A stretch of DNA of 64,000 nt from a virus (taxonomy: Duplodnaviria; Heunggongvirae; Uroviricota; Caudoviricetes), in IMG/VR virus record IMGVR_UViG_3300027974_000025. One strand, 5' to 3'. The notes beneath the pieces were generated by a model. The model ran no database searches and was not told the DNA's origin. It saw only the letters and a program-made list of their open reading frames with translations. The position numbers were made by a program, and so were the translations under genes. Below, in pieces: positions 1 to 64,000 of the stretch (positions within the stretch are counted from its first letter, which is position 1; each line of letters opens with the position of its first letter).

Positions 1-608
1 CTGTATTGAGAGATGACAATAACACATGTGTTACTGATAGACATAGCAGACTTTAGTTTTGAATATACACTGCTGTTTAATCTAGCTTTCAAACCAATTG
101 AGCTATCACCCACCTCACCATCTAATACCTTCTTAGGAATCAATGATGAGTCTGAGTCAATAATCAATAGATCCACCTCACCAGTCTTAATCATTTCTAA
201 TGCAACATTAAATCCTTCTTCACCACAACTTGGCTGAGCAATTAACATCTCTGATGTATCAACACCAATTGCTTCAAAGTAATTTTTATCAACAGCATGT
301 TCGCCATCAATATAAACCACCTTACCTCCTGCCTTCTGACATTCAGCAACTGCGTGACCACAGATGGTAGACTTGCCTGAACCTTCCCATCCCATTAGTT
401 CATACAACTTACCTTTTACAAATCCACCAGTACCTAATGTGATCCAATCAAATCCAATTGAACCTGTACTGATTACATCATAATGACCATCTGTTTTGGA
501 ATCTAGTGCTAACACTGTACCTGTGCCATATGCTTTGTTTAATTTATCCAAAGCGTCTTGGAGTTTAGAGACACCACTGTCTGTTGGTTGTTTTGCTGCT
601 TTTGCCAT
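1..608 (-). CDS. recA: RecA-like recombinase, N-terminal part only (the C-terminus lies beyond the window start)
   Basis: The reverse-strand translation from the ATG at 608 reads MAKAAKQPTDSGVSKLQ...ISTGSIGFDWITLGTGGFVKGKLYELMGWEGSGKSTICGHAV...VVYIDGEHAVD. This matches the RecA Walker A and L1 region. No stop is reached before position 1. Confidence 0.8.
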   Translation of the reverse strand, partial: MAKAAKQPTDSGVSKLQDALDKLNKAYGTGTVLALDSKTDGHYDVISTGSIGFDWITLGTGGFVKGKLYELMGWEGSGKSTICGHAVAECQKAGGKVVYIDGEHAVDKNYFEAIGVDTSEMLIAQPSCGEEGFNVALEMIKTGEVDLLIIDSDSSLIPKKVLDGEVGDSSIGLKARLNSSVYSKLKSAMSISNTCVIVISQY

Positions 609-660
609 AATTGTTAATTTTGTGATACAAATTTACTATTTTTCTTTGATATTTCCATAC

Positions 661-706
661 TTTTTTGTTAAAAAATAAAGCCCCCAATGTAGAAACATCA
701 GGGGCT
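661..706 (-). terminator. rho-independent terminator (minus strand)
   Basis: Hairpin agccccc(679-685)...ggggct(701-706). On the minus strand it is followed by TTATTTTTTAAC. It lies downstream of the RNR gene and the small Cys-protein gene. Confidence 0.5.
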
Positions 707-738
707 GACACAATTAACAAAAAACAGATATGCAAATA

Positions 739-770
739 TACGCATACATACGCATACATACGCAAATTAT
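739..770. repeat. short tandem repeat (acgcatacat, about 3 copies)
   Basis: Direct 10-nt period, visible in the intergenic sequence. Confidence 0.6.
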
Positions 771-774
771 TTTA

Positions 775-951
775 TCATTTATTATCTTCTGCTATCGTTT
801 GAGTACCTTTGATAACAGGTTTTTCATATGGACAGTGTCTGCAGTTGTTACCACAGCACTCTCCTTTTTCTCTAAGATAGCTTTCTGTAAAGATTACAAA
901 ACCATCTTCTAGATAATAATCAATGTCTTTTATAAATTCTTTCTTTTCCAT
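775..951 (-). CDS. small Cys-rich protein (58 aa; CCxxxCxHCPY motif), translationally coupled to the RNR gene
   Basis: Reverse-strand ORF MEKKEFIKDIDYYLEDGFVIFTESYLREKGECCGNNCRHCPYEKPVIKGTQTIAEDNK. Its start codon overlaps the RNR stop (TAATTATGG). It is too short to appear in the ORF track. It resembles the short Cys-motif proteins common in Bacteroidetes. Confidence 0.45.
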   Translation of the reverse strand: MEKKEFIKDIDYYLEDGFVIFTESYLREKGECCGNNCRHCPYEKPVIKGTQTIAEDNK

Positions 952-953
952 AA

Positions 954-2810
954 TTATTGTATTTCACAAGCACCACCTGCACAAGCTGCCACCTGACCAA
1001 AGTTTACAGTGTCATCTAATTCCATCACCTTAGTTAAGTCAAGGGAACTTAATGCATTAATACGTGTATTATATTCTTCTTCTGTAATGTCCTCGAAAGG
1101 AGCTTGCTTATAAGTATGATCAAATGCTGGTAATACAGAAAGACCATTATAGAATTCCTGATTAATCCACATCCAATCTCCTACAGTTTCCCACTCTCCT
1201 TCTCTAACAGATATTGTTGCTGAGACGTTATGTGTATTAGCCCCATTAATATGACCTGCATTAACCCATTCTGTAGAGAATCTCTTAACACGTTCTAATG
1301 TATCAAGTGCTGTCTCTGTACGTAGAATAGATCCTTCTGGTGCTTTAACAGGAATTCTTACACATATTGTATCCTTAGGACGTAACACATCATCTTCAAC
1401 TAGTTCAGGATGGTTAATCATTAAGTATTGTGCAAGGTCTTCTGTCTTGTTAAATCTCATTGTACGTAGATAGTGTGAAGCATGCCAAGCATGGATGCCA
1501 CTTGCTGTACCTAATACTAATGATGTGGTTCCTGAAGGCTTAATACATGTAACACGAGCTGCTTCATTTGTACCAATAATCTCTGTAACAAATTGATTAG
1601 TCTTTATTGCTATTTTAGCTGCCACTTCTAGATTGTATTGTAACACTTCACCAGATGCAATACCAGTCATACCAATGCCTAATAGAGCGTCTTTAAAGGT
1701 GGTCATCTTCCATATGTCACGTAGATAGTGGAAATCAGTAAAGCCTGCCTGTAATGTACCAAAGAATGCAGCTGCTGTCACTCTATCATTAAGATCCTCT
1801 TGACATGTGATGTCAGACACATTCACCTCACATAAGTTACAGAACTGATATGGTCTCAAAGCAATCTCACAACAAGGATTAGTTCCCCAATCTTTATCAT
1901 TAGTCCAATAGATACCTGGTTCACCAGAGCCAGAAGCTTCAATTCTTTTCCATAATGCTTGGAATTCCTCTTCACCTACTACTCCTCTCTCTAGAACAGC
2001 TGAGTTGTTAGCTCTACCTCTTTGCTCATTTAGTTCCCACCAGTTACCATACTTACATGTGATCATCTCTTCATCATCATGGCTGAACAAGGCAATCATT
2101 GCTGACCTTCTGATACCACCTGCTAACACAGAGTTAGCAATATGACATAAGATGTCATGACACTCTAATGATGTAAGCTTTGATCCATTCTCTTTACGCT
2201 CCATAATAGCATCAATGTGTGCTAAACAGATCTTTAATGGTTCAGAACCAGGTGCTTTACCACCAGCTGTTACAAGTCTTGCTCCTTTCTCACGAATAGC
2301 TCTAAAGTCAAACTTAGGCTTTTGACCACCTTCAAAATAAAACTTTAATAATACCTTCACTGCATCAGCCCAGCCCATGATAGAATCTTCAATAAGCCAG
2401 TTTCTGTGCTTAAATTTCTCATTTTTAACAATTGTAGGTAGTTGGTCTACATGGTGCTTTTGTACAGAATAACCTACACCTGTACCTCCTAACAATAGGA
2501 ACATAGTCTCACTGAAACTATAAATACTATCAATTGGTAGGAAACAACAGTTGTAGATTCTTGAGTTGTTCACCTCAGCTGCAACACCTGCAAACTGTAG
2601 AGCTCTCATAGAAGGTAACACTTTCTTTTTTCTGATAAATGTACCACTGTCTTTAATTTCTTTCTCTAGATTAGGATACTTCTTGATCATCATGCTCTCA
2701 TATCTATCTACTATCTCTTCCCATGTCTCTCTTCTTTTTAGCTCAGGGATGTACTTTGCGTACTTGCTAAAAATGGTAATCTTGCTCAAGGCTTCTAATC
2801 CTAAATCCAT
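954..2810 (-). CDS. nrdJ: ribonucleotide reductase, class II (adenosylcobalamin-dependent, NrdJ-like)
   Basis: 618 aa. Contains NPCCEIALRPYQFCNLCEVN, which matches the class II RNR active-site NPCGE...CNLGS motif. GGTGVGYS and the C-terminal Cys pair are also present. Confidence 0.8.
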   Translation of the reverse strand: MDLGLEALSKITIFSKYAKYIPELKRRETWEEIVDRYESMMIKKYPNLEKEIKDSGTFIRKKKVLPSMRALQFAGVAAEVNNSRIYNCCFLPIDSIYSFSETMFLLLGGTGVGYSVQKHHVDQLPTIVKNEKFKHRNWLIEDSIMGWADAVKVLLKFYFEGGQKPKFDFRAIREKGARLVTAGGKAPGSEPLKICLAHIDAIMERKENGSKLTSLECHDILCHIANSVLAGGIRRSAMIALFSHDDEEMITCKYGNWWELNEQRGRANNSAVLERGVVGEEEFQALWKRIEASGSGEPGIYWTNDKDWGTNPCCEIALRPYQFCNLCEVNVSDITCQEDLNDRVTAAAFFGTLQAGFTDFHYLRDIWKMTTFKDALLGIGMTGIASGEVLQYNLEVAAKIAIKTNQFVTEIIGTNEAARVTCIKPSGTTSLVLGTASGIHAWHASHYLRTMRFNKTEDLAQYLMINHPELVEDDVLRPKDTICVRIPVKAPEGSILRTETALDTLERVKRFSTEWVNAGHINGANTHNVSATISVREGEWETVGDWMWINQEFYNGLSVLPAFDHTYKQAPFEDITEEEYNTRINALSSLDLTKVMELDDTVNFGQVAACAGGACEIQ

Positions 2811-2830
2811 GTTAATTTGTGTTTTTTAGT

Positions 2831-2867
2831 TAAAAAATGAAGGGTCGCAAATTTACTGCAACCCTTC
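2831..2867 (-). terminator. rho-independent terminator (minus strand), upstream of the RNR gene
   Basis: Hairpin gaagggtcgca...tgcaacccttc (2839-2867). On the minus strand it is followed by a T6 run (plus 2832-2837 aaaaaa). Confidence 0.5.
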
Positions 2868-2893
2868 TTATAAACCAAGAGAATTAGAAAATT

Positions 2894-3145
2894 CTATCTA
2901 ACTAAATTTCTTATTTTCATTCCTAGCTCTGTATCATTTGGATGATCTCTAACTAATTTAGTTATTTCCTTGTCAAAGCTTATTAATTTCTGTAGATAAA
3001 GCGTGGCATCCATCAATTCTTCTTGTAAGTGTTTTAGATAGTTATCATGATTGTTTTGTTCAAGGGTAGTTCCATATTTGTTAATACCTATTTCACTACG
3101 CTGAGCATACTTCTCAATCACTTCTAATACTATTTGATCACTCAT
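2894..3145 (-). CDS. hypothetical protein, possibly a MazG-like nucleotide pyrophosphohydrolase
   Basis: 83-aa ORF. An EE-rich helix (LQEELMDATLYL) is reminiscent of MazG/DUF550. The match is weak. Confidence 0.3.
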   Translation of the reverse strand: MSDQIVLEVIEKYAQRSEIGINKYGTTLEQNNHDNYLKHLQEELMDATLYLQKLISFDKEITKLVRDHPNDTELGMKIRNLVR

Positions 3146-3516
3146 AACTTGTTATTTAAGATTTCAAATGCTTGTTCAATGGCTAATTTCTCAGCTTCTT
3201 TTCTAGTACTAGATGTTTCTGTTGATCCAACTTCTGCTACCTCACCCACTAGCGAATAGATAAATAACTTATTAGGAAAAGCTGTAACATTAATATAAAT
3301 ACCATTTTCATCAAAGATATCAAATAAGAATCTAGGATTGTTGTCTATAAATGTTGCAACATATTCACTATCAAACTGTTGTGATTTAACCATCTCTTTA
3401 AAGTCTTGTGGAATGTCAGAGTCTTCACTTAAAGACTCAATCATCTTTCCATAGTAAAACTCCTTAATAGCAAATGCTGCCTTAGGATAGGTCTCTAATA
3501 GTTCTGCTCCTGTCAT
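3142..3516 (-). CDS. hypothetical protein
   Basis: 124-aa ORF whose stop overlaps the next gene start, packed into the operon. Confidence 0.4.
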   Translation of the reverse strand: MTGAELLETYPKAAFAIKEFYYGKMIESLSEDSDIPQDFKEMVKSQQFDSEYVATFIDNNPRFLFDIFDENGIYINVTAFPNKLFIYSLVGEVAEVGSTETSSTRKEAEKLAIEQAFEILNNKL

Positions 3517-3719
3517 ATTCTTTGTTTTAATTGTTTACCACTTTCAGCCCACCAATCTCTTTCGAATCTCCATTCATTAGGTTCTGGATGGTGCTGCTTG
3601 TCTTCATCTACTGACTGTGCTAGGAGAGCATTCTTTTCACGCTCCATGTCACAGAATTTAATTACATCATCTATACCATATTTACTGATTAGATGGTTTA
3701 GTATATCACTATTATACAT
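3513..3719 (-). CDS. hypothetical protein
   Basis: 68-aa ORF with a 4-nt overlap with its neighbours. Confidence 0.35.
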   Translation of the reverse strand: MYNSDILNHLISKYGIDDVIKFCDMEREKNALLAQSVDEDKQHHPEPNEWRFERDWWAESGKQLKQRI

Positions 3720-4263
3720 ACTCTTTAATTTTATTAAGGTCTAACGTTTCAAATTCCTCAAAGAAACCATGCCAAACTTCTAAGTCTTCTGGAAGCTCCA
3801 TTCCTAGTTTATCCTCCCAAAACTTTACAAGATCTTCTGTCTTATTAAAGACTCTGTATTGCAAAGATATCTCATCTTTACGTATACTACCTTTCTTGAT
3901 CTGTACAACTTTGGGGAATATTCCTTGAAAAGCAGGAGAAGTTTTAGAATATTTGCCCTGTTTTATCAATTCTATATCACCTTTCAGTTTAGGATTGATT
4001 TCATAAACAACCACTACATAACCATCTTCATAGTCATAGTCATCTATAATGGACTTTGTTCTTTCATACTCCTTATCTAGAAAAACTTTAAATTTATCTA
4101 GATTAATTGGTTTAAAGAGAAGATATACAGCATTTTCATACTGTACATCTCTCATACCATCTTTTATATATCCATTTACAAATCCATTGTCTACCAACTT
4201 GTCTTTGCCAATGCTAAGAGTTGGGACAATGAATATGCTAGTGATTGTGTGTTTTCTCTCCAT
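3712..4263 (-). CDS. hypothetical protein
   Basis: 183-aa ORF tightly packed against its neighbours. Confidence 0.4.
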   Translation of the reverse strand: MERKHTITSIFIVPTLSIGKDKLVDNGFVNGYIKDGMRDVQYENAVYLLFKPINLDKFKVFLDKEYERTKSIIDDYDYEDGYVVVVYEINPKLKGDIELIKQGKYSKTSPAFQGIFPKVVQIKKGSIRKDEISLQYRVFNKTEDLVKFWEDKLGMELPEDLEVWHGFFEEFETLDLNKIKEYV

Positions 4264-5343
4264 TTAGCTTAGGTTTACAATGCCATTATTAATATAATTC
4301 TCTCTTGAAATGTTCCACACATCATTATCTAAAGTCCATTTAAGGTCTTCAATAAGTTGTGCAACACCTGGATATGGTCTTCCATTATGTTCAAAACCAT
4401 TAAGAGCATTGTCCATACTATCTACAGTCATTACATATACTAAAGGATTAGAATAATTAGTGCTGTCACATACAATGAATCTAGGATATAAAATAGTATA
4501 ATCTCCATAGCCCATTTCACTAGCCCAAGTCTCTGCAGCTTTGTGATAGAGGAATCCTTGGATGTAAGCTCTTCTGTAAAGATAATACTCACTATAGAAG
4601 TTCTCTACAGACCATGTACATTTAAGGTCATACACTTGGACAGTCTTTGACTTGTGATCTACAATCATCTTATCCATCATACTCTTGAACATGTGACCAA
4701 ACACTTCATATCCTTCCACCTGTAACTGATTGTATACAGAATACTGCTTATCATCTACTAAGTTTACAATCTCTGCTGTGGTAGGATTAGTTCTTAATTC
4801 TAGAACAATCTTCTCAGCGTTTTCTATCTCTTTGGTAGTCACCACTGTAAGCTTCTTAGATCTCACCTCTCTAATCTCTTTGTAATATATCTCAGCTTCA
4901 GATCCTATAAACTTCTTAAGAACAGCCTCTAATGTAATCTTGAAGCCTGCATCTGCATAAGCATCCTTACACATGTCTTCAAAGCTTCTAGTTATTGTAC
5001 CATCTTCAGCTGTAGCCTCCACTGTGTATTTATACAAAGCTTCTACAAAGTCCAACATCATAGCTGTTGGTGTAGACATACATGTAGATATGTGAAACTT
5101 CTCATCAAATAGATGGGGCTCCATTAGTAAAGTTTCTACAAGTCTACCTGTAGTGGCTGCTTTACTTTCTTCATCCTCAACCACTTGGTTAAGTATGTAT
5201 TTCTTATGGTACTTTTTCCTATCCATGGAAAAGTCCTTTAAACTAGAACTGCTGTCTAGATAAATTGCTCTATATTGAGCTTCTGTTTTCGTTTCCCCTT
5301 GTATCATTCTTCTTGTATTTATACTGTTGTAAAATTTGGTCAT
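4264..5343 (-). CDS. hypothetical protein, possibly a PD-(D/E)XK-family nuclease (recombination exonuclease)
   Basis: 359 aa. D...DLK (VYDLKCTW) is followed by a QxxxY-like motif (YIQGFLYHKA), as in RecB/Cas4-type nucleases. The assignment is weak. Confidence 0.3.
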   Translation of the reverse strand: MTKFYNSINTRRMIQGETKTEAQYRAIYLDSSSSLKDFSMDRKKYHKKYILNQVVEDEESKAATTGRLVETLLMEPHLFDEKFHISTCMSTPTAMMLDFVEALYKYTVEATAEDGTITRSFEDMCKDAYADAGFKITLEAVLKKFIGSEAEIYYKEIREVRSKKLTVVTTKEIENAEKIVLELRTNPTTAEIVNLVDDKQYSVYNQLQVEGYEVFGHMFKSMMDKMIVDHKSKTVQVYDLKCTWSVENFYSEYYLYRRAYIQGFLYHKAAETWASEMGYGDYTILYPRFIVCDSTNYSNPLVYVMTVDSMDNALNGFEHNGRPYPGVAQLIEDLKWTLDNDVWNISRENYINNGIVNLS

Positions 5344-5620
5344 GAGCTGCTCTAATCTTAGCAGGGACGTTCTTAAAGAACCACCTCACCTCCATTTCAT
5401 ACTCATTACCATACTGGTCTTCACCCTGAGGATCAATTAACCAAAACTGGTGCTTGATATCTCCTTCTTCTATGTAGCCTTCATACCACACTTCTGTAAA
5501 TGCAGGATTTCCACTTACAAATACGTTAGTCAGTTCCTTTCTCATCTTTTGTAGTTTTAGTAGGTTCCCATAAATAAGATAACAAATGATATGGCTTTTC
5601 CCCATACTTTGGCTTCTCAA
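5270..5620 (-). CDS. hypothetical protein (start uncertain; probably an internal ATG near 5545)
   Basis: 116-aa ORF that overlaps both neighbours by about 75-95 nt when the longest start is used. Confidence 0.3.
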   Translation of the reverse strand: MRSQSMGKSHIICYLIYGNLLKLQKMRKELTNVFVSGNPAFTEVWYEGYIEEGDIKHQFWLIDPQGEDQYGNEYEMEVRWFFKNVPAKIRAAHDQILQQYKYKKNDTRGNENRSSI

Positions 5621-5855
5621 TATACTGCCTGCTTAGGCACTTTGTTTTGAGATCTTCTGAAGTGAGTATCATCGTCTTACCTCTGTACTCAATTTCATAG
5701 TTTTCATTCTTTAGAATGCATTCTTTGACTCTGTCATCAAGTAGGTTTGCATACTTCTTGTCATGAAGCTTTAGAATTTGTCTTTTCATTTTTATCTGTT
5801 TTTGTTTTGTTATCGTGGCATGTAGTGCATAAACACTGTAAATTGTCCTGTTCAC
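5526..5855 (-). CDS. hypothetical protein (start uncertain)
   Basis: 109-aa ORF that overlaps the HNH gene unless an internal start is used. Confidence 0.3.
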   Translation of the reverse strand: MNRTIYSVYALHATITKQKQIKMKRQILKLHDKKYANLLDDRVKECILKNENYEIEYRGKTMILTSEDLKTKCLSRQYIEKPKYGEKPYHLLSYLWEPTKTTKDEKGTD

Positions 5856-6177
5856 AGAACAATCTTTCTACAAATCCTGGCAAGTCTTGAGCACAGTTTA
5901 GTGATCCTGCAGGAATGATGTGGTCCACATTAATCTGTTTCTGAGGGAACCAGTTCTTGCATGCTTTGCATTGATACTCAAACTTTTGTCTTTTGTTTGG
6001 TCCTTTATAATTACGCTTAGCTTTGAGCCTACATTCTGTAATAGGCTTCCACCATCTAGATTTCTGTCTTAATGTACTTCTAATAAAACTCCAAAAAGCA
6101 GATTCAGTCATTGTACCAGCATTTCTCACCTTAACTGCTTTAACTCTCTTAACTGCCTTTTTCTTTGCTGTTGCCAT
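5761..6177 (-). CDS. HNH endonuclease
   Basis: CKACKNWF...VDHIIPAGS...NLQCLCTTCHDNKT gives the canonical HNH (His-Me finger) motif with two CxxC pairs. Confidence 0.85.
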   Translation of the reverse strand: MATAKKKAVKRVKAVKVRNAGTMTESAFWSFIRSTLRQKSRWWKPITECRLKAKRNYKGPNKRQKFEYQCKACKNWFPQKQINVDHIIPAGSLNCAQDLPGFVERLFCEQDNLQCLCTTCHDNKTKTDKNEKTNSKAS

Positions 6178-6214
6178 AATATTGTATTAAATAGCCCAGG
6201 GATTTCTCCCTGGG
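6178..6214 (-). terminator. perfect 8-bp hairpin (cccaggga/tccctggg), a possible terminator between the 488-aa ORF and the HNH gene
   Basis: Hairpin at 6195-6214 with a 4-nt loop. On the minus strand it is followed by CTATTTAATACAATATT. Confidence 0.35.
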
Positions 6215-6223
6215 ACTACAAAT

Positions 6224-7690
6224 TTAATCAATTTTTACAATTCTTTTAGATATTTCTTGCTTTATTTCATCAAGACTCTTAACAATTGTATAAACTTCTA
6301 CAGCAGACAAAGCAGGTAGGTTGAAATCATATTTCTTACGCTCTTCTGTAAACCCTTGTTTGGCCTTCTCAGCCAAGTTATCTAGTTCACGTACAGCATA
6401 AGACTCATCCAATTCTAATGTGTCAAAGTCTAGGTCATGTAAGATTTCTGTTGCTTCGTCAGTAGGAACAGTCATAATTGGTAAATACTCATAGCATCTA
6501 CCCTTAGACTCACCAATACCTACAACCTTCATTGGATTAATAAGTACAAGCACGCTTGTGTCACCACAACCTACATAATGAATCTCATCACTAGTGAAGT
6601 GTAAACCTTCAGCACCACAGTCGTCAGTATTCCATCTACATTGCTCCATAGGCATATCTACTGGTCTACCAATTCTAATGTCAAATGTTCTTGTGTGAGC
6701 ATCTGTATATCTATTCTCTGCTCTATTAGGCAAATCAAGATATAATTCAGTTAAGTTACCAATATTCTCACCATAATCAGACTCATGATATTTTGTCTGT
6801 GTACCAGTACCATTACATTCCCAACAGTCTTCGCTGTCATCATAATCATCATCTTCACAAGGAATAGTTCCAGAACCATCACAGCCAGCACATGTCTCTA
6901 GCTCATCAAATATAGATTTAGCAACCATTTTGTATTCACCATCCTTTAAGAATACTAAATACTCATCAGGTTTCTTCTTCCATACAGCCTTCACTTTGTT
7001 ATATGCATTTGACACAAAGTCTACAAGTTCAGTAGAACCATGTAATGTCACTACATTTCTCAAAGCTACAAAGAAGCCCTGTTTAGTGATACCAAAAGCA
7101 TTCTTTTTTAAGAAGTTAAATAGCTTGTCTGCTACCTCAGCTCTTGGATTCAAGCAACACCACATAAAGAATCTTTGTAAAGCAAGAAACTCGTCATTAT
7201 CTGTACCAAAGTTTCTACCAGTCACTTCTAAGAACTCTTCTACTAGTAATGGAGGTAAGCTTCTGTTGATGCCTTTTAAGTAAAGACTACCATCTTTCAT
7301 TTCAAACTGCTCAAGTGTAGCCAAATACTCAGCACCTCTTTGAACAGCCTTTACCTTTTCATACTCAGCTTCAGCCTTTCTTCTTTGGTCCTTAACTTCT
7401 TGTGAACTTACAAGATTAAATAGACAAGCTTCTGTTCTACAGTTTCTAGCAGCATTGAAATCATCTGCTGTTGCTGGAGATTTAGTAATGATGTTGCCAT
7501 CGTTCATTACAACAGTCAATGTATCATTAACCATTTTAATGTTTAGATAGGGCTTTCCTGAAGGATGATAAGAAGGGGCTACTTGCCCCTCCTCATTATC
7601 CAATTCATTAAAAGCCTGCTCAATTTTGTTTTCTACTACTTTTTCAATTGTGCGTTCAATAGCACTCTTAAACCATTTTAAGCTTAACAT
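6224..7690 (-). CDS. hypothetical protein with two DnaJ-type CxxCxGxG zinc-finger motifs
   Basis: 488 aa. It contains CAGCDGSGTIPC...DCWECNGTGTQ. It sits directly downstream of the Hsp90-like ATPase gene with a 12-nt gap. Confidence 0.5.
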   Translation of the reverse strand: MLSLKWFKSAIERTIEKVVENKIEQAFNELDNEEGQVAPSYHPSGKPYLNIKMVNDTLTVVMNDGNIITKSPATADDFNAARNCRTEACLFNLVSSQEVKDQRRKAEAEYEKVKAVQRGAEYLATLEQFEMKDGSLYLKGINRSLPPLLVEEFLEVTGRNFGTDNDEFLALQRFFMWCCLNPRAEVADKLFNFLKKNAFGITKQGFFVALRNVVTLHGSTELVDFVSNAYNKVKAVWKKKPDEYLVFLKDGEYKMVAKSIFDELETCAGCDGSGTIPCEDDDYDDSEDCWECNGTGTQTKYHESDYGENIGNLTELYLDLPNRAENRYTDAHTRTFDIRIGRPVDMPMEQCRWNTDDCGAEGLHFTSDEIHYVGCGDTSVLVLINPMKVVGIGESKGRCYEYLPIMTVPTDEATEILHDLDFDTLELDESYAVRELDNLAEKAKQGFTEERKKYDFNLPALSAVEVYTIVKSLDEIKQEISKRIVKID

Positions 7691-7701
7691 GTTTTGCTTT
7701 T

Positions 7702-10053
7702 TTAAATTGTTTGTAATTCTTCAATTGTGTCTTGTGTCAATGTCTCCTCTAAAGGAGCATCTTCTGTTAATTTGATTTTATAATGCTCTAAATTAACTTT
7801 ATGCTTGTGATATTTAAATAAATCAGCTATAGCAATCATCATTGGACCCTCTTTCTTAGACTCACGATAGCCCATTGTGTCTAGTATTACATTTAAGAAT
7901 GTTAACTTAGTAAACACTTCATTGACCTGCTTGTACACCAAATATGTAGGTTGGTCAAATAAGTTGTTTGCTATGGCATGTTCTATAATTGCTTTCCTAG
8001 TGTCATCATCGCAATAACTTCTATATTGGCTATTATGATAATTATGTAGTGTCTGTAATTTATCTGCCAAATCAGTAGATATCTCTCTAACTGTACTGAT
8101 TCTTTTAAATGTAGCACTATATGTTTCGATCAAATCCCTGATTAGAAATTCTGTAGCTACTGTTTTAAATGGTCTATTTTTACCTTCCATAAATTTATCT
8201 ATTGTTATCCAGTTATGTAAATCTGCTTTCTGTAAGTTATCATAGGTTGCTTGGGCAACTAATACAAATGATGCATGTTTATTAAAACAAGACCAAGCAT
8301 TGTCCATTTTCTTCTTATCAGATTCTTTAGCATAAACACTTAACTTATTCAATTTATGAATGTCTTCCATTTTGTATGTAGTAGGAACAAACTTACAATG
8401 TTGATCAGATAGATCTATTTGCATTTGTGTACCCACCTTACCAGAGAATTCACCTTTCATTCTTATCTTCTTAGGACCCTTTACAGATGCAGCTGCAACT
8501 GACATCTTCAGTCTCTTAGCCTTCTGAGCATCCTTAAATGATTGTGGAATTTCAATAGCATCTACATCTATAAAGTCTTTAGCATACAGACCCACTACAT
8601 ATTGGAACTCTTGAATAAGCTGTCTCCATTGAGCTTTAGGATACATTGATAAGTTTAATATAGAGTCATAATACTTAGCATAATCTACTTGACCACCTTT
8701 AGCTTTAAGTTTAAATGGTGATTTCTTAACAAAATATATCTGTTTATTATCTGGTAGAATAGTTCTTAGATAGTCTTGTTTACCTTTAGAAAGCTCATTC
8801 TCATAAATATACACACCACCAAAGTTATAACTTGTAAATTCTGAAATTCTTAGATACTCATGATAGTAACTTTTCATACTTTGAAACTTACCAGTAAATC
8901 TATATTTAAACTTGTATTCAGCAAGAATATACTCCTTGGCTTTTACAGCAAGTCTTTCTAAGTTCAACAACTTTATGCTATCTAGTTTAGGCTGTGCTAC
9001 AGGTATAGAAGAATGTACTAAAAGATCATCTATACAAACATCATCGTCTGTACCCTTGTACCAAGACTTAATATGTTTGCTGTTTCTACTGTAGAATTGC
9101 ATAATAGCTTTGATATCACTTTGTGTAGTGATGGCTTCATTAAACTTGTTCATGAACACATCAGCCACTGCAGCTATCTTGTTAAGAATAACTTGCTTAG
9201 CTTCTTGTGTATATCTAAGAGCTTCTCTGTTTGGTGTAGGGAACAATCCATCACTAAGACTGAATCTCAAAGCCATTTTGATACCTATTCTACTTATACC
9301 AAGTTTATCCCAATCAATAGGATAACTAACATTGTCCAAGCATAAATGCATATCATTGTTAGTAGCTAAGCTAGAATATTGAAAGTGTTCTGCTCTGTGA
9401 ATTATGAAATCATTATCCACTCTTCCCCATGAGCTGTCCACCTCAAAATAAACATTCTCAAAATAAGCCAATTGTTCTTTGATTTTGTTAGTGAAATTGT
9501 ATCTATCAGAATAGTTCACTGGAACAATCACTTTTACACCATTTGGTTCTGCTGTAGGCTTCTCATACAAAAGGTCAATACTGTTTGTATCTTCTCCTTC
9601 GTACATCATATACTTACGTTCCATATAATCTTTTCTAGCTATAAAGTAGAAGCTAGAGCTATATGCCAATGGAGCCTTGAAACCAAGACCCATCATGCCC
9701 AATTCTGTGTTGCTATTACGCTTGGTTGACTTACCATACTTACTGATGATATTTACTACATCATCTGCATCTAAGCCAATACCAAAGTCTTCAACAGCAA
9801 ATTCATACGTATCTGCCTGACTGTTTCTTTTGAATGAAACAATAATAGGCTCGTCACATCCAGCTCTTCTGTGACTATCTAGTGCATTAGATGCACATTC
9901 TCTGATAGTAGAGCCTATTGAATCTGAATATAGATTCTTACTTAACATCTGCATCAATACTTGTGCAGAATCTAAGTCTAGTGACATTTTCACAGTTTCC
10001 TGTGTGGTTCCTTCCTGAAGGATGTGTGATTCTGTTTGTTTTTCGAGTATCAT
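7702..10053 (-). CDS. Hsp90/HtpG-like GHKL ATPase domain protein
   Basis: 783 aa. It carries the Bergerat-fold motifs N-box IRECASNALDSHRR, G1 box EDFGIGLDADDVVNIISKYGKSTK and G2 box ELGMMGLGFKAPLAYSSSFYF. These align closely with the Hsp90 motifs ELISNASDALDK, DTGIGMT...IAKSGTK and IGQFGVGFYSA. Confidence 0.6.
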   Translation of the reverse strand: MILEKQTESHILQEGTTQETVKMSLDLDSAQVLMQMLSKNLYSDSIGSTIRECASNALDSHRRAGCDEPIIVSFKRNSQADTYEFAVEDFGIGLDADDVVNIISKYGKSTKRNSNTELGMMGLGFKAPLAYSSSFYFIARKDYMERKYMMYEGEDTNSIDLLYEKPTAEPNGVKVIVPVNYSDRYNFTNKIKEQLAYFENVYFEVDSSWGRVDNDFIIHRAEHFQYSSLATNNDMHLCLDNVSYPIDWDKLGISRIGIKMALRFSLSDGLFPTPNREALRYTQEAKQVILNKIAAVADVFMNKFNEAITTQSDIKAIMQFYSRNSKHIKSWYKGTDDDVCIDDLLVHSSIPVAQPKLDSIKLLNLERLAVKAKEYILAEYKFKYRFTGKFQSMKSYYHEYLRISEFTSYNFGGVYIYENELSKGKQDYLRTILPDNKQIYFVKKSPFKLKAKGGQVDYAKYYDSILNLSMYPKAQWRQLIQEFQYVVGLYAKDFIDVDAIEIPQSFKDAQKAKRLKMSVAAASVKGPKKIRMKGEFSGKVGTQMQIDLSDQHCKFVPTTYKMEDIHKLNKLSVYAKESDKKKMDNAWSCFNKHASFVLVAQATYDNLQKADLHNWITIDKFMEGKNRPFKTVATEFLIRDLIETYSATFKRISTVREISTDLADKLQTLHNYHNSQYRSYCDDDTRKAIIEHAIANNLFDQPTYLVYKQVNEVFTKLTFLNVILDTMGYRESKKEGPMMIAIADLFKYHKHKVNLEHYKIKLTEDAPLEETLTQDTIEELQTI

Positions 10054-10057
10054 GTGT

Positions 10058-10417
10058 CTAGTAGTTTACTGTAATATTCAATTCTTGTAGTATTTCTTTT
10101 GCTTCTAGTATATCTTCTATTACCTTTTCATCTGTAATGTTATATCTGTTCAATTTAAGTATTCTGGTATCTCTTGGTGTATTTAGAAAGTCTTTCCAAA
10201 GACATTTAATTGTAAATGGACCTGCTTTTTCAGCACCAATACTAGTCACTCTGTTATTATGACGTTCTTTACAATGTCTAGGGGTAGTGTATCTATAATA
10301 TTGAACTGTACCACCTGCTCCTCTACCAAAATAAATACCAACAGTGAAGTCATTACCATTACTTACTGCTATTAAATCTCCTTTTTGGATGTCTCCTCCA
10401 TGTTTTACTGTATACAT
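10058..10417 (-). CDS. hypothetical protein
   Basis: 119-aa ORF. Confidence 0.4.
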   Translation of the reverse strand: MYTVKHGGDIQKGDLIAVSNGNDFTVGIYFGRGAGGTVQYYRYTTPRHCKERHNNRVTSIGAEKAGPFTIKCLWKDFLNTPRDTRILKLNRYNITDEKVIEDILEAKEILQELNITVNY

Positions 10418-10427
10418 AATTGTGTTT

Positions 10428-11144
10428 TTAAAATGGTGAATCTAATAACCAATCTATTGATGTGTTATTGTTTTCTTTTAATATTGTATTTACCTTTGTA
10501 AATACTCCTTCTGTGTCCCAATCAGTCTGCTTATAAGAAGCACTGGCTGGATGACTTAGTGTAAAGTTCCATGTGAATGGAGCAATATACTTTTGATATT
10601 TAGCTGCGTCCTTACCTAGGAAGATTACAGGTGCTCCTGTTACTGCCAACACCTCTTCTAACAGATACTTAGTAAAGGGTTCCCACAGATCAATGTGAGA
10701 GCCTGCTTTATTAATTTCTGTAGTCAAAGCTGCGTTATACATCAACACACCCTGCTTAGCTAGGAATGACATGTCTGGTGATCTTTCGCAGGTTACACAC
10801 AATCCTGAATAGAACTCTTTCTCTATAGCATCATAAAACTTTATTAGAGAAGGCTGTAATATACCTGTTGTAGAGCAACCCATTAGAAGACCATCTGCTA
10901 CATACTCTCCATTCTTTATAGAGTGATAAGGACACATGCCTATCATAACCACCTTCAGATCGTTATAGGATGTCTCCATAAAGCATCTATAAACATTCTG
11001 AGAGAGAGGAGCAATCTTCTTGCCCCTCTGACTTTCAGATTTGAGATATTTATAGATGTTGTCACACGCTTCACTTTCAATGAAAGGTTGCATAAACCTA
11101 TGCCAAGAAGGATGAAACTGATCTTTAAATTTCTCCCAATTCAT
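10428..11144 (-). CDS. ung: uracil-DNA glycosylase (family 1-like)
   Basis: KVVMIGMCPYHS matches the GQDPYH water-activating loop. LSHPASASY matches the HPSPLS motif near the C-terminus. Confidence 0.6.
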   Translation of the reverse strand: MNWEKFKDQFHPSWHRFMQPFIESEACDNIYKYLKSESQRGKKIAPLSQNVYRCFMETSYNDLKVVMIGMCPYHSIKNGEYVADGLLMGCSTTGILQPSLIKFYDAIEKEFYSGLCVTCERSPDMSFLAKQGVLMYNAALTTEINKAGSHIDLWEPFTKYLLEEVLAVTGAPVIFLGKDAAKYQKYIAPFTWNFTLSHPASASYKQTDWDTEGVFTKVNTILKENNNTSIDWLLDSPF

Positions 11145-11145
11145 G

Positions 11146-11907
11146 TTAAAATATTTCTAGTTGACTAAATGATGCTTCTTGAGCTTCCCATGGCACTGAT
11201 TGATCAAATGCATAGTTATTGAAGAATGCATGTGCTTTGATATGACTCTCCATCCATTGAGCTGGATGAGATTCTTTCATAGCAAATGTTGTATAGTTGT
11301 ACAACTCCCATAAGCTATCTTTAGCATTGTAATCATGTGTAGGGGCTTTTAACTCTCTACTGATGATGTTTAACTGTGTAGATGTAATGAACTGCTCTTC
11401 TAGCATCATTCTACCAACTAACTCAGCTTTGGTACGCTTAGTGATTTCTATTTGCTTCATAGACTCTCTTTGCTGTTGCATAAGTGTAAATGCTTCACCT
11501 GCTTGTGCAATGTAGTCTACAATAGCACCTGGTGTAAATGATTGAATCTCACCTACATGCTTTCTTTTGAATGCACCAAAGTCACCTGATACACAACCAT
11601 TCTGGCATACCAAAATACGTGTACCAATAGCAAACTTCAATGTAAGCTGCTTGTTGTAGCTATTCTGCCAACCAATCTGTAATTGCATCTCACTGTCTGC
11701 AACATTGCTGATAGAGAATCTACCATTAGCAATCTGACCATCCACTGCAGAAGAGTAAGTCTCTTTGTCTAATTTGAATCCTGCTTTCTCAATACTGTTT
11801 AATGTTAGGTCAATCAATGATGAATGACTAACTGGCTTATATGTACGTGTTTGTACAGGAACTGCTGTATTCATTATCAGTTCCTTTGTTGTGTTAAACG
11901 TCTCCAT
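11146..11907 (-). CDS. hypothetical protein, possibly a DUF932-like phage/plasmid-family protein
   Basis: 253 aa. IGWQNSYNKQ...ILVCQNGCVSGD resembles the gw.NShdGs...vC.NG core of that family. Assigned from memory only. Confidence 0.3.
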   Translation of the reverse strand: METFNTTKELIMNTAVPVQTRTYKPVSHSSLIDLTLNSIEKAGFKLDKETYSSAVDGQIANGRFSISNVADSEMQLQIGWQNSYNKQLTLKFAIGTRILVCQNGCVSGDFGAFKRKHVGEIQSFTPGAIVDYIAQAGEAFTLMQQQRESMKQIEITKRTKAELVGRMMLEEQFITSTQLNIISRELKAPTHDYNAKDSLWELYNYTTFAMKESHPAQWMESHIKAHAFFNNYAFDQSVPWEAQEASFSQLEIF

Positions 11908-12055
11908 TTAATGATAATTTAATTTCTGTGTTAAAATATTCAGATAGTATACCTTCTAAGTTTTCTATACCAATACATTCCAAATCATCACCTTCAGTGG
12001 TTTCAAACCACTCTACATGGTCTTGAATAGCTTGTTTTAAATCTTCTATTGTCAT
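11894..12055 (-). CDS. small hypothetical protein (53 aa)
   Basis: Reverse-strand ORF MTIEDLKQAIQDHVEWFETTEGDDLECIGIENLEG... Its start overlaps the primase stop (ATGA) and its end overlaps the next start. It is not in the ORF track. Confidence 0.3.
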   Translation of the reverse strand: MTIEDLKQAIQDHVEWFETTEGDDLECIGIENLEGILSEYFNTEIKLSLNGDV

Positions 12056-13056
12056 AAAATTTGTTTACTTTTTAAATAATCTTCAATTACTTTTAATCCA
12101 TGGACTTTTGCAAGATCTGCCCAATCTTTAATACCTTCTGCTAGATACTGACGTGGGACGTTAGTATATTCAAAGTCAAACATCTTTGTAATCTGTACAG
12201 AATTCTGTACACCTACATCATCAGCATCAAAGCTAAGGATTTGTCTGTCAGAGTTAGCCTTTAAATATTCTACATTCTCATGTGAGAAACATCCAAGACC
12301 TTCATTCTGGACAGCACAACTGCAGGGGAATAACTTCTTCATCACCATAAAGTCTTTCTTACTCTTGTTGATGAATGCTACACTACAGTTCTTTATATTG
12401 TCTTTACCATCCATTGCTGTGATGGGTACATTGTTAGGCATCCATTTGTGTTTCTTATCAGTAAATGGTCTGTATATCTTCCAATACTGTCCTTCATAGA
12501 GATAACCAAACCTGAGTTCATTCTCTCCTAGTGGGAACCTTTGCTTGTTAAGATATAGCTCTTTGATAGAATACACATTGTTATCTCTAAGGTCCTGGAG
12601 ATCCTGGTGATACTCTGCCCAATAGTCTAGTTCGCTTTTTGTGAACTTCCTAACCTTGACTTGGATGAGAGAGTATCTCTTCTCTATTTCAGGTTGTTTA
12701 TACTCAGATATAATCTTCTTATACTCGCCTGTCATCACACCTGTAGACAGACCAAGACCAAAGTCTCTATCTATCATCTTCAAAGTATCACTTGTACTAG
12801 GAAGGTTATGTAATGTCTGAACAAAGTTAAAACAATCACCACGCTTACTAGTATCAGCATAGTCTATAAATGACAGATAGCCTAACTTATTACCAATCAT
12901 GAAAGATGGATTGTTCTCATGTCTGAATGGAGAATAGGTCACCCTATTAATCCTCCAGTCTTGATGAGGCATATAATATCTAAATATATCATACTCTGAT
13001 ATCCTGCTTAGAATAGCAGCCATAGATAGTTTTGTTTTTCTTTCTCCACTAATCAT
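12052..13056 (-). CDS. DnaG-like DNA primase with a degenerate zinc-binding domain and a TOPRIM domain
   Basis: SPFRHENNPSFMIG matches the DnaG zinc-finger motif CPFHxEKTPSF with Cys replaced by Ser. VQNEGLGCF and ILSFDADDVG match the TOPRIM E and DxD motifs. Confidence 0.55.
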   Translation of the reverse strand: MISGERKTKLSMAAILSRISEYDIFRYYMPHQDWRINRVTYSPFRHENNPSFMIGNKLGYLSFIDYADTSKRGDCFNFVQTLHNLPSTSDTLKMIDRDFGLGLSTGVMTGEYKKIISEYKQPEIEKRYSLIQVKVRKFTKSELDYWAEYHQDLQDLRDNNVYSIKELYLNKQRFPLGENELRFGYLYEGQYWKIYRPFTDKKHKWMPNNVPITAMDGKDNIKNCSVAFINKSKKDFMVMKKLFPCSCAVQNEGLGCFSHENVEYLKANSDRQILSFDADDVGVQNSVQITKMFDFEYTNVPRQYLAEGIKDWADLAKVHGLKVIEDYLKSKQIL

Positions 13057-13118
13057 AATATAGGGTTAATGAAAAGGCCCCACAAGTGTGAGGCCAATTC
13101 GTATTTAGAGGGGACACA

Positions 13119-13994
13119 CTAAAAATCACTGTCATCATCTTCCATAACTTTGTCAGATGCTACTAAATTGTCTTCAGAACTATATTCCTTTAACTCTTTA
13201 AATGTAAAGAAGTCTTTACAACCATACTCACCCACTACGTTTATTACAAAACGCTCATGAGGTTTTAAGTCTTTAGAAGACTTTTGACGTAAAGCACTAA
13301 CTGAGTCAGCTCTGTTGTAATCTACCAATCTGAAAGCTTTGATGCTATATGGAGGTAAGAATGCTTTGTTGTATACATTCTGATACTCTTTTACACCTTC
13401 TTCTGTTTCTTTACTGCTGATAGTTGCTAAGGCTACAATGCTGTTAGCCCACTCAGAGTTAATCTGCTCACTAAGTTCTCTTACATTACCCTTAATCAAC
13501 TTATTAAACTCCACTTGTAATGTAGATTTCTTACTGCTGAAATCAATGTTACTTAACCAAGAGCGTAAGAAATTGTATAAGTCTTCTTCACCAACAAATG
13601 CTACACGATTCTCTCTTTCTTTGAACCATGTTGGTAAGTTGTTTGGACTGTCTGCCCATGTACAACGTCCTACATTGTTGATGTATTGTTTCTTTGTACC
13701 ATCTCTATTTTCTTTCTCTTTGTTCTCAATAAAGAAAGTTAGTTTGTACTTGTCTTGTGATTTAACTTCTTCTAACCAAAAGTCTAAACGTAATCTTGCA
13801 TTACCATCTTTGCTTGTACCTAAGTAGTCAGTAGCTTTACTGTCTTCTTTTAGTTCTCTACCCAATACGTCAGCATATTGCTCTCTTGTTGGGTTTACTG
13901 CAATCACCTTTGCTTCGAATAAGCCAACCTTTTTGGCAAATTCTTTGTCTTCAAATACTGGGTTTTCTCTTTTTTCTCCTCCAATGTTACTCAT
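13119..13994 (-). CDS. putative single-stranded DNA-binding protein
   Basis: 291 aa. The acidic C-terminal tail ends ...MEDDDSDF, which is the SSB and T7 gp2.5 hallmark. It sits between the primase and the ATPase/helicase genes. Confidence 0.45.
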   Translation of the reverse strand: MSNIGGEKRENPVFEDKEFAKKVGLFEAKVIAVNPTREQYADVLGRELKEDSKATDYLGTSKDGNARLRLDFWLEEVKSQDKYKLTFFIENKEKENRDGTKKQYINNVGRCTWADSPNNLPTWFKERENRVAFVGEEDLYNFLRSWLSNIDFSSKKSTLQVEFNKLIKGNVRELSEQINSEWANSIVALATISSKETEEGVKEYQNVYNKAFLPPYSIKAFRLVDYNRADSVSALRQKSSKDLKPHERFVINVVGEYGCKDFFTFKELKEYSSEDNLVASDKVMEDDDSDF

Positions 13995-14015
13995 TTTTTC
14001 TGGATTTAATTGTTT

Positions 14016-14687
14016 TTAATTGTAATATTCATCAATTGCATTGACTACTTCTTGTAAGTTATTAGGCATCTTGATATCTGCAAACATTCCATCAGGACTC
14101 TTTGCTGGATACTTTCTAAACCTATTAGTTATAAAGTTATATGTGGCTGTGCCATCTTTGCTCTCTTCCACGTATGTGTATAAACACACTGTTAGTAAAC
14201 CCTCAAGGACAATCTGATTGTCAATCAACTTACCTGCTGTCTTAATCTTATATCCTATAATCTCACCACCATCTTCAATAGTTTCAGGGTGTGTGAAATA
14301 GAACACTTTGATGTCATCACGTAAGCGTCTTGCTTCTCTAAACAACTCTACCATATCTCTAGCCATTATGCTAAATTTAGTAAAGCCAGCTTCTGTAGCT
14401 TTAGCAATCATATTGAATCCCATAATGTAATTAGAGTCTTCAATAATGATGTTCTTAATGTGTGGTGCTTTCTCTGAGATAGTCTTTAATAGACGTGTAA
14501 TCTCATTTGCATCATCCACTTCTTTGTAGTTCTTGTTCTCTGCGTTGTACAACTTCTCTGCTCCTTTGAAAGGTAATTCCTTTTTAGCAACATTGATGAT
14601 GTAAGTTTCCTTTGGATTTAAATGTTTCACTGATGTTGACTTGCCAGTTCCTGTAGAACCAACAATTCCAATTAATTTGCTTGCCAT
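14016..14687 (-). CDS. P-loop NTPase (AAA / Sak4-like ATPase)
   Basis: N-terminal Walker A motif GIVGSTGTGKSTS. 223 aa. Confidence 0.5.
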   Translation of the reverse strand: MASKLIGIVGSTGTGKSTSVKHLNPKETYIINVAKKELPFKGAEKLYNAENKNYKEVDDANEITRLLKTISEKAPHIKNIIIEDSNYIMGFNMIAKATEAGFTKFSIMARDMVELFREARRLRDDIKVFYFTHPETIEDGGEIIGYKIKTAGKLIDNQIVLEGLLTVCLYTYVEESKDGTATYNFITNRFRKYPAKSPDGMFADIKMPNNLQEVVNAIDEYYN

Positions 14688-14692
14688 GTTTT

Positions 14693-14905
14693 TTATTGAT
14701 TTGTTTCCTCCAAAGGTACATCAATTTCTTCTGATTTCAAAACATTTTTTTGCTGTTTTAATAAATTTATATCAGCTAATATTGCGTCATAGAACGCTTC
14801 TGCATCTTCTCTTTTAGAAAACCACTTGACAGAATTATTGTCAGTTCTCACTACGTACATTGTACCAGTTGCTGGGTTTATTTCTTCTACTAATTCTAAT
14901 ATCAT
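14693..14905 (-). CDS. hypothetical protein
   Basis: 70-aa ORF whose start overlaps the helicase stop. Confidence 0.35.
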   Translation of the reverse strand: MILELVEEINPATGTMYVVRTDNNSVKWFSKREDAEAFYDAILADINLLKQQKNVLKSEEIDVPLEETNQ

Positions 14906-15996
14906 AAGTATACTATTTTGTTTTTATCAAAAAATTCTAATGCTTTTCTAAGCCATTTCTTCTCTACTTCCTCTGTAGAACAGATGATGTAGATGTGTGC
15001 CTTCTTATCAGGTGTATTATACTCCATAGCCATGCATCTATTAATCTTTTGTGCAAGATTCTCAGCGTTGCTATCAAAGTAATTGATTATCACTCTATTA
15101 AGAGGCTTATATGTAACTCCTGTATTACCTATCTTTACAACAGCCAGGTGGTTACCTCCTCCAGATGCAAAGTCTTCAAACACTTCTTTGTCACCTGCTT
15201 TGCTATGATATACAGGAATGCCTAATGCATCTGCAATCTTTGTGACCCCACAGAATACTAAAATACGCTCGTCCTTATGCTTTGCTAAGAGTTCTTTAGT
15301 CTTGTTAAGTTTTGCAAGACTGCCTTGGATAATTCTCATCCTAGCTAAACGTAAGAACATTGTATTATTTCTCTGTCTTTCCATCTGATCTATGACCCAA
15401 CCATAAGCATCAAACTGTTTCTTCTCAGTCTTCATTTTACCTTTATAGTTGATTGCCACCTTGTTATCTAAAGGTACAGAGATAACTCTGATTTCATAGT
15501 CTGTGATAACACCTTCTCTAATTGCTTGTTCTATGGAATACGTAGCTAAAACTGGTAGTTTTAACTCTAGTCCTAATGTTTCTTCTGTATCTGATGCTAA
15601 GGTTCCTGTTAAACCAAGCACACTTACACACATAAGTTCCTTTACAGCCTCTATTTGTGCTTCAGAGAGTAAATGTATCTCATCAAGTACAACTAGGTCC
15701 CAAAAGCCTCCTATGTGCTTTTTAATAGATAGATGTGTTGTATAAGTGATGTTTGGATTCTTATACTTTCTAGCTTTAAAATCTGATTCCCAAGCATCCT
15801 TAATCTTTAAATCAGGATATGCTATGAGGATGTTGATATTCTTATCCATTTTCTCCAGGATGTTGATAGTTGTATATATCTTACCAAATCTAGGACACAA
15901 GTTTAGAATACCAAATTCACCATGGTCTAAGAACACTTGAGCAAACTCTTGTTGTCTCTTATCTCGTAACGTAAGGGTGTTGACCTTTTTTGCCAT
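14902..15996 (-). CDS. superfamily 2 DNA/RNA helicase (DEAH-box-like)
   Basis: Motif I CPRFGKIYT, motif II VLDEIHLL, motif III GLTGTLAS, and a helicase-C region ILVFCGVTKIADAL. Confidence 0.6.
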   Translation of the reverse strand: MAKKVNTLTLRDKRQQEFAQVFLDHGEFGILNLCPRFGKIYTTINILEKMDKNINILIAYPDLKIKDAWESDFKARKYKNPNITYTTHLSIKKHIGGFWDLVVLDEIHLLSEAQIEAVKELMCVSVLGLTGTLASDTEETLGLELKLPVLATYSIEQAIREGVITDYEIRVISVPLDNKVAINYKGKMKTEKKQFDAYGWVIDQMERQRNNTMFLRLARMRIIQGSLAKLNKTKELLAKHKDERILVFCGVTKIADALGIPVYHSKAGDKEVFEDFASGGGNHLAVVKIGNTGVTYKPLNRVIINYFDSNAENLAQKINRCMAMEYNTPDKKAHIYIICSTEEVEKKWLRKALEFFDKNKIVYL

Positions 15997-16166
15997 AGCT
16001 TATAATTGTTGTAATTGACCAGAACAAATACTCAGCATTCACAGCTAAGTATGGGTCATGTTTTTGTATGTTGTTCATCACACTCACTGTAGGAAACAAC
16101 ACCACTTGCCACCAATGGCTCTTCTTAGTGGGTAATGTATTATACATTTTAACGTTTAATCTCATG

Positions 16167-17228
16167 TTATTTGTTTATAAAAAAAGTTTTATTAATAATC
16201 TCATTGTATACGTTTTCATTCATATACTTAACCTTTGGTAGTTCTTTAAACATACCAATCTGACCTAGGAAGCCTAGACCAATCCTTACATCATCTTCAC
16301 CATAAGAATTCTTGATAAGTCTCAAGGATCTAAAATACTTTGCACCATGCTCATCTCTGAGTTTGTTCAGGTCATAGCCTGATGGGTCTTGCACCTTGTA
16401 TCTCATAGGATCAAATAATGCTAGGACAACATCAGCATCGTTCTGTGTCTGTGAACTGTCAGCAAAGTCTTCCAACTGTGGTTCTACATCACCATTCTTT
16501 AATCTCATTGGACTAGAAATGTCTCTGTTGAACTGACTGACAATCACAGGACTATAACCATACATATCTCTAGCATATCTAAGCTCATCTGACATTTTAT
16601 CTATCAGTTGCTTTTTAGTAGGATAGTCTTTTGTTGGTTTTAATAAACCTATATGATCAATAACAACAATAGTTAGTTCATTCTCATTATTAGGAATGTA
16701 TCTTTTGTTGTATTTATCTACATCTTCTATTACACCATTCTCTAGTGCATGGTCTCTTAGATGCTTAGCTATGCCTATTGGGTTCTCTGGTCCATCAATG
16801 ATTGTAATAACATCTTTCATGTTCTCCATATAATCTTCATACATCAAGAACAAATCGTGCTCATCACTCGTCATCTTCTCTGTCCAACCTAATAGCTTTG
16901 GCACAGGAATAACTACTCCTTGGTCTAGGAATATCTTTCTACTTACCCACTTGGCATACTTATACGTTCTACTACGCTCCATAGAGCGATATATGATGCG
17001 TAACTTCAGCTCTGGTGGTTTGTTAGCAATATACCAATCAAATGGATTTAAAACGTAAGCATCATCAATGAAGCTAGTTTTACCTGATCCAGTGAGACCA
17101 CCTACAAGTGTGTACATAGACTTCCTGATACCAATGTATCTGTTCAATCTGTCAAAGCCCATAGGTATACCATTGTTTCTACCATCTAGGCCAGCTTGAA
17201 CTTCTCGTTTTAAATCTTCAAAACTCAT
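16167..17228 (-). CDS. DnaB-like replicative DNA helicase (RecA-fold C-terminal domain)
   Basis: Walker A YTLVGGLTGSGKTSFIDDA. Walker B IVVIDHIGLL. A loop-like sequence follows (SQFNRD). Confidence 0.65.
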   Translation of the reverse strand: MSFEDLKREVQAGLDGRNNGIPMGFDRLNRYIGIRKSMYTLVGGLTGSGKTSFIDDAYVLNPFDWYIANKPPELKLRIIYRSMERSRTYKYAKWVSRKIFLDQGVVIPVPKLLGWTEKMTSDEHDLFLMYEDYMENMKDVITIIDGPENPIGIAKHLRDHALENGVIEDVDKYNKRYIPNNENELTIVVIDHIGLLKPTKDYPTKKQLIDKMSDELRYARDMYGYSPVIVSQFNRDISSPMRLKNGDVEPQLEDFADSSQTQNDADVVLALFDPMRYKVQDPSGYDLNKLRDEHGAKYFRSLRLIKNSYGEDDVRIGLGFLGQIGMFKELPKVKYMNENVYNEIINKTFFINK

Positions 17229-17851
17229 ATGTCCATTCCTTTAATTGGTTCATCAGCCTCTTTAATTACCACACCCTGATTGATAAGCTCTATATAGTTT
17301 TGAAATGAGCGTTGATTCAAATAAGTGAGACTACCTTGCATGTAAGTCAACCTGTTTGTACCTGTCTTGAAAGAGTTTTCTTTCTTCTGTAACACTTCAT
17401 ATTCTAATGCTGCTATAAGCTGATCAATAGTGTATTCTCCTTCAGCAAGAATAGAATCTAGTTTTACTTGACAGTCATCTCTGTAAACACGTAATGTTCT
17501 ACCACCTGAGAAGCTTTTACCTTTATGTGTAAAGATATCTGTTCCTGGATAAGCAGCCCACCATCTCTCAAACTCAGCAAAGGTTTGTGTTTTCTTTACA
17601 ATCTTGCTAGTCTTAGCACGTGAGTTCATGAATTCCAATAGATTCCTACCTAACACTGTAATCTTAAATTGTTCAGACATTAGTCCTTTTCTACGTAAAG
17701 TTTGACATAGCATGTCTGTCTTTGCTCCTCCTTCAGCTAATGTCTTGATATCAAATTCTTCATCTATCAGCTTGAGAAGAAATATCATGTCTAATGTAAA
17801 TCCATCTTTAAGCAACTGCTCAAAATGGTAAGGGGTTACTTTGATGTTCAT
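17225..17851 (-). CDS. hypothetical protein, possibly a helicase loader or replication accessory protein
   Basis: 208-aa ORF whose stop overlaps the dnaB-like start. Its function is inferred from position only. Confidence 0.35.
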   Translation of the reverse strand: MNIKVTPYHFEQLLKDGFTLDMIFLLKLIDEEFDIKTLAEGGAKTDMLCQTLRRKGLMSEQFKITVLGRNLLEFMNSRAKTSKIVKKTQTFAEFERWWAAYPGTDIFTHKGKSFSGGRTLRVYRDDCQVKLDSILAEGEYTIDQLIAALEYEVLQKKENSFKTGTNRLTYMQGSLTYLNQRSFQNYIELINQGVVIKEADEPIKGMDI

Positions 17852-17991
17852 GTTCTCTGTTTAGTATTTTGTCTTTATCTATTACTACTATCTGAGCAGG
17901 TAGTTTTATTCTTCTAAACTCCTCTTCAAGTATCTGTTGTGTCTCTTGCAAATATACTAAATCCTTGAGAGATTCTCTCTCCCAATCATCA

Positions 17992-18222
17992 TTAATTTGT
18001 AGGTTTTTGCTCATCTTTTTTATATTTTTCATTATTCCAAAAATAAGCACAAGCTGTTGTGACAACACCTAGATTAGCATTGTGTTCATCTAGCATCATG
18101 TTTACTTTATATGGAGGTTCTGAGAAAAATGATTGACCTAAAGGTTCAGCTGTTGCTGTATATCTGTGACATTGTAATCTTAGCATACAATGACCACCTT
18201 TGCACATTGAAATATCTGGCAT
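17992..18222 (-). CDS. hypothetical Cys-containing protein (overlaps the alternative ORF 17820..18068)
   Basis: 76 aa: MPDISMCKGGHCMLRLQCHRY... It is unclear which of the two overlapping frames is expressed. Confidence 0.25.
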   Translation of the reverse strand: MPDISMCKGGHCMLRLQCHRYTATAEPLGQSFFSEPPYKVNMMLDEHNANLGVVTTACAYFWNNEKYKKDEQKPTN

Positions 18223-18237
18223 TTTATTTAATTTTAA

Positions 18238-18840
18238 TTATTCTGCTGCATAACCAAAGAATATCCACTCACCATCTCTTTCTGTTGGTGCTTTCTTGTA
18301 TGTTATCTTAGCTACTCTTCTATCACCTTTCTCAAGCACTTTCTCCATATTTATATATGTAGAGGTTTGGTGCTTTTCTGTAATGTCTCTAGCTTTCTTA
18401 ACAGCATCACCTTTAGTAGAAAAAGATCCAATTAGTTGATCATTATAATCATTGAACACTACATATTTAAGAACCCATTTCTTTGTACCAGGTGTTACAA
18501 TGTGCTCCACGTGAGACTTAGTCTTGTTCTTATTAGCAATAGGTTGTCTAATACATATAGCTGAACAATCATATTTGTTCATGTTTTCAAATCTATTACG
18601 TATATAAGCAGATACATCATCAAACTTACTTTTACCATATGCTTCTGTTTCATCTCTGAATCCAGGGGTAGTACTGATAGTACCATTATATCCATCTTGA
18701 TGACCATATTCTTCTTCTGCGTCATCACAAGCTTTTCTATATGCTTCATCTGCTGTTTTACCACTGTATCTTACTTTAAATTGTGTTGCTCCCATAACTA
18801 TCTGTTTAAAATTTGATCTAATTGTTGTTGTGCTTCCCAT
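18238..18840 (-). CDS. hypothetical protein
   Basis: 200-aa ORF. Confidence 0.4.
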   Translation of the reverse strand: MGSTTTIRSNFKQIVMGATQFKVRYSGKTADEAYRKACDDAEEEYGHQDGYNGTISTTPGFRDETEAYGKSKFDDVSAYIRNRFENMNKYDCSAICIRQPIANKNKTKSHVEHIVTPGTKKWVLKYVVFNDYNDQLIGSFSTKGDAVKKARDITEKHQTSTYINMEKVLEKGDRRVAKITYKKAPTERDGEWIFFGYAAE

Positions 18841-18977
18841 CTAGAATAGAATGGACCACTGTGTTTCTTCTTTCTAGGTGTTGTTGTATATATCCACCAA
18901 TTAACCCCTCTTTTTGAGAGAGATCTGCTGGACGATGTCTTTACAGAACTAATTATATATTTTTGATTAGTCATAAA

Positions 18978-19232
18978 TTAATCTTTAATACGTAAACCAA
19001 ACTGTAGGTCAAACCATTGAAAGTTTGCTTCAGCTCTTGCTTTGTTTATTTTAAATACCTTTTTCATCAATGGTATAGCATAAGCTTTGAACTGATCATG
19101 TTGTTCTTGTGTCATAGTCCATTTGCTATACCATTCTCTTGTCATATATGCTTCTTGTGTAGACTTACCAATCATTCCTAATTGATAGTCTACCAAGTGC
19201 TCACCAATATTCTCTCTATTTATCTTTGCCAT
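18978..19232 (-). CDS. hypothetical protein
   Basis: 84-aa ORF immediately downstream of the DNA polymerase gene. Confidence 0.35.
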   Translation of the reverse strand: MAKINRENIGEHLVDYQLGMIGKSTQEAYMTREWYSKWTMTQEQHDQFKAYAIPLMKKVFKINKARAEANFQWFDLQFGLRIKD

Positions 19233-21184
19233 TAGAACAAACTAATTTGATTAGGGTTAACAATGATTTTACGTTTCTTACCCTCTAGTTGTATCTTGTG
19301 TATTATGCGTTCAGCACGCTCAATATAATATGCATGATTGATATTATCTAATGGATGGTCTGGTTTTAGATTGTTGCATACATGCATCACCCAATCACCT
19401 GCTTCCACTTGTGATATATCAACAGCTGTGCTATCTGAATTGTGATTCTTCACCTTCAGTAGCTTCTCTCCTGTATTGGATACATAATATCTAATCAGCT
19501 TATTGTAGACTGTCTTTGTCTCTTTGCTATGACCTTCATAATGAAAGTCTTTACTAGCTTTTTGCCTGAGACAATAGTCATATATATTTGTATGATTGCG
19601 AATGGTGGTAGCCACAGGCACATCATTAACAAAAAACTGCTCCAATGCAATAGGTACAATCCTGGCAGACTTATTTTTGTGTAGTTCAAAGTCTGTAAGG
19701 AAGTCACCCTTCTTTTTGATTTCTCCATTAGTTTTAATTGCTAGATAGTCATTTACTGTAGAGAATATAATCTTAGCATAGTCTGTACGCTCTAGCTCAT
19801 AGCTAGTTAGATCCATCCACCACTTATTAATCTCATGCATCTTATCTATTAGTGATTTCTTAATCCTAATAGTTACACCATCTGTATTTGCAGATATAAC
19901 ATGTATATCAGCTAGTTCATATGCTTCGATGAGCATAAGAAGACTCAGTTCGCCTGTGATAGTGGTAAACATTGTTAGCTGTCTGTCATATATCCAGTTT
20001 TGCATGTCACTAGACTTACCATACACAGAGTTAACTGCAAGTTTAAGAGCACCAACAATACCTGCTATTTTCTTGTCTTTCTTGGCCATTGGTTTGAGTT
20101 CCAACCTTTTATCAAACATTGCTTTGTACCCAAGTAAGAATTCCTTACCCAAGTGACCAGGATATCTACCATTGTTAATGATAATAGCTGGATAATAGCT
20201 AGACACATCCCAATCAATAATTTCATAATCCTCATCAGACTCAAAAATCTTTGGTTTGTTCTCTGTATGAAGGCCACCCTTTGCAAACGTGTACGTATTT
20301 TCATAAAATTGTAATGATTCTTTGAATTCATCCTTCATTGTCAATACCTCTTTGCTAACCTTCTTTAAGAAATCTTTTAGCTTTGGTGTTTGGAATGTAA
20401 TGTAATCAGCTATACAATGTCTCACCTTCACTTCAGTTCTAAACTTACCTTTCTTTGGTAAATCAGAGTATTGTATGTTCTTCTCTTGACAATAGAACTT
20501 CTTAATCATCTCATCACCAATCTTGCTATCAGAATAGTTTAAGCATGGTATACCAAACTCTTCTTCAATGTCTTGTCTCAGCTCTATTTGATTGTTACCC
20601 TTGTACAATGGATGGTCTGTATCACCTGTTGTCACCTTGTAGAACTCATAGGTAGCCATAACATCATTCTTACAATAGTCTTTAGTTAGTTGAATATCAT
20701 CATCAGTCATGTTTGTTTTAGTATGGTGTACTGGCATCTCTTCAATGTTCTCCAGATCCATCTCAAACTCTAACCTTTTTAGTGAGACCATTCTATTCTT
20801 GTTGTCATAGTGATTGATTCTAAACAAATCAATCTGCTTTAGTGTAAGCCATTCTTCTCTGTACTCAGGGAATACATCATAGTTAGCATCATGTATGATA
20901 TCAGCAGCCTTTTGTGCTATCTTAGCAGCTATTTCAAAAGCAGCAAGCTCATGCCAATCATCATAGTTACGCAAGATCCACTCAATCACTTGAGAGTCAA
21001 AGCGTAAGTTATTATAACCAACCCAATAGTATTCAGGGTGTTGTTCAATAAACCTCATATACCCATCTAGTTGGTTCTTATCCTTACTCACTTCAAACTC
21101 TGTATAAGTTTTGCTCTCAGGATTATATATGCCAATGAGGAATAGTTCCTGCATTGTCTCAATATCATAGATGAGTATGTTCAT
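19232..21184 (-). CDS. family B DNA polymerase with a phi29-like motif architecture
   Basis: Exo I sits at the extreme N-terminus (LIYDIET). Exo II is YNNLRFDSQV and Exo III is YCKNDVMATYEF. Pol motif A is DVSSYYPAIII and motif B is KLAVNSVYGKSS (phi29 has KLMLNSLYGKF). The motif C region is ISANTDGV. 650 aa. Confidence 0.75.
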   Translation of the reverse strand: MNILIYDIETMQELFLIGIYNPESKTYTEFEVSKDKNQLDGYMRFIEQHPEYYWVGYNNLRFDSQVIEWILRNYDDWHELAAFEIAAKIAQKAADIIHDANYDVFPEYREEWLTLKQIDLFRINHYDNKNRMVSLKRLEFEMDLENIEEMPVHHTKTNMTDDDIQLTKDYCKNDVMATYEFYKVTTGDTDHPLYKGNNQIELRQDIEEEFGIPCLNYSDSKIGDEMIKKFYCQEKNIQYSDLPKKGKFRTEVKVRHCIADYITFQTPKLKDFLKKVSKEVLTMKDEFKESLQFYENTYTFAKGGLHTENKPKIFESDEDYEIIDWDVSSYYPAIIINNGRYPGHLGKEFLLGYKAMFDKRLELKPMAKKDKKIAGIVGALKLAVNSVYGKSSDMQNWIYDRQLTMFTTITGELSLLMLIEAYELADIHVISANTDGVTIRIKKSLIDKMHEINKWWMDLTSYELERTDYAKIIFSTVNDYLAIKTNGEIKKKGDFLTDFELHKNKSARIVPIALEQFFVNDVPVATTIRNHTNIYDYCLRQKASKDFHYEGHSKETKTVYNKLIRYYVSNTGEKLLKVKNHNSDSTAVDISQVEAGDWVMHVCNNLKPDHPLDNINHAYYIERAERIIHKIQLEGKKRKIIVNPNQISLF

Positions 21185-21320
21185 AGGTTATCTTGTGTAT
21201 GTTTTAAAATACTCTTTAACACACCATTTAATCATATCCCATAGATAATATCTTTGCTTAGACTTAAATAGCTTATAAAAGCCTTCATGAAATGAAAAAT
21301 ACTTATTCATAATTAAAAGT

Positions 21321-21527
21321 TTATTTCTCTTTTTGCTCCAATGTTATAAGAAATGCTGCACTGATAGCATCTAATAAGTAACTATCTTCCATCATAGCTG
21401 ATGCAAATCCTGCAGCTAATATTGATTTATCATCATTATCATCATATAGTGTAGTTACATTACCATCACTTACAGACATAAAGAAATGAGCTTTGAGCTT
21501 GTCTATTTGTTTTTTACTTTTTGCCAT
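21321..21527 (-). CDS. hypothetical early protein
   Basis: 68-aa ORF. Confidence 0.3.
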   Translation of the reverse strand: MAKSKKQIDKLKAHFFMSVSDGNVTTLYDDNDDKSILAAGFASAMMEDSYLLDAISAAFLITLEQKEK

Positions 21528-22168
21528 ATTTGTCTTTTAAACGTTTATATACGTAAATTACCATATATGTCCAGCATATTATTGCTAAGACTATTTGAAT
21601 GTAGAATATTATCATAGATTTATATTATATCTTTCTAAAGAAATGTTCTTGCAGAATCTAATCTCTTTGTTTGTGAGTGTCCATATTTGTCCATCATTCA
21701 TGGCACAAGTAAATAGAAGATTATGCTCCTGGCTATAATCTATAACCAAAAAAGCATAACCTTCCATTTTATCACTCAGCCTTAGGATTGGAATCATTGG
21801 ATTAAGCTGTAGAATCATTTTTATGTGTATTAGTATAATGTGGAGCGTTTATCCATTCAGATATAAGCCATATCCATATCAGTAATACAAAGATAATAAA
21901 ATAAATCATTCTAATAGTTTTTAAATCTAATAAGTTTGTACTCATCAGAACTAATATACATATATCTGCGTCCTTTGATGTGTAAACGTCTAGATGGTGT
22001 ATAATGTGCTTTGACAGCAAATATAACATCTATTAGTTTAGAGCACGCTTTAATGCTCCTTGCATAAGGAGAATCTTGTTGGTTTGGTTCGTAAACCTGG
22101 ATTGTATGTGTGCAATTTGGTTTTGCACTAAAGACTAGGCTGTAAGACATGTGTGTTAGTATTAATGG

Positions 22169-22477
22169 TTAAAAGAAGAATGTCATACCTGTTTCAGATA
22201 TCTCTATTTTTGTAGGCTTTCTAAATGTAACAGATCTGTTAATAGGCATCTTTGTAGATACTGTCTTTGTCACAACTGCTTGACGCTTAGTCTTTTTTGG
22301 TGACATATCTAACATTTTAATGTAGACACCACTAGATTGTCTTTTTAACTCTGCAGCTACAAACTTAGATAACTTAGCTATAGACATAGGTCTTGTAGCA
22401 CGCTTGTTTTCGTCCATCATAAATTTAATCCTTCTTAACTCAAATTTGGAGTAGTTGTTCTGTCCTTTTGCTTTCAT
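22169..22477 (-). CDS. small basic hypothetical protein (Lys/Arg-rich, possibly nucleic-acid-binding)
   Basis: 102 aa with high K/R content. Confidence 0.35.
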   Translation of the reverse strand: MKAKGQNNYSKFELRRIKFMMDENKRATRPMSIAKLSKFVAAELKRQSSGVYIKMLDMSPKKTKRQAVVTKTVSTKMPINRSVTFRKPTKIEISETGMTFFF

Positions 22478-22500
22478 ATATTTGTTTTTAATGAATTACT

Positions 22501-22533
22501 TAAATAAAAAGCCCCACATTTCTGCAGGGCTTT
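22501..22533 (-). terminator. rho-independent terminator (minus strand)
   Basis: Hairpin aagcccc...gggctt (22509-22532). On the minus strand it is followed by TTTTTATTTA. Confidence 0.5.
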
Positions 22534-22552
22534 CGCTTACTAACCACACTAC

Positions 22553-22762
22553 CTAACCTAACCTTAATTTCTTATCGTTTAAATCATTTATTAACTTATA
22601 CCATGTATTTATGTCTATATGCTCTTGTGGTGTAGCAGTAGACTTAAGCTTTATCTCAAGCTTTAATGGCTGTTCTTCAGGCTTCTTACCTTCAAATAAA
22701 ATTTCATATAATCTCTTCATTTCTTTGGTTTTTAATGAGTTATTCTGTTTCATGGTCTGCAT
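22553..22762 (-). CDS. hypothetical early protein
   Basis: 69-aa ORF. Confidence 0.3.
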   Translation of the reverse strand: MQTMKQNNSLKTKEMKRLYEILFEGKKPEEQPLKLEIKLKSTATPQEHIDINTWYKLINDLNDKKLRLG

Positions 22763-23312
22763 CTGTTAGTTCAGGATCATGGTCTGTTAAATCATCCTCA
22801 TCTATATCATCCTCATATTCTTCGTCATCATCATCCCAACCTTCTTCATGCTCATCTACAAAGGTTACATGTCTCATAGTCACCTTATTATGAAAGAACA
22901 CTACATTTCTATGTATGCCTTCTTCATCTTCAGAGTCAAAGACTTCTAATGCTATGTAACCATCCTCACCTTCTTCGCCATAGATATATGCATTGATGAT
23001 GTCAACAGTGAGATCTTCTAGGTCATCAGCAGTATCACCTTGGTCCCACCAACCTATTTGTTCAGGTGTGGCAAGGATTTCTTCTTTATCATCTAGATTC
23101 TGTGTTGGCATAACAATGTATGGCTCAACAGGAGCACCATTCATAGACATATAATGATACATGTCATTTGGTATCTCTTTTAGTTCATATATGGTAAAGT
23201 AGTTATATACTCTACCTAAGAGCACATCACTGTGTTCTTTCTTAAACCACATGCCCTTTTCTAATTGCTTGGGCATGTATGATTTGAGTACAAGCTTGGC
23301 TAATGTAAACAT
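22740..23312 (-). CDS. highly acidic early protein (candidate DNA mimic)
   Basis: 190 aa. The C-terminal half is about 40% Asp/Glu (...EGWDDDDEEYEDDIDEDDLTDHDPELTDADHETE). Confidence 0.45.
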   Translation of the reverse strand: MFTLAKLVLKSYMPKQLEKGMWFKKEHSDVLLGRVYNYFTIYELKEIPNDMYHYMSMNGAPVEPYIVMPTQNLDDKEEILATPEQIGWWDQGDTADDLEDLTVDIINAYIYGEEGEDGYIALEVFDSEDEEGIHRNVVFFHNKVTMRHVTFVDEHEEGWDDDDEEYEDDIDEDDLTDHDPELTDADHETE

Positions 23313-23455
23313 ATCGTGTGTTTTTAGTGTCTGTTAGCAAATATAGGTTATTTGTGTTAAAAATAAGGACCCAGCCAGGGGAAGCTGAGCCCTATCTCAC
23401 ACAAACTAACCACTAATATTGTATTGTAATAAAGTCTGGTAGTTCGTTCATTGTA

Positions 23456-23677
23456 TTATGGTTTAAAGAGTGACATGTCATCTTCTTCACCAGAGCTCAA
23501 TCCATATAATATGGAAGCAATAAGACAATAGAAGAACATAATTGTAATCCATAATGGGGAAGTCACAGCAGCTGTATAGCTGAATGAGAACCACGTAAGC
23601 AGGTTAAAGAACCCTAATAGAATGAAAGGAATGCTCCATAGGAACATAATGTTAATGAGATGCTTGATTAGTTTCAT
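23456..23677 (-). CDS. small membrane protein (2 predicted TM helices)
   Basis: 73 aa with hydrophobic stretches MFLWSIPFILLGFFNLLTWF and ITIMFFYCLIASILYGL. Confidence 0.4.
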   Translation of the reverse strand: MKLIKHLINIMFLWSIPFILLGFFNLLTWFSFSYTAAVTSPLWITIMFFYCLIASILYGLSSGEEDDMSLFKP

Positions 23678-23810
23678 AATCGTGTGTTTTAGTTTGTGTG
23701 TTGGTTAATAATAGGCTTCACACCTATTTGGATGTTTGGTAATCCACATCTAACTTGCATTGGTTCATATTAAGGACCTCTACCTATGCTACATACCTAT
23801 ATTAAAATCT

Positions 23811-24005
23811 CTATAATGTCTTGACCATAACCATAATAGAATAACTATTACTCTCACCATACATCCAATTAACTTCTATAACTCTATATATCTTATAACT
23901 ATCATAAGGAAGATGTATATTGTCTCCTAGTCTAGGTATATGAATGATATCTCTATCTACCCATAGTTCATGATCGTCATCTGTTCTGATTGCTAATTGT
24001 GGCAT
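23811..24005 (-). CDS. hypothetical early protein
   Basis: 64-aa ORF. Confidence 0.3.
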   Translation of the reverse strand: MPQLAIRTDDDHELWVDRDIIHIPRLGDNIHLPYDSYKIYRVIEVNWMYGESNSYSIMVMVKTL

Positions 24006-24234
24006 AATATCTATTTAATGCTATATATATTGTATTGTATAGCGTGAATTAATGATGTGTTAATATGTGGGAATAAGTGGTAATTAAGTACACAGCTCTT
24101 CTCACATTCACACAGAATATATTGAGAATCAATGTGTTAGTCAGTGTTATTCCCACCCAAACGTGTACATTACACCCACCCTTATATATAATAAGAGAGC
24201 AACGTCCTTTATTAGAACGTTACTCTCTATTAGT

Positions 24235-24618
24235 TTAGAATGCTACTGACAACAAGCTGTTGATTGCAGATTCTGTTAAGCCTGCACTGCTTGCTTGTGC
24301 TTTGATTTCCTGTTGGATTTCAATGTCAAGCAATGTGCTGTCAGCGTGAGCTTGCTTAATCTCTTCACGAGACTTGAATGCACTCAAAGCTGTAAGTCTA
24401 TCAGCTGTGCCAATAGTCTCGCCCTTCTCATTCAATTGGTTGATTTGCTTCATCTGACCAATTGCGTAGAATGGGAATGTTACGTCAGCGTTGCTCTTCC
24501 AACTTAAGGCTTCCATCTGTCTGCCAAAAATGTGGACTCTCTCGCCCAAAGCTGTGTAACCACTGAAGTTGCCATTTGCAGTAAAACTGCCATTGTTGAT
24601 AACGTAATTTTTTGTCAT
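24235..24618 (-). CDS. hypothetical protein, first gene of the leftward early arm
   Basis: 127-aa ORF beginning right at the divergent switch region. Confidence 0.45.
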   Translation of the reverse strand: MTKNYVINNGSFTANGNFSGYTALGERVHIFGRQMEALSWKSNADVTFPFYAIGQMKQINQLNEKGETIGTADRLTALSAFKSREEIKQAHADSTLLDIEIQQEIKAQASSAGLTESAINSLLSVAF

Positions 24619-24770
24619 CTGTTTGTTTTTTAATTTGTTAATTAATTAATTAGGGGGGATGTGTCGTTCCCCCAATTTGTATGGGGGGTTGTGATATGGA
24701 GAAGGCTACACTCCCATGGACACAAAGGGTGTGGGGGGCTGGGAAAATTTTGGGCTATAAGCAGGGGAAT

Positions 24771-24784
24771 GTTCCACGTGGAAC
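24771..24784. promoter_or_regulatory. perfect 14-bp palindrome GTTCCACGTGGAAC (candidate operator) in the divergent switch region
   Basis: Read directly from the sequence. The flanks extend it to about an 18-bp imperfect palindrome. It lies between the oppositely transcribed gene arms. Confidence 0.45.
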
Positions 24785-24936
24785 GTTTGTTACCTTTTTA
24801 TATAAATATGTAACAAGTTTGGTCAAGGGATGGCTTTACAAAAATAAATTTGGTGGGTATAAAGATTTACCATTATCTTTGGGGGGGATTTAGGGGGGGC
24901 CCTATCTAATACCTCTCTATTAATAAAAGCTTAGAC

Positions 24937-25185
24937 ATGGAAATGATTTTAACATTGGTTGGTTGTATTGTTGGTCTCTTGAGTGTAATTGTTTGTATAT
25001 GGGGATTCACCCATTTTGATGAATGGGAAATAGGGATAGAGTTTCTACCTAAAGACTACAACAACTTTGAACTAGGTGTCACTAATAGAAACTATGAGTT
25101 GACAGATGGAGGATTGGAACAAGAGCTTAGAATAGGTGTGTTGTTATTCACCTTTTTAATCATCTTCAGGAGATTTGATGCATAA
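24937..25185 (+). CDS. small membrane protein
   Basis: 82 aa with a TM-like N-terminus (ILTLVGCIVGLLSVIVCIWGF) and a TM-like C-terminus. Confidence 0.3.
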   Translation: MEMILTLVGCIVGLLSVIVCIWGFTHFDEWEIGIEFLPKDYNNFELGVTNRNYELTDGGLEQELRIGVLLFTFLIIFRRFDA

Positions 25186-25263
25186 TATAGCATTAAGTTT
25201 TACAATAACTAAATTAGTTATTTGTAGATCGTCCAGATATACATATCTTTGTATTAACTAATT

Positions 25264-25614
25264 ATGGAAGCAAAACCAATTGTACAACGACTAAAAACTT
25301 CAATAGAAGATGTCATTCCTATGGCTGAGAAGTATTACAAGATATTGTCAGCTGTGAATGAATTGAAGCTTACAAAGAGGGAAATACAATTGATAGCCTT
25401 TGCTGCTATAAAAGGGAACATCTCTTATGCTAACATACGTAAGGAGTTTTGTGAATTGTACAATAGTACGTCCCCAGCGATAAACAACATTATTTCCAAA
25501 TTAAAGAAGATGGGGATATTTGTGAAGGATGGTACAAAGGTGAAGGTGAACCCCATCATTCTGCTCAACTTCGAAAAGGATATAGTGCTACAAATTACAT
25601 TAACACATGGATAA
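25264..25614 (+). CDS. hypothetical protein, possibly a DNA-binding regulator
   Basis: 116-aa ORF, the first gene of the rightward arm. Confidence 0.4.
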   Translation: MEAKPIVQRLKTSIEDVIPMAEKYYKILSAVNELKLTKREIQLIAFAAIKGNISYANIRKEFCELYNSTSPAINNIISKLKKMGIFVKDGTKVKVNPIILLNFEKDIVLQITLTHG

Positions 25615-25993
25615 GCCTATAAGTATGTCTGTCAAGGACTACCTAGTTAGGACCCTTGCTGTGAAGATGATGATCTCTGAAAAGACGATTGAGACAGTGG
25701 TAAATCACCAGTTTCAATCTGCCAACGAAGCGATGGACACAAATAACAGTATTGAAATATCTGGGTTTGGGAAGTTTTACTTTAATGAGAAGAAAGCTAA
25801 GAAACGTCTAGAAGACTTGACTAGGAAGAAAAACCTAATGCTTGAGTTCCTAGCCAGTGCTGAAACCTCTGAACAAAAGAAACGTTCCTCTCAGGTGACA
25901 CTAGAAAAAACAGAAGCTCTGATCAATCTTTTAAAAAGTAAAATTACATATGAAGATCAACTTCTCTCAGATTTACGAGGGCTGGAAGAATAA
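25607..25993 (+). CDS. HU/IHF-like DNA-binding protein
   Basis: SVKDYLVRTLAVKMMISEKTIETVV...SIEISGFGKFYFNEKKAKKR follows the HU pattern (...LVGFGTFxVxxRxAR). Confidence 0.5.
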   Translation: MDKPISMSVKDYLVRTLAVKMMISEKTIETVVNHQFQSANEAMDTNNSIEISGFGKFYFNEKKAKKRLEDLTRKKNLMLEFLASAETSEQKKRSSQVTLEKTEALINLLKSKITYEDQLLSDLRGLEE

Positions 25994-26012
25994 CCTGTTC
26001 CCAGCTGATGAC

Positions 26013-26297
26013 ATGAAAGAACAAATTACAGCAATTAGCCAACAGCGTATGGCTATCTGTGATGCCTGTGAATGGTGTTCTGAAAACAGACCTAAGAAAC
26101 CTAGAAGGTTTGATAAGCATTGTACCCATTGTGGCTGCACTCTAGCAGCAAAAACTAAGTGTTTATCTTGTGCTTGCCCTATAGAAAAGTGGGTGGCAGA
26201 GATGGAATCAAGAGAAGATGAAGAACAATTAATACAAACAGTATATGGAAAACAAGGAAGTGAAGATTCAGAAGATTCCACTGGACGCTCTAATTGA
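26013..26297 (+). CDS. Cys-rich zinc-ribbon protein (start chosen at an internal ATG to avoid overlapping the HU-like gene)
   Basis: CDACEWC...CTHCGC...CLSCAC gives multiple CxxC pairs. Confidence 0.4.
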   Translation: MKEQITAISQQRMAICDACEWCSENRPKKPRRFDKHCTHCGCTLAAKTKCLSCACPIEKWVAEMESREDEEQLIQTVYGKQGSEDSEDSTGRSN

Positions 26298-26508
26298 GAC
26301 GTTAGTTAGCCTTTATAATCAAGGAATAGATTATATTGACATATCTGGAACACCAGGTACTGATTTTGATAGTATGGCAATTGTGTTCACAAAAGACTAT
26401 ATGACAGAAGAAGGAAAGAAAAACTTTATAGAAGATGATGATAATGAGATAGACTTGGAGATTGGTCCAAGCAAACTAACAGATGACGATATAAACCAGT
26501 TAATATAA
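26245..26508 (+). CDS. hypothetical protein
   Basis: 87-aa ORF with an acidic C-terminus. Confidence 0.35.
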   Translation: MENKEVKIQKIPLDALIETLVSLYNQGIDYIDISGTPGTDFDSMAIVFTKDYMTEEGKKNFIEDDDNEIDLEIGPSKLTDDDINQLI

Positions 26509-26517
26509 TAAAGAACA

Positions 26518-26802
26518 ATGAGTAAGAAAACTCACTATACAGATGTTATTTCTATTCTACAGGAACTAAATAAAGACTTCCCTACATACAATTTGGGAAG
26601 ACACTTAGCTACAGCTCTTGATGGATATGGTGACATTTGGGGTATAACAGACAAAGAATTAGCATTTGCTCTTAGCAAATATAAGTCTGAAATAGAAATG
26701 GACGTTCCTCATACAGAGGATTCTGAATTAGAAAAGATAATTAAAGAGGGCATGGACCTTGATAACATTCTAAAAGAGGAGGAAGAAGATGGCGACTATT
26801 AA
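26518..26802 (+). CDS. hypothetical protein
   Basis: 94-aa ORF. Confidence 0.35.
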   Translation: MSKKTHYTDVISILQELNKDFPTYNLGRHLATALDGYGDIWGITDKELAFALSKYKSEIEMDVPHTEDSELEKIIKEGMDLDNILKEEEEDGDY

Positions 26803-27121
26803 GAAAACTACATACATAAATACAGAGCTTGAATGGGCTGAAGCACAACTTCTTTCCTGGAAAGCTTATGTAAACGCTAACCCACTGCATGAACTAAAGG
26901 ATAGAATTGAGTGGAAACCCACAGCTAAAGGAGGCATGTTACCTATGGTCATAGCATCTATTGAAGCACAGGGTAAGTTTGTACAAGAGACTATGAAGAA
27001 CTACCTAGCCCTAGTGGAAGTGGTAGATAAGTTAAGAAACATGGAAGAAGCTAAGGTGGAAGTGAGAGGAAAAGGTGAGTTATCAGGAGCAGCTGCTGAG
27101 TTCTTAGCAAATAGAAAATGA
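26789..27121 (+). CDS. hypothetical protein, a positional candidate for the terminase small subunit
   Basis: 110 aa. It lies directly upstream of the terminase large subunit and overlaps it by 4 nt. Confidence 0.3.
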   Translation: MATIKKTTYINTELEWAEAQLLSWKAYVNANPLHELKDRIEWKPTAKGGMLPMVIASIEAQGKFVQETMKNYLALVEVVDKLRNMEEAKVEVRGKGELSGAAAEFLANRK

Positions 27122-29160
27122 TAGAACTACAAAACATAGATTACAAAGACTGGTTTATAAATCAGAAACGTATTCCTGACAAAGACTCTCAGGAGTGTAA
27201 GCCATTCTTTGACTTTCACAGAGAGCTATGTTTGAATGGAGCTATGATGGGGGGTGTTTACATCAACCCATTTTTGTATTGGCACTTAAACATCTGGCAT
27301 ACAGAAGTTGACATAATAGATGAAAGAGGAAGGATTGCACAGAAATATGCCAATCCTTTTTTAAGAGATAATGAATGGCTTGTGACAAATGAAATTGACA
27401 GAGCTCAACAAGAAAAGAGGGGCTTAGTCATTCTAGGTATTAGACGTTTTGCCAAGTCAGTTTTAGAAGCATCCTATATTGCATGGGGTGCAACCTTTGA
27501 TGAAAACAGTCAGAATATCATAGCAGGCTTAAATGCCCCAGATATTAAACTGATTACTGATAAGATTGACAAAGGATTGAATTTCATTCCTGAGTATTGG
27601 AGATGGCAGAGAATTGAGGATAACTGGAAGAACCAAGTGACTCTAGGTATAAAGACCAAGTCTGGTGAACGTATCCCATTCTCTTCCATTCTAATACGTA
27701 ACCTTGATGAAGGTAACAATGAAGAGGCTATTGCAGGTACAAAACCACGTAAATTAATTATAGATGAGATTGGTAAAGGGAATTTTCTTAGAGGTTTACA
27801 GGCTGCTATTCCAGGTTTCACAACACCCTATGGCTGGGGATGTAGCCCAATTCTTACTGGTACAGGTGGTGATATGAAGAAATTCATGGATGCAAAGAGC
27901 TTAATGTTTGATGTAGACAATTTTAACTTCCTTACATATAATAACAGTAAAGATGACAAACGTATACATGGTCTTTTTATTTCTCATAAGTATAGAATGG
28001 AAGCCAAAGAAGATTCTACACTAGGAGCATATTTGAATGAGCCATCTAAATCAGACTTACACAATGTAAAAATGCTTGTAAGTAATGAAGAGAAGGCAAC
28101 GCAGATTACTAATGATAACTTAGAGAGACTTAAGAAGGCTGGAGATAGAATAGCTTATTTAAAAGAAAAGATGTACTATCCTCAAGAAGTGGATGATATC
28201 TTCTTGAATGAGGACACAAATATATTTGATATTGATGGTGCTAAGAGACAGAAGATCAGGTTGTTACAACAAGAAAGAACAGGAACTCCTATTGTATTGT
28301 TTCATGATGGAGAGAAGATAGCTCATGAGTTTACAGACAAAATGCCCATCTCTAACTTCCCTCTAAAGAACTCAGACCTGAAAGAAGCACCTGTTGTTAT
28401 ATATGAATTCCCTGTAGATAATCCTCCTTATGGATTGTATGTAGCAGGGGTCGATCCATATAGACAAGGTAAGTCTGCATATTCAAGTTCACTTGGATCT
28501 GTATACATATATAAAAGGATGCATGAAATTAGTGGTGAGAAGTATCAAGATATGTTCGTAGCTTCGTATTGTGCAAGACCTGATAAGAAAGAAACTTGGG
28601 AAGAACAAGCTAGATTTCTTATTAAGTATTACAATGCTAGAACATTGTGTGAGAATGATGATATATCTTTTATTGAATATATGAAAGCTAAAGGGGATGC
28701 TCACTATCTAGAGAGACAACCTGATTGGCTTAAAGAGATTGTTCCAAACACCACTGTAAAAAGAGATTATGGAATTCATCGTTCAAGTCAGAAGATAATT
28801 GACTATCTTCACACCTGTTTAAAGAAGTATATGGAAGCTCCTATATTTGTAGAGAAGAATGATGCTGGTGAGGTGATTAGAGAAGTGCTAGGTGTAAGTA
28901 AGATATTTGATCCTGTATTGCTTGAAGAGATTATTCAATACAATGATCAAGGTAACTTTGATAGAATCATTGCTGCAGAGTTAGCTATTGCCCAAGCAAT
29001 GAAGATGGACCCAATCATGGGTAAGATAGGTGGTACATCAGATGAGAGAGTAGCTTCTATGTTCAATAAGAAAAGAGGTAATATACTTTTCACTGAGTCT
29101 AGGAACAACATGTTTGGACAATCAAGAAATAAATATAAACGAAATAAATTGTTTTCATAA
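27118..29160 (+). CDS. terL: terminase large subunit
   Basis: Deviant Walker A VILGIRRFAKS, Walker B KLIIDEIG, and a coupling motif TGTGGD. The C-terminal RNase H-like nuclease begins at YVAGVDPYRQGKS. 680 aa. Confidence 0.7.
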   Translation: MIELQNIDYKDWFINQKRIPDKDSQECKPFFDFHRELCLNGAMMGGVYINPFLYWHLNIWHTEVDIIDERGRIAQKYANPFLRDNEWLVTNEIDRAQQEKRGLVILGIRRFAKSVLEASYIAWGATFDENSQNIIAGLNAPDIKLITDKIDKGLNFIPEYWRWQRIEDNWKNQVTLGIKTKSGERIPFSSILIRNLDEGNNEEAIAGTKPRKLIIDEIGKGNFLRGLQAAIPGFTTPYGWGCSPILTGTGGDMKKFMDAKSLMFDVDNFNFLTYNNSKDDKRIHGLFISHKYRMEAKEDSTLGAYLNEPSKSDLHNVKMLVSNEEKATQITNDNLERLKKAGDRIAYLKEKMYYPQEVDDIFLNEDTNIFDIDGAKRQKIRLLQQERTGTPIVLFHDGEKIAHEFTDKMPISNFPLKNSDLKEAPVVIYEFPVDNPPYGLYVAGVDPYRQGKSAYSSSLGSVYIYKRMHEISGEKYQDMFVASYCARPDKKETWEEQARFLIKYYNARTLCENDDISFIEYMKAKGDAHYLERQPDWLKEIVPNTTVKRDYGIHRSSQKIIDYLHTCLKKYMEAPIFVEKNDAGEVIREVLGVSKIFDPVLLEEIIQYNDQGNFDRIIAAELAIAQAMKMDPIMGKIGGTSDERVASMFNKKRGNILFTESRNNMFGQSRNKYKRNKLFS

Positions 29161-31742
29161 TGGCAATTATAAGATACACAAAAGACGCAACAATCAGGTA
29201 TGCCTATCTAAATATCTTCCCTGACCAGTTTAAGACTGAAAAGGAAAAGATGGATGAGAGTTGGATTAAAAATACCATGGATTACTTTGCTAACAAAGCA
29301 TACGCTGAATATGTAAAGAACAGAGATACATTTGTTAAAAACTATGACCTTGTAAAAGGTATATTAAGAAGAGAAGATTTCTACCAAGAACCAGAAGTAA
29401 GAAGCTTTACAGATGTGCTCACAGCAGATCTAGCTCTTCCTGCCTATGTAAAACATTATTCTATAATGACCACTCCTATTAATGAGTTAGTAGGAGAAAT
29501 CAGCAAAAGACCTGATGCATTTCGTGTCAAAGCATTTGATGATGACAGTAAAGCTGAAGAGCTTGAGTTTAAAACTCAACTATTACAAGACTATGTTGTT
29601 TCTCAAGCACAAAGAAAGATATTAGAGAAAGCAGCATTTGATGGTGTAGAAATTTCAGATGATGAGTTACAGGAGAAAACATTAGAACAAGTAAAAGATG
29701 AACTTGATAGCTACACCTCTGTAGCAGAGAAATGGGCAAATCATATACTAACTGCTGAGAAAGCTGAGTTTGTATTAAAGGAAAAATCTGAAGATGCCTT
29801 TAGAGATTTATTGATTTCTTCTAGAGAATTCTTCCACATCTATGAAGATAACTCAAAAACTGGGTTTAATGTTGAGGTGGCTAACCCTAAGAACACTTGG
29901 TTCTTAACCACTCCAGATAGAAAGTATATATCAGATACAACTGGTAGAAGTCAAGGGGCTTATGCTGCTGGTACTGTACAAGTTATGGAATTGTCTGAGA
30001 TCATTGAATCAATTCCAGATTTAACCAAAGAAGAGATTGACCACTTACGTAGTTCATTACAAGATTACGGATTGATCAATGTACGTGAATCTAATCTTGG
30101 TAATCCTAATGCTATTCCAGGTAATGACTCTATTCAATATGATACATTTGATCCATTAGTCTTACAGACTAGAATGATTATTGAGTCTGAAATGAAAGAG
30201 AATAATGATGGTCTTCAGGATTTCTTAGGACTTACATCTAATGTAAGCTCTTTTGGTTACAAATATGTTGTGGTAAGAGGTTATTGGATTTCTAAGAAGA
30301 AGATAGGTAAGGTGATATATACAGATGAGATGGGTAATGAACAATCTATGTTAGTAGATGAAGACTACAAATCTAAAACAATTCCTACAGAACTTTCATT
30401 AGAATGGGGATGGATTAACCAATGGTACCAAGGTACTAAGATTGGTCCAGACATCTATCATATCAAACCTTATAACTTATTACCTTACTGTCCAATCATT
30501 GGTCAAGTATTTGAGGTGAAGAATACAGAGGCTAAGAGCCTTGTAGATATGATGAAGCCTTTCCAAGTTTTATACAATGTGTGTATGAACCAGTTATATA
30601 AGTTACTTGAGAAGGAAGTGGGTAAGGTGCAGTTAATGTCTATCAGACACATTCCTATTCCTAAAGATGGAGATGCACAAGATGCTCTTGATATTTGGGA
30701 AATGGAAGCTCGTAACAGAGGTGTGGTATTTGTAGATGACAGCCCAGAGAATTTAAAGAGTCCAAGCTCATTTAATCAATACACCAGCTTAGACCTTACA
30801 CGTACGCAGGAGATCCAAGCAAGATATACTCTAGCACAACAACTTAAGAATGAGTGTTGGGAATTAATAGGTATGTCAAGACAAAGACTAGGATCTGTAC
30901 AAGCTAGTGAATCAGCTACAGGTACTAACGCAGCTATTACACAATCTTATGCTCAGACAGAACCTTTATTTGTAGCTCATGAATATATACTAGGTCAGTT
31001 ATATCAATCAATCATTGATGCAGCTTTATATGTTGAGAGCAAGAAGCCACAGTCTACTATATCTTATATTACATCTGAGGGAGAATCTGCATTTGTATCT
31101 GTGAATGGTACAGACTTACGCTTTAGAGACTTAAAAGTATTCTTGACTAACAGACCTGAAGATAGACAAATGTTTAATGAGATTAGAGGATTGTCTCAAG
31201 CTGTTATACAAAATGGTGGAAGCTTACATGATGTAATTGAACTATATAGCACCAATTCAATGAGACAAATGAAGCATGTGTTTAAGAAATTGAAGGATAG
31301 ACAAGAAGGTCTGCAGAATGCTCAGCTACAACAAAAACAACAAGAGATTGAACAAACACAACAAATTGCTCAAGCTCAAATTGAATCAGCTCAAGCACAA
31401 GCAGAAGAAAAACTAGCTAATGAAAACTACCAAGCTGAGCTTGATAGAATTAATAAGAAAGAGATTGCTCTTATTGCAGCTGAGTCTAAGAGTGGTCCTT
31501 TATCAGATTTAGATACTAGTGGCACTCCTGATGTTTTAGAGATTGATAAGTTAGCTTTGGCTCAGTCAAAGGCTGAAAGAGATTATCAAGCTAAGATGAT
31601 GGATGTACAAAGTAAAAATCAACTTGCTGCTCAGAAACTAGAGATAGAAAGAGAGAAGTTAAAAATAGCTAGAGAGAACCAGGCTAATGATTTAGCTGTT
31701 GCTAAAGAGAATGCTAAAGGCAGAGCTAAGAAAACCAAATAA
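29160..31742 (+). CDS. portal protein (putative)
   Basis: 860 aa, immediately after terL (ATAATGG overlap). It has a coiled-coil Gln/Ala-rich C-terminus. Confidence 0.5.
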   Translation: MAIIRYTKDATIRYAYLNIFPDQFKTEKEKMDESWIKNTMDYFANKAYAEYVKNRDTFVKNYDLVKGILRREDFYQEPEVRSFTDVLTADLALPAYVKHYSIMTTPINELVGEISKRPDAFRVKAFDDDSKAEELEFKTQLLQDYVVSQAQRKILEKAAFDGVEISDDELQEKTLEQVKDELDSYTSVAEKWANHILTAEKAEFVLKEKSEDAFRDLLISSREFFHIYEDNSKTGFNVEVANPKNTWFLTTPDRKYISDTTGRSQGAYAAGTVQVMELSEIIESIPDLTKEEIDHLRSSLQDYGLINVRESNLGNPNAIPGNDSIQYDTFDPLVLQTRMIIESEMKENNDGLQDFLGLTSNVSSFGYKYVVVRGYWISKKKIGKVIYTDEMGNEQSMLVDEDYKSKTIPTELSLEWGWINQWYQGTKIGPDIYHIKPYNLLPYCPIIGQVFEVKNTEAKSLVDMMKPFQVLYNVCMNQLYKLLEKEVGKVQLMSIRHIPIPKDGDAQDALDIWEMEARNRGVVFVDDSPENLKSPSSFNQYTSLDLTRTQEIQARYTLAQQLKNECWELIGMSRQRLGSVQASESATGTNAAITQSYAQTEPLFVAHEYILGQLYQSIIDAALYVESKKPQSTISYITSEGESAFVSVNGTDLRFRDLKVFLTNRPEDRQMFNEIRGLSQAVIQNGGSLHDVIELYSTNSMRQMKHVFKKLKDRQEGLQNAQLQQKQQEIEQTQQIAQAQIESAQAQAEEKLANENYQAELDRINKKEIALIAAESKSGPLSDLDTSGTPDVLEIDKLALAQSKAERDYQAKMMDVQSKNQLAAQKLEIEREKLKIARENQANDLAVAKENAKGRAKKTK

Positions 31743-31744
31743 TT

Positions 31745-32275
31745 ATGTTTGATAAACTAATTGATATATTGCTTGAATGGTGGAATTATGTTCTACCATT
31801 CATCATTATTAGAGACTATGAACAAGCTGTACTTCTCAGGTTTGGAAAGTTTAATAGAGTGTTGCTTCCAGGTATACACTTCAAGATTCCTTTCTTTGAT
31901 GAGGTGATTGATCAGCACGTTGTAGTTACAACACTTAGCTTAGATGCACAGTCTTTATACACATTGGATAAACAAAATATTGTTGTCAAGGGAGTTATAA
32001 AATACAAGATATCAGATGTGAAGATATTCCTACTTGAAGTGTTTGATGCACAGGACGCTCTTTCAGATATGGCTCAAAGCATTATTAAAAATGTAATTAT
32101 GTCAATGACCATGGAAGAATGTACAGATTCTGAATTAGACAACACACTTACAAAGAAGGTGAGAGTGGAAGCTAGGAAATGGGGAGTTGACGTTCAACAA
32201 GTAACACTGACAGACCTTGCCCCAATCAGAAGCTATAGGCTTATAAATGACAATTTTCTTAACAAATTAGATTAG
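31745..32275 (+). CDS. SPFH / band-7 (stomatin/prohibitin-like) domain protein
   Basis: IIIRDYEQAVLLRFGKFNRVLLPGIHFKIPFFDEVIDQHVVVTTLSLDAQ matches the SPFH core (erav.rfGk...pGlhf.iPf.d.v..vd.r). Confidence 0.55.
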   Translation: MFDKLIDILLEWWNYVLPFIIIRDYEQAVLLRFGKFNRVLLPGIHFKIPFFDEVIDQHVVVTTLSLDAQSLYTLDKQNIVVKGVIKYKISDVKIFLLEVFDAQDALSDMAQSIIKNVIMSMTMEECTDSELDNTLTKKVRVEARKWGVDVQQVTLTDLAPIRSYRLINDNFLNKLD

Positions 32276-32333
32276 AGTAAAAAATATTAATGCTATATTA
32301 TATTGAATAATAGTCAATATAAAGGCTCCTCTC

Positions 32334-32364
32334 TTTGCTGTTAACTTAACTTGATATACTTTTA
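32334..32364 (+). promoter_or_regulatory. Bacteroidetes-type promoter (TTTG -33 element, 19-nt spacer, TACTTTTA -7 element)
   Basis: TTTG at 32334-32337 and TACTTTTA at 32357-32364. It lies about 30 nt upstream of the scaffold start, which carries the AACTACATATG leader. Confidence 0.4.
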
Positions 32365-32394
32365 CACACGAAACCAATTAAAACTCAACTACAT

Positions 32395-33666
32395 ATGGCT
32401 GAAAATCTAGATATGCCCCAAATGGGTAACTTTAGTATTCAAGATACTATGGATATGGGAATGGGAAATCAAGAGTTATTAAATGACTTATTATCTCCTG
32501 AAAGTGCTACATCTAGTCCTGATGACATTCAGGACATTAAAGATGAACCTACTCCTGCTCCAACAAAGAAAACTACTTCTAAACAAACAGCTGCATCAAC
32601 TCCTGCTCCAGAAGATGATAAGAAAGATGAAGCTCCTGAAAAGGATATTCAAAGTTTCTTATATGGAGAAGAAGATGACACTGAAGATGAAGATGAAGAA
32701 GCACCAGCTGCACCAGCTAAAAAAGCTACGCAACCTGATGATAATCAAGAAGATAGTGATGAAGATGATGAAGATGGCGTTCCTAACCAGTTCGAAGCTT
32801 TATCAAAAGATCTTTTAAAACTAGGTGTCTTTTCACAAGACGAGGATGAAGAAGAAATAGCAATTAGTAGCCCTGAAGCTTTCTTGGAGAAGTTCCAAGC
32901 AGAGAAGAAAAAGGGAGCTATTGAAATAGTAAACAACTTCATTGGTCAGTTTGGAGAAGATTATCAAGAAGCGTTTGATGCCATATTTGTAAAAGGAGTT
33001 AGTCCAAAAGACTACTTTGGTGCATATAATCAAATCCAATCTTTCTCTGAGATGGATTTAAGTAACGAGAGTAATCAAGTTACTATTATCAAACAAGCAT
33101 TGACAGATCAAGGGTTTGATCCTGAAGATGTTACAACAGAGGTTGAAAGACTTAAAAACTATGGTGACTTAGAAACTGTTGCTGCTAAACACCATAAAGT
33201 CTTGATAAAAAAGGAAGCATCAAAGCTTCAACAATTAGAGCAAGATAAGCAAGCTCAATTACAACAGCAACAAGCCATCAAGCAACAATACTTACAGAAT
33301 GTAAACCAAGTTTTACAAGATAAGATTAAAGCTAAAGAATTTGATGGCATACCAATTAACCCTAAATTAGCTGGTGAACTACAAGATTTCCTAGTAACAG
33401 ACAAGTACAAGACAGCATCTGGAGAAACTCTTACAGATTTTGATCGTACTATACTGGAGCTGAAACGTCCTGAGAATCATGAGAAGAAGGTTAAACTTGC
33501 TCTATTGATGAAAATCATTGAGAAAGATCCTACACTATCTACCATTCAAAAGACAGGTATCACCAAAAAATCAAATGAGTTATTTGGTGAGGTTGCCAGA
33601 CAAGCCCAGAAGAGTTCAGTGAAATCGAAACAATCAGCTAGACCTACCTCTTCTTGGTTTCAATAA
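32395..33666 (+). CDS. scaffolding protein (putative)
   Basis: 423 aa. Acidic low-complexity N-terminal half (EDDTEDEDEE, DSDEDDEDG) and a coiled-coil C-terminal half. It is positioned between the portal/SPFH genes and the capsid gene. Confidence 0.5.
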   Translation: MAENLDMPQMGNFSIQDTMDMGMGNQELLNDLLSPESATSSPDDIQDIKDEPTPAPTKKTTSKQTAASTPAPEDDKKDEAPEKDIQSFLYGEEDDTEDEDEEAPAAPAKKATQPDDNQEDSDEDDEDGVPNQFEALSKDLLKLGVFSQDEDEEEIAISSPEAFLEKFQAEKKKGAIEIVNNFIGQFGEDYQEAFDAIFVKGVSPKDYFGAYNQIQSFSEMDLSNESNQVTIIKQALTDQGFDPEDVTTEVERLKNYGDLETVAAKHHKVLIKKEASKLQQLEQDKQAQLQQQQAIKQQYLQNVNQVLQDKIKAKEFDGIPINPKLAGELQDFLVTDKYKTASGETLTDFDRTILELKRPENHEKKVKLALLMKIIEKDPTLSTIQKTGITKKSNELFGEVARQAQKSSVKSKQSARPTSSWFQ

Positions 33667-33701
33667 ACAATTTATATAACAAAAATTAAAAAAGTATAAC
33701 A

Positions 33702-35255
33702 ATGGCAATTCAAACAATTCCAGGTTTAACTGGTTTTACTTACGCTAGAGTCGCTTCAATGGATAAGCGTGCTGTAGGTAAGTTGACAGATTCAAACCAC
33801 CTAGAGAGTTTTCACTCTACAGAGCCAGCAGACTATGATAAGAAAATCATCAGTTTGTACACTCAGAGTTCTCTTTATAGTAATGATTTCTTAGACATGA
33901 TTAACAAGTCTACTCCTTACTATATTGATAACAACAGCGATGCTTGGAAATGGCAAGTACAAGTTCCTTACAAGTTCCCAAAAATCATTGACGTTCCTAC
34001 TACCACTTTGGAGTTATCCAAGCCTGGTATTGATGGTCAAGAGTTCCAATTGATTATCGACACTAATGAGTTCTCTAAGAACGCTATCATTTCTGTAGGT
34101 ACTCGTCAGTATGGTCCTCGTTTCTATGTAGTAAAAGATCCTGTTCCTTGGAATATGGGCTTCTTGTACACTTTCACTTTGGTGAGTGACAATCCTACAG
34201 TTGATTTCGTAAGTGGTACATTCTTACAAGTTGGTATCGAACTAGAATTAGTTGATGCTGCTATTGGTGAGTTTGATCAAGACTTATTAGGTCTTCCTCG
34301 TTTAGGTGAGCAAATCACAATGTTTGAATCTTTAGGTTCTGCATATGGTTATGAGCACAAAATTACAGAGTGGGCTGATGACAAGATGATGAGAGATGCT
34401 TCTGGAAAACCTTTAGATATCTTAGTATATGCTCCTCAAAGACGTAACCAATTACCTTTAACTCGTAATGATGTTAAGTGGGAACCATTTATTGAGTTCT
34501 GGATGCGTAAGTCTATGTTAGAATTAAAAGTTAAGCGTATGATCTGGGCTCGTCCTGGAACTGTGAAGACTAATGGTTCTAAGCAAGAATTAAAGCGTAC
34601 ATCTGCTGGTGTTTACCACAGAATGCGTAACAATGGTAACTTAGTTCAATACAATCGTGGTGAGTTCACTGCAAACTTGATTCGTTCAGTGTTTGGTGAC
34701 TTATTCTACAGACGTGTTGATGTTAAAGATAGAAGAGTTAAAATGTACACAAACGAAGCTGGTTTTGACGTGTTCCAACAAGCTTTGAAGAATGACGCTT
34801 TGAACTCTGGTTTAACTTTCATGGCTGATTCTGGTAACAGATACATGCAAGGAGAAGGACAACACATCACTTACAACTTTGCATTCGATGCAATGGTAAC
34901 TCGTGAGACTGGTCGTGTTGAATTAATCCACTTGAAAGAGTTAGATCTTCCTCAAACAAATTTAGAATTTGGACAGAACAAGAAGTCAACTCCAGTATTT
35001 ATGGTGTTTGATGTATCTCCAATGTCTGATGGTTCTATGATCAATAACATTCGTGAAGTACGTATGAAGGGTGCACCTTCTATGACTTGGGGTTATATCG
35101 ATGGTACTCGTCACCACTTAGGCTTTGCTAAGTCTCAAGGTATGAGTTCTGCAAACAAATTCCCTGGATATGAGATTTGGATGAAGGATCGTTGTGATGT
35201 ATTTATTGAAGATTTATCTAGAACTGTATTGATCGAAGAGATTCCTCAATTCTAA
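33702..35255 (+). CDS. major capsid protein (putative)
   Basis: 517 aa, directly after the scaffold. Its codon usage is shifted (Arg mostly CGT, Gly GGT, Ser TCT) relative to the rest of the genome, which suggests very high expression. A strong hairpin lies downstream. Confidence 0.5.
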   Translation: MAIQTIPGLTGFTYARVASMDKRAVGKLTDSNHLESFHSTEPADYDKKIISLYTQSSLYSNDFLDMINKSTPYYIDNNSDAWKWQVQVPYKFPKIIDVPTTTLELSKPGIDGQEFQLIIDTNEFSKNAIISVGTRQYGPRFYVVKDPVPWNMGFLYTFTLVSDNPTVDFVSGTFLQVGIELELVDAAIGEFDQDLLGLPRLGEQITMFESLGSAYGYEHKITEWADDKMMRDASGKPLDILVYAPQRRNQLPLTRNDVKWEPFIEFWMRKSMLELKVKRMIWARPGTVKTNGSKQELKRTSAGVYHRMRNNGNLVQYNRGEFTANLIRSVFGDLFYRRVDVKDRRVKMYTNEAGFDVFQQALKNDALNSGLTFMADSGNRYMQGEGQHITYNFAFDAMVTRETGRVELIHLKELDLPQTNLEFGQNKKSTPVFMVFDVSPMSDGSMINNIREVRMKGAPSMTWGYIDGTRHHLGFAKSQGMSSANKFPGYEIWMKDRCDVFIEDLSRTVLIEEIPQF

Positions 35256-35318
35256 TAATGCCCCTCTAAGGATAGTATTCTTAGACTGACACCAGTGGTG
35301 TTTCGCATAAAAAAATCA

Positions 35319-35355
35319 GAAGACTTTCCCCCCACCTCCAAGTGGGGGAGTCTTC
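35319..35355 (+). promoter_or_regulatory. strong intergenic hairpin after the capsid gene (no T-run), a possible attenuator or RNA processing site
   Basis: gaagact-tt-ccccccac...gtggggg-agtcttc. It is preceded by a second small palindrome acaccagtggtgt (35290-35302). Confidence 0.4.
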
Positions 35356-35445
35356 TAACACAGATGGACAGGTGCAAGTAAATTCTGTACAGTGTTCCCT
35401 TCGATGGGGACCATCTGCAAATAAACCAAATAAAAACAACTACAT

Positions 35446-36411
35446 ATGGGCAAGATAGGAAAAATTTCTACTATTAAAAAAGACTACAACAATTCTCAGT
35501 TACAAACTATGCAAGGTGGACTTGCATCAAGAGGCTACACAAGAATTCCTGGTACAGGAGTTTTTAAATATCCTTATAAAGAATTGGATGGTCAGTACAG
35601 AACAGGCTTAGATCCAAAAGCTTCTTACATCAGAAGAATCTCTGATCCTCTTGAAAGAGAGATGGAGGTTGAAAGAGTAACAGAATTAAGAGATAAACTT
35701 GAAGCAGCATTAAATGTTGACTTAAATCCTCGTTCTAGTTTCTGGAACTATGGCTTATCAACTTCTACTGATGATTCCTTACATGTACAACCTGTTAAGC
35801 TTATGGATGGCGACAATTTTTATGATTTGTCAATGCCATTGCAAGAGCTAGCATTCTCATGGTTGAGAGTTCATCCAACAATTGCTTCTAGCTATCAAGC
35901 TTGGGAGCGTGGTGAATTCCCTGCAGACATTCAATATTATGTTGCAGATGATGAGATTGAAAACAAGGTGATGTTTAAAAAGAAACAACTTATTAATAAA
36001 GCTATTATTAAGTTTGATTCTATGACTCCTGAGAAGAAGAAGAAAGTGGCTCGTTTACTTGGTCTTCCAGTATCTGATGATTCTAAAGAAGAAGCAGTTT
36101 ACAATCAGGTGGATAACCTCCTAAAACAAACAGAATTCAAGAATGGCAAATATCAAGGTTTGAACCCTATAGAAGTGTTCAACAGATTTGCAGATATGAA
36201 GGAAAACTTGCTACATATTAAAGACCTAGTAAAACAAGCTGTTGCTCATTCAGTTTATAGAGTGAGACCTAATGGTAGAGTGTTTGAAGGTGAATTTGAA
36301 ATAGCAGTTGATGAAGATGATTTAGTTAAATTCCTTGCAGATGAAGACAACCAAGATCAATTATTGACTTTGGAAGGCAAATTGAAAGGAAAAAAAATAG
36401 CCTCATTATGA
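35446..36411 (+). CDS. virion structural protein (hypothetical)
   Basis: 321 aa. Its start is embedded in the conserved AACTACATATG leader. Confidence 0.45.
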   Translation: MGKIGKISTIKKDYNNSQLQTMQGGLASRGYTRIPGTGVFKYPYKELDGQYRTGLDPKASYIRRISDPLEREMEVERVTELRDKLEAALNVDLNPRSSFWNYGLSTSTDDSLHVQPVKLMDGDNFYDLSMPLQELAFSWLRVHPTIASSYQAWERGEFPADIQYYVADDEIENKVMFKKKQLINKAIIKFDSMTPEKKKKVARLLGLPVSDDSKEEAVYNQVDNLLKQTEFKNGKYQGLNPIEVFNRFADMKENLLHIKDLVKQAVAHSVYRVRPNGRVFEGEFEIAVDEDDLVKFLADEDNQDQLLTLEGKLKGKKIASL

Positions 36412-37139
36412 TCCCAGTAGATAGTTTATTATATAAGATTGATCAGAAACTAAATAAACTATCAACAAATGAGCATCAACAAATTAACCTAGAAGATAAG
36501 ATTCTAGCACTTAACGAGGCTCAGATAAAGCTAATAAAGCAAAAGGTTGATGGTAATAGTACAGTCTCTGGTTATGGGTTGGATGCGTTTAAAAAACGCT
36601 ATGAAGACCTTCAAAGTTTGGTTATCACCTACAACCATCAACCTTTAGCATTAGCATTAAAGAATGCAGAGTTGAATCAATGGTTTGCAAGTCTTTATGA
36701 CTTGGTTCCAAAGTACATGTTCTATATTGATAGTTATGTATTAGCAGACAAAGGAAGATGTACAGATAGAAAGATATGGATAAATAGAGATTTGGCTAAA
36801 CATGGTGACATTCAGTTTATATTAAATAATAACAACTACAAGCCTTCTTTTGAATATCAAGAAACATTCAACTTTCTTTCTTCAGATGAAATTTCTATAT
36901 TCACAGATGGTACGTTTACACCAAAAGATATTTACATATCATATATGAGATATCCAGTGTATATTAATAAAACAGGATATATCATGTTAGATGGACAACC
37001 TTCTTTTGATGCAGACTGTGAACTTGAGACTTACTTAGAAGATGAGTTATTAGATTTGACAGTACAGAACTTGGCAATGTATACAGAAAACCAAAGTGCT
37101 GTTCAAAGCTCAATCTATAGGATACAAACAAACGAATAA
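36408..37139 (+). CDS. virion structural protein (hypothetical)
   Basis: 243 aa, with a 4-nt overlap with the preceding gene. Confidence 0.4.
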   Translation: MIPVDSLLYKIDQKLNKLSTNEHQQINLEDKILALNEAQIKLIKQKVDGNSTVSGYGLDAFKKRYEDLQSLVITYNHQPLALALKNAELNQWFASLYDLVPKYMFYIDSYVLADKGRCTDRKIWINRDLAKHGDIQFILNNNNYKPSFEYQETFNFLSSDEISIFTDGTFTPKDIYISYMRYPVYINKTGYIMLDGQPSFDADCELETYLEDELLDLTVQNLAMYTENQSAVQSSIYRIQTNE

Positions 37140-37166
37140 TTTTTTACAATTTAAATATAAAACAAA

Positions 37167-38327
37167 ATGGCGGACTTTTCACTAACCACCCTCTTTGTAG
37201 TACCAGTAGGAAACACATTACCTAGCTCTGGATCTACACAGAATTTAACAGCTGGACAAGTTGGTTTCTTTAGAAGTGACTACACTGTTGCCACAGCTGG
37301 TAACATCGCTGCTTCTCCTTATTTCTATGTTGCTCAAGGTAGAGTTAACACGTATTTACAAGGCTCTAAAAGATCTGACAAGATCAAAGGATGTCCTAGT
37401 GGATCTGGATGTACTTCAAATGTAACTGAATGGTACAAGTCTAATGGCTGTGCTACTCCAGTGAACCAAGTAACTGACGTAGTTGACTTCACAGTAAAAC
37501 CAGGTGAAATCATCACTTTAACTTTACGTGGTTTCTCTAGCTACTTGAACACATTGTACTTCAATGGTTTCACTCGTTCTGTAACAGTAAACGCTCCATG
37601 TTTAGAATGTGGTGGTGATCCTTGTACAGATGTAGATGTGCCTGCATTGATTGATGCTTTGATTCTTAAGTTAGAATCACATGCTCCTGGTGATAACCCA
37701 GACAACATCTATTTGACTCAGTTCTATCAATTCCAAAGATTGGGTAACAATCAAAGTGCGTTCTTACGTATTACTGGTAAGCCATTGACTGCTTACGGTC
37801 AGCCTTGTGATGTTGCTGCATTCCCTTTTGAGTATGACAGATTCTACTTCAGAACTTTCATCTTTGCTGGACCAGCTACAACTGCTGACTTCATTGTTGA
37901 TGATCCTTGTAACAGAGTGGCTGAACCAATCATTCGTCAAAGATCTAACTATGCTGTTGGTACTTCTGCTGAAGTTCAACAATTAGAGAAGAACTTCTAT
38001 AGCTACCAAGCTGGTTACTTAAAGCATTTATACAGAATGAATGGTTACAACGAGAACTTTGAGTCTTGGGTAACTGATGGTCAAATCTATGATTTGTACT
38101 ATATCAAATTCAATGAGTATGATAAGAGTGCTTACCAATGGGGTGACTATATTTACGAAGATGCAACTGTAATCATTGCTGTTCCTAGCAACCAAACAAC
38201 TGCTATCGAAGCTGTATTAGAAGCTGCTTTAGGAGCTGTTGCAGGTGACACAGCTTGTATCACTACAACTAGCACTACAACTACTGTATGGCCTTCTACA
38301 TCAACAACAACTACTTTGATCCCTTAA
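37167..38327 (+). CDS. second highly expressed structural protein (putative major tail or capsid-associated protein)
   Basis: 386 aa. It has the same CGT/GGT/GCT/ACT codon bias as the capsid gene. It has a Thr-rich C-terminus and a strong terminator immediately downstream. Confidence 0.45.
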   Translation: MADFSLTTLFVVPVGNTLPSSGSTQNLTAGQVGFFRSDYTVATAGNIAASPYFYVAQGRVNTYLQGSKRSDKIKGCPSGSGCTSNVTEWYKSNGCATPVNQVTDVVDFTVKPGEIITLTLRGFSSYLNTLYFNGFTRSVTVNAPCLECGGDPCTDVDVPALIDALILKLESHAPGDNPDNIYLTQFYQFQRLGNNQSAFLRITGKPLTAYGQPCDVAAFPFEYDRFYFRTFIFAGPATTADFIVDDPCNRVAEPIIRQRSNYAVGTSAEVQQLEKNFYSYQAGYLKHLYRMNGYNENFESWVTDGQIYDLYYIKFNEYDKSAYQWGDYIYEDATVIIAVPSNQTTAIEAVLEAALGAVAGDTACITTTSTTTTVWPSTSTTTTLIP

Positions 38328-38354
38328 GAAAAAGGTAGCATCATATTAACCTAT

Positions 38355-38407
38355 GCCAGAGGGTGAGAGGATTAATTCTCAAATCCTCTGGCATTATTAT
38401 TTTAAAT
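38355..38407 (+). terminator. rho-independent terminator
   Basis: Perfect 8-bp stem gccagagg(38355-38362)/cctctggc(38385-38392) followed by attattattttaaat. Confidence 0.55.
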
Positions 38408-38410
38408 AAC

Positions 38411-38968
38411 ATGGTCTTAGATATACTAGTAATACCAACTTACAACACTCTCACTTTAGGTGTTGCGGATGCATCAACATATGATACTAATCCTCCTGTT
38501 GTAACTGCCCCTACAATAGAAATCACTGTTCCTAACTTTGGGGTGGTTTCTTTACCTTTTGTTCCTAATGATTTTAATATATTCAATTCTACATCTTTAG
38601 GACTATCTGCTGTTGGTGAGCCTTTGATTCCTTTACCAGATGGTATTTACTATTTAAAATATACAGTTGCTCCTGCTCTAACATATAATGTAGAAAAGAA
38701 CATTATGCGTACTGAATTGATACAAGAGAAGTTTGATAATGCATTTATGAAACTTGACCTAATGGAATGTGATCTTGCTATTAAAACACAAGCAAAGGTA
38801 AACTTAAATAGTATTTACTACATGATTTCAGGATCAATAGCTGCTGCAAACAACTGTGCTATAGATACAGCAAACAGATTATACATCCAAGCAGATCGTA
38901 TGTTAAATAACTTTATTAGAAATAACTGTGGATGCACAGGAAATAATTATATTATAAATTTTTATTAA
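38411..38968 (+). CDS. virion structural protein (hypothetical). The start was moved to the ATG after the terminator.
   Basis: The ORF is in frame with track ORF 38363..38968. The upstream part of that ORF overlaps the terminator hairpin. Confidence 0.4.
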   Translation: MVLDILVIPTYNTLTLGVADASTYDTNPPVVTAPTIEITVPNFGVVSLPFVPNDFNIFNSTSLGLSAVGEPLIPLPDGIYYLKYTVAPALTYNVEKNIMRTELIQEKFDNAFMKLDLMECDLAIKTQAKVNLNSIYYMISGSIAAANNCAIDTANRLYIQADRMLNNFIRNNCGCTGNNYIINFY

Positions 38969-38969
38969 G

Positions 38970-39104
38970 ATGGCAAACTGTAGAAATTGTGGAATTAAAG
39001 TTGGCTGTGGATGTCAATTGATTAATGGCTTATGTTCAGCATGTAATCATGCTGCTCAACAAGCTGCAAAACTTATTAAATATGCTGCAGCCAAGATTAA
39101 CTAA
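38970..39104 (+). CDS. small Cys-rich peptide (44 aa)
   Basis: MANCRNCGIKVGCGCQLINGLCSACNHAAQQAAKLIKYAAAKIN. It is below the ORF-track threshold. Its start lies 1 nt after the preceding stop. Confidence 0.3.
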   Translation: MANCRNCGIKVGCGCQLINGLCSACNHAAQQAAKLIKYAAAKIN

Positions 39105-39348
39105 TTGTATAGAATGTGCTAGCATTCCTGTTTTACTTACTGATATTGATTGTAAGCTTACAGATCTAGCTAAACAAGAATACAACAATATCATCTTCTC
39201 TATGACTAACTATCTACCTGGTCCTGTGATTGGTGATCTTCTGAATTACAAAAGAATATTAACCTATAAATATTGTAATCCAGATTATGCTATAAGATTC
39301 ACTGTGTCCCAAATAGCTAGCAGAGTTAAAGTGTTAATTCATAAATAA
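39082..39348 (+). CDS. hypothetical protein (start uncertain)
   Basis: This is the internal-ATG version of track ORF 39025..39348. The longest start would overlap the small Cys peptide ORF. Confidence 0.25.
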   Translation: MLQPRLTNCIECASIPVLLTDIDCKLTDLAKQEYNNIIFSMTNYLPGPVIGDLLNYKRILTYKYCNPDYAIRFTVSQIASRVKVLIHK

Positions 39349-39355
39349 ATTAAAA

Positions 39356-40486
39356 ATGTCTTGTTCAAATTGCCCTCCTGAATCTTGTTATAATGGATGC
39401 GTACAAGTTGTATCTGATCAATGTGTTAGATATACAGGTCTTGATAGCATACCTTTAGATATAACATCTGGAGATAATCTTCAATTAGTTATAGAAAATA
39501 TAATCGATAATCTAGTTCCTTTATTAAGTGGAACAGGTGATAAAATTACTATTGCATCAGTTATACGTTGTGCAATTGTAAATGGTTATTTACCTGCTCC
39601 TGTAGGTACAAATCAGTGGACTTCTGAACAATTATTCCAAACATTAGTTGAAGTAGTTTGTGATTTACAAACTCAAATTGATGCAATTGCTGCTGAAATA
39701 GCTATATTAAATGCTAACTATACAATTGGTTGTTTAACAGGAGTAACATCTAGCTCAGATACACATGCTATTGTCCAAGCTATTATAAATAAACTTTGTA
39801 CAACAGTGGCTGACCTAGCTGCTCTTGAACTTGATGTAGATACAAACTATGTTAAGCTTGCAGACTTAGACGCTTTGATAGCAGCTTATATAGCTAGTCA
39901 AGGTGGTGGTAATTCTAACCAACAGTATTTAAAAATGGTTCCTTATGTAGCATATGAATACTATGGAACATTAGCTAACTTTGATGGATCAGGTATTGGC
40001 ATCCCAGCAAATGGTTTCTTCAAAGTGTATTTGTGTAATGGATTAAATGGCACTCCTGATAAAAGAGGACGTGTAGGAGTGGGTGCTGTTGATAATGTTC
40101 CTGGTGGTCCTTTAGATGCTGCTGTAGATCCTACTACTGCTGGTAACCCAAACTATGGTCTTTACACCACAGCAGGAGCAAACACTGTAGTTTTAACTAC
40201 ACCACAACTACCTGCTCACTCGCACGTAGCTTTGGCAAATACAACTGTTACATTAAATGACCCAGGTCATACACATGCCATTGGACAAAGTGGTGTAACT
40301 GGTGGAGGTGGAACAATTGCTGTTGGTAACACATCACCTAAAAATATTCAAGCTGTAACTAGCACAACAGGCATTACAGTGGATTCTACAAATACAGATG
40401 TAACAATACAAAGTACAGGCAGTGGTTCAGCACATGCAAATATTCAGCCTGTCATAGGTGCGTATTACATCATGTATATTCCTTAA
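39356..40486 (+). CDS. tail fibre protein with H-x-H motifs
   Basis: 376 aa. The N-terminal MSCSNCPPESCYNGCVQVVSDQCVRYTGLDSIPLDI is paralogous to the N-terminus of the next (giant) fibre. The C-terminal region carries AHSHVA, GHTHAIG and SAHAN, which resemble phage distal-fibre metal-binding repeats. Confidence 0.55.
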   Translation: MSCSNCPPESCYNGCVQVVSDQCVRYTGLDSIPLDITSGDNLQLVIENIIDNLVPLLSGTGDKITIASVIRCAIVNGYLPAPVGTNQWTSEQLFQTLVEVVCDLQTQIDAIAAEIAILNANYTIGCLTGVTSSSDTHAIVQAIINKLCTTVADLAALELDVDTNYVKLADLDALIAAYIASQGGGNSNQQYLKMVPYVAYEYYGTLANFDGSGIGIPANGFFKVYLCNGLNGTPDKRGRVGVGAVDNVPGGPLDAAVDPTTAGNPNYGLYTTAGANTVVLTTPQLPAHSHVALANTTVTLNDPGHTHAIGQSGVTGGGGTIAVGNTSPKNIQAVTSTTGITVDSTNTDVTIQSTGSGSAHANIQPVIGAYYIMYIP

Positions 40487-40506
40487 TATATTTAAACCAA
40501 TAATAG

Positions 40507-43500
40507 ATGTCTTGTTTACCAGGAATGAACTGTGGAGGATATCAGTCAAATGATTGCTGTCCAGAAGTTAATTCAAATTGCGTAGATTATAGCGGACCCA
40601 ATTTACCTTGCTCAGGTGTACAAACACATGACTGCCTAACAACTGTTATTGAAAAGATAGATGACAAGTTATGTAGAGTGGGTAATGGTACGTCTGGTAC
40701 TTCTGGTTCTTCAGGTTCAACTTATGGAACAGCAGGAACTACAGGTACATCTGGTCGTGATGGTACAAGTGGTACTAGTGGAACTAGTGGCTCTACAGGT
40801 ACAACAGGAACAAGTGGTAGATCTGGTACCTCAGGAACTACAGGCACATCAGGTGGATCTGGTACTTCAGGAACTTCTGCAACAAGTGGATCTAGTGGTA
40901 GAAATGGATCAAGTGGTACGTCTGGTACAAATGGATCATCTGGTACTGCTGGAACTAGTGGAAGAGCTGGTACTACTGGTACAAGTGGTTCATCTGGTAC
41001 AACAGGAACAAGTGGATCAAGCGGTACAACTGGAACCTCTGGTACAACAGGTACAGACGGTTCTTCAGGAACATCAGGTTCTAGTGCTTCTTCAGGCACA
41101 TCAGGAACAACTGGTACAGATGGTTCATCTGGTACAACAGGTTCTTCTGGTATTTCAGGTGACAGATATTTTACTACATCTGCAGATTCACATACATTAG
41201 GTACTGCAGGAACTCTCACTGTAGGAACAAACTTAGCCTACACTCCTGGTCAATCAATTATTATTGCTCATAGTGCCACTGAATATCAAGTGAGCACATT
41301 ACTAACATATAATGCTGGTACAGGTGCCATGTCTTTTAGTGCACCTTCTACAACAGTAGGTTCTGGTACATTTACTGCGTGGAATGTAAATTTACAGGGA
41401 GCTGCAGGTGGTGATGGATCTAGTGGTACATCTGGCTCTGCTGGTACATCAGCATCTTCAGGAACAAGTGGTTCTACAGGTACAAGTGGAACTAGTGGTT
41501 CTACTGGTACTAGTGGTACATCTGGTACTTCTGGATCTAGTGGAACAACAGGAACCTCAGGAACAAATGGAACATCTGGTTCTACAGGAACTTCTGGCAC
41601 AAGTGGGACATCTGGTTCTTCAGGCACAACTGGTACAAGTGGAACATCTGGCACTTCTGGCTCAACTGGTACAACTGGTACATCTGGTACAGCAGGAACA
41701 TCTGGAACTAGTGGTTCTACAGGAACAACTGGTACAAGTGGTACTAATGGTACTTCAGGAACATCAGGCTCAACTGGAACCACTGGTACAAGTGGTACAT
41801 CAGGGTCAACTGGTACAACTGGAACAAGTGGTACTAATGGAACAAGTGGTACTAGTGGTTCTAGTGGTTCTAGTGGAACATCTGGCACATCTGGAACAAG
41901 TGGTAGTACAGGAACTACAGGTACCTCAGGTACAACTGGTACAAGTGGAACTAGCGGTTCTACAGGTACAAGTGGTACTTCAGGTACAAGTGGTTCTACA
42001 GGTACAAGTGGTTCTACAGGAACATCAGGAACAAGTGGTACAACTGGAACTAGTGGTACAAATGGTACTAGTGGAAGTAGTGGTACAGCAGGTACAAATG
42101 GTACTAGTGGATCAACAGGAACTTCTGGAACATCTGGTTCTACAGGAACTTCTGCTAGTTCAGGACAATCTGGTACATCAGGTAGTTCTGGTACATCTGG
42201 TACAGCAGGTACATCAGGATCTGTAGGTACATCAGGTACAACTGGAACTAGTGGAACCTCAGGTACAAGTGGTTCAACAGGATCTTCAGGCACATCAGCT
42301 TCTTCAGGTACATCAGCTTCTAGTGGTTCTAGTGGATCTTCTGGAACTAGTGGGACATCAGGTACTAGTGGTACAACTGGTTCAAGTGGAACAACAGGTA
42401 CTTCTGGTACATCAGGTACAAGTGGTTCAACAGGTACCTCAGGTACAACTGGTACAAGTGGTACATCTGGAATAAATGGTACTGCTGGAACTTCTGGTAC
42501 TAATGGATCTAGTGGTACATCAGGTATCTCTGGTAATATATATGCAACAACATCTTCTACTAACCTAACAATAGGTACAGGTACTAAAAACCTTACTGTT
42601 GCAACAGGTTTATCTTATACGGTTGGACAAAGTGCTATTATAGCAAATAGTGTAGGTAATGACATGACTGGCCCTGTTATTTCATATAACAGCGGAACAG
42701 GTGCCCTATCTGTAAATGTATTAACTACTAATGGTAGTGGTACATATTCTACATGGAGTGTTAACTTGGCTGGTGCCTCTGGTGGTACTGGTTCTTCTGG
42801 AACTTCTGGATCTTCTGGTTCTACAGGAACTAGTGGTACTTCTGGATCAACAGGAACCTCTGGTACAAGTGGAACTAGTGGTACATCAGGGTCAACTGGT
42901 ACAACTGGAACTAGTGGTACTTCAGGTACTAGTGGTACATCAGGATCAACTGGAACATCAGGAACTTCTGGTACTAGTGGTTCTACTGGTACATCTGGAC
43001 TTACTGGAACTGCAGGTACAAGTGCTTCAGCAGGAACTAGTGGATCAAATGGATCTTCTGGTTCTTCTGGTACAACTGGAACCTCAGGGACAAGTGCTTC
43101 TTCTGGATCAAGTGGTACAGCAGGAACTTCTGCTTCTTCTGGTACTTCTGGATCTAGTGGTTCATCTGGTTCATCTGGAACAACTGGTACTACAGGAACT
43201 AGTGGAATTAATGGAACAAGAGGAACAAGTGGAACTACAGGTACCTCAGGTACAACTGGTACAAGTGGTTCAACAGGAACAACAGGTACCAGTGGAACTA
43301 GTGGTATAAATGGAACTAATGGTATTAATGGAACAAGTGGAACCTCTGGTACAAATGGTACTAGTGGTACAGCTGGTACTAATGGAAGTAGTGGAACAAA
43401 TGGTACTAGTGGAATAAATGGAACAAGTGGTACAACTGGAACTAGTGGTACAACAGGTACCAGTGGAACAAGTGGATCTAGTGGTACAGTTGGTACAAGT

Positions 43501-46488
43501 GGTACAGTTGGTACAAGTGGAACTAATGGTTCTAACGGAACATCTGGAACAACAGGTACTAGTGGTACAAGTGGTACAAATGGTTCTAATGGAACATCTG
43601 GTACTAGTGGTACAAATGGTACAAGCGGAACAAATGGTTCAAGTGGTACATCTGGAGTTAATGGTACATCAGGAACAGCAGGTTCTAGTGGTACATCTGG
43701 AACAAGTGGTTTTAATGGAACATCTGGTACAACAGGTACCTCTGGAACAACTGGAACAACTGGTACTAGTGGAACAAGTGGAACAAATGGTTCTAATGGT
43801 ACAACAGGTACTAGTGGTACCGTTGGTACAAGTGGAACATCTGGCACTAGTGGATTTGGTACATCAGGTACAAGTGCCTCTTCTGGTACAGCAGGAGTAA
43901 GTGGAGATAGATATCAAACAACTTCCACTAGTGCATTCACTCTTGGTAACAATGGTACTATAACAGTGGGAACAGGACTTGCTTATACAGCAGCTCAGGT
44001 TATTCGTATTGTATATGATGCCACTCGCTATCAAGATTCTTTAGTTATATCATATAATAGTGCAACTGGTTCATTATCTTTTGATACTCCTACCCTTACA
44101 GTTGGATCAGGAACATTTAGTTCTTGGACAGTTAACTTAGCTGGAGCTAGTGGTGGTAATGGTTCTAGTGGTGTAAGTGGTACAGCAGGTACTTCTGGTG
44201 CTAGAGGTACAAGTGGTACAGCTGGTACATCTGGTACATCTGGAACTAGTGGTTCATCAGGAACAACAGGTACAGCTGGTACTAGTGGATTTGGAACAAG
44301 TGGGACATCAGGAACATCTGGTACAAATGGATCAAATGGATCTAGTGGAACTGCTGGTACGTCTGGTACTAGTGGAACTAATGGTTCTAGTGGCACATCT
44401 GGTACTTCTGGATCTTCTGGTACAAGTGGTACAGCAGGAACTAGTGGATCTAATGGATCTAGTGGTACTTCAGCTTCTTCAGGTACAGCAGGTACAAGTG
44501 GTACTTCTGCTTCTAGTGGTACATCAGGTACAAATGGATCAAGTGGAACTGCAGGTATAAGTGGAATATCTGGAACTAGTGGTACATCTGCATCTTCAGG
44601 TACATCTGGAGCAAATGGTCCAACTGGTGCAACTGGTACCAATGGTACATCAGGACTAACTGGAGCAAGTGGTTCAAGTGGAACATCTGGATTAACTGGT
44701 GCTAGTGGTTCTTCTGGTACATCAGGTGCAAATGGTGGCACTGGATCAAGTGGAACATCAGGTGCAACTGGAGCATCAGGTACTAGTGGTAGTTCAGGTT
44801 CTAGTGGTACTTCAGGAGAGAGTCCATCAATAAGTGGATTATTACCTTTGGCTGGAGGCACAATGACAGGTCAAATTGTTCTCAGTAAATCTACATCAGT
44901 GTCTGATTATTCTAATGGTATAAGATTCCCTAATGATCCATTTGGTGGATCTGGAGATACAAGTGGTTTTAGAATATATGCTTCATCAGGCGAAGCACAA
45001 GTGGTAGAAATATATGTTAAGAATGATGCTGATGATATAATTAATTTCTCAGCACCTTCTAATAATGGTGTAACAATAAATAATAGTGTTATTTGGAATA
45101 CAGCTAATTTAGCAAATGTAAGTCAACTATCTAATGATGCTGGATATATTACAGCTTCTGGAAGTATTACAGGTTCTGCTAGAAGTTTAGATAGTAGTAA
45201 CTATATTAATAGAACAGGATCTTCAGGTAATTACAATATAGACTTCCAAAACACACCAGCTGGTACTTACAGATATCAAGGAGATGATGCATCTGCAACT
45301 AATAATCCAGGTGGTACTTGGTGGATGGTAGAAAACATGCGTCACTCAAATGGTAGTAACTATTGGGGTACACAAATTGCATGGGGCTGGGAAGATAATG
45401 CTAATAGACTAGCTACAAGAAATATTTCTGGAGGAACCTTTAGTTCATGGGTTTATTATCTAAATAGTTCTAATTTCACTAGCTATGCTCCATCTTTAAC
45501 AGGAGCAGGAGCTTCTGGTAGTTGGGGTATTAGTGTTACAGGTAGTGCTGGTTCATTATCTAACACCAACATATCTCAGTTCACAAATGATTCAGGTTAT
45601 ATAACAATAGCAGCATTGTCCTCATACCTTCCTTTAACAGGAGGTACAATGTCTGGTGCAATATTATTTGCTAATAATATAGGTACTGCTTTACAAGGTA
45701 CTATGGCTGATAATGATTTTTGGAGAATATTAGGAGGCAATACAGGAAGCAACAATGGTTATTTAGAAATAGCTACAGCAGATGATGGAACAGAGCCTAT
45801 CTACTTCAGACAATACACAGGAGTGTTTGGTTCTTTAGTTAGAACAGCTACAATATTAGATGGTTCAGGTAATACATTATTACCAGGTAATGTTGGAATT
45901 GGAACAAATCCAAACTACAAGCTCGATGTTAATGGTTCAACTTTCTTAGCAGGTTCTACTAAATTTATAGCAGGAGGTACTAACTATAATGAAAATATTA
46001 GATGTACAGCTTCGTCAAATGATTATTCCTCCATTATATTAGGAGCTGTAGCTGGTGATATAGGTACAGGAGTTGGACAATGGACTTTGGTAAGATGGCC
46101 ATCAGCAAATAGTTATAAATTTACTATTAGATATAATAATACTGATAGTCTTACTATAGATACATCTAATAACTTAACAATGTTAGGTAGTGTAACTGCT
46201 AGTTCTTTCTTTGAAGGTTCAGATATAAGATTTAAAAACGTATTAGAAACAAATCCAGATATCAAAGTATTAGGAATAGATGTAATTAAATTTACAAGAA
46301 CAGATGATGATACCAATGCAGTTAGGTATGGTTATTCAGCTCAACAAGTGCAAGAGGTAATACCAGAGGCAGTTGCAGGAGATGATAAATTATCTGTAAA
46401 CTATATGGATGTACATACATTAAAGATTGCAGCATTAGAAAAACGTATTGCAGAATTAGAAGCTAAATTGAATAAATATGGCATATAG
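40507..46488 (+). CDS. giant collagen-like tail fibre (1993 aa) with a C-terminal peptidase-S74 intramolecular chaperone domain
   Basis: After an N-terminal Cys-rich docking domain come about 1100 residues of uninterrupted Gly-X-Y triplets with X,Y almost only Thr/Ser/Ala/Asn (GTSGTSGSTGTTGTSG...). Three paralogous domains of about 85 aa are interspersed in the triplet region. The fibre-repeat motifs LPLAGGTMTGQIVL and LPLTGGTMSGAILF follow. The C-terminal GSDIRFKNVLE...YGYSAQQVQEVIPEAVAGDDKLSVNYMDVHTLKIAALEKRIAELEAKL matches the S74 chaperone signature (SDxRxK...). Confidence 0.8.
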   Translation: MSCLPGMNCGGYQSNDCCPEVNSNCVDYSGPNLPCSGVQTHDCLTTVIEKIDDKLCRVGNGTSGTSGSSGSTYGTAGTTGTSGRDGTSGTSGTSGSTGTTGTSGRSGTSGTTGTSGGSGTSGTSATSGSSGRNGSSGTSGTNGSSGTAGTSGRAGTTGTSGSSGTTGTSGSSGTTGTSGTTGTDGSSGTSGSSASSGTSGTTGTDGSSGTTGSSGISGDRYFTTSADSHTLGTAGTLTVGTNLAYTPGQSIIIAHSATEYQVSTLLTYNAGTGAMSFSAPSTTVGSGTFTAWNVNLQGAAGGDGSSGTSGSAGTSASSGTSGSTGTSGTSGSTGTSGTSGTSGSSGTTGTSGTNGTSGSTGTSGTSGTSGSSGTTGTSGTSGTSGSTGTTGTSGTAGTSGTSGSTGTTGTSGTNGTSGTSGSTGTTGTSGTSGSTGTTGTSGTNGTSGTSGSSGSSGTSGTSGTSGSTGTTGTSGTTGTSGTSGSTGTSGTSGTSGSTGTSGSTGTSGTSGTTGTSGTNGTSGSSGTAGTNGTSGSTGTSGTSGSTGTSASSGQSGTSGSSGTSGTAGTSGSVGTSGTTGTSGTSGTSGSTGSSGTSASSGTSASSGSSGSSGTSGTSGTSGTTGSSGTTGTSGTSGTSGSTGTSGTTGTSGTSGINGTAGTSGTNGSSGTSGISGNIYATTSSTNLTIGTGTKNLTVATGLSYTVGQSAIIANSVGNDMTGPVISYNSGTGALSVNVLTTNGSGTYSTWSVNLAGASGGTGSSGTSGSSGSTGTSGTSGSTGTSGTSGTSGTSGSTGTTGTSGTSGTSGTSGSTGTSGTSGTSGSTGTSGLTGTAGTSASAGTSGSNGSSGSSGTTGTSGTSASSGSSGTAGTSASSGTSGSSGSSGSSGTTGTTGTSGINGTRGTSGTTGTSGTTGTSGSTGTTGTSGTSGINGTNGINGTSGTSGTNGTSGTAGTNGSSGTNGTSGINGTSGTTGTSGTTGTSGTSGSSGTVGTSGTVGTSGTNGSNGTSGTTGTSGTSGTNGSNGTSGTSGTNGTSGTNGSSGTSGVNGTSGTAGSSGTSGTSGFNGTSGTTGTSGTTGTTGTSGTSGTNGSNGTTGTSGTVGTSGTSGTSGFGTSGTSASSGTAGVSGDRYQTTSTSAFTLGNNGTITVGTGLAYTAAQVIRIVYDATRYQDSLVISYNSATGSLSFDTPTLTVGSGTFSSWTVNLAGASGGNGSSGVSGTAGTSGARGTSGTAGTSGTSGTSGSSGTTGTAGTSGFGTSGTSGTSGTNGSNGSSGTAGTSGTSGTNGSSGTSGTSGSSGTSGTAGTSGSNGSSGTSASSGTAGTSGTSASSGTSGTNGSSGTAGISGISGTSGTSASSGTSGANGPTGATGTNGTSGLTGASGSSGTSGLTGASGSSGTSGANGGTGSSGTSGATGASGTSGSSGSSGTSGESPSISGLLPLAGGTMTGQIVLSKSTSVSDYSNGIRFPNDPFGGSGDTSGFRIYASSGEAQVVEIYVKNDADDIINFSAPSNNGVTINNSVIWNTANLANVSQLSNDAGYITASGSITGSARSLDSSNYINRTGSSGNYNIDFQNTPAGTYRYQGDDASATNNPGGTWWMVENMRHSNGSNYWGTQIAWGWEDNANRLATRNISGGTFSSWVYYLNSSNFTSYAPSLTGAGASGSWGISVTGSAGSLSNTNISQFTNDSGYITIAALSSYLPLTGGTMSGAILFANNIGTALQGTMADNDFWRILGGNTGSNNGYLEIATADDGTEPIYFRQYTGVFGSLVRTATILDGSGNTLLPGNVGIGTNPNYKLDVNGSTFLAGSTKFIAGGTNYNENIRCTASSNDYSSIILGAVAGDIGTGVGQWTLVRWPSANSYKFTIRYNNTDSLTIDTSNNLTMLGSVTASSFFEGSDIRFKNVLETNPDIKVLGIDVIKFTRTDDDTNAVRYGYSAQQVQEVIPEAVAGDDKLSVNYMDVHTLKIAALEKRIAELEAKLNKYGI
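40684..44822 (+). repeat. low-complexity triplet-periodic DNA (GGW-ACW-WSW) encoding the collagen-like region, in four blocks
   Basis: Blocks at about 40684-41157, 41416-42531, 42791-43892 and 44161-44822. They are separated by the three domains of about 255 nt. The region generates many spurious antisense ORFs. Confidence 0.8.
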
Positions 46489-48013
46489 TGATTTAGCATA
46501 TAATCAAGGAGTATCATTCAATAGCTTGAACAGTGGAGTATCCCAAGGATATTTTACTGCTAAAACTAGTATTCCATTTACGCCAAAACAAGTAACTAAA
46601 TCAGAATGTAATACCTATGTAAATATTGATCCAACTTATTTGCCATTTGCTGAAAAAGCAAATAATCAAATAATAGTAAAAAGAGATTTAAGAGCTAATG
46701 AAGCTGCTATTTCAATATCCAACTTTTTTTTCACAGGAACAATAACAGATGTAACAGTCAATGGAGTTAGTATAACAGGTGCTTCATTCCCATTAGATAT
46801 AGGTAATAGCACAACAGGTTACACTACACAATTAGGAACATACGATATATTGGTTTATTATGCAGACGCAGATATGCCTTCAAATTATATGAGAATTCAA
46901 GATTCTGCATATAACAATTTATGTGTAGATGGTTTTTCTTCATTAGGACCAGGACCTTATTATGTTACATTTTCTAGCCAAGTTGTAAACACAAGCATTG
47001 GCGTTGTAATAGAATCAGGAGATGGTTCTTGTATTGGTCCCCTACCACCACCATTTTTCCCAGATTCTCCAATAAGTGCAGTAGCAGTAAGTAGAGGGAC
47101 TGGTCAGTACATGATTGCTGCTATATCTAAATTTTTATCTAGTGGATATCAAGCTGGTGGATTATATGTTTCTTCTAACTATGGTTCATCTTGGACATTT
47201 GTGCCAATAGTAGGTTATTGGATTGATGTAGCTATATCAGATGATGGTTCGCATATGCTTGCAGTAGAACAATATGGTAAAGCATACAGATCTGCTAATT
47301 ATGGGGTAAGTTGGTCTGAAATAAGTTCACTTGGTACAGATTCTTTTAGGGGACCTTCTATTTCTGGAGATGGGCAATTTCAATTAATTTGTACATACTC
47401 TGCATCATCAACTTCATTTATAAAAAAATCAAATGATTATGGTGCAAGTTGGACAACAGCATATTCATATTTTAGGTCAAATTTTTTTAGTTCTACAATA
47501 AATTCATCTGGAAGTGTTTTTTTAGTGGGAGGAGGTATTGGAAGTAATTCATTTATACTACGTTCAGTAGATCAAGGCTCATCATGGTATGAAGTATATT
47601 TTGCTCAATACGGAGGAGCTGTAAATGACATAAATATAAATGCATCAAATGGTTGGGTACTTGCTTCAAATTTTGGGTTTAATAATGAAGGATTTTACTT
47701 AGTTAAATCAAATGATTCAGGTGCAAGTTGGTTACAAATTAATGGAGGATCAGCTCAAGAAAATTGGATTAAAACAGCTGTTAGTAATACACCAACAGGA
47801 TTAGCTTTATACAATATTGGAATCACTTCTTATATTCAACAAGTTTCAGCTACAGGCCCAGTTCCTTTAGCCACAGTAAGTAATTTAACTAGTAGTCCTG
47901 TAAAAGACTGGCATGCATTAGGTAATTCAGATAATGGTCAATACATATTAGCAGGAGCTTATAATGGATTGTTCTTGTCTACAAATTATGGAAGTAGTTT
48001 TACAGCATTATAA
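46478..48013 (+). CDS. BNR/Asp-box repeat (sialidase-like beta-propeller) protein, a probable receptor-binding or glycan-degrading fibre component
   Basis: Six SxDxGxxW-type Asp-boxes: SSNYGSSWTF, SANYGVSWSE, SNDYGASWTT, SVDQGSSWYE, SNDSGASWLQ and STNYGSSFTA. Its start overlaps the giant fibre stop. Confidence 0.65.
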   Translation: MAYSDLAYNQGVSFNSLNSGVSQGYFTAKTSIPFTPKQVTKSECNTYVNIDPTYLPFAEKANNQIIVKRDLRANEAAISISNFFFTGTITDVTVNGVSITGASFPLDIGNSTTGYTTQLGTYDILVYYADADMPSNYMRIQDSAYNNLCVDGFSSLGPGPYYVTFSSQVVNTSIGVVIESGDGSCIGPLPPPFFPDSPISAVAVSRGTGQYMIAAISKFLSSGYQAGGLYVSSNYGSSWTFVPIVGYWIDVAISDDGSHMLAVEQYGKAYRSANYGVSWSEISSLGTDSFRGPSISGDGQFQLICTYSASSTSFIKKSNDYGASWTTAYSYFRSNFFSSTINSSGSVFLVGGGIGSNSFILRSVDQGSSWYEVYFAQYGGAVNDININASNGWVLASNFGFNNEGFYLVKSNDSGASWLQINGGSAQENWIKTAVSNTPTGLALYNIGITSYIQQVSATGPVPLATVSNLTSSPVKDWHALGNSDNGQYILAGAYNGLFLSTNYGSSFTAL

Positions 48014-48028
48014 ATAAAATAAATCAAT

Positions 48029-48649
48029 ATGACAGTATTAATAACATTAACTTTAGCAGGGACAGATGTTGGTCCCTTCAATCTTTTTTCAAATGTGGAT
48101 GGGTATACTACACCATTAGCAACAGGAATATCTAGAGCTGCATTAATAGCAGGATACAGCCTTACAGGTGTGCCTGATGATGCTGCAGTTATAAGAGCTC
48201 AGTCTACAGGAACTTGTACAAACTATCTTGATATGTATCTAAGTGGTGGTACAACCACTACATCTACTAGCACTTCTTCTACAACAAGCTCTACAACTAC
48301 ACCACCTCCAGCATGTCTCACTGGTGATACAAGTGCTGTGGCATCATGTGCAGGTGGGGAATCAGCTCTATTCACAGTGACTGTAGGAAATACAGCAATC
48401 ATCACTCCTGGTGGATATTACTACTCTGGATCTGGTACAAGAACTTATACAGCATACATTATGAATGCTGCTAATGATACAGTGTTGTACACATTCAACT
48501 ACACTCAGACAGGTTCTTCTCCTGGTACTTGGACATCTGATTTGCCTCTTAACACACTATCTGCAGGTAGCTATCGCCTAAGAACAGACACTGTGAACTG
48601 TTTCACTAGCTCTGGTTCATTTAGTTTAAATGCTAGCTGTGGTTCATAA
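48029..48649 (+). CDS. fibre-associated protein, member 1 of a paralogous N-terminal-domain family
   Basis: Its N-terminus MTVLITLTLAGTDVGPFNLFSNVDGYTTPLATGISRAALIAGY is shared with ORFs 57128 and 57573. It has a Ser/Thr/Pro linker (TTTSTSTSSTTSSTTTPPP). Confidence 0.5.
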   Translation: MTVLITLTLAGTDVGPFNLFSNVDGYTTPLATGISRAALIAGYSLTGVPDDAAVIRAQSTGTCTNYLDMYLSGGTTTTSTSTSSTTSSTTTPPPACLTGDTSAVASCAGGESALFTVTVGNTAIITPGGYYYSGSGTRTYTAYIMNAANDTVLYTFNYTQTGSSPGTWTSDLPLNTLSAGSYRLRTDTVNCFTSSGSFSLNASCGS

Positions 48650-48688
48650 ATAGTTAAAAACCTCTGTTTGTTGGTTTACAGAAGGTCT

Positions 48689-48722
48689 CCCCTAGGGTTT
48701 CTACCCTGGGGGTTTTTTGTTT
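48689..48722 (+). terminator. rho-independent terminator
   Basis: cccctaggg(48689-48697)-tttcta-ccctggggg(48704-48712), a 9-bp stem with one G-U pair, followed by TTTTTTGTTT. Confidence 0.6.
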
Positions 48723-48772
48723 AAACTCTAACTAAAAAAGTTATTGTATATAATTAAATTAGTTAGTAAAAT

Positions 48773-48804
48773 TTTGAAAATGTCAGAAATAGTTCTTACC
48801 TTTA
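48773..48804 (+). promoter_or_regulatory. Bacteroidetes-type promoter (TTTG, 20-nt spacer, TACCTTTA)
   Basis: TTTG at 48773-48776 and TACCTTTA at 48797-48804. It lies upstream of the 48833 start, which carries the AACTACATATG leader. Confidence 0.4.
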
Positions 48805-48832
48805 CAATAATTTTAACCAAAATAAACTACAT

Positions 48833-50083
48833 ATGCCTGAAAATCAATCCTTGCTACAACAGCTAGAAGAGATGGTACATTGGAAAAAGAGTAAAAAGTT
48901 CTATGCTGATAAGCTTGGAATTACAGAGTTTGAGGTGGATGAGCTATTAAAAGAATTAAGAAATCAAGAACAAAGTGAAGAAGATGCTGAGATAGGAAAC
49001 TATGTTGCTGAGTTAGAAAACGCAGTGATTAAGTTTACAGAAGATTTAGCTAAGGGTACAGGAGAGGTTGTAGCTAATTTTAGTGAAGAGGTTAAGAGTC
49101 TTGATGAGCTCATTGAGAAATGTAAGATAGATACAGAGAAGTGGGAGATAACCAAATATGTCCAAAACTTCTGGGGGAATGGAGGAAATCCTCATTGGCA
49201 AGTCAAAGCATGGTTAGGGAAGAAGTCTACAGAGCAAGTTTTTCAAGATGTGTTTGTAGACTTTTTAACTTCATATAAGCCTGTGTCTCAAGAAGTTATG
49301 AGTCCTAAGGTTGACTTTAACAAACCAAATGGTATGTTAGTTATCAACAAACAAGACTCTCATTTAAACAAATGGGATATAGATGGTAACAATAATGTGG
49401 CAGACAGACTAGCTAACATTATGTACAAGGTGGAACTAATAGCTAATCAAGCTCAATTGTCCAACAACTTAGAGAACATAACTTACATAATAGGATCTGA
49501 TGAGTTTAACAGTGAGTATACCAATGCCACTACAAAAGGAACTCCTCAGCAGAACACACATACATATCATACATCTTTTGAATACATCTGTGGACATGAG
49601 GTGTTAATGATTACAATGTTATTACAATATGCTCAGAACGTTAATGTAATATACGTGGCAGGTAATCATGATGAGTTTGTAGGATGGCATATGGTTAACT
49701 GGTTACAAACCTACTTCAGGAATGTAGAAAGATTAACCTTTGATTGTTCTCCTAAGTATAGAAAGTATGTAAGTTATGGTGATTCAGCATTGATGTTTAA
49801 CCATGGAGATGCTATCAAACCAGTTAAGCTTGCAGGTTTATTCCCAATAGAGTTTAGAGAACATTGGTCTAGTCATAGCAAGTTCTACATTTTTACAGGA
49901 GACAAACACCATGAGGTGAGTCAAGATTTTAATGGTATAAAGTTTTATCAAATTCCAGCATTTTCAAATGCTAAAAGTCTTTGGGACGACAAGATGGGTC
50001 ACACAATGTCCAAGGCAGAAGTAACAGGATTTTTAATAGATGACTGTGATGGAATGACAAATATATTCAAACAGTATTTATAA
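48833..50083 (+). CDS. metallophosphoesterase (calcineurin-like) domain protein
   Basis: 416 aa. The C-terminal half carries the MPE motifs IIGSDEF (GD), VAGNHDE (GNHD/E), FNHGD and FTGDKHHE. The N-terminal half is helical and acidic. Confidence 0.55.
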   Translation: MPENQSLLQQLEEMVHWKKSKKFYADKLGITEFEVDELLKELRNQEQSEEDAEIGNYVAELENAVIKFTEDLAKGTGEVVANFSEEVKSLDELIEKCKIDTEKWEITKYVQNFWGNGGNPHWQVKAWLGKKSTEQVFQDVFVDFLTSYKPVSQEVMSPKVDFNKPNGMLVINKQDSHLNKWDIDGNNNVADRLANIMYKVELIANQAQLSNNLENITYIIGSDEFNSEYTNATTKGTPQQNTHTYHTSFEYICGHEVLMITMLLQYAQNVNVIYVAGNHDEFVGWHMVNWLQTYFRNVERLTFDCSPKYRKYVSYGDSALMFNHGDAIKPVKLAGLFPIEFREHWSSHSKFYIFTGDKHHEVSQDFNGIKFYQIPAFSNAKSLWDDKMGHTMSKAEVTGFLIDDCDGMTNIFKQYL

Positions 50084-50820
50084 TGGCAACATTAAGACAA
50101 ATGGTTTCAGATGTACGTTCAGTACATAAATTGCTCACTACAGATAATCTAATTACTGATAGAGTAGTTGCGTCTGAAATCAAGAACAACACACTTTTAC
50201 TAATCAAGCGTGAGACTAATCTCAGAAAGCTTTGGGCTACTGACACTGTATTTCAAACACTTCCTTGTTTGGAAATGATAGAGGTGCCCATCTCTGATTG
50301 TTGTGAATATGTGGAACCATGTCAAGTTGCAAGAAGCAGATATAAACTTCCTCGCATCAGTGAGGGAAACTATCAATACTTAATCCAAGGTGTTTATTCT
50401 ATAAACGCTATGGGAGGTAATGGTAAAAGATTCAAAGAGATTACAATCAATAGATACTTAAATCTATTAAAACTACCTATCATCAAAGCTGAACAATACT
50501 ATTGGATAGCAAATGGTGGGTATCTATATATCAACAATCCTAATTTACAATCAGTTAGAATATCTGCCTTCTTTGAAGAAGATGTTCCAAATAAGATTTT
50601 ATATCCTGAGGATTGTGCTTGTGGAAACATTCCTCAAGTTAGTGATGAAGATTATTGCATAAATCCATTAGACAAGGAATATGGATGCCCTGGTTACTTA
50701 ATAACACAAGTGTTACAACTTACTTCTCAAAAACTATTATCGACATACTTTAGCATTAAAACAGACCAAACATTTGATGGCATTGATGGACAAGCTCCCA
50801 ATGCAAAACCAACTAGCTAA
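50083..50820 (+). CDS. virion/tail structural protein (hypothetical, Cys-containing)
   Basis: 245-aa ORF packed with the ATAATGG overlap. Confidence 0.4.
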   Translation: MATLRQMVSDVRSVHKLLTTDNLITDRVVASEIKNNTLLLIKRETNLRKLWATDTVFQTLPCLEMIEVPISDCCEYVEPCQVARSRYKLPRISEGNYQYLIQGVYSINAMGGNGKRFKEITINRYLNLLKLPIIKAEQYYWIANGGYLYINNPNLQSVRISAFFEEDVPNKILYPEDCACGNIPQVSDEDYCINPLDKEYGCPGYLITQVLQLTSQKLLSTYFSIKTDQTFDGIDGQAPNAKPTS

Positions 50821-51296
50821 TGCGTACCAAGATAGACTGGAGAAGTTCTAGTAAAGAAAACTACAGTAACTTTTGTAAGAAACATCCCACCATAAAAATT
50901 ACATTTGATGAGTGGCGAAACATTATATATTTATATAATGACAATTTTAAAAACTACATTCTAGAAACAGGAGAGAAAGCAAGACTTCCTTTTGGCTTTG
51001 GTGAGTTCTCTATCAATAAAAAGAAGAGAAGAAAAACAAAGACAGTTGATGGAAAGGAGATGGTCAATCTACCAGTTGATTGGCAGAGAACAAAACAAAA
51101 AGGCAAAATCATCTACAACTTCAATTATCACACAGAAGGTTACTTCTTTGGATGGATGTGGTTTAAAGAGTCCACTAGGATTCGTAATATAAATCTTTGG
51201 TATTTCAAACCTTCTCGTACCACTTCTAGATTGCTGTCACATTACATAAAAACAGATGATAAATACCAACACATTTATTGTGAATGGAAAAAATAA
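50820..51296 (+). CDS. hypothetical protein
   Basis: 158-aa basic ORF. Confidence 0.4.
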   Translation: MRTKIDWRSSSKENYSNFCKKHPTIKITFDEWRNIIYLYNDNFKNYILETGEKARLPFGFGEFSINKKKRRKTKTVDGKEMVNLPVDWQRTKQKGKIIYNFNYHTEGYFFGWMWFKESTRIRNINLWYFKPSRTTSRLLSHYIKTDDKYQHIYCEWKK

Positions 51297-51302
51297 AAGA
51301 AC

Positions 51303-52277
51303 ATGGCATACTACTACAAGTACAATTTTGTCTCACCTGAACCAGTTTATTCAACTGTTAAAGAAGAGTTAAAATCTTATTTTGACACAGGAGCAGTTGA
51401 TGATTTGTTGTTCCCTACTTACTTAGACAAGTGTCTACAGAAGTTGGGCAGATCAAGTTATGTTATTGCTGAACAAACATTAGATATTTCTGGTTATGAA
51501 GCTAGACTTCCTGACAACTTCTTTGCTGTTAGAGAAGCTTGGATGTGTACAGAGTTACCATCTAACTATCCATATCAGACAGCTAATTCATTCTATTCTC
51601 AAGCTGCTACACAAACAACTATTCAAGTGAGTCCTATTGTAACAGACTGTACTATTCCTAGTCCATGTTGTGGCAATGTAGGATGTGATGGTAGCTGTAT
51701 GCCTGAGATTATACAAACTGTATACAAAACTAATCAACAGATTGCTAGAGGAATAAGAAAACAATATCTATTAAAACCAGGTAATATATCTTGTCAAAAC
51801 AGATGTGATGTAACTTATACAGATGCTTGGCAGTTTTATACAAGTGTGCCTCCTGTACGTGAGTTCACTCCAGGAAGTGCTGGTTATGATAGCTTTGACA
51901 TTAGAGATAATAAGTTTGTTACTAACTTTAGTTCTGGTGTTGTTCATATGATATTCTATGCTACAGACTATGATGCTGTTGGTAATCAATTGATTCCTGA
52001 CAACTATCGTATAAGAGAGTTTGTAGAAGCCTTTATTAAATACAAGGTGTTTGAGACATTGTCTAATCAAATCAATGATGAAACTTTCAATCAAATACAG
52101 CAGAAGTTAGTATACTACAAACAGCTACATGATGAAGCATTCATTATGGCTAACATTGAAATAAAGAAGCAAGACGCATGGACTAAACAAAGAAGAGTAA
52201 GAAATGACTTACAACGCTTTGCACAATATGAATTACCAAATAGAAGCTCAAGATATGGCAGTGGATGGAATAGATAA
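51303..52277 (+). CDS. virion/tail structural protein (hypothetical)
   Basis: 324 aa with a Cys cluster CTIPSPCCGNVGCDGSCMPE. Confidence 0.4.
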   Translation: MAYYYKYNFVSPEPVYSTVKEELKSYFDTGAVDDLLFPTYLDKCLQKLGRSSYVIAEQTLDISGYEARLPDNFFAVREAWMCTELPSNYPYQTANSFYSQAATQTTIQVSPIVTDCTIPSPCCGNVGCDGSCMPEIIQTVYKTNQQIARGIRKQYLLKPGNISCQNRCDVTYTDAWQFYTSVPPVREFTPGSAGYDSFDIRDNKFVTNFSSGVVHMIFYATDYDAVGNQLIPDNYRIREFVEAFIKYKVFETLSNQINDETFNQIQQKLVYYKQLHDEAFIMANIEIKKQDAWTKQRRVRNDLQRFAQYELPNRSSRYGSGWNR

Positions 52278-55200
52278 TCAAGAAACATCCAATATAAGAC
52301 AAGAATACAATCTTGGCAGAGTTGGATTAGACATGGACTCTTCTGTAAATCAAATACAGAAGGGTAAGCTTTCTTATGCTCTAAACGCAGCATTAGAAAA
52401 CTTTGACTCTAATTCTGTAAGCTATCAAAACGAGCCAAGTAATGAAGCTTGTTTAGAGTTTCCTGCAGGCTACCATCTTATTGGAACACATTTTATTCAA
52501 GAGAAAAATAAACACATATTCTTCTTAGCTAATCCTGAAACAGGGGGAAGTGAGATAGGATATATGAATAACAATGATTGTATCTATCATACACTTTGTA
52601 CTCCTATTCCTGATACAGAACTAACAGTTTGTGCTAATTCTCCATGCTTAAACTTTGATATAAACTATCCAATACACAAAGCTGTACATAAGATAACCAA
52701 TTGTACTACAGAAGTTTATTGGACTGATGGATTAAATCCAAGAAGATTTATTAATATTGAACAGGTTCCTTACATTACCACCTATCTAAACAATCAAACT
52801 TGTGATCCACAGATCCAAGCAACATTAGATTGTAATAAGTTAAATGTACAACCTAACTTTCAAATTCCTAATATAGAGGTTTCTGATATTGTTGTAGGAG
52901 GAGATTTAAAAGCAGGTACTTATCAGTTTGCTATTCAATATGGCAATGCTTCAGGAGATGCTTACACATCTTATTACTCTGTAACTAATCCTGCATCTAT
53001 TGCTAATACAGAGGTGACTACACCTGACTTTCAATATTCTGTAGGTAAGTCTATTGTATTGAGTATCACTAACTTAGACATTACAGGATACTTCCAATAT
53101 TTTAACTTGGCTGTTATAAAAACCATCAATAATGGTACCACTGTAGAATTAGTGGGAACATATAACATTCAAGAAAAGAATAGATTAATTACTTACACAG
53201 GACAGAATGTAACTCAAATTCCTTTGAGTCTTGCAGATGTTCTTGAAAAGTTCCCTTATTATGAGATTGCTAAAGACGTAACAAATGTACAAGATGTTAT
53301 AGTTTGGGACAACCTTACCTCCATTGATAGAATCAACTATCAAAGCATAGCTAATCAAATACAACTTCAATGGGAGACATATAAACTACCAGCTGGTAAT
53401 ACCTATGCTGATGGTTTTTATACAGCTAACTTGAGAGGATATTTGAGAGATGAGGTGTATGCTTTTGAAATAGTATTCTTATTAGATAATGGTAAACAAA
53501 CAGATGGTTTCCATATTCCTGGTAGAGCTAAGAACTTCAACGAGATATCTGAGCCAGATGTAACAACAGCTAATGCTGATTATATAGGAGATGGACTTCC
53601 TCAACCTTATTGGAAGATATATAATACAGCTTCTGTATCTACAACATATCCTGTTCCTACAGGAGATGCTAAAAAGATAGGAGATGCATATCCTTATCAA
53701 TCTGGAGACTTTGCATATTGGGAGTCTACAGACTTATATCCTTGTAATACAGATGTATGGGGAGAGCTTGCTGGAACACCAATTAGACACCATAAGTTTC
53801 CTGATGTTCTTGTAAGTCCTTACTTTGAGAGCCCAAGTATCATATATTCTGGAGGTCAGATAGATCCTGTAATGCAAACAGCTAATGCCATCTATCCAAT
53901 AGGTGTGAAGATAGATGTACAACAAATAGAATTTATCATTCAAAACTCTAGTTTAACAAATGCAGAGAAGGCATCTATTGTTGGATTTAAAATAGTAAGA
54001 GGTAATAGAAGTACAAACAAATCTATTATTGCTAAGGGTATATTAAGAAATGTAGGTAAGTATGAAAGAGAAGGAACAGAATATTACTATCCTAACTATC
54101 CTTACAATGATTTAAGTACAGATCCATTCTTACTTAAAGAGAACAATGCATACAATTCACAATGTGATACATTCACAATAACAACAATAACTCCTGGTAA
54201 GTTACAATATACAAACTGTAATACAGGAGAACCAGATACATTAACCTTTGATAGTAGTGTTACTAGTATTTGTTCTATTACACTTCCTGTTGTAAATAGT
54301 GGATCAGCTACATTTGTAAATGTTACAGCTACATCATATACAATTAATGTAATTTCTGGTAGCACTTCTTTTAATTATACAGATATAATTACAAACGCTT
54401 TACAGAGCATTACTATTGTTTCAGGAAATCCACAATCTGTAAATTCAAAAACTGTTCCTGTACGTACAGGCGGAAGTACTAACTTTACAATGGTTGCTAG
54501 TAATGTTGGTCAAAACAATGAATGTTATCCTAAACAATTAGATGGATTTAATAATGCTGACTCTCCTTACAGACAAGTGTTTAACTCTCCAGAAACTTCT
54601 TTTGGACAGCCTACATTAGGTAATGTTCTTAAGTTAGAAAGTGTATTGTTTGGTGGAGGAAGAGCTCATTTTGTTGAGGTGCAAAAACATGCAATGTATA
54701 AGCTCCTTACTAAGCAAATACAAATTGATGCTTTGGATTCTAGTAGAAGAATAGCTGACCTAGGAGGGTTTAGTGCCACAGCAATGTTTACAGCTTACCA
54801 GTCTTATCTACAAATATACATCAATGGTGTTAGTAGAAAGAACTTTGCATATTCTTTTAACTCTATATCTAGCTATGACTATAGTTCAGATATTCCTAAT
54901 AATCAGGGAGTTAAACAAAGACAACTTGATAAATCTCAATACATATTTCCAGGTGTACAGAACGTAGGTGATAATCATGATATTAACAACTGGAATAGAG
55001 AATCTTCAGTTTATGTTAAAACCATTGATAGTAGAGATGGTGTACCTTTTACAGTGGCTCCTCTACCATATCCTAATCAAACTCCTTCTCTTGTTGTAGC
55101 AGGTGTAAGTCAGATTAGTGATAATTCAAGATTTACTCTTGGAGAATCAGGAAACTGTGCATCTCCTGAATTTCAACAACCTATAAAAGTGGTATCTTAT

Positions 55201-57111
55201 TATGGTTCTATAAAGACTATTAATAATGCTCAATGGGGGCAGATATATTCATATCAAACTATTGACACAGGATTCCAAAGAATATTTAATACCATCCCAG
55301 CTAATGATCCTGAAGTGGTATTTGGTGGTGATACATACATTGGTAAATTTGGATTTAAAACAAAACTTCCTTTCTTTATAGATAATAGAGTGGGTGCTCC
55401 TGATGATTCTGATATATACTACGATGAGATTGGTAATGTAGCCTATCCACAATATTGGTATTCAGCAAGATCTATACTATCTGATTACTATGTAGGAAGC
55501 ACATTGATGAAGAACATCATCTCTATCAAAGCTCATAATTTTGATTGTCCTAATGATGCTATTGTAGATACATCAACAACTACAACATCAAGTTCTACCA
55601 CTCCTGCTGTAGGAACAACAACTTCTGGTTCTTTCAACTATGTGTACGATGGTAAGATGTATGTGTTTGCTTATGGTGTTCCTTACTACTATGTAGAAAG
55701 TTCTATTAATGTAGACTTACGTCAGGCATTCAATAACTTAGAAGGTGACTTCTACCCACACGTAAGCTCAGGTATTCCTGATAGCTGGTTCCAAGAAAGT
55801 AGAGTTCCTATTGCATTTGATAATACTTATTATTACAATACAACTTTCTCTAAACAGAATACAGAAAACTTCTTCTCTCATTTACCAACAGATTGGAAAC
55901 AACAGTTGTGTTATACATATTTTCCATTCAGAGCAATATATTCTGACAGACAGGAAAGCTATTCTGATAATAGAATAAATAGCTGGTTGATATATCGTCC
56001 AGTGAGCTTCTTTGATTTCCCTCAGAACTATGGTAATCTAATATCATTAGATGGTATTCAGAACAGAGCTACATTAGCTAGGTTTGAGAACAAGACTTTA
56101 TTGTATGGCAACTTATTAACAATTGATACAAGCAATCCTCAGGCTGCATATTTAGGCAATCCTTATTTATTTGGTGGTCCTGGTGGAACTCCTCCAGTAG
56201 ATTATGCTGAGACAGATCTTGGATTTGTTGGTTGTCAGAATAAGTTTTTACTTAAGATACCTCAAGGACAAATAACTATTGATGCTAAGAGAGGACAGAT
56301 ATTTTTAATCCAAGGAACACAGGCACAGGAAATTTCAGGGTTTGGTTCTGGTCTTAATAGGTTCTTTACAGACCATTTGGCATTTGAAATCTTGAGATAC
56401 TTTCCAATAGTAGATACAGACAACCATTTCAAAAACATTGGATTACATGGTGTATATGATAGTAAGTTTGAAAGAATTATTATCACTAAGTTAGATTATA
56501 TTCCTCAGCCAACTAAGGATGTGTTTTATGATGATGTGGCTAAAGAGTTTTATGTTAATCAACCTGTGGCTGGTAATATTTCAGTTAAGAAATATGTTGA
56601 GGTGACAGATCTTGAATACTTCTGTAACAAATCATGGACTGCATCATTTAACTTGAATACAAAGAGCTGGGTGAGTTTCCACACATACCTACCTAACTTC
56701 TACATAGGAGAAAACAACTTCTTCTATTCTGGCTTAAATGAAGGTTGTGATGTCACAGCAATAGCAGTTACAGAAATACCTTCTCCAACCACAACTACAA
56801 CCACAACAATAATTATATATTGTAACCTAACTGGTACAGCTGTAGTGACAGGATATCCTTGTCTTTTAGAGGGAACAGTGGTAGAAGAAACTACAACAAC
56901 AACAACTTCTACATCTACTAGCACAACAACAAGTACAACAAGTAGTACTACTTCTACATCTACTAGTAGTACTACTTCTACATCTACTAGTAGTACTACT
57001 TCTACATCTACAACTACTGTACCTTTTGAATGTACATTAGTACCAGGATCTTTTACAACAGAACCTGATTGTGCATTAGTAGCAGGAGAATTTATATATG
57101 AACCTTCATAA
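52255..57111 (+). CDS. large virion structural protein (about 1620 aa), a putative tail/host-recognition protein. The start is uncertain (track ORF begins at 52204).
   Basis: A very long, beta-rich ORF. The C-terminal Thr/Ser linker is encoded by a perfect 24-nt x3 tandem repeat. It ends with a Cys-containing module of about 40 aa. Confidence 0.5.
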   Translation: MAVDGIDNQETSNIRQEYNLGRVGLDMDSSVNQIQKGKLSYALNAALENFDSNSVSYQNEPSNEACLEFPAGYHLIGTHFIQEKNKHIFFLANPETGGSEIGYMNNNDCIYHTLCTPIPDTELTVCANSPCLNFDINYPIHKAVHKITNCTTEVYWTDGLNPRRFINIEQVPYITTYLNNQTCDPQIQATLDCNKLNVQPNFQIPNIEVSDIVVGGDLKAGTYQFAIQYGNASGDAYTSYYSVTNPASIANTEVTTPDFQYSVGKSIVLSITNLDITGYFQYFNLAVIKTINNGTTVELVGTYNIQEKNRLITYTGQNVTQIPLSLADVLEKFPYYEIAKDVTNVQDVIVWDNLTSIDRINYQSIANQIQLQWETYKLPAGNTYADGFYTANLRGYLRDEVYAFEIVFLLDNGKQTDGFHIPGRAKNFNEISEPDVTTANADYIGDGLPQPYWKIYNTASVSTTYPVPTGDAKKIGDAYPYQSGDFAYWESTDLYPCNTDVWGELAGTPIRHHKFPDVLVSPYFESPSIIYSGGQIDPVMQTANAIYPIGVKIDVQQIEFIIQNSSLTNAEKASIVGFKIVRGNRSTNKSIIAKGILRNVGKYEREGTEYYYPNYPYNDLSTDPFLLKENNAYNSQCDTFTITTITPGKLQYTNCNTGEPDTLTFDSSVTSICSITLPVVNSGSATFVNVTATSYTINVISGSTSFNYTDIITNALQSITIVSGNPQSVNSKTVPVRTGGSTNFTMVASNVGQNNECYPKQLDGFNNADSPYRQVFNSPETSFGQPTLGNVLKLESVLFGGGRAHFVEVQKHAMYKLLTKQIQIDALDSSRRIADLGGFSATAMFTAYQSYLQIYINGVSRKNFAYSFNSISSYDYSSDIPNNQGVKQRQLDKSQYIFPGVQNVGDNHDINNWNRESSVYVKTIDSRDGVPFTVAPLPYPNQTPSLVVAGVSQISDNSRFTLGESGNCASPEFQQPIKVVSYYGSIKTINNAQWGQIYSYQTIDTGFQRIFNTIPANDPEVVFGGDTYIGKFGFKTKLPFFIDNRVGAPDDSDIYYDEIGNVAYPQYWYSARSILSDYYVGSTLMKNIISIKAHNFDCPNDAIVDTSTTTTSSSTTPAVGTTTSGSFNYVYDGKMYVFAYGVPYYYVESSINVDLRQAFNNLEGDFYPHVSSGIPDSWFQESRVPIAFDNTYYYNTTFSKQNTENFFSHLPTDWKQQLCYTYFPFRAIYSDRQESYSDNRINSWLIYRPVSFFDFPQNYGNLISLDGIQNRATLARFENKTLLYGNLLTIDTSNPQAAYLGNPYLFGGPGGTPPVDYAETDLGFVGCQNKFLLKIPQGQITIDAKRGQIFLIQGTQAQEISGFGSGLNRFFTDHLAFEILRYFPIVDTDNHFKNIGLHGVYDSKFERIIITKLDYIPQPTKDVFYDDVAKEFYVNQPVAGNISVKKYVEVTDLEYFCNKSWTASFNLNTKSWVSFHTYLPNFYIGENNFFYSGLNEGCDVTAIAVTEIPSPTTTTTTTIIIYCNLTGTAVVTGYPCLLEGTVVEETTTTTTSTSTSTTTSTTSSTTSTSTSSTTSTSTSSTTSTSTTTVPFECTLVPGSFTTEPDCALVAGEFIYEPS
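56941..57012 (+). repeat. perfect tandem repeat, 24 nt x3 (agtagtactacttctacatctact), encoding SSTTSTST x3
   Basis: Read directly in the sequence, inside the coding region of the 1635-aa protein. Confidence 0.8.
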
Positions 57112-57127
57112 AATAATATAATATAAT

Positions 57128-57562
57128 ATGCCATTTTCAGCAACAATAAGTTTAACTTCAGCAGGAACAGATACAGGTCCTTTTGATTTATATTCAGATG
57201 TGGATTCTTTTGTAACTCCCTTTGAATCAGGAGTTAGTAAATCAGCTTTACTTTCAGGATTTTTATCATTTAATGTGCCTAATACAACAGTTACCTGTAG
57301 AGTTAAGTCTGCAGGAGCGTGTGTTAATTATGTAGATATGCCTATTGATGATCCTTACATATTTGTATATCAAAGATGTGATACATTAGATTATTATTAT
57401 AGGATAGGATTATCAACAACAGGTAATGTAGAAGATGATAATGCACCTACACCAAATTGTTATCAATATGTTGCTCAAGGATTATTATCAGTTATGAATG
57501 CTACTTATCCAAGTTTAACAATTAATAACACTCTATCTCCTTCAGGTTGTTTCTGTGTTTAA
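57128..57562 (+). CDS. fibre-associated protein, paralogous family member 2
   Basis: Its N-terminus MPFSATISLTSAGTDTGPFDLYSDVDSFVTPFESGVSKSALLSGF is homologous to those of 48029 and 57573. Confidence 0.5.
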   Translation: MPFSATISLTSAGTDTGPFDLYSDVDSFVTPFESGVSKSALLSGFLSFNVPNTTVTCRVKSAGACVNYVDMPIDDPYIFVYQRCDTLDYYYRIGLSTTGNVEDDNAPTPNCYQYVAQGLLSVMNATYPSLTINNTLSPSGCFCV

Positions 57563-57572
57563 AATAATATAA

Positions 57573-58439
57573 ATGGCTAAAACAGTAATAATAAGATTGA
57601 CATGTTCAGGTGGCAGAACAGGACCCTTTGATATCTCTGATAACTTAGGGACAGTCTTGGGCACTGACATCACTAAGCAAAACCTTATTGATGGTTACAC
57701 TGTTAGTGTTGCTGATGCTGTTACTACAATAGTTATACAATCTCAAGGTAAGTGTTCTACTACTATAAACGTTACTATTGGCACAGCTACAAAAGAACAA
57801 CTAGCTGCGTTAACATACACTGTATGTAACACAGGATCTATGTGGAGACATCTAACAGATGTAATTAACTATAACAAGTATTATGGTAATGTAGAACCAT
57901 ACATAATTGAATATCCATTTGCTTACCAAAGCTATGATGAGATACTTCAGAATGTAAAAGATTATAGTAAGGTGTTTAATTACTTACCTATTCCAGATGG
58001 TGTGTTTAATGACAACGCTCAAATACAGGTTGATAATCAATGGTTTAACAAAGCTGTTCTATACAATGGACAACAGTCCACAGGTATATTAGAACTTGTA
58101 CCAAAGCCAATCAATAACCTAAGTCAATATCTAACCTACCCTATATACAATGAGTTTAGCAAGACTATCACTTATACTAAATCAGATAACTTCTATCAAT
58201 ATAATACATTCTGGGGGTTAGTTAAGAATAAATCAGTACCTTTGTTTTCAACAAGTTGTGAGTCTTTATCAATAGATAAGATTGTATATCAACCAAATAT
58301 GGACTATGGAAAAAGATCATTCAAGAAAGAACCATTAAGAGCTAAGGATCTTAAGGTGAGACACATTCTTGATAACAGCTCTGAAGCACATATAGTGAGC
58401 CAATTTATTATTGCACCATCTCAAATCTCTTACAAATAA
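57573..58439 (+). CDS. fibre-associated protein, paralogous family member 3
   Basis: Its N-terminus MAKTVIIRLTCSGGRTGPFDISDNLGTVLGTDITKQNLIDGYTV has the same pattern. Confidence 0.5.
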   Translation: MAKTVIIRLTCSGGRTGPFDISDNLGTVLGTDITKQNLIDGYTVSVADAVTTIVIQSQGKCSTTINVTIGTATKEQLAALTYTVCNTGSMWRHLTDVINYNKYYGNVEPYIIEYPFAYQSYDEILQNVKDYSKVFNYLPIPDGVFNDNAQIQVDNQWFNKAVLYNGQQSTGILELVPKPINNLSQYLTYPIYNEFSKTITYTKSDNFYQYNTFWGLVKNKSVPLFSTSCESLSIDKIVYQPNMDYGKRSFKKEPLRAKDLKVRHILDNSSEAHIVSQFIIAPSQISYK

Positions 58440-61400
58440 TGAAAAATAAATCTTTAAATAAATACGAACAAGGAGGATTAGTCTTAAAGAAAAAGACTAA
58501 GGATAACTATGGTAAAAAAGAGAATGCCAATGCAGGATATTCCACTGCTGGCCCAGGTTGGGTGGGTGAAGGAACAACAAACAGAGGATTTAACTATAAT
58601 GGAGCATGGGGAGGCACTATGCAAATGGGTGGATCTCTACCAGGTGCTGTAGGATTCACATACGCACGTACGCAAGACCCTGCTCCTGCTAATGGTAAAT
58701 ATACAAAGAAGACAAAAGCTTCTGCTCAAAATGGACAAGAAATGAAATACTATCAAGAAGGATTAGACTTCAAACCTAAGACAATTAGTAAAAATGGTAA
58801 AAAGTTAAGTAAGGCTGCTATGGGTAAAGCTATGGTAAATAAGCAGTTACATCAACTTACAGAATGGGAAGGTGTTCCTCAATATTATAATGGAGGTCCA
58901 CTTGATACAAGTATAATAAAGTCATACCAACCTATAGGTATGCCTAGTATGAGTGCTTTGAGTGGCAAGTTATCTGATCCAGGATTTCAACAACAAGCAA
59001 TTAAGCAAGTAGAATCAATACAACCTAAAGGTGGGTTTGATGGAGCAGGTGCAGCTATGGCAGGATTAGGAGCAGTACAAGGAATCATAGGAGGTATCGA
59101 AGCAATAGGTGCACAAAAGAAGGCTAAGAAGAAAGCAGAACAAGCTACTCAGTTATCAGGACTTGCTTTACAAGCTCAGAATACTATGGAAGATCCTGCA
59201 CGTAAGTATGTCAGACCAGAAGATATGGTTTTACAACCTGGACAGATGGGTAACCCTTATGGATCAGGTACAAACTTCTTGGCTAAGAATGGTACAATGA
59301 TAGGTGGTAATCCTACAGAGATTCAGAATATCTACAACCCTGGTGATATTTATACAGATGGTGGATATGAACCTATAGATTCTAAAAGTATAAAACAATA
59401 TAAACATGGTGGTGGTATGCACAAAGCAGAACTTGGAGATTACTTCCAAGATTCTGGTCAAGCACAGATTGGTAGTGCTGTAGGAGGAGCAGCTGCTGCT
59501 GCTTTTGGATTGCCTCCAGAGTTAGGACAACTAGTAGGTAAGATTGGAGGTAACTTATTAGGTGGGGCTAAACAAGCTAATGAATTAAAAGCAGAAAAAA
59601 ATAAAGCTGTTATGAATAATGCACAATTAGCATTTAGTCAAAGCAATCAGTTTGGTGCATATATGGAACAAGGTGGTAAGGTAGATGTAGGAGATGAATA
59701 TAAGTGGGTTAGTCATGAATGGCAACCACAAACAATTACTAAGTTTGGTGAGTATAATGTTAAAGACTTATTAAAACCTCCACATGATGCAGACATGCTA
59801 AGAAGTGGTGGTCATTTAAAAGATGAATATTATACACCTCCTAGTGCAGCAGCAATGTTTACTGGCAGACCTGAGTTAAAACCTTTGACTATGGAACATG
59901 GTGGAAAATTTGCTATGGGTGGTGATTTAGAAATCTTAGATGGTGGTAAGGCAGAAACTATTTCTTATAATCCTTTCCTACCAGATGGTGGTGAGACAGT
60001 TATGTTTAAAGGAAGGTCTCATGACAATGGTGGTATTCCTATCAACTTTGGTGAGAATGGTGTAGAAGTTGAAGGTGGTGAACCAGCTGTTAAATTGAGA
60101 GATGGTGGAAATGAAAGTAATATGGTTGTCTTTGGTAATATGAAACTATCAAAGATGGCTGCTGATGAGTTTGGTATCCCAGATGCAAAAGGCAAGAAGT
60201 TTAAACATGTTGCTAATGAAATAAGTAAGGTGGAGAAAAAACAAAACAAATTAATAGATCAAGCTACAGAAAGAGCAGACATGACTACAGGAAGTAGTGG
60301 CTTTGATCAATTGAAAATGAATACAAGTGAGGCCCAACTCATGGGAGCTAATATGAAATTAAGAAACGCAGCTATTTTAAAACAAAACTTAGGAGCTGTT
60401 CAAAATGCTATTCTTGATACAGCTAGTGAACTAGGTGTAAAGAGTGATGAGTTAGCTCAAGGTAAGTTAGTAAAAGAAAAAGATCCTCGTATGATGGCAG
60501 AAACAGGTACTAATGTTCCTTATAGTGGCACACCATTTACAGATGCACCTCAGTTATATCCTGGTCCTACTCCTAGAGAATTAGTGACTAATGTTGTATC
60601 TAATGCATTAAAAGGAGTTCCTCCTATACAAGAGTATACTCAAATACCTTATCAACCAGGCTTTGGTTCAACTAGTATGTTACCTGAGGTTACAGTGACT
60701 AGTGATAAACTAAGCAGCACAGCTAACCTATCTCCTATATCAGATGCTTCTATGTCAGATAAAGGTAAATTTGATTTTAAAGGATTAGGTCAAATGGCTC
60801 TATCAAACGTAGCTCCATTCTTAAGACCTAAAACTAATTTAAGTCTTGATCCTGAAGAACTATATCCTGAATACTATGCCATGGCTACCAATCAGTTAGA
60901 ACCTGTACAGGCTCAGACATTCCAGCCAATGCTAGATACTCCTATGGACATTTCTTTGAATGATCAATTAGCTGCTATTGATTCTCAATCTAGAGCACTT
61001 ATGAGACAAGTTGGTAATAATCCTAGTGTATTAGCAAATATTGCAGGTCAAACATTAGAAGCTAAGAACAAAGTGTTAGGAGAACAAACAAGAATTAATG
61101 CTACAAATAAGATGCAGACTTATGATAAGAATAGAGCTTTGTTAAATGATGCTCAGCTTAAGAACTTACAAATTCTTGATAATCAATACGTTAGACAAGC
61201 TCAAGCCAAGTCTAATACTAAAGCTCAAACTTTTGAAGCTCTTAAGTCTATTGCTGCTAAGACTGCTCAGAACAAACTTGAGAATCAAACACTTAACACT
61301 TATGAGAACATGTACAACTACAGATTCTCTCCAAGTGGTGTAGCTTACAATACTAATGCTCCTGCTCAATTTAATATTCCTGATATTGGAAATATAGAAA

Positions 61401-61555
61401 ACATGTCTACTTCTGATAAGTCTAAGATAAAAGACTTATATGAGAGAATTGTAAGTAAGGATAAAGCTGGCAACATTACAGGAAGTAGAGAGAAAACCAG
61501 CACATCTAAAGTGAGTAGAAATGGTGCAATTGTTCAAGCTCTAAAAAATCTATAA
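58439..61555 (+). CDS. large Gly-rich virion protein (1038 aa), possibly an internal/ejection or tail protein
   Basis: A long ORF with Gly-rich segments (GGSLPGAVGF, GGAAAAAFG, MGGDLEILDGG) and a coiled C-terminal third. Confidence 0.45.
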   Translation: MKNKSLNKYEQGGLVLKKKTKDNYGKKENANAGYSTAGPGWVGEGTTNRGFNYNGAWGGTMQMGGSLPGAVGFTYARTQDPAPANGKYTKKTKASAQNGQEMKYYQEGLDFKPKTISKNGKKLSKAAMGKAMVNKQLHQLTEWEGVPQYYNGGPLDTSIIKSYQPIGMPSMSALSGKLSDPGFQQQAIKQVESIQPKGGFDGAGAAMAGLGAVQGIIGGIEAIGAQKKAKKKAEQATQLSGLALQAQNTMEDPARKYVRPEDMVLQPGQMGNPYGSGTNFLAKNGTMIGGNPTEIQNIYNPGDIYTDGGYEPIDSKSIKQYKHGGGMHKAELGDYFQDSGQAQIGSAVGGAAAAAFGLPPELGQLVGKIGGNLLGGAKQANELKAEKNKAVMNNAQLAFSQSNQFGAYMEQGGKVDVGDEYKWVSHEWQPQTITKFGEYNVKDLLKPPHDADMLRSGGHLKDEYYTPPSAAAMFTGRPELKPLTMEHGGKFAMGGDLEILDGGKAETISYNPFLPDGGETVMFKGRSHDNGGIPINFGENGVEVEGGEPAVKLRDGGNESNMVVFGNMKLSKMAADEFGIPDAKGKKFKHVANEISKVEKKQNKLIDQATERADMTTGSSGFDQLKMNTSEAQLMGANMKLRNAAILKQNLGAVQNAILDTASELGVKSDELAQGKLVKEKDPRMMAETGTNVPYSGTPFTDAPQLYPGPTPRELVTNVVSNALKGVPPIQEYTQIPYQPGFGSTSMLPEVTVTSDKLSSTANLSPISDASMSDKGKFDFKGLGQMALSNVAPFLRPKTNLSLDPEELYPEYYAMATNQLEPVQAQTFQPMLDTPMDISLNDQLAAIDSQSRALMRQVGNNPSVLANIAGQTLEAKNKVLGEQTRINATNKMQTYDKNRALLNDAQLKNLQILDNQYVRQAQAKSNTKAQTFEALKSIAAKTAQNKLENQTLNTYENMYNYRFSPSGVAYNTNAPAQFNIPDIGNIENMSTSDKSKIKDLYERIVSKDKAGNITGSREKTSTSKVSRNGAIVQALKNL

Positions 61556-61641
61556 CTAATTAAGTTATAGTGATTTACCAAAAAATGTTATACCTCTTGG
61601 TAATTCTAATATTTTAAATTAAATTTGCTAATTATAATACC

Positions 61642-64000
61642 ATGGCATCCTTTACTGATCAAATACAAACATTTAACCCTTACGTATCAAAGGCCCCTTT
61701 GATAGAAGCAATGGTCACTGTTGGCACTCAAAAGCAACAACAGTATGACCAAGGTGTGCAAAAGATTCAAGGGTATGTAGATAGCATTGCTGGAATGGAT
61801 GTTGTCAATGATGCTGACAAAAAGTATTTACAGTCCAAGCTAAATGACTTGGGTAGTAAATTAAAGACTGTCGCAGCAGGAGACTTCTCTAACCAACAGC
61901 TAGTTAACTCTGTTGGTGGTATGGCTACTCAAATTGTTAAAGATCCTACAGTTCAGAATGCTGTATACTCTACAGCCAATTATAGAAAAGAGTTAGCTAA
62001 ATTACAGAAAGATGTAGAAGAAGGAAAGTCTAGTCCAGCTAATATTGAGTTCTTTAACAAAAGAGCTAACAGTTGGTTATCTTCTGACAAAGCTGGTCAA
62101 AAGTTTTCAGCAAGTTATGTTCCTTACTTTGATGTACAAAAGTTTGCTAAAGAAACGTTTGATGCTGTAAAGCCTGATGGTTTTACAATTGATCAAGTGT
62201 ATGAAACAGATACTCAAGGTAACATCAAAGTTGATAAAGCAGGTAGACCTATCTATTCTCCAGTGATGAAAAGAATGGAACAAGAAGGTAGATTTCCAGA
62301 GAAGGTAAAACAAACTATAGAACAAATCTTTTCTGATTCTAGAGTGGGTCAACAATTAGATATTTCAGGTCAATATGAATACAGAGGTTACTCTCCACAG
62401 ATGTTAACTCAAAAAATTAACTTACAAAAAGAAGACATCATTGCTAAGTATAATGACCAGATAAATGAACTTGCTTTACAAAAAGGCACAGGTAAGGATG
62501 TCCAAGCTCAAATAGATCAGCTTGAGTTAAGAAAGAATAACATTAAAAGTCAGTATGATGATATAGTTTCTGTAGCTCAAGATAACCCAGATGCTATCAG
62601 ATCTCTTTTATATAAGGATGATGTTAAAAGTAGATTCACCACAATGTTTGGTGAGATGAAAACTAAAGAAACTTTGATGAGTAATCCAGGTTGGGAAGCT
62701 AACTTTAAGTTACAACAAGAAGCTAATGAACAATCTAGATGGGCTCAAGGAATGGCATGGGATGTTAAGAAGTTTAACATAGGATTATCAGAGGCAGAGA
62801 AAAATCGTAACTTACAAATACTTCTTGCTCAAATGAGAGGAACCAAAGGCAAAGGTGTTGATACTAATGGTGATGGTATTCCTGATGATTTTGGAGCAGG
62901 TGCTGGTTTTGAACAAGCTGATATGCCAGGTAATATTGATACTATCGCTAGGTTTGAATCAGACTTAACTAATGCTGCAGATAACTTTACTAATGCTTCT
63001 GATAACTTTATATGGACTTCTGTTCTATCTAAAATTCCTGGTAATCAGGCTAAGTTAGATGGTATGATGAAACAAGGTATTGGAAAAGACCAAGCTATTA
63101 AAAACTTACTTGATAATACAGCAGCTCAAAATAAAGAAACTCCAGAAAACTTCAGAGCAAGATGGGGAGATAAATCTACAGTGGCTTATAACAATATGAC
63201 TGCTGAACAAAAGAAAAGAAACCCTGATGTTCAAGATGCTTACTTCTTGTATGGTGAATCAAGAAGAAACTATGACATGTTAAACACTGTTAAGAATAAA
63301 GTTAATGAAGTTGCAGGAAACATATTAGGAAAGGATTTTGATAAAACAAAAGTAACAGAAGGTATAAAGCCTGTTGCAGGACTTATTAAAGGTAAACCTG
63401 TTAGTCTTAGCTCAGAAGATTTTTATGATATGGCAGTTTATCTAAAAGGTAATGAATCTTCTGTTGGTTTCTTAAATGATAAAACTGCAAGAGAAGAAGC
63501 TAAGAAAGCTGAGGCTAGATTAGACTCAAGAGGTAAATCAGAATTATTACCTATATTGTTAGAACAACAAGGTAAAACTAGAGGAGGAGTTATAACAGGT
63601 GCTGTAAGAGGAGTAAAGGCTTTAGCAAGTTTAGCAGGAGCAGGAGGACCTATTCCAGTTCCTAATGCAATGAATTTTATTGATTTGTCTCAAGTTAATA
63701 AAATATATGATAAGATGGGTAATGATTATGCAGGAGCTTTAAAAACAAAAGCAGATGTTGTAAAACAATACTATAACATTCAACCAAACTTAAAAGCTGG
63801 TTTATTAACTGGAGATGCTGGTGATGATAAAGTTACAGTAGATAAGTTAACAAGATATGCTGCTAATTACAATACAGCAGGAAAGAATCTTTCTCCTGAC
63901 TTTAAAGCATTTGCTTCTAATGTTGGTGGTAAAGATGTTACTTATGAAGCACAAGTTATTACAGGTCCTGGAAGTAAACCTTTGGTTGAAATTGTAGCAT
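61642..64000 (+). CDS. large virion protein, partial (continues beyond the window end)
   Basis: The open frame starts at the ATG at 61642 (MASFTDQIQTFNPYVSKAPLIEAM...). It has no stop before position 64000. It is not in the ORF track because it is incomplete. Confidence 0.5.
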   Translation, partial: MASFTDQIQTFNPYVSKAPLIEAMVTVGTQKQQQYDQGVQKIQGYVDSIAGMDVVNDADKKYLQSKLNDLGSKLKTVAAGDFSNQQLVNSVGGMATQIVKDPTVQNAVYSTANYRKELAKLQKDVEEGKSSPANIEFFNKRANSWLSSDKAGQKFSASYVPYFDVQKFAKETFDAVKPDGFTIDQVYETDTQGNIKVDKAGRPIYSPVMKRMEQEGRFPEKVKQTIEQIFSDSRVGQQLDISGQYEYRGYSPQMLTQKINLQKEDIIAKYNDQINELALQKGTGKDVQAQIDQLELRKNNIKSQYDDIVSVAQDNPDAIRSLLYKDDVKSRFTTMFGEMKTKETLMSNPGWEANFKLQQEANEQSRWAQGMAWDVKKFNIGLSEAEKNRNLQILLAQMRGTKGKGVDTNGDGIPDDFGAGAGFEQADMPGNIDTIARFESDLTNAADNFTNASDNFIWTSVLSKIPGNQAKLDGMMKQGIGKDQAIKNLLDNTAAQNKETPENFRARWGDKSTVAYNNMTAEQKKRNPDVQDAYFLYGESRRNYDMLNTVKNKVNEVAGNILGKDFDKTKVTEGIKPVAGLIKGKPVSLSSEDFYDMAVYLKGNESSVGFLNDKTAREEAKKAEARLDSRGKSELLPILLEQQGKTRGGVITGAVRGVKALASLAGAGGPIPVPNAMNFIDLSQVNKIYDKMGNDYAGALKTKADVVKQYYNIQPNLKAGLLTGDAGDDKVTVDKLTRYAANYNTAGKNLSPDFKAFASNVGGKDVTYEAQVITGPGSKPLVEIVA

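What the first reader, a model, noticed from the sequence alone, without database searches (positions are those of the whole stretch)
6224..10053. Hsp90-like GHKL ATPase paired with a DnaJ-type zinc-finger protein inside a phage replication module
ORF 7702..10053 carries all three Bergerat-fold ATP-binding motifs. Their spacing and sequence look much more like Hsp90/HtpG than like the GyrB/topoisomerase proteins expected in a phage replication cluster. The tell-tale stretches are DFGIGLDADDVVNIISKYGKSTK and GMMGLGFKAPLAYSSSF, against Hsp90 DTGIGMTKADL..IAKSGTK and GQFGVGFYSA. The gene immediately downstream (6224..7690) contains two CxxCxGxG repeats, the signature of the DnaJ cysteine-rich client-binding domain. 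A co-encoded Hsp90-like ATPase plus a J-protein-like partner in a phage genome is not a described module. It could be a dedicated chaperone pair for the giant fibres or capsid. It could also be a divergent MORC/Hsp90-family ATPase acting on DNA.
Basis: partly seen in the sequence, partly recalled or inferred. Interest (0 to 1): 0.75.

Follow-up and report, generated by a model that had tools for sequence, protein, structure and literature searches.

The report
Phage rIIA–rIIB counter-defence gene pair
The two genes are this marine crAss-like phage's copies of rIIA and rIIB, a classic and widespread phage gene pair. The "Hsp90-like" look of the first protein is real but typical of rIIA, and the "DnaJ-like" zinc motif in the second is a small clade-specific insertion.

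Summary
Both ORFs and every quoted motif are present as described. The 783-aa protein is a full-length rIIA homologue (PHROG 612, E=4e-56; T4 rIIA, E=5e-18). The 488-aa protein is an rIIB homologue (PHROG rIIB families; collinear with T4 rIIB). rIIA directly followed by rIIB occurs in T4, in Vibrio, Rhodococcus and Dinoroseobacter phages, in a gut crAss-like phage, and in 29 of 29 evaluable related metagenomic loci. Natural rIIA-rIIB fusions also exist. The module is therefore already described.

With a deep alignment, AlphaFold gives a confident GHKL domain plus transducer-like domain. Its best solved matches are Hsp90-family proteins, with MORC, topoisomerase and MutL ATPase modules close behind. 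A nearly invariant "SRE.L" loop resembles the Hsp90 catalytic-arginine loop.

The DnaJ reading fails. There is no J domain and only two CxxCxGxG repeats. They sit in a hypervariable acidic loop. The repeats are kept in the close clade (down to about 58% identity) but are absent from 104 of 106 more distant family representatives.

The most likely role is an ATP-driven rII counter-defence module. The mechanism is inferred, not shown. Verdict: new member of a known kind, low to moderate interest.

The parts
7702..10053 (-). rIIA homologue, 783 aa
   Evidence: PHROG 612 'RIIA lysis inhibitor', E=4e-56, covering residues 1-732 against profile positions 1-707 of 725. BLASTP to T4 rIIA, E=5e-18. tblastn hits in 2595 phage records, those listed being mostly annotated rIIA. 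BFVD Foldseek hits to dozens of named RIIA proteins.
9469..9975 (-). rIIA GHKL (Bergerat) ATP-binding domain, residues ~27-195. Motifs: E52/N56/D59, D89-G91-G93, S109/K111, G119/G122/G124, G172.
9019..9468 (-). rIIA second domain, transducer-like / Hsp90-middle-like, residues ~196-345
9217..9240 (-). rIIA loop P272-T-P-N-R276-E277-A-L279, candidate gamma-phosphate-sensing arginine loop
   Evidence: R276 is kept in 118 of 122 rows and E277 in 115 of 122. Motif compared: HtpG 'NVSREILQ', T4 rIIA 'APSREALS'. The best local hhalign match of domain 2 within HtpG falls on this loop, but weakly (E=0.048). HMMER aligns the loop with TopoVI-B 'SAGKE'.
7705..9018 (-). rIIA C-terminal region, residues 346-783, mixed alpha/beta then helical
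6224..7690 (-). rIIB homologue, 488 aa
   Evidence: PHROG rIIB families 609, 11221 and 36818, E=7e-15 to 1e-6. BLASTP to T4 rIIB in two collinear blocks, E=6e-7 and 1e-4. Alignment with five annotated rIIBs. tblastn hits to crAss-like 'protector from prophage-induced early lysis'.
6467..6709 (-). rIIB conserved core, residues 328-408 (YTDxHT...G341...G362-L-H364...P386...K396-x-R398...Y402)
   Evidence: These columns are invariant in the six-sequence alignment. H364 and P386 are invariant and G341, G362, L363, K396 and R398 nearly invariant (at least 90%) in the 112-sequence alignment.
6710..7051 (-). About 110-residue module (residues 214-327) absent from T4, Vibrio, Rhodococcus, Dinoroseobacter and IAS-virus rIIB
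   Evidence: In 106 family representatives it is an 85-100-aa module containing a hypervariable loop.
6803..6892 (-). Acidic zinc-knuckle insert, residues 267-296: two CxxCxGxG repeats, probably one Cys4 site
   Evidence: Both CxxC are kept in 119 of 120 close homologues and in all 29 IMG/VR loci plus L007. They are absent in 104 of 106 distant representatives. Pfam Anti-TRAP 17.2 bits and DnaJ_CXXCXGXG 15.2 bits are both below threshold.

Best explanation
The locus is the rII module of an uncultured marine crAss-like phage. rIIA (7702..10053) and rIIB (6224..7690) are co-transcribed within the early/replication gene block.

Shown: both proteins are homologous to T4 rIIA and rIIB. The gene order and adjacency are conserved. 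rIIA has an intact GHKL ATP site followed by a transducer-like domain. The solved structures nearest to this two-domain unit are Hsp90-family proteins. rIIB carries a clade-specific Cys4 knuckle in a hypervariable acidic loop.

Inferred: rIIA works as an ATP-driven clamp like Hsp90 and other GHL ATPases. ATP would bind the N-domain, and Arg276 from the second domain would complete or sense the gamma-phosphate site. rIIA would act together with rIIB, since the two are fused in some phages. By analogy with divergent rII modules tested in coliphages, the pair would be dispensable for basic growth. It would protect the infection from host or prophage abortive-infection systems of the RexAB kind. 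The zinc knuckle is most likely a small structural or protein-contact element added to a surface loop that evolves under an arms race. It is not a DnaJ-type client-binding domain.
For: Identity:
- PHROG rIIA E=4e-56 over the full length, and rIIB families E=7e-15.
- T4 rIIA E=5e-18 and T4 rIIB in two collinear blocks.
- 2595 phage records hold an rIIA homologue.
- BFVD structural hits to named RIIA proteins of KVP40, pf16, 44RR2.8t and others.

Pairing:
- rIIA is directly followed by rIIB in T4, Vibrio phage 1.170.O, Rhodococcus phage Dorin, Dinoroseobacter phage R7L and IAS virus.
- The same holds in contig L007 and in 29 of 29 evaluable IMG/VR loci.
- Fusion proteins exist: RB43 'RIIA-RIIB', 1049 aa, and phrog_609, which matches both proteins.

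ATPase:
- All Bergerat residues are at least 98% conserved.
- The AF2 model has mean pLDDT 77, above 90 in the N-terminal half.
- R276 and E277 are conserved.
- The Hsp90 Arg380 role is taken from PMC4879513.

Function:
- Divergent rIIAB modules (<40% identity) of T4, MM02, EdH4, SUSP1 and N4 all counter lambda RexAB and are otherwise dispensable (PMC11879866).
- RIIB also triggers a gasdermin/CARD defence system (PMC10312443).
- rIIA is described as a GHKL domain plus a variable C-terminus in a counter-defence role (PMC7824862).

Zinc knuckle as an insertion.
Against: There is no experimental information for this phage or its probable Bacteroidota host, and no Rex-like target is known there. 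The molecular mechanism of rII is unsolved even in T4, so the clamp and counter-defence steps are analogy.

The rIIB match to T4 is limited to about 115 residues at the BLAST level. The window protein also lacks the N-terminal HTH-like segment seen, below threshold, in T4 rIIB.

Confidence: 0.85

Rival explanations
1. A dedicated Hsp90/DnaJ-like chaperone pair that folds the giant collagen-like fibre or the capsid.
For: Hsp90 family is the best structural match. Two CxxCxGxG repeats are present. The same genome encodes a 1993-aa collagen-like fibre.
Against: No J domain is found. Pfam DnaJ_CXXCXGXG scores 15.2 bits against a 32.7 cut-off. The zinc motif is absent from nearly all homologues beyond the close clade. 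The genes sit among early/replication genes on the strand opposite the structural block. The homologous rII genes are dispensable for growth, and so for assembly, in five coliphages (PMC11879866). Similarity to Hsp90 is detected only in the N-domain at the sequence level. NCBIfam HSP90 scores 26.7 bits against a 455 cut-off.
Confidence: 0.03
2. rIIA/rIIB is a DNA-acting GHKL machine, like MORC, TopoVI-B or MutL, that remodels or guards replicating phage DNA. Protection from abortive infection would then be a by-product of hiding the DNA-protein intermediates that host sensors detect.
Confidence: 0.1
3. A divergent type II topoisomerase ATPase subunit with an accessory zinc-finger subunit.
Against: There is no Toprim domain and no GyrA-like partner. 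hhalign to GyrB gives 21% probability. The full-length profile match is to rIIA, not to topoisomerase.
Confidence: 0.01

Closest known systems
Bacteriophage T4 rIIA / rIIB (rII locus; 'protector from prophage-induced early lysis', counter-defence against lambda RexAB)
   Same: Both proteins are homologous. The order rIIA then rIIB on one strand is the same. The GHKL motifs and the PSRE-type loop in rIIA are conserved. The rIIB core is conserved: GLH, P386, K396, R398.
   Different: Identity to T4 rIIA is 22%. rIIB has an extra module of about 110 aa carrying a Cys4 knuckle and lacks the T4 N-terminal HTH-like segment. The phage is crAss-like and probably infects Bacteroidota, not a T4-like myovirus. 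Function is untested.
rIIA/rIIB pair of crAss-like phages (IAS virus gp030/gp031; cr116_1) and rIIA of marine Virus NIOZ-UU157
   Same: The only phage-database tblastn hits for the rIIB are crAss-like. The neighbourhood is the same: primase, rIIA, rIIB, UDG, exonuclease, RNR. The NIOZ-UU157 protein is the best structural match: 39% identity, E=1e-71.
   Different: IAS-virus rIIB has no insertion module and no zinc knuckle. Its annotated rIIA lacks the GHKL N-terminus.
Hsp90 family (HtpG, TRAP1, GRP94)
   Different: No sequence similarity is detected beyond the N-domain. No Hsp90 C-terminal dimerisation domain is detectable. The NCBIfam HSP90 score is far below its cut-off. It is not a member of the Hsp90 family proper.
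MORC / TopoVI-B / MutL / GyrB-ParE GHL ATPase modules
   Different: There is no CW, Toprim, endonuclease or coiled-coil element. The sensor residue is Arg, not Lys. The C-terminal 440 residues are unrelated.
DnaJ cysteine-rich domain / anti-TRAP zinc knuckle
   Same: Two CxxCxGxG repeats, enough for one Cys4 zinc site as in anti-TRAP.
   Different: Scores are below threshold. There is no J domain and there are two repeats rather than four. The segment is a clade-specific insert in an rIIB loop.

Membership tests
rIIA (T4 rIIA family, PHROG 612) | Full-length profile similarity to rIIA proteins | tested here: met
   phrog_612 E=4.2e-56, residues 1-732 against profile 1-707 of 725. T4 rIIA BLASTP E=5e-18. 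BFVD hits to named RIIA.
rIIA (T4 rIIA family, PHROG 612) | N-terminal GHKL ATPase domain with intact motifs I-IV | tested here: met
rIIA (T4 rIIA family, PHROG 612) | Encoded immediately upstream of rIIB on the same strand | tested here: met
   11-nt gap in the window. The same arrangement occurs in five phage lineages and in 29 of 29 evaluable related loci.
rIIA/rIIB module | Conditionally required to overcome prophage/host exclusion (RexAB-type), otherwise dispensable | not testable with these tools
   Known for T4, MM02, EdH4, SUSP1 and N4 (PMC11879866). No data exist for this phage.
rIIB (T4 rIIB family) | Similarity to the rIIB conserved core | tested here: met
   phrog_609 E=7.4e-15, phrog_11221 and phrog_36818. 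T4 rIIB BLASTP E=6e-7 plus a collinear block at 1e-4. In the six-sequence alignment G341, M346, G362, L363, H364, P386, K396, R398 and Y402 are invariant.
rIIB (T4 rIIB family) | N-terminal HTH-like segment as in T4 rIIB | tested here: not met
   T4 rIIB gives sub-threshold HTH_7/HTH_28 hits. The window protein gives none and is gapped there. The Dorin, R7L and IAS rIIBs are also gapped in the T4/Vibrio N-terminal segment, so this is not a universal family feature.
Hsp90 family | Bergerat N-domain closest to Hsp90 among GHKL proteins | tested here: met
Hsp90 family | Middle domain with catalytic-loop arginine (yeast Arg380) contacting the ATP gamma-phosphate | tested here: inconclusive
   An 'SRE.L' motif is conserved (R276 in 118 of 122 rows) and resembles HtpG 'NVSREILQ'. 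The hhalign hit on that loop has E=0.048 only. No model coordinates were available to measure the distance to the ATP site.
Hsp90 family | Full-length family membership (middle and C-terminal dimerisation domains, family HMM above cut-off) | tested here: not met
   NCBIfam 'HSP90 family protein' scores 26.7 bits against a 455 cut-off. hhalign alignments stop at HtpG residue ~184.
DnaJ/Hsp40 | J domain with HPD motif | tested here: not met
   No J-domain (DnaJ family) hit at E<=1 in the Pfam scan.
DnaJ/Hsp40 | Cysteine-rich domain with four CxxCxGxG repeats (two zinc centres) above the family threshold | tested here: not met
   Only two repeats. PF00684 scores 15.2 bits against 32.7 and Anti-TRAP 17.2 against 32.
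   Present in 2 of 106 full-length 50%-cluster representatives and in none of five annotated rIIBs. Conserved only within the clade at 58% identity or above.
GyrB/ParE type IIA topoisomerase ATPase subunit | Toprim domain and family-level similarity | tested here: not met
   No Toprim hit. hhalign to GyrB gives 21% probability.
MORC / TopoVI-B (GHKL plus S5-fold transducer) | GHKL plus transducer module superposable as a unit | tested here: inconclusive

The most novel reading that the evidence does not exclude
rIIA may be a genuine Hsp90-clade split-active-site ATPase, in which a middle-domain arginine (R276) completes the N-domain ATP site, rather than a generic GHKL protein. rIIB would then be its obligate partner or client adaptor. 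In this marine crAss-like clade the adaptor would have acquired a DnaJ/anti-TRAP-type zinc knuckle that binds a host defence protein. The 70-year-old rII system would then be a phage-encoded chaperone-like machine that disarms abortive-infection sensors.
Probability: 0.15. Interest if true: 0.7.

Novelty: new member of a known kind. Interest (0 to 1): 0.3.

Why it matters
The finding itself is mostly a correct re-identification. What looked like an undescribed chaperone pair is the classic rII locus, here in an abundant uncultured marine crAss-like phage.

Two side results have some value. First, structure prediction with a deep alignment shows that rIIA carries a complete GHKL plus transducer module. 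Its nearest solved relatives are Hsp90 proteins, and it has a nearly invariant SRE.L arginine loop. That gives concrete point mutants (E52, R276) for a system whose mechanism is still unknown. No paper in the searched library links phage rIIA to Hsp90.

Second, rIIB has a hypervariable surface loop where different lineages insert either acidic segments or a Cys4 knuckle. That pattern is expected for a protein caught between counter-defence and recognition by host immunity.

Tried and rejected
- Megablast of the locus against 50,697 phage records found no match. The phage has no close cultured relative.
- Single-sequence AlphaFold of rIIA was useless (pLDDT 32). It was repeated with a 150-sequence alignment.
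- Sequence searches of the PDB found no rIIA or rIIB structure. An rIIB profile gave zero hits even at E<=10.
- hhalign of full rIIA profiles against HtpG did not extend past the N-domain. A domain-2-only profile hit the HtpG catalytic loop only weakly.
- The search for related loci with the broad rIIB alignment failed because no block was conserved enough. The single protein was used instead.
- The topoisomerase-subunit reading was rejected. The DnaJ reading was rejected.
- Neither protein has a transmembrane segment: the maximum 19-residue Kyte-Doolittle mean is 0.91 for rIIA and 1.19 for rIIB.
- Literature searches for rIIA with Hsp90, or with 'histidine kinase-like ATPase', returned nothing relevant.
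Full report
**Observation**

The two ORFs are real and sit as described. ORF 7702..10053 (minus strand, 783 aa) is followed after 11 nt by ORF 6224..7690 (minus strand, 488 aa). The quoted ATPase strings are at residues 89-111 and 119-135, and motif I (E52, N56, D59) precedes them. The second protein carries C267xxC270xGxG and C289xxC292xGxG inside a very acidic stretch, with 15 Asp/Glu and one Lys/Arg in 48 residues. Two such motifs never arose in 20,000 shuffles of the protein. The genes lie in a minus-strand block of replication and nucleotide-metabolism genes. These are ribonucleotide reductase, an exonuclease, an HNH endonuclease, UDG, DUF932, primase, helicases and DNA polymerase.

**What the genes are**

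PHROG profiles assign the 783-aa protein to 'RIIA lysis inhibitor'. The hit is phrog_612, E=4e-56, covering residues 1-732 against 1-707 of a 725-position profile. The 488-aa protein matches three rIIB families, with E from 7e-15 to 1e-6.

Direct comparison with phage T4 confirms both assignments.
- rIIA aligns over residues 1-343 at E=5e-18.
- rIIB aligns in two collinear blocks: query 181-213 with T4 185-217, and query 328-402 with T4 221-301.
- tblastn finds rIIA homologues in 2595 phage records; those listed are mostly annotated rIIA.
- The rIIB finds only crAss-like phages (IAS virus, cr116_1), where the gene is annotated 'protector from prophage-induced early lysis'.

The order rIIA then rIIB, adjacent on one strand, recurs widely. 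It is seen in T4, Vibrio phage 1.170.O, Rhodococcus phage Dorin, Dinoroseobacter phage R7L and IAS virus. It is also seen in a 120-kb metagenomic contig and in 29 of 29 related IMG/VR loci that include upstream DNA. Fusions exist as well. RB43 has a 1049-aa 'RIIA-RIIB' protein, and the 1055-position phrog_609 matches both window proteins. The claim that this is 'not a described module' is therefore wrong. It is one of the oldest known phage loci.

**The phage**

The phage is crAss-like. It has a Crassvirus muzzle protein. Its terminase is nearest to those of Leptolyngbya phage Lbo-JY46, Cellulophaga phages and crAss-like phages. Its gene neighbourhood matches that of IAS virus. It has no close cultured relative. 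It is nonetheless common in metagenomes, with more than 1600 rIIA and 2400 rIIB homologues at 90% clustering.

**The Hsp90 question**

A single-sequence AlphaFold run failed. I therefore built a diverse alignment using a five-lineage rIIA profile. The resulting model has mean pLDDT 77, above 90 over most of residues 40-300.

- Foldseek against the PDB returned only Hsp90-family chains in the top 50: TRAP1, Hsc82, GRP94 and Hsp90 client complexes, with E down to 2e-14.
- The isolated Hsp90 N-domain superposes at 3.0 A with 20% identity.
- Under identical conditions, the rIIA profile matches E. coli HtpG at 96% (E=2.8e-9), MutL at 90% and GyrB at 21%.
- A profile search of PDB sequences gives TopoVI-B (6.9e-9, motif region only) and TRAP1 (4e-8, whole N-domain).

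The region after the GHKL domain is a transducer-type domain of the kind shared by Hsp90-M, MORC, MutL and GyrB. The tools do not cleanly separate 'Hsp90 middle' from 'S5 transducer'.

One family-level clue favours Hsp90. It is a loop with consensus [AP]-S-R-E-x-L, which reads PNREAL in the window and APSREALS in T4. R276 is kept in 118 of 122 sequences. The loop resembles HtpG 'NVSREILQ', the catalytic loop whose arginine (yeast Arg380) contacts the ATP gamma-phosphate (PMC4879513). The supporting alignments are weak: hhalign E=0.048, and a secondary HMMER stretch that places the loop on TopoVI-B 'SAGKE'. I therefore treat the equivalence as an inference.

rIIA is not a member of the Hsp90 family proper. 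Sequence similarity stops at the N-domain, and the NCBIfam HSP90 score is 26.7 bits against a 455 cut-off. That rIIA combines an N-terminal GHKL domain with a variable C-terminus is already in the literature (PMC7824862). Some database entries for rIIA-like proteins are auto-named 'HSP90 family'.

**The DnaJ question**

This part fails. Pfam finds no J domain. The DnaJ_CXXCXGXG score is 15.2 bits and the Anti-TRAP score 17.2 bits, both about half the required score. There are two repeats, not four.

Alignment with five annotated rIIBs shows that the window protein is collinear with them throughout. The exception is an extra segment of about 110 residues (214-327), which none of the five has.

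An exhaustive search of 1.8 billion representatives found 1029 relatives. In the 106 full-length ones among the 150 listed, this segment is an 85-100-aa module with a hypervariable loop. Only two representatives (P0121, P0122) carry the cysteine pair. Other lineages place long acidic, cysteine-free inserts at the same spot.

Within the close clade the four cysteines are well kept. They are present in 119 of 120 homologues at 82-95% identity and in all 29 IMG/VR loci down to 58% identity. The site is therefore probably a real Cys4 zinc knuckle, but it is a young, clade-specific decoration.

**Mechanism**

Shown:
- homology to rIIA and rIIB;
- a conserved operon and the existence of fusions;
- an intact ATP site, with all Bergerat residues at least 98% conserved;
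- a two-domain GHL-type module;
- no transmembrane segments.

Inferred: rIIA is an ATP-driven clamp whose second-domain arginine senses or completes the nucleotide site, and it acts together with rIIB. From published work, divergent rII modules (<40% identity) from five coliphage genera all neutralise lambda RexAB and are otherwise dispensable (PMC11879866). RIIB is itself sensed by a gasdermin/CARD system (PMC10312443). A hypervariable rIIB surface loop fits such an arms race.

The main rival concerns mechanism rather than identity. It holds that the module acts on replicating DNA in the manner of MORC or TopoVI-B. The replication-module context, the MORC2 superposition (4.3 A) and the sub-threshold HTH of T4 rIIB leave this open. 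A virion-assembly chaperone role and a topoisomerase role are not supported.

**Verdict**

The Hsp90-like fold holds. The DnaJ partner and the claim of an undescribed module do not. This is a new member of a known kind, with a minor new variant feature: the zinc knuckle in rIIB. Interest is low to moderate. It rests mainly on the testable active-site prediction for the long-unexplained rII system.

Noticed in passing
window 40507-46488 (+): A 1993-aa ORF with about ten collagen triple-helix stretches (Pfam Collagen, E=1e-134) and a C-terminal endosialidase-chaperone (Peptidase_S74) domain just below threshold. The region has 43% GC against about 35% elsewhere. It is probably a giant collagen-like tail fibre.
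   Followed up: partly
window 52204-57111 (+): A 1635-aa protein matches the Crassvirus muzzle protein (PF25731, E=1e-28). Together with the terminase relatives (Leptolyngbya phage Lbo-JY46, Cellulophaga phi17:2/phi4:1, gut crAss-like phages) this marks the window as a crAss-like phage.
   Followed up: partly
window 5761-6177 (-): An HNH endonuclease ORF (PHROG 1985, E=1.5e-23) lies immediately downstream of rIIB. It may be a mobile homing-type insertion between rII and the exonuclease gene.
   Followed up: no
window 10058-10417 (-): A 119-aa ORF with no family match ends 4 nt before the rIIA start. An ORF of similar size (123 aa) occupies the same place in related contig L007. It might belong to the rII operon, by analogy with T4 rIIA.1.
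   Followed up: no
L006 (IAS virus NC_049978) 1777-4983: The crAss-like IAS-virus 'rIIA' (gp030, 410 aa) lacks the GHKL N-terminus, and about 1 kb of unannotated DNA lies upstream. Its rIIB translation contains in-frame X positions. This suggests stop-codon recoding or a mis-annotated or split gene.
   Followed up: no
window 7691-7701 and 10054-10070: There is no Shine-Dalgarno-like purine run ahead of the rIIA or rIIB start codons, and no tRNA genes occur in the whole 64 kb. The lack of an SD-like run fits a Bacteroidota-type host translation signal, from general knowledge.
   Followed up: no
rIIB homologues P0218, P0220, P0223, P0235, P0129, P0190 (loop equivalent to window residues 255-310): Other lineages of the same rIIB family carry long acidic, cysteine-free insertions of 40-70 aa at the position where this clade has the zinc knuckle. 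The position is a hotspot for insertions.
   Followed up: partly
window ~24000-26000: The coding strand switches from the minus-strand replication block to the plus-strand structural block, and the GC-skew sign changes at the same place. This may be a divergent promoter or origin region.
   Followed up: no

Follow-up and report, generated by a model that had tools for sequence, protein, structure and literature searches.

What is the role of the G-rich spacer of about 320 bp from which the two gene modules of this phage diverge? The window (the whole stretch of DNA that was analysed, 64,000 nucleotides) belongs to a crAss-like phage from freshwater, a member of a group that ranks with the most abundant viruses of gut and aquatic Bacteroidota. 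In this group an injected polymerase, which acts in vitro only on single-stranded DNA and whose promoters are not known, transcribes the early genes, and replication origins are only predicted. Within a short stretch, the locus brings together candidate cis-elements for the start of early transcription or replication that are backed by comparison with relatives: a hairpin that is conserved in three distant lineages at the start of the early operon, helically phased G-runs on one strand, and a host promoter with a G-quadruplex–prone start. We favour, with a probability of roughly 0.55, the explanation that the spacer is a divergent control region between early and middle/late genes, where an early-to-middle switch is built on a phased protein-binding scaffold. 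The labels "early" (for replication genes) and "middle/late" (for structural genes), on which the idea of a conserved control region between the two draws, are assigned by analogy with phages phi14:2 and crAss001.

Leftward ORFs extend from 24618 down to 954 and rightward ORFs from 24937 to 61555 (window ORF list), in agreement with the sequence-only reading that all genes diverge from the spacer. The leftward genes form a replication module, with a DNA polymerase, a DnaB-like helicase, and another helicase, whereas the rightward genes form a packaging and structural module, with a portal and a terminase (2.2 kb downstream of the region), and also encode an HU-like protein. The cumulative GC-skew reaches its minimum at ~24.45 to 24.6 kb, which is the left edge of the spacer. 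All the features listed in the sequence-only reading are present, with coordinates off by at most 1 nt (the first two G6 runs, placed at 24654 and 24684, are at 24653–24658 and 24683–24688), but its GC content of about 33% compares with a measured 35.7% for the window. Its proposal of a regulatory hub such as an early/late switch holds in part, being supported by the module split, by two promoters of the phi14:2 type, and by the presence of the parts in more than 30 related contigs, which keep the same layout of hairpin, phased one-strand G-runs, and first rightward promoter (P1). The palindrome and the G-tracts, whose conservation in related phages it had named as decisive, are both conserved. 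Table 1 lists the coordinates. Searches for known elements gave nothing further: there was no Rfam match at the gathering threshold in the whole 64 kb, only noise (E = 3 to 9) at E ≤ 10 over 24500–25350, no tRNA (ARAGORN), and no nucleotide similarity to deposited phages. A 70-aa ORF at 24681–24893, annotated as a gene in the JGI record, was rejected as coding because relatives show indels and cassette replacements across it.

Table 1. Coordinates of the spacer elements and of the adjoining genes in the window
Feature	Position	Strand	Remarks
First gene of the leftward module, 127 aa	24235..24618	-	No family match
AT-only leader TAATTAATTAATTA, between hairpin and leftward ATG	24639-24652		Abuts first G-run; semi-conserved in the close sub-clade
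Unit 1, hairpin G6-ATGTGTCGTT-C5	24653..24673		34 nt upstream of leftward ATG; C5 at 24669-24673
Unit 2, G6 and conserved block TTG-N4-TGGAGAAGGCTA-CACTCCCAT	24683..24719	+	G6 30 nt after unit 1
Unit 3, GGGTGTGGGGGGCTGGG	24727..24743	+	G6 at 24733-24738
AAAATTTT tract, 8 bp	24744..24751		Longer An-Tn tract at the same place in relatives
Unit 4, GGGG, AAT, then palindrome GTTCCACGTGGAAC	24764..24784		GGGG 31 nt after unit 3; perfect 14-bp palindrome at 24771-24784
Inverted repeat TTGTTACC-TTTTTATATAAATAT-GTAACAA	24787..24816		AT-rich centre
Imperfect inverted repeat GTCAAGGGATGGCTTTAC	24822..24839		Abuts -33 region of P1
P1, Bacteroidota-type promoter	24840..24881	+	A-rich AAAAATAAA; -33 TTTG (24849-24852); 21 nt; -7 TATCTTTG (24874-24881)
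G7-ATTTA-G7	24881..24899	+	Last base of P1 -7 box to about +15; G7 at 24881-24887 and 24893-24899
Small protein, 82 aa, hydrophobic ends	24937..25185	+	First ORF after P1; missing in several relatives
P2, promoter	25180..25251	+	Upstream block GCATAATATAGCATT (25180-25194); -33 TTTG (25221-25224); 19 nt; -7 TATCTTTG (25244-25251)
Winged-helix protein, 116 aa	25264..25614	+	Syntenic with the region in all relatives
HU/IHF-like DNA-binding protein	25607..25993	+	PF00216, E = 1.3e-9

The promoters provide the first argument for a switch. In the Cellulophaga phage phi14:2, the replicative module is early and rifampicin-resistant, being transcribed by the injected virion RNA polymerase, while the host polymerase serves the middle and late genes, P110 and P108 at the junction being among the promoters it uses (Drobysheva et al., bioRxiv 10.1101/2020.03.07.982082). 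Upstream of phi14:2 g070, g075, g108, and g110 we found (C/T)TTG-N19-20-TAnnTTTG. P1 and P2 display the pattern of the Bacteroidota primary sigma factor, a −7 TAnnTTTG with a −33 TTTG 19 to 21 nt upstream, and their sequence suggests that they correspond in type to the mapped middle promoters of the phi14:2 junction. The strict pattern TTTG-N18-23-TAnnTTTG has 12 matches in the 64 kb, with P1 and P2 the only ones in the spacer, whereas a scan for E. coli–type sigma-70 promoters showed no excess (7 found, 9.6 expected in shuffles). The −7 box of P2 ends 12 nt before the ATG at 25264. The P1 block is nearly identical in ~34 distinct related sequences (AAAAATAAATTTGG-N21-TAnCTTTG, then a G-rich tract), and in several relatives without the 82-aa ORF only a non-coding leader of 50 to 150 nt leads from P1 to P2. 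The likeness to phi14:2 extends beyond the promoters (an A-rich tract, (C/T)TTG, 19 to 21 nt, and TAnnTTTG) to the general plan, with a replication module that diverges from structural and expression modules at a single spacer, and to a G4-loop-C4 hairpin with a second G-run ~29 nt away, upstream of the first early gene. Unlike P1, phi14:2 promoters have next to no leader and lack a G-tract behind the −7 box; the phi14:2 junction also has neither the phased array of four to six G-runs nor the GTTCCA-NN-TGGAAC palindrome, nucleotide similarity is nil, and the terminases are less than 35% identical.

The second argument comes from the array upstream of P1. Apart from the G7 pair, the G-runs are all on the same strand and spaced by ~30 to 31 bp, i.e., roughly three helical turns. 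At related junctions, 53 of 116 intervals between G-runs are 29 to 32 nt long, which is the mode, and the runs cluster in register at about −72, −102, and −131 relative to the tract of P1. Neither this ~30-bp phasing nor the position of the G7 pair directly after the −7 box had been mentioned in the sequence-only reading. Each G-run is followed by W-TGT and then by an inverted repeat specific to the unit, the palindrome being one such repeat. The arms of the palindrome (TT[CT]CA/TG[GA]AA) are kept in ~21 of ~35 related junctions while its centre varies (CG, TG, TA, or CA). As a mere palindrome it is not statistically rare, with seven perfect 14-bp palindromes in the window versus 7.5 in shuffles, and its near-matches at 41 to 45 kb are collagen-like coding repeats. 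No further copies of the palindrome, GCATAATATAGCA, or GTCAAG..GCTTTAC were found in the window. The inverted repeats are cassettes that close relatives have exchanged in place: where the window has the repeat at 24787, these carry a different one with a similar centre (TGCATGAA-TTTTTCCAAAG-TTCATGCA), and repeats of the GTCAAGGGATGGCTTTAC type occur in one to three copies per relative, usually right behind a G-run. The counterpart of unit 2 in relatives is GGAGGGGTTG-N4-TGGAAGTA-CCCTCCCCTCCCATG; a conserved helix in this unit (GGAGGGG/CCCCTCC) was considered and dropped because its register varies between sub-clades and G/C low complexity makes it ambiguous. Among 96 distinct units with at least five Gs, all on one strand only, the consensus is limited to the G-run plus a loose W-TGT, and all else is near background. 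Spacing is helically phased, but the units are not direct repeats of one binding sequence.

How might such a region work? If the spacer is an early-to-middle switch, the phased units would be sites on the same side of the double helix, occupied by phage DNA-binding proteins, for which the winged-helix and HU-like products are prime candidates. The bound proteins would build a nucleoprotein scaffold upstream of P1, where a G-rich discriminator and initial transcribed sequence could make open-complex formation or escape conditional. Scaffold and G-rich start together would set the moment at which early leftward transcription gives way to transcription of the rightward module by the host polymerase, and the G/C hairpin would mark the start region of the early transcript. 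The winged-helix protein may bind the inverted repeats. Its best fold match, a weak one, is the N-terminal domain of T4 MotA (1bja_A, E = 7.8e-3, rmsd 2.1 Å over 79 columns), and it also matches a sigma appropriation complex (6k4y_M) and MarR repressors, all fold matches being above E = 1e-3. T4 middle promoters, which depend on sigma appropriation by MotA/AsiA, likewise involve an early-to-middle hand-over on the host polymerase, and the first conserved rightward product here has the MotA N-terminal domain as its best structural match, below significance; the match is shared with generic MarR-type winged helices, however, and equivalents of the MotA box and of AsiA were not identified here. 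The array can also be compared to iteron origins and operator arrays (lambda ori, plasmid iterons, and the p6/p4 system of phi29), with which it has in common repeated units in helical phase, beside an A/T tract and genes for small DNA-binding proteins, and the presumed control of divergent early and late promoters. Unlike in these systems, the units share only G5-6 and W-TGT, the rest being different inverted repeats, their spacing is ~30 to 31 bp rather than ~22 to 24 bp, and no initiator was identified here. Three points are less well explained by a switch. Since the units lack a consensus beyond the G-run and W-TGT, one protein for all of them is not evident and several dimeric binders would be needed. 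Since a strict-pattern scan found no host-type promoter for the leftward genes in the spacer, a switch leaves the start of early transcription unexplained. Finally, the one-strand runs consist of G only and never of C, which a single-strand structure (G-quadruplex or R-loop) explains as well as, or better than, a scaffold.

The G-runs themselves are exceptional for this genome. Six of the 15 runs of at least five Gs or Cs in the whole 64 kb fall within the 247 bp at 24653–24899, for a Poisson expectation of 0.06 (P ~5e-11 by our own arithmetic). Independent assemblies agree exactly on the lengths of the runs, which are therefore not sequencing artefacts, and phase variation was rejected on the same ground. 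The sequence-only reading had suggested that a cluster here might form G-quadruplex or i-motif structures. At the level of sequence, G-quadruplex potential was borne out for G7-ATTTA-G7 only, while i-motif potential appears weak in the window. This stretch, which can be parsed as four tracts on one strand (G3-G-G3-ATTTA-G3-G-G3), is the sole (G3+N1-7)x4 motif in the 64 kb, both strands included, with a G4Hunter score of 2.2. The prediction thus gave, within the spacer, one canonical motif and two G4Hunter segments scoring at least 1.5 (24717–24757 and 24872–24907), the only two in the window. A reading of the array as a quadruplex–duplex hybrid, i.e., a G-quadruplex with hairpin loops, is not favoured: segments between runs exceed shuffles only modestly in self-complementarity (summed MFE z = −3.3), and many have no hairpin at all. 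Watson–Crick folding of the spacer is unexceptional on both strands (z between −0.7 and −1.3). P1 is the only one of the 12 strict promoter matches with G-runs after its −7 box. Since the first G of the pair is the last base of that box, the tract is predicted to form the discriminator and the start of the rightward transcript. It exists in two versions, G7-ATTTA-G7 (also G7-AAA-G7) versus GGGG-N-GG-NN-GGG-T-GGG, the latter carried by most relatives, with only GG as second tract, T, C, or A at position 5, and variation at positions 8 and 9; GGGGTGGTTGGGTGGG is one version of the tract. The G-tracts are kept among relatives while loop bases vary, with a mean G4Hunter score of 1.95 over ~34 distinct sequences. 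If they act via a G-quadruplex or R-loop, this AT-rich phage would provide a rare example of a G-quadruplex that is both conserved and in a functional position; otherwise, a switch region and its promoters are still mapped for a large uncultured clade of freshwater phages. A literature search combining crAss and G-quadruplex returned no relevant match.

These properties of the G-tract are central to the alternative that survives best, a transcription-primed origin, which is plausible although we consider it unlikely. In such an origin, the P1 transcript, on passing through the non-template G7-ATTTA-G7, would make an R-loop or hybrid G-quadruplex that opens the duplex and gives a primer, with the phased units as iterons and the AnTn tract, which may melt or bend easily, as unwinding element, much as at LSP-CSBII, ColE1 RNA II, and the T4 and T7 origins. 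The sole canonical G-quadruplex motif of the 64 kb is placed at the start of a consensus promoter, and G-tracts are retained even when the intervening bases or the whole version change (G7ATTTAG7 to G4NGGNNG3TG3). R-loops are reportedly favoured by G-clusters close to the 5′ end, as Roy and Lieber and Wanrooij et al. are said to have found. The An-Tn tract is conserved and the replication module adjoins. As at human mitochondrial LSP-CSBII (G6AG8) and ColE1 RNA II, a promoter is followed by two close, long, non-template G-runs at the leading-strand skew switch, but the tract here begins at the −7 box rather than about 100 to 300 nt downstream, and the polymerase is presumably the multisubunit enzyme of the host. 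The minimum of the cumulative GC-skew lies exactly at the left edge of the spacer; this switch coincides with the gene-strand switch, however, and being confounded with it is not independent evidence of an origin. For prototypic crAssphage, Ori-Finder, skew, and coverage led to the prediction of an origin at the strand switch (PMC10983915). Against an origin, the units are not true iterons because nothing is common to them beyond the G-run and W-TGT, there is no recognisable initiator (the winged-helix protein gave only sub-threshold matches to Rep_O and MCM winged-helix models), and the junctions of crAss001 and phi14:2 have the same promoter type without the G-tract.

The hairpin at the head of the leftward operon suggests another alternative. 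In relatives it consists of G4-6, a loop of 2 to 11 nt (10 nt in the window), and C4-5, with a stem of five to six G:C pairs, and in many of them of a 5-bp stem and a 3-nt loop (GGGGG-ATA-CCCCC). It is kept although the gene downstream (at 24235..24618) varies among related phages, and its distance to the first early ATG is 32 to 41 nt in this clade, 45 nt in crAss001, and 68 nt in phi14:2. In all three, a second G-run is found 28 to 30 nt away, and G/C hairpins of this type are otherwise almost absent from their sequences. The junction of another relative, phi17:2, has none of the spacer features described here, which also counts against a switch. A rho-independent terminator at 24653–24673 was rejected, since the tails (AATTTGTATG on the plus strand and TAATTAATT on the minus strand) contain no U-tract and no gene ends upstream on either strand. 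Early promoters of phage N4 are hairpins with a 5- to 7-bp stem and a 3-nt loop, extruded from supercoiled DNA with SSB. By analogy, hairpin and G-runs here might extrude as non-B DNA in the injected supercoiled genome and let the virion RNA polymerase enter to start early leftward transcription. Both systems have a virion-packaged polymerase that needs a single-stranded template and a short G:C hairpin just upstream of early genes, and the 5-bp stem and 3-nt loop of many relatives, unlike the 10-nt loop of the window, fit the N4 geometry. The phi14:2 polymerase gp66 accepts denatured or single-stranded DNA as template and does not transcribe duplex (Drobysheva et al., bioRxiv 10.1101/2020.03.07.982082), and for early promoters no motif is known. 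In the spacer, no leftward promoter of the host type was found, and hairpin and second G-run stand upstream of the first early gene in three lineages. Several observations make us doubt it. The polymerase family differs, a two-barrel QDE-1–like enzyme in crAss-type virions versus a T7-like one in N4; the hairpin is present in one copy per genome versus three in N4, where early promoters come as several, and its loop length is variable; the order is always G-run then C-run on this strand, with no compensatory variation in the stem; and the Watson–Crick folding energy of the region is unexceptional (z = −0.7 to −0.9). Primer extension in phi14:2 gave its authors no common early motif (Drobysheva et al., bioRxiv 10.1101/2020.03.07.982082), phi17:2 lacks the element, and a literature search found no later work on promoters of crAss virion polymerases.

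A combination of these two ideas seems to us improbable as well. Here, the hairpin and the phased one-strand G-runs would be the start site of the crAss two-barrel virion polymerase (the type established by Drobysheva et al., bioRxiv 10.1101/2020.03.07.982082), a primer-forming origin, or both. The G-rich strand would fold, as hairpin or G-quadruplex, in freshly injected supercoiled DNA and thereby bare a single-stranded template. Since hairpin and second G-run are common to the freshwater clade, the Bacteroides phage crAss001, and the Cellulophaga phage phi14:2, this would be a general feature of Crassvirales, and, if true, it is directly testable in cultured crAss001 and phi14:2.

Rather less probable than the preceding alternatives is a role in RNA for the G-tract of P1, which would form a G-quadruplex in the P1 mRNA or pair with a downstream CU-rich segment, and would in this way modulate how stable the mRNA is, how well it is translated, or how far transcription continues into P2 and the winged-helix gene; slippage on the G-run at initiation might instead sense nucleotide pools. 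In B. subtilis pyrG, slippage at initiation on a G-run senses nucleotide pools. The leader of P1 is 55 nt long, against hardly any leader for P2 and the phi14:2 promoters, and by eye the last G-tract or the purines beside it in ~8 to 10 relatives can pair with a CU-rich segment ~12 nt downstream, both sides changing together (AGGGA/TCCCT, AAGGA/TCCTT, and AGGAG/CTCC-T); in the window, also by eye, AGGGGGG can pair with CCTCTCT through G-U pairs. RNAalifold, however, gave no consensus structure for 25 leaders, Rfam had no match, conservation does not extend to the ORF after P1, and the first G7 may be outside the transcript.

Least probable, and in our view very unlikely, is the genome terminus or packaging site (pac, cos, or direct terminal repeat) that the sequence-only reading had offered instead of a hub, where terminase would be helped by the winged-helix and HU/IHF-like proteins as in the lambda cosB–Nu1–IHF system: the terminase gene is close by, four related contigs end within 50 nt of the G-tract of P1 and ~8 within ~420 nt, a contig end lies within 2.7 kb upstream of the homologue of the 25264 gene at 14 of 29 loci, and the records of crAss001 and of Lbo-JY46 (the closest cultured relative, on which a literature search found no paper) begin 0.1 to 0.7 kb from the equivalent junction, but no small terminase was identified among the genes of the window, the breaks occur at both edges of the hyper-conserved P1 block, where co-occurring related strains are expected to break the assembly graph, which explains the clustering of contig ends, and several contigs of 111 to 116 kb, as well as the 114.7-kb contig of the window itself, run across the region.

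The sequence-only reading had proposed that all genes of this crAss-like phage diverge from a regulatory hub of ~320 bp (24619-24936, hereafter the spacer), and the direction of sizeable ORFs does switch there, all of them running leftward left of 24618 and rightward right of 24937. Every feature that it had listed in the spacer is present in the sequence, with coordinates within 1 nt. Comparison with relatives supports the hub and sharpens it: the spacer is non-coding, conserved and made up of several parts, among them predicted promoters, a G-run array and a hairpin motif, and it lies where early and middle/late genes diverge. The window (35.7% GC) has no nucleotide match among 50,697 deposited phages, and its terminase shares at most 38% identity with any of them, the nearest terminases being those of Leptolyngbya phage Lbo-JY46, Cellulophaga phages phi17:2 and phi4:1, and gut crAss-like phages. 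Relatives were sought with the two proteins flanking the spacer, the product of the 127-aa leftward gene (24235-24618), which matched 7 IMG/VR loci, and the 116-aa protein encoded at 25264-25614 (the 25264 protein), which matched 29. The latter belongs to a large family, which falls into 1870 clusters at 90% identity and is covered by 297 representatives at 50%. A scan for exact matches to the G-rich pattern brought in ~25 more crAss-like contigs, each with a single copy, and the common anatomy was read by comparing related spacers side by side. A 114.7-kb JGI metagenome contig with an identical 25264 protein is continuous through the spacer. The pattern scan also matched unrelated contigs (L038, L039, L055, L063 and L065), in which CCTCCC precedes CTTTGGGGAGGTTGGGTGGGG and the two form a CCTCCC-CTTT-GGGGAGG hairpin; this repeat is another element, whose G-rich tail is similar.

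Features of the window, of related junctions and of two cultured crAss-like phages
Feature	Position	Strand	Detail
DNA polymerase	19232-21184	-
DnaB-like helicase and another helicase		-
HU-like protein	25607-25993	+
Large terminase, crAss-type	27118-29160	+	phrog_6681
Portal	29160-31742	+
P1 (predicted)	24849-24852; 24874-24881	+	AAAAATAAA-TTTG, 21 nt, TATCTTTG
P2 (predicted)	25221-25224; 25244-25251	+	TTTG, 19 nt, TATCTTTG
Conserved block before P2	25180-25194		GCATAATATAGCATT
G-run starts	24653, 24683, 24733, 24764		steps +30, +50, +31
Inverted repeat after G-run			TT(C/T)CAC(G/A)TG(G/A)AA (the 14-bp palindrome)
Inverted repeat after G-run			GTCAAGC-TATA-GCTTTAC
Inverted repeat after G-run			CCTTT-N-AAAGG
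Inverted repeat after G-run			GTAAAG-N-CTTTAC
Left hairpin motif	24653-24673
crAss001 (Bacteroides) hairpin	133-146		GGGGG-tagga-CCCC; 45 nt to first early ATG (gp1); second run G5 at 161
phi14:2 (Cellulophaga) hairpin	98031-98043		GGGG-atact-CCCC; 68 nt to first early ATG (g111); second G5 29 nt away
Contig ends upstream of P1 G-tract			L059 2 nt, L020 36 nt, L012 43 nt
Contig end downstream of P1 G-tract			L061 49 nt

A strict scan of the 64 kb for TTTG-N18-23-TAnnTTTG returned 12 matches, including two overlapping ones at 24818-24881 and one just before the 25264 gene, and found no leftward host-type promoter in the spacer. The spacer holds two predicted consensus host-type promoters for the rightward module, P1 and P2, whose motif is the Bacteroidota primary-sigma consensus (Bayley et al. 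2000; Chen et al. 2007). In phi14:2, this pattern also precedes g070, g075, g108 and g110, whose host-type middle promoters were established by primer extension and in vitro transcription (bioRxiv 10.1101/2020.03.07.982082). The predicted leader of P1 is 55 nt long, whereas there is almost none at P2 or at the phi14:2 promoters. The final G of the P1 -7 box is the first G of G7-ATTTA-G7 (24881-24899), and this G7 pair is the predicted discriminator and initial transcribed region of P1. Promoter and G-rich tract are kept together in ~34 distinct related sequences, mostly as GGGG-N-GG-NN-GGGTGGG (mean G4Hunter 1.95). Since two unrelated versions keep the G-tracts and leave the intervening bases free, these comparisons point to selection on the G-tract property itself. 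Around P2, GCATAATATAGCATT (with GCAT repeated at a distance of 10 nt) hardly varies: every relative has it ~40 nt upstream of the -33 box, and related contigs L035 and L036 still show a degenerate form. It may be an activator site; the stop codon of the window's 82-aa ORF falls inside it. In relatives without that ORF (L030, L031, L037 and L056), a non-coding block, (A/G)T(G/A)GTCAATTGGTGCTGTGAATGGTCAACGG, is conserved in the P1 leader ~30-75 nt after the G-tract and has ATGGTCAA as a direct repeat; a purine/pyrimidine hairpin with apparent compensatory changes precedes the block.

The 64 kb contain 15 G/C runs of 5 or more bases, six of which fall within 24653-24899; G7-ATTTA-G7 is the sole (G3+N1-7)x4 motif on either strand, and the only two G4Hunter windows at or above 1.5 both lie inside the spacer. 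GC skew in 300-bp windows reaches its highest value (0.445) at 24600-24899, the left edge of which is the cumulative GC-skew minimum. Independent assemblies give the same G-run lengths. What stands of the proposed G-quadruplex formation is a conserved, plus-strand potential at the level of sequence. Outside the spacer, part of the few G/C runs is explained by two hairpins that look like ordinary intrinsic terminators, C6...G5 at 35328-35348 after a gene ending at 35255, and CCCC...GGGGG-TTTTTT at 48690-48720 after a gene ending at 48649.

The remaining G-runs are arrayed on a single strand, in helical phase with P1. In 28 related junctions, the start-to-start spacing of runs of at least four G has a sharp mode at 29-32 nt (53/116 intervals), and relative to the P1 G-tract the runs cluster at ~-72, -102 and -131. 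All 96 distinct G5+ units have G on the plus strand, while C5+ runs occur almost solely as the hairpin partner. After each run come W-TGT and an inverted repeat that differs between units, with further ones beyond the four tabulated; past the run and W-TGT, the 96 units have no common consensus. Close relatives exchange whole inverted-repeat cassettes at fixed positions, as with GTTACC-TTTTTATATAAATAT-GTAAC in the window versus TGCATGAA-TTTTTCCAAAG-TTCATGCA in L013 and L014. A 70-aa gene annotated by JGI at 24681-24893 (+) (918-1130 in L077) is very probably non-coding, since relatives show indels and cassette replacements across it. The perfect 14-bp palindrome, present once in the window, where such palindromes are not rare (7 observed vs 7.5 in shuffles), is one of several conserved inverted repeats within the array. 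Its relevance had been made to depend on conservation in related phages, and its arms, GTTCCA/TGGAAC or GTTTCA/TGAAAC, are indeed kept in ~21 of ~35 distinct junctions, typically flanked by G6 runs and with two variable central bases. Since the half-sites are fixed and the centre is free, we infer that a DNA-binding protein would recognise it as a dimer.

The window and its relatives share a G4-6 / loop / C4-5 hairpin motif at the start of the early operon, where it precedes the first leftward ATG by 32-41 nt. A second G-run lies ~30 nt beyond, followed by a conserved block that reads GGAGGGGTTG-N4-TGGAAGTA-CCCTCCCCTCCCATG in most relatives and GGGGGGTTG-TGAT-ATGGAGAAGGCTA-CACTCCCAT in the window. 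This left element is constant among related phages although the first leftward gene varies. The cultured phages crAss001 and phi14:2 have the same hairpin and second G-run, and the phi17:2 junction lacks the hairpin element. Such G/C hairpins are scarce elsewhere: 50 kb of phi14:2 have only one more, and the window has just two more, at 7575 and 35328, both away from any operon-heading spacer. The stem shows no covariation among relatives, always being a G-run then a C-run on the plus strand, and the evidence is therefore for a conserved hairpin-capable sequence rather than proof of a hairpin. Such a predicted hairpin is kept at the early-operon head in three distant lineages. Directly after the first leftward gene there is another hairpin, with a strong 15-bp stem (24194-24228, minus strand), and then a 229-bp non-coding gap (24006-24234), which is why this gene may be transcribed separately and have a terminator or attenuator of its own.

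Family searches with the 25264 protein gave only sub-threshold matches, all of them to winged-helix families (MarR, Crp-like, Rep_O, MCM_C and Penicillinase_R). Its AlphaFold2 model (pLDDT 71.6; 79-89 over most of the core, ~residues 21-90) has a helix-helix-helix-helix-wing layout. Foldseek returned no PDB match at E <= 1e-3, the best being the T4 MotA N-terminal domain (1bja_A; E = 7.8e-3, rmsd 2.1 A, 79 columns), with MarR-family repressors and the T4 sigma-appropriation complex among the other top matches. From the model and these matches, we conclude only that it is probably a small protein with a winged helix and a DNA-binding or regulatory role. The gene after it codes for an HU/IHF-like protein.

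The virion polymerase gp66 of phi14:2 transcribes the entire replicative module early, in one direction and in a rifampicin-resistant manner, and uses single-stranded or denatured DNA, not duplex, as template; no common early-promoter motif was found, and middle and late genes run in the opposite direction from host-polymerase promoters (bioRxiv 10.1101/2020.03.07.982082). We favour, at a probability of about 55%, a mechanism in which the phased units would carry DNA-binding proteins on one helix face and the G-rich start region would make P1 conditional, the two together timing the early-to-middle hand-over. The other readings, weighed by rough estimates and not mutually exclusive, follow in declining order. 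For prototypic crAssphage, an origin is predicted at the strand switch (PMC10983915), and R-loop or G-quadruplex primer formation at an origin is a possible, distinctly secondary explanation. A non-B DNA entry site for a single-strand-dependent virion polymerase is rated only slightly lower. Because G is strictly confined to one strand and the units share no sequence, such single-strand-structure readings keep some weight. Self-complementarity of the inter-run segments is only modestly above shuffles (summed MFE z = -3.3), many have no hairpin, and the window's spacer does not stand out in its Watson-Crick folding. We consider a function of the P1 leader at the RNA level unlikely; RNAalifold found no consensus structure over all P1 leaders. 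Least probable is the genome terminus or packaging site raised by the sequence-only reading: the ends of four related contigs lie no more than 50 nt from the P1 G-tract (~0.2 expected for ~30-kb contigs, by our own arithmetic), ~8 end within ~420 nt of the P1 block and in 14/29 loci a contig stops at most 2.7 kb upstream of the 25264 homologue, but these breaks flank the hyper-conserved P1 block at its two edges, where a strain-shared assembly graph should break, and several full-length contigs are continuous through the region, which favours assembly breaks over real termini. The contigs ending at or next to the P1 and G-tract block are L012, L020/L066, L059, L061, L010, L032, L037 and L043.

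As a phage divergent promoter and control region, the spacer is of a general kind already known. A literature search on crAss-like phages turned up no account of G-quadruplexes or of conserved elements at the junction, and the G-quadruplex-prone start of a consensus promoter, the phased one-strand G-run array and the junction hairpin common to Crassvirales lineages appear to be undescribed.

Elsewhere in the window, a 1993-aa ORF (40507-46488) is rich in near-copies of GGTACAACTGGAAC / GGTACAAGTGGAAC (Gly-Thr-Thr/Ser-Gly-Thr), notably at 41000-45000; these resemble collagen-like Gly-X-Y repeats and coincide with the only GC-rich stretch (42-45% vs ~35%). The closest cultured relative, Lbo-JY46 (L073/L074, PP438436.1), has a tRNA array between its P1-like promoter and the 25264 homologue, and its record ends ~0.7 kb away from the corresponding junction. 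Although recorded as a cyanobacterial (Leptolyngbya) phage, it has many promoters of the Bacteroidota type (TTTGG-N20-TATCTTTG), and its host assignment, or its promoter usage, deserves a look.

Follow-up and report, generated by a model that had tools for sequence, protein, structure and literature searches.

Directly behind the portal gene of a crAss-like phage lies a gene for a minimal SPFH (Band_7) protein, here called mini-SPFH. In the stretch of viral DNA that we analysed (64,000 nucleotides, referred to below as the window), this is a real and well-conserved gene, but an optional and swappable accessory. We read its product as a low-copy, late, peripheral-membrane accessory that acts on the host membrane, a putative function to which we assign a probability of about 0.4. 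The reading draws on the domain identity and architecture of the protein, its optional status, its wide spread among phages, and its coupling to the portal gene; beyond these, we infer membrane binding, a cytoplasmic location, and a host target.

Identity and Fold of Mini-SPFH

The ORF listing of the window contains an ATG-initiated reading frame of 176 aa that matches exactly the span given in the initial annotation. The gene and the parts of its product are as follows:

31745..32275 (stop codon included), plus strand: mini-SPFH gene; 176 aa, 20.5 kDa, pI 5.1
31748..31792, plus strand: amphipathic alpha-helix, residues 2-16 (AF2 helix H2-16, family periodicity, hydropathy)
31799..32224, plus strand: SPFH1+SPFH2 alpha/beta core, residues 19-160 (Pfam match, AF2, Foldseek)
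32225..32272, plus strand: C-terminal tail, residues 161-176 (conserved S-x-R-L motif, no coiled coil)

The assignment to the SPFH/Band_7 group, made initially from the sequence by eye, is borne out by Pfam: the match to Band_7 (PF01145) reaches 95.1 bits where the gathering cut-off is 23.6 (E = 6.8e-27), spans residues 21-160 of 176 and profile positions 2-147, and is far above chance. The core peptide cited at that time, RDYEQAVLLRFGKFNRVLLPGIHFKIPFFDEV, is found in the protein; the N-terminal string cited with it had one I in excess, the true sequence being MFDKLIDILLEWWNYVLPFIIIRDY... The AF2 model built on a 107-sequence alignment (pLDDT 95.3, pTM 0.83) was used instead of one built on 48 close homologs, which reached a pLDDT of only 43.5 and was set aside. 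Its core secondary structure runs from strand E19-22 to strand E148-160, and in Foldseek it aligns with human stomatin (9oh9) over 164 columns (TMq 0.77, E = 1.5e-14, probability 1.00) and with HflK/C, QmcA, and prohibitin at TMq values of 0.68-0.76. As modelled, the SPFH1+SPFH2 fold is present in the 176-aa protein. The sole PHROG match is phrog_200, and the JGI auto-annotation reads HflC/HflK.

A dN/dS of ~0.075 indicates purifying selection on the gene; the values are 0.080 for the large terminase (TerL), 0.094 for the portal, and 0.047 for the major capsid protein (MCP).

An Amphipathic Helix in Place of a Membrane Anchor, and No Cage

The N-terminus carries the family motif M-[FL]-D-x-L-[IVL]-D-[FL]-[LI]...W...P18, and its helix is modelled with a pLDDT of about 94. 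Across 107 family members, residues 1-17 give a 100-degree periodicity peak of 1.61 (versus <0.6 outside 90-110 degrees), charges are kept at positions 3, 4, 7, and 14, and the first 18 residues hold a median of 4 charged residues. The N-terminal TM segment that the initial annotation had suspected is not seen: the Kyte-Doolittle maximum over a 19-residue window is 1.35, under the score of about 1.6 that serves as a heuristic for a TM segment and that only 18% of family members reach, and residues 1-17 are amphipathic across the family. An N-terminal TM or hydrophobic-hairpin anchor is rejected on this hydropathy heuristic and the family-wide amphipathic periodicity. In profile alignments, residues 14-22 align with the end of the stomatin membrane hairpin. 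Judged by its sequence, the helix is probably an in-plane membrane or docking helix rather than a TM one; it could instead be packed against the core or mediate protein binding. In the DNA of this part of the gene, a 13-bp hairpin (31774-31802) is kept only in the closest subgroup and is, for that reason, probably incidental.

The tail has no regular secondary structure in the AF2 model (pLDDT 67-79) and no helix, and S163 and R165 are kept across the whole family. Mini-SPFH stops 16 residues past its last core strand (148-160), whereas the solved full-length relatives in the Foldseek top 50 have at least 240 aa, the shorter entries there being truncated SPFH-domain constructs or one local refinement. 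Because it stops directly past the SPFH core, the protein is without the coiled coil that builds cages. We therefore reject a cage-type SPFH architecture, which has a coiled-coil (CC1/CC2) wall and a C-terminal cap, and the analogy with ring-forming SPFH scaffolds, drawn in the initial annotation, lapses with these parts.

The same annotation had named HflK/C-FtsH as an example of such ring scaffolds. The HflK and HflC models are the best NCBIfam matches of the protein, and, like the JGI label and the position of some family members near integrases in temperate-phage early arms, they could speak for a canonical HflK/C-like cage around FtsH that tunes the lysis-lysogeny decision. The scores, however, fall below both equivalog cut-offs (hflK, TIGR01933, 76.5 bits versus 159.4; hflC, TIGR01932, 54.6 bits versus 134.4), and HflK/HflC orthology is rejected on these grounds. 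With no TM segment, export signal, coiled coil, or cap, mini-SPFH cannot form a cage; there is no integrase among the annotated genes, which are a subset of the window ORFs; and expression is predicted to be late. The architecture effectively refutes a cage of this kind, and we hold it to be extremely improbable.

The Head-Gene Block and the Coupling to the Portal

Mini-SPFH is encoded within a block of head genes and intergenic elements:

27118..29160, plus strand: large terminase (TerL), first of the coupled TerL-portal-SPFH group (phrog_6681, 8.8e-84)
29160..31742, plus strand: portal gene (P22_portal, 3.9e-13; phrog_6547, 9.5e-101)
32276..32394, plus strand: conserved intergenic region of 119 nt (alignment of 20 diverged loci)
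32287..32300, plus strand: invariant 14-mer TTAATGCTATATTA, identical in 20 loci
32334..32365, plus strand: TTTG-N19-TAnnTTT(A) promoter-like element, with conserved CTCTTTG ... TATACTTTTACA (pattern match)
32395..33666, plus strand: acidic, Q-rich coiled-coil protein of 423 aa, named a putative scaffold solely from its position and composition
33702..35255, plus strand: major capsid protein, crAss type (Pfam Crass_capsid, 6e-28; phrog_11589, 1.1e-32)

The end of TerL overlaps the start of the portal gene by 1 nt, and the portal stop lies 2 nt before the SPFH ATG, a gap that suggests translational coupling of SPFH to the portal. Over 78 loci, the gap measures -1 nt in 20, +2 in 56, +3 in one, and +6 in one. 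Initially, the gene had been placed between the portal and scaffold genes; the portal is confirmed, while the scaffold is a putative one. The 423-aa gene stands directly upstream of MCP, matches only phrog_16294 (no assigned function) and, below threshold, FlgN, and has positional counterparts in the ~400-aa proteins that precede MCP in Leptolyngbya phage Lbo-JY46, the nearest cultured relative, and in gut crassvirus cr10_1. Megablast of the head module against GenBank phages returned no match. The neighbours of mini-SPFH at the window locus are TerL, the portal, the 423-aa protein, and MCP, with no hflX-hflK-hflC operon.

The 119-nt region lies between SPFH and the scaffold/MCP unit and survives in a genome whose slot is empty (see below). 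Its 14-mer is possibly regulatory; it recurs once more without mismatch on the minus strand (25183-25196), and seven matches are found at ≤2 mismatches versus 2.25 expected. The promoter-like element sits upstream of the 423-aa and MCP genes and, as a putative promoter, resembles the published Bacteroides consensus for a Bacteroidota sigma-A promoter (-33 TTTG, -7 TAnnTTTG). A scan for sigma-70-type promoters and intrinsic terminators, whose scope does not extend to Bacteroidota-type promoters, stayed at chance level.

This layout bears on whether mini-SPFH could be a virion component anchored through its N-terminal helix, be it a capsid decoration, a head-fibre-like protein, or an internal protein. 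In crAss001, gp21, a trimeric head fibre of about 97 aa whose residues 1-38 bind a hexon pocket, is encoded just after the portal gp20 (PMC10172136); its slot is equivalent and likewise lineage-variable, an analogy of position only, with no SPFH relationship reported (PMC10172136). The conserved N-terminal helix would suit such a role, and mass spectrometry has picked up SPFH proteins in some jumbo and Vi01-like phage preparations, although these detections concern long SPFH forms, with few peptides in crude preparations (PMC7760394, PMC6034870, PMC10892097). Mini-SPFH, on the other hand, is encoded outside the high-expression scaffold/MCP unit, members of its family are found in the early/recombination regions of temperate phages as well as in phages whose capsids are unrelated, and no SPFH protein is reported for the virion in the crAss001 atlas (PMC10172136). 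A place in the virion is, in our estimate, very unlikely.

A Polymorphic Slot behind the Portal

In 65 loci retrieved via MCP (96-99% identical), the slot behind the portal is found in five states. The standard SPFH gene (state A) fills it in 53 loci, a divergent Band_7 allele of 32-34% identity (state B) in five, and two unrelated small ORFs (state C) in another five. It is empty in one locus, L378, where the junction TAGAGTAAAAAAT..ATAATGCTATATTA follows directly after the portal with the flanks intact, and one last locus holds a truncated SPFH copy behind a portal 3' region that is 100% identical to that of an intact-copy genome. The standard gene is, in all, missing in 12/65 loci despite the close identity of MCP. 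State C is placed in a mosaic manner relative to the portal phylogeny, and its small ORFs, one acidic and one with an HExxH motif, gave no Pfam, PHROG, or PDB-sequence match. Neither Lbo-JY46 nor cr10_1 has an SPFH gene at the homologous position. Presence/absence and allelic polymorphism at a fixed site are what is seen in moron-like phage accessory cassettes.

The polymorphism argues strongly against an essential role in head assembly. The initial annotation had proposed an assembly chaperone or capsid-associated scaffold, a proposal contradicted by genomes with MCP at least 96% identical whose slot holds another allele, unrelated ORFs, or a truncated copy, or is empty, by the two relatives that do without the gene, and by the conserved promoter-like element that separates SPFH from the scaffold/MCP unit.

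An arms race could also turn over the slot in this way, if mini-SPFH were a membrane-level superinfection-exclusion or anti-defence factor. Presence/absence and allelic replacement occur here at a fixed hotspot in near-identical phages, the mosaic of state C cuts across the portal phylogeny, an SPFH of 63% identity is found in a phage with a TerL of only 39% identity, and in the Vi01-like phage PhiSH19 an SPFH ORF located among non-structural genes adjoins a superinfection exclusion gene (PMC3220722). Against this stand the low dN/dS (0.075), with no sign of diversifying selection among the standard (state A) genes, and the late, portal-coupled expression, which is atypical of exclusion genes, as these are usually early or prophage-expressed. 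No PADLOC family matched at E ≤ 0.01, by which a component of a known defence system is rejected, and SPFH domains have no known experimental link to exclusion. We consider a conflict role of this kind unlikely.

One Family on Unrelated Phage Backbones

Mini-SPFH is one of a large family of phage proteins about 175 aa long (2,097 clusters at E ≤ 1e-10; median length 176 aa in 107 members) and aligns end to end with more than 100 of its representatives. The family is widespread in uncultured phages and almost absent from cultured ones and from GenBank phages; among the latter, tblastn of the member P0204 found MW202733 as its sole match and P0168 found none. An IMG/VR scan with a diverse alignment (A3) returned only the clade already found, and scans of IMG/VR with the distant members P0204, P0338, and P0128 gave no match.

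The sampled contexts are all phage-like, and their backbones are unrelated. They fall into ~14 distinct types, which include three positions in crAss-like phages, T7-like phages, other podoviruses, and temperate early arms; the gene may adjoin TerL/portal or endolysins, or lie within the tail block or an early/recombination region. Adjacency to TerL/portal occurs in about 6-7 of 14 backbones, in a small and hand-picked sample, and small TM-plus-coiled-coil ORFs and endolysins lie near SPFH in several non-crAss members. A canonical HflK/C operon was seen solely in one cellular locus (L192). The same family thus occupies differing positions on unrelated phage backbones, as moron-like accessory cassettes do. 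One family with one N-terminal helix on such backbones implies a partner common to many hosts, rather than one capsid; candidates for this shared partner would be the membrane or a conserved host complex.

The adjacency to packaging genes raises the possibility that mini-SPFH, as a non-essential enhancer, tethers procapsid initiation nucleated by the portal, or packaging driven by the terminase, to inner-membrane microdomains. Portal initiation in T4 is membrane-associated (gp20 with gp40), which provides a loose analogue. In line with such a platform, the SPFH start falls between -1 and +6 nt from the portal stop in 78/78 loci, the gene belongs to the low-copy TerL-portal unit rather than to the scaffold/MCP unit, members on several unrelated backbones lie at most one or two genes from TerS, TerL, portal, or Mu-F (L239, L252, L085, MW202733, L254, and L096), and the slot in state B still holds an SPFH despite only 33% identity. 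The slot is, however, empty or filled with unrelated ORFs in phages with MCP 96-97% identical, Lbo-JY46 and cr10_1 lack the gene, and other members neighbour endolysins or are located within the tail block or an early/recombination arm. The N-terminal helix is, moreover, identical in kind across phages with unrelated portals and terminases. Since the region upstream of terminase genes is a common site of lysis cassettes and morons, the adjacency may be positional rather than functional, and we regard a platform for packaging or assembly as rather unlikely.

Comparison with Known Systems

Stomatin and QmcA share the SPFH1+SPFH2 core with mini-SPFH and are its best profile and fold matches (stomatin, profile E = 4.5e-13; QmcA, TMq 0.76), and the N-terminal helix takes the place of their membrane segment. 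Identity is about 21%, and mini-SPFH differs from them in having no hydrophobic hairpin, TM segment, coiled-coil wall, or cap. QmcA pairs with the NfeD protein YbbJ, whereas the scanned neighbour genes of mini-SPFH gave no NfeD-family match in Pfam or PHROG. HflK/HflC, the FtsH-modulating cage of E. coli, has the SPFH core in common with mini-SPFH (23-25% identity, TMq 0.68-0.73), but is TM-anchored and periplasmic, consists of proteins of about 330-420 aa, and is encoded in an hfq-hflX-hflK-hflC operon (as in L192), none of which applies to mini-SPFH.

Much closer is a short SPFH protein of an uncultured phage (UniProt A0A6J7WFI0, 173 aa; TM 0.89/0.91, 28% identity), which, with the 'prohibitin-like protein' of MW202733, has the same architecture and length and belongs to the family of mini-SPFH itself. 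In MW202733, the gene sits after TerL, unlike the post-portal mini-SPFH, and the short forms are known from auto-annotations alone. Cultured phages (Vi01-like, RaK2-like, jumbo Erwinia, and the T4-like 44RR, Aeh1, and RB43) encode long SPFH/Band-7 proteins (PMC10892097, PMC7760394, PMC6034870, PMC1524935, PMC3220722), which reach at most 35% identity to mini-SPFH in partial tblastn matches. The Vi01-like form is an 'SPFH band 7 lipoprotein' of phrog_200, annotated as a lipoprotein unlike mini-SPFH, and viral SPFH structures in BFVD outside the short family mostly have 258-800 aa, compared to 176 aa here. In the searched literature, no experimentally tested function is described for phage SPFH proteins; one Crassvirales preprint mentions an SPFH domain, as a BACPHLIP domain match alone, with no location and no experiment.

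In function, a possible parallel is lambda CIII, a small (54 aa) early phage protein whose amphipathic helix is essential and which acts on the membrane protease FtsH. It has no sequence or fold relationship to mini-SPFH, which is predicted to be late, while some members of the mini-SPFH family occupy an equivalent early/recombination arm.

A Model for Mini-SPFH at the Host Membrane

We propose the following steps for mini-SPFH as an accessory at the host membrane:

(i) The protein is a minimal SPFH unit, made of an amphipathic helix and an SPFH1/2 core; it lacks a TM anchor and a signal peptide, as well as the coiled coil that forms cages. Its gene is carried as an optional cassette in the variable slot after the portal.

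(ii) Expression would be late and translationally coupled to TerL and the portal, and, because of this coupling, mini-SPFH is probably present in low copy.

(iii) The cytoplasmic protein would dock peripherally on the inner membrane via its amphipathic helix and the membrane-proximal SPFH1 face. Unable to form a cage by itself, it would function as an SPFH unit with no cap.

(iv) Most likely, mini-SPFH would intercalate into, or compete with, host SPFH-protease assemblies of the FtsH, NfeD, or QmcA type; it might alternatively organise the membrane locally. Because the SPFH domains of HflK/C are periplasmic and mini-SPFH lacks an export signal, its possible targets would be limited to host complexes that face the cytoplasm.

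(v) The outcome would be altered membrane-protein quality control or membrane stability before packaging and lysis.

Modulation of host membrane proteases, which the initial annotation had mentioned in passing, or of SPFH complexes of the host fits the evidence as a putative function. The recurrent TerL/portal adjacency could instead mean a link to packaging or assembly. In a broader variant, unrelated phages would share mini-SPFH as a portable module for docking on the membrane, with which they place late events (procapsid initiation at the portal, packaging by the terminase, and lysis under holin control) at inner-membrane microdomains of their own making. This variant would explain the recurrence of the gene beside TerL, portal, and holin/endolysin-type genes, as well as the retention of an SPFH in the post-portal slot after allelic replacement. 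We think it distinctly unlikely; if it holds, phages would encode a kind of 'raft organiser' made from a cage-less SPFH domain.

Implications

Mini-SPFH is a well-defined accessory gene of putative function and not a new kind of system. SPFH proteins are usually seen as large membrane cages with a coiled-coil wall, and a ~175-aa family that keeps the base module and an amphipathic helix is spread widely through uncultured phages, among them the clade of the window phage, which comprises abundant crAss-like phages of about 104-118 kb. The slot behind the portal, with its present, swapped, replaced, and empty states, comes close to a natural knock-out series, with which the function could be tested as soon as a host is at hand. 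Interference with host SPFH-protease complexes, if it occurs, would give phages a new way to control membrane proteostasis; a role in organising assembly at the membrane, if there is one, would alter the view of podovirus-like morphogenesis.

Identity and expression of the short SPFH gene

The gene initially annotated as SPFH/Band_7 lies exactly at 31745..32275 (+), starts with ATG, and encodes 176 aa, of which residues 21-160 match Pfam PF01145 (Band_7) at 95.1 bits (E=6.8e-27; gathering cut-off 23.6). The family profile also matches the solved structures of stomatin (E=4.5e-13), QmcA, and HflK/HflC, and the product is unambiguously an SPFH/Band_7 protein. Its proposed position just after the portal in the head-gene block is borne out by the neighboring genes:

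27118-29160 (+), large terminase (TerL); phrog_6681, 8.8e-84
29160-31742 (+), portal; P22_portal; phrog_6547, 9.5e-101
31745-32275 (+), short SPFH gene
32395-33666 (+), 423-aa acidic coiled-coil protein; putative scaffold, by position and composition only
33702-35255 (+), major capsid protein (MCP); Pfam Crass_capsid, 6e-28
50083-57111, crAss tail genes (ring 2, ring 1, muzzle), downstream of the head block

The Crass_capsid MCP and the crAss tail genes identify the window as a crAss-like phage. The portal shares no more than 25-30% identity with Crassvirales portals, with Leptolyngbya phage Lbo-JY46 as the best match, and the window has no DNA-level match among GenBank phages. As mechanically called, the ring 1 (51303-52277) and muzzle (52204-57111) reading frames overlap by 74 nt, and the muzzle gene probably begins further 3' than called.

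All 80 IMG/VR clade loci retrieved with the SPFH gene share the order TerL-portal-SPFH-423 aa-MCP, which recurs in a sister clade (SPFH 72% identical, 111.7-kb contig) and in a divergent lineage, L263 (MCP 87%, SPFH 43%). The dN/dS of the SPFH gene is 0.075, against 0.080 for TerL and 0.094 for the portal, and by this measure the gene is functional where it is present.

In 78/78 loci the distance from the portal stop to the SPFH ATG is between -1 and +6 nt. On its 3' side the gene is followed by a strongly conserved non-coding stretch of 119 nt. Just 3' of the post-portal slot (the position between the portal and the 423-aa gene), the 14-mer TTAATGCTATATTA (32287-32300, +) is invariant across diverged clade genomes (L001-L080) and is kept in a genome whose slot is empty (L378:4635-4650). 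A second exact copy sits at 25183-25196 (-), where the minus- and plus-strand gene blocks diverge; matches with at most two mismatches number 7 against 2.25 expected, and the 14-mer may be a phage regulatory site. A TTTG-N19-TAnnTTT element at 32334-32365, upstream of the 423-aa and MCP genes, is strongly conserved across loci, and a second element at 48773-48805 precedes the reading frame at 48833 (pattern TTTG-N17-21-TAnnTTTAC; 3 matches versus 0.69 expected, a borderline excess). Both resemble the Bacteroidota sigma-A -33/-7 promoter consensus, and we take them to be putative promoters. We infer that the SPFH protein is expressed together with TerL and portal, which are low-copy proteins, rather than with the scaffold and MCP, which are high-copy; such production fits an accessory or regulatory role better than a capsid building block, and incorporation into the virion is quite unlikely.

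A minimal SPFH domain without a cage

An AlphaFold2 model built from an alignment of 107 sequences (29-85% identity) reaches a pLDDT of 95.3 and a pTM of 0.83, and consists of a helix (residues 2-16), an alpha/beta core (19-160), and an irregular tail of 16 residues. In a Foldseek comparison the core comes closest to human stomatin (E=1.5e-14, TMq 0.77), and HflK/C, QmcA, prohibitin, erlin, and flotillin are recovered as well. Full-length solved relatives, however, measure at least 240 aa because they carry a coiled-coil wall and a cap, and the window protein has neither. The ring-scaffold analogy first offered for it thus does not carry over: lacking the coiled coil, the protein should be unable to make a cage, and a canonical HflK/C-like cage, despite the shared core, is very improbable. 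The protein misses the HflK/HflC equivalog cut-offs by a wide margin and belongs to the SPFH superfamily outside its cage-forming families. A PADLOC search with it gave no match.

The N-terminal helix adjoins the position of the stomatin/HflK membrane segment in profile alignments, and had been flagged as a possible transmembrane segment. Its top 19-residue Kyte-Doolittle window is only 1.35, and residues 1-17 are amphipathic family-wide, with a periodicity peak of 1.61 at 100 degrees versus <0.6 outside 90-110 degrees, which rules out that assignment. Charged residues occupy positions 3, 4, 7, and 14 in 62-75% of family members (median four within the first 18), and Pro18 is present in 80/107 aligned members. 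The protein amounts to a minimal SPFH domain that lacks a cage and is preceded by an amphipathic helix. Its N-terminus lacks a signal-peptide-like sequence, so that it should remain cytoplasmic.

A hairpin with a 13-bp stem (-16.3 kcal/mol) at 31774-31802, within SPFH codons 10-20, is kept only in the closest (>=90% identical) genomes rather than clade-wide, and is therefore probably incidental.

A short SPFH family in many phage contexts

Searched exhaustively, 1.84 billion cluster representatives yielded 917 proteins at E<=1e-10, and a profile search of a larger database 2,097 clusters at the same threshold. Of the 917, the best 150 are with few exceptions 168-190 aa long and align over their full length, with 30-50% identity. 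The viral structure that matches best belongs to an "uncultured Caudovirales" protein of 173 aa (TM 0.89/0.91), whereas the other viral SPFH structures among the matches listed are mostly 258-800 aa, versus 176 aa here. Among 50,697 GenBank phage records, only the uncultured podovirus MW202733 carries the short family. SPFH reading frames in T4-like, Vi01-like, RaK2-like, jumbo, and other phages have been published since 2006, always with function unassigned. On the cellular side, the matches were SPFH proteins of the usual long type, the canonical hfq-hflX-hflK-hflC operon of L192, regions that look like phage, and a clade contig in a Sediminibacterium MAG bin. The short proteins form a large uncharacterised family, and every genomic context sampled for it appears to be of phage origin:

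L238, L240 (crAss-like): between the gene at the ring 1 position and the muzzle gene
L239, L252 (crAss-like): upstream of gp110-TerL-portal
L085 (non-crAss, as are all below): between T7-type TerS and TerL
MW202733: directly after TerL
L254: directly before an unrelated TerL-portal pair
L096: before a Mu-F-type head gene
L083: adjoining a trypsin-like protease and M15 endolysin
L095: after an endolysin and metallophosphoesterase
L087, L182: early/recombination arms with YqaJ or Erf/RecE-like exonucleases and integrases
L099, L100: beside GTP cyclohydrolase or a PNK-like ATPase
L262: amid small ORFs near a GroEL gene

In L252 the SPFH protein is 63% identical to that of the window and TerL only 39%, which suggests exchange or relocation. 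On roughly 6-7 of about 14 backbones, a small, hand-picked sample, the gene lies within 1-2 genes of packaging or head genes, and this adjacency looks enriched. Together with the tight coupling to the portal, such recurrence supports the main rival reading, in which the protein would be a dispensable membrane platform serving the portal or terminase, and which we consider less probable than the reading favored below. Lysis cassettes, too, are commonly found upstream of terminase genes. In several non-crAss phages, the short SPFH gene has a neighbor one to three genes away that encodes a small protein (66-90 aa) of holin- or spanin-like architecture, combining a single hydrophobic, TM-like segment with a coiled coil; in two of the five (L092, L095) the TM-like segment was assigned by eye, below the Kyte-Doolittle threshold of 1.6:

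L083:7773-7994
L085:1334-1576
L254:1382-1654
L092:6773-6973
L095:4219-4455

An SbcD/Mre11-like phosphoesterase (48833-50083; phrog_704, 6.2e-45) lies in the window's tail-gene block just upstream of ring protein 2, and metallophosphoesterases also adjoin the short SPFH gene in L087, L095, and L262.

Phages that differ in capsid, portal, and lifestyle share the conserved N-terminal helix and core, and the partner is for that reason most likely a structure that many hosts have in common, either the inner membrane or some conserved membrane complex. We favor, at a probability of about 0.4, a peripheral inner-membrane protein acting on host SPFH/protease assemblies or membrane patches. From the cytoplasm, it would attach to the inner leaflet, using the amphipathic helix together with the SPFH1 face nearest the membrane. 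Its targets could be those host SPFH assemblies (QmcA/NfeD or FtsH type) that by published topology face the cytoplasm, along with their client proteases, and the phage protein would insert into or compete with these; alternatively, it might organise small membrane patches.

Other window features and host hints

The 1,993-aa product of the reading frame at 40507-46488 carries very extensive collagen triple-helix repeats (Pfam Collagen 9.9e-135, 10 stretches) and, at its C-terminus, a weak chaperone-like match to Peptidase_S74. The frame coincides with the window's only GC-rich stretch (0.43 versus about 0.35) and probably encodes a tail fibre. An rIIA-like gene (7702-10053, -; phrog_612, 4.2e-56) shares its minus-strand block with DNA polymerase (19232-21184) and ribonucleotide reductase (954-2810). 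The window has no tRNA genes. A 59-kb clade contig (L181, JBBAJX010000014.1) falls in the bin of a Sediminibacterium (Bacteroidota) MAG; as a hint at the host this is weak, and it conflicts with the closest cultured relative by portal and TerL, the cyanophage Lbo-JY46 (L081, PP438436.1).

A polymorphic post-portal slot

Because all earlier clade loci had come via the SPFH gene, we resampled the clade through the MCP. At least 599 IMG/VR stretches matched; the best 80 (MCP 96-99% identical) were used, and 65 had enough upstream sequence for the slot to be judged:

Standard SPFH gene: 53/65
Different short SPFH (175-176 aa, 32-34% identical; Pfam Band_7 7.6e-15): 5/65, as in L332:4035-4562, L337:3927-4454, and L361:4070-4600; N-terminal helix differs, MLDGNIIINSLEWL...
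Two unrelated small ORFs: 5/65 (L334:4090-4558, and L350, L352, L366, L376); a very acidic 78-83-aa ORF, then an overlapping 84-89-aa ORF with an HEHFH motif
Empty: 1/65 (L378)
Truncated SPFH: 1/65 (L362:3657-3950), N-terminal part missing, residues 79-176 left

By portal sequence, the genomes with the second SPFH allele form a coherent sublineage, with MCPs still 96-97% identical, and those with the two small ORFs are mosaic. The small ORFs have no Pfam, PHROG, or PDB-sequence match; HEHFH is an HExxH-type motif, and this alternative cassette may supply a tiny metallopeptidase-like protein in place of SPFH. In L378, about 20 nt after the portal stop, TAGAGTAAAAAAT..ATAATGCTATATTA is the junction that starts at the SPFH stop codon in standard genomes. 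The 3' 1.5 kb of the L362 portal is 100% identical to that of L370, whose gene is intact, and the remnant reflects a deletion of very recent date or else a fault in the assembly. The gene is also absent from Lbo-JY46 (portal, then 407 aa, then MCP) and from crassvirus cr10_1. The crAss001 gene that follows the portal encodes a head fibre and varies between lineages (PMC10172136).

The site behind the portal is a slot for variable cassettes, and this SPFH protein is missing from phages whose capsid is essentially the same: 12 of the 65 loci lack the standard gene. This argues strongly against an essential role as scaffold or assembly chaperone, the two functions that had been suggested. Slot polymorphism would fit a conflict cassette, for exclusion or anti-defence, but the low dN/dS and late expression do not, and we consider it improbable. 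Of most use is the natural polymorphism of the slot itself, a ready-made comparison for experiments.
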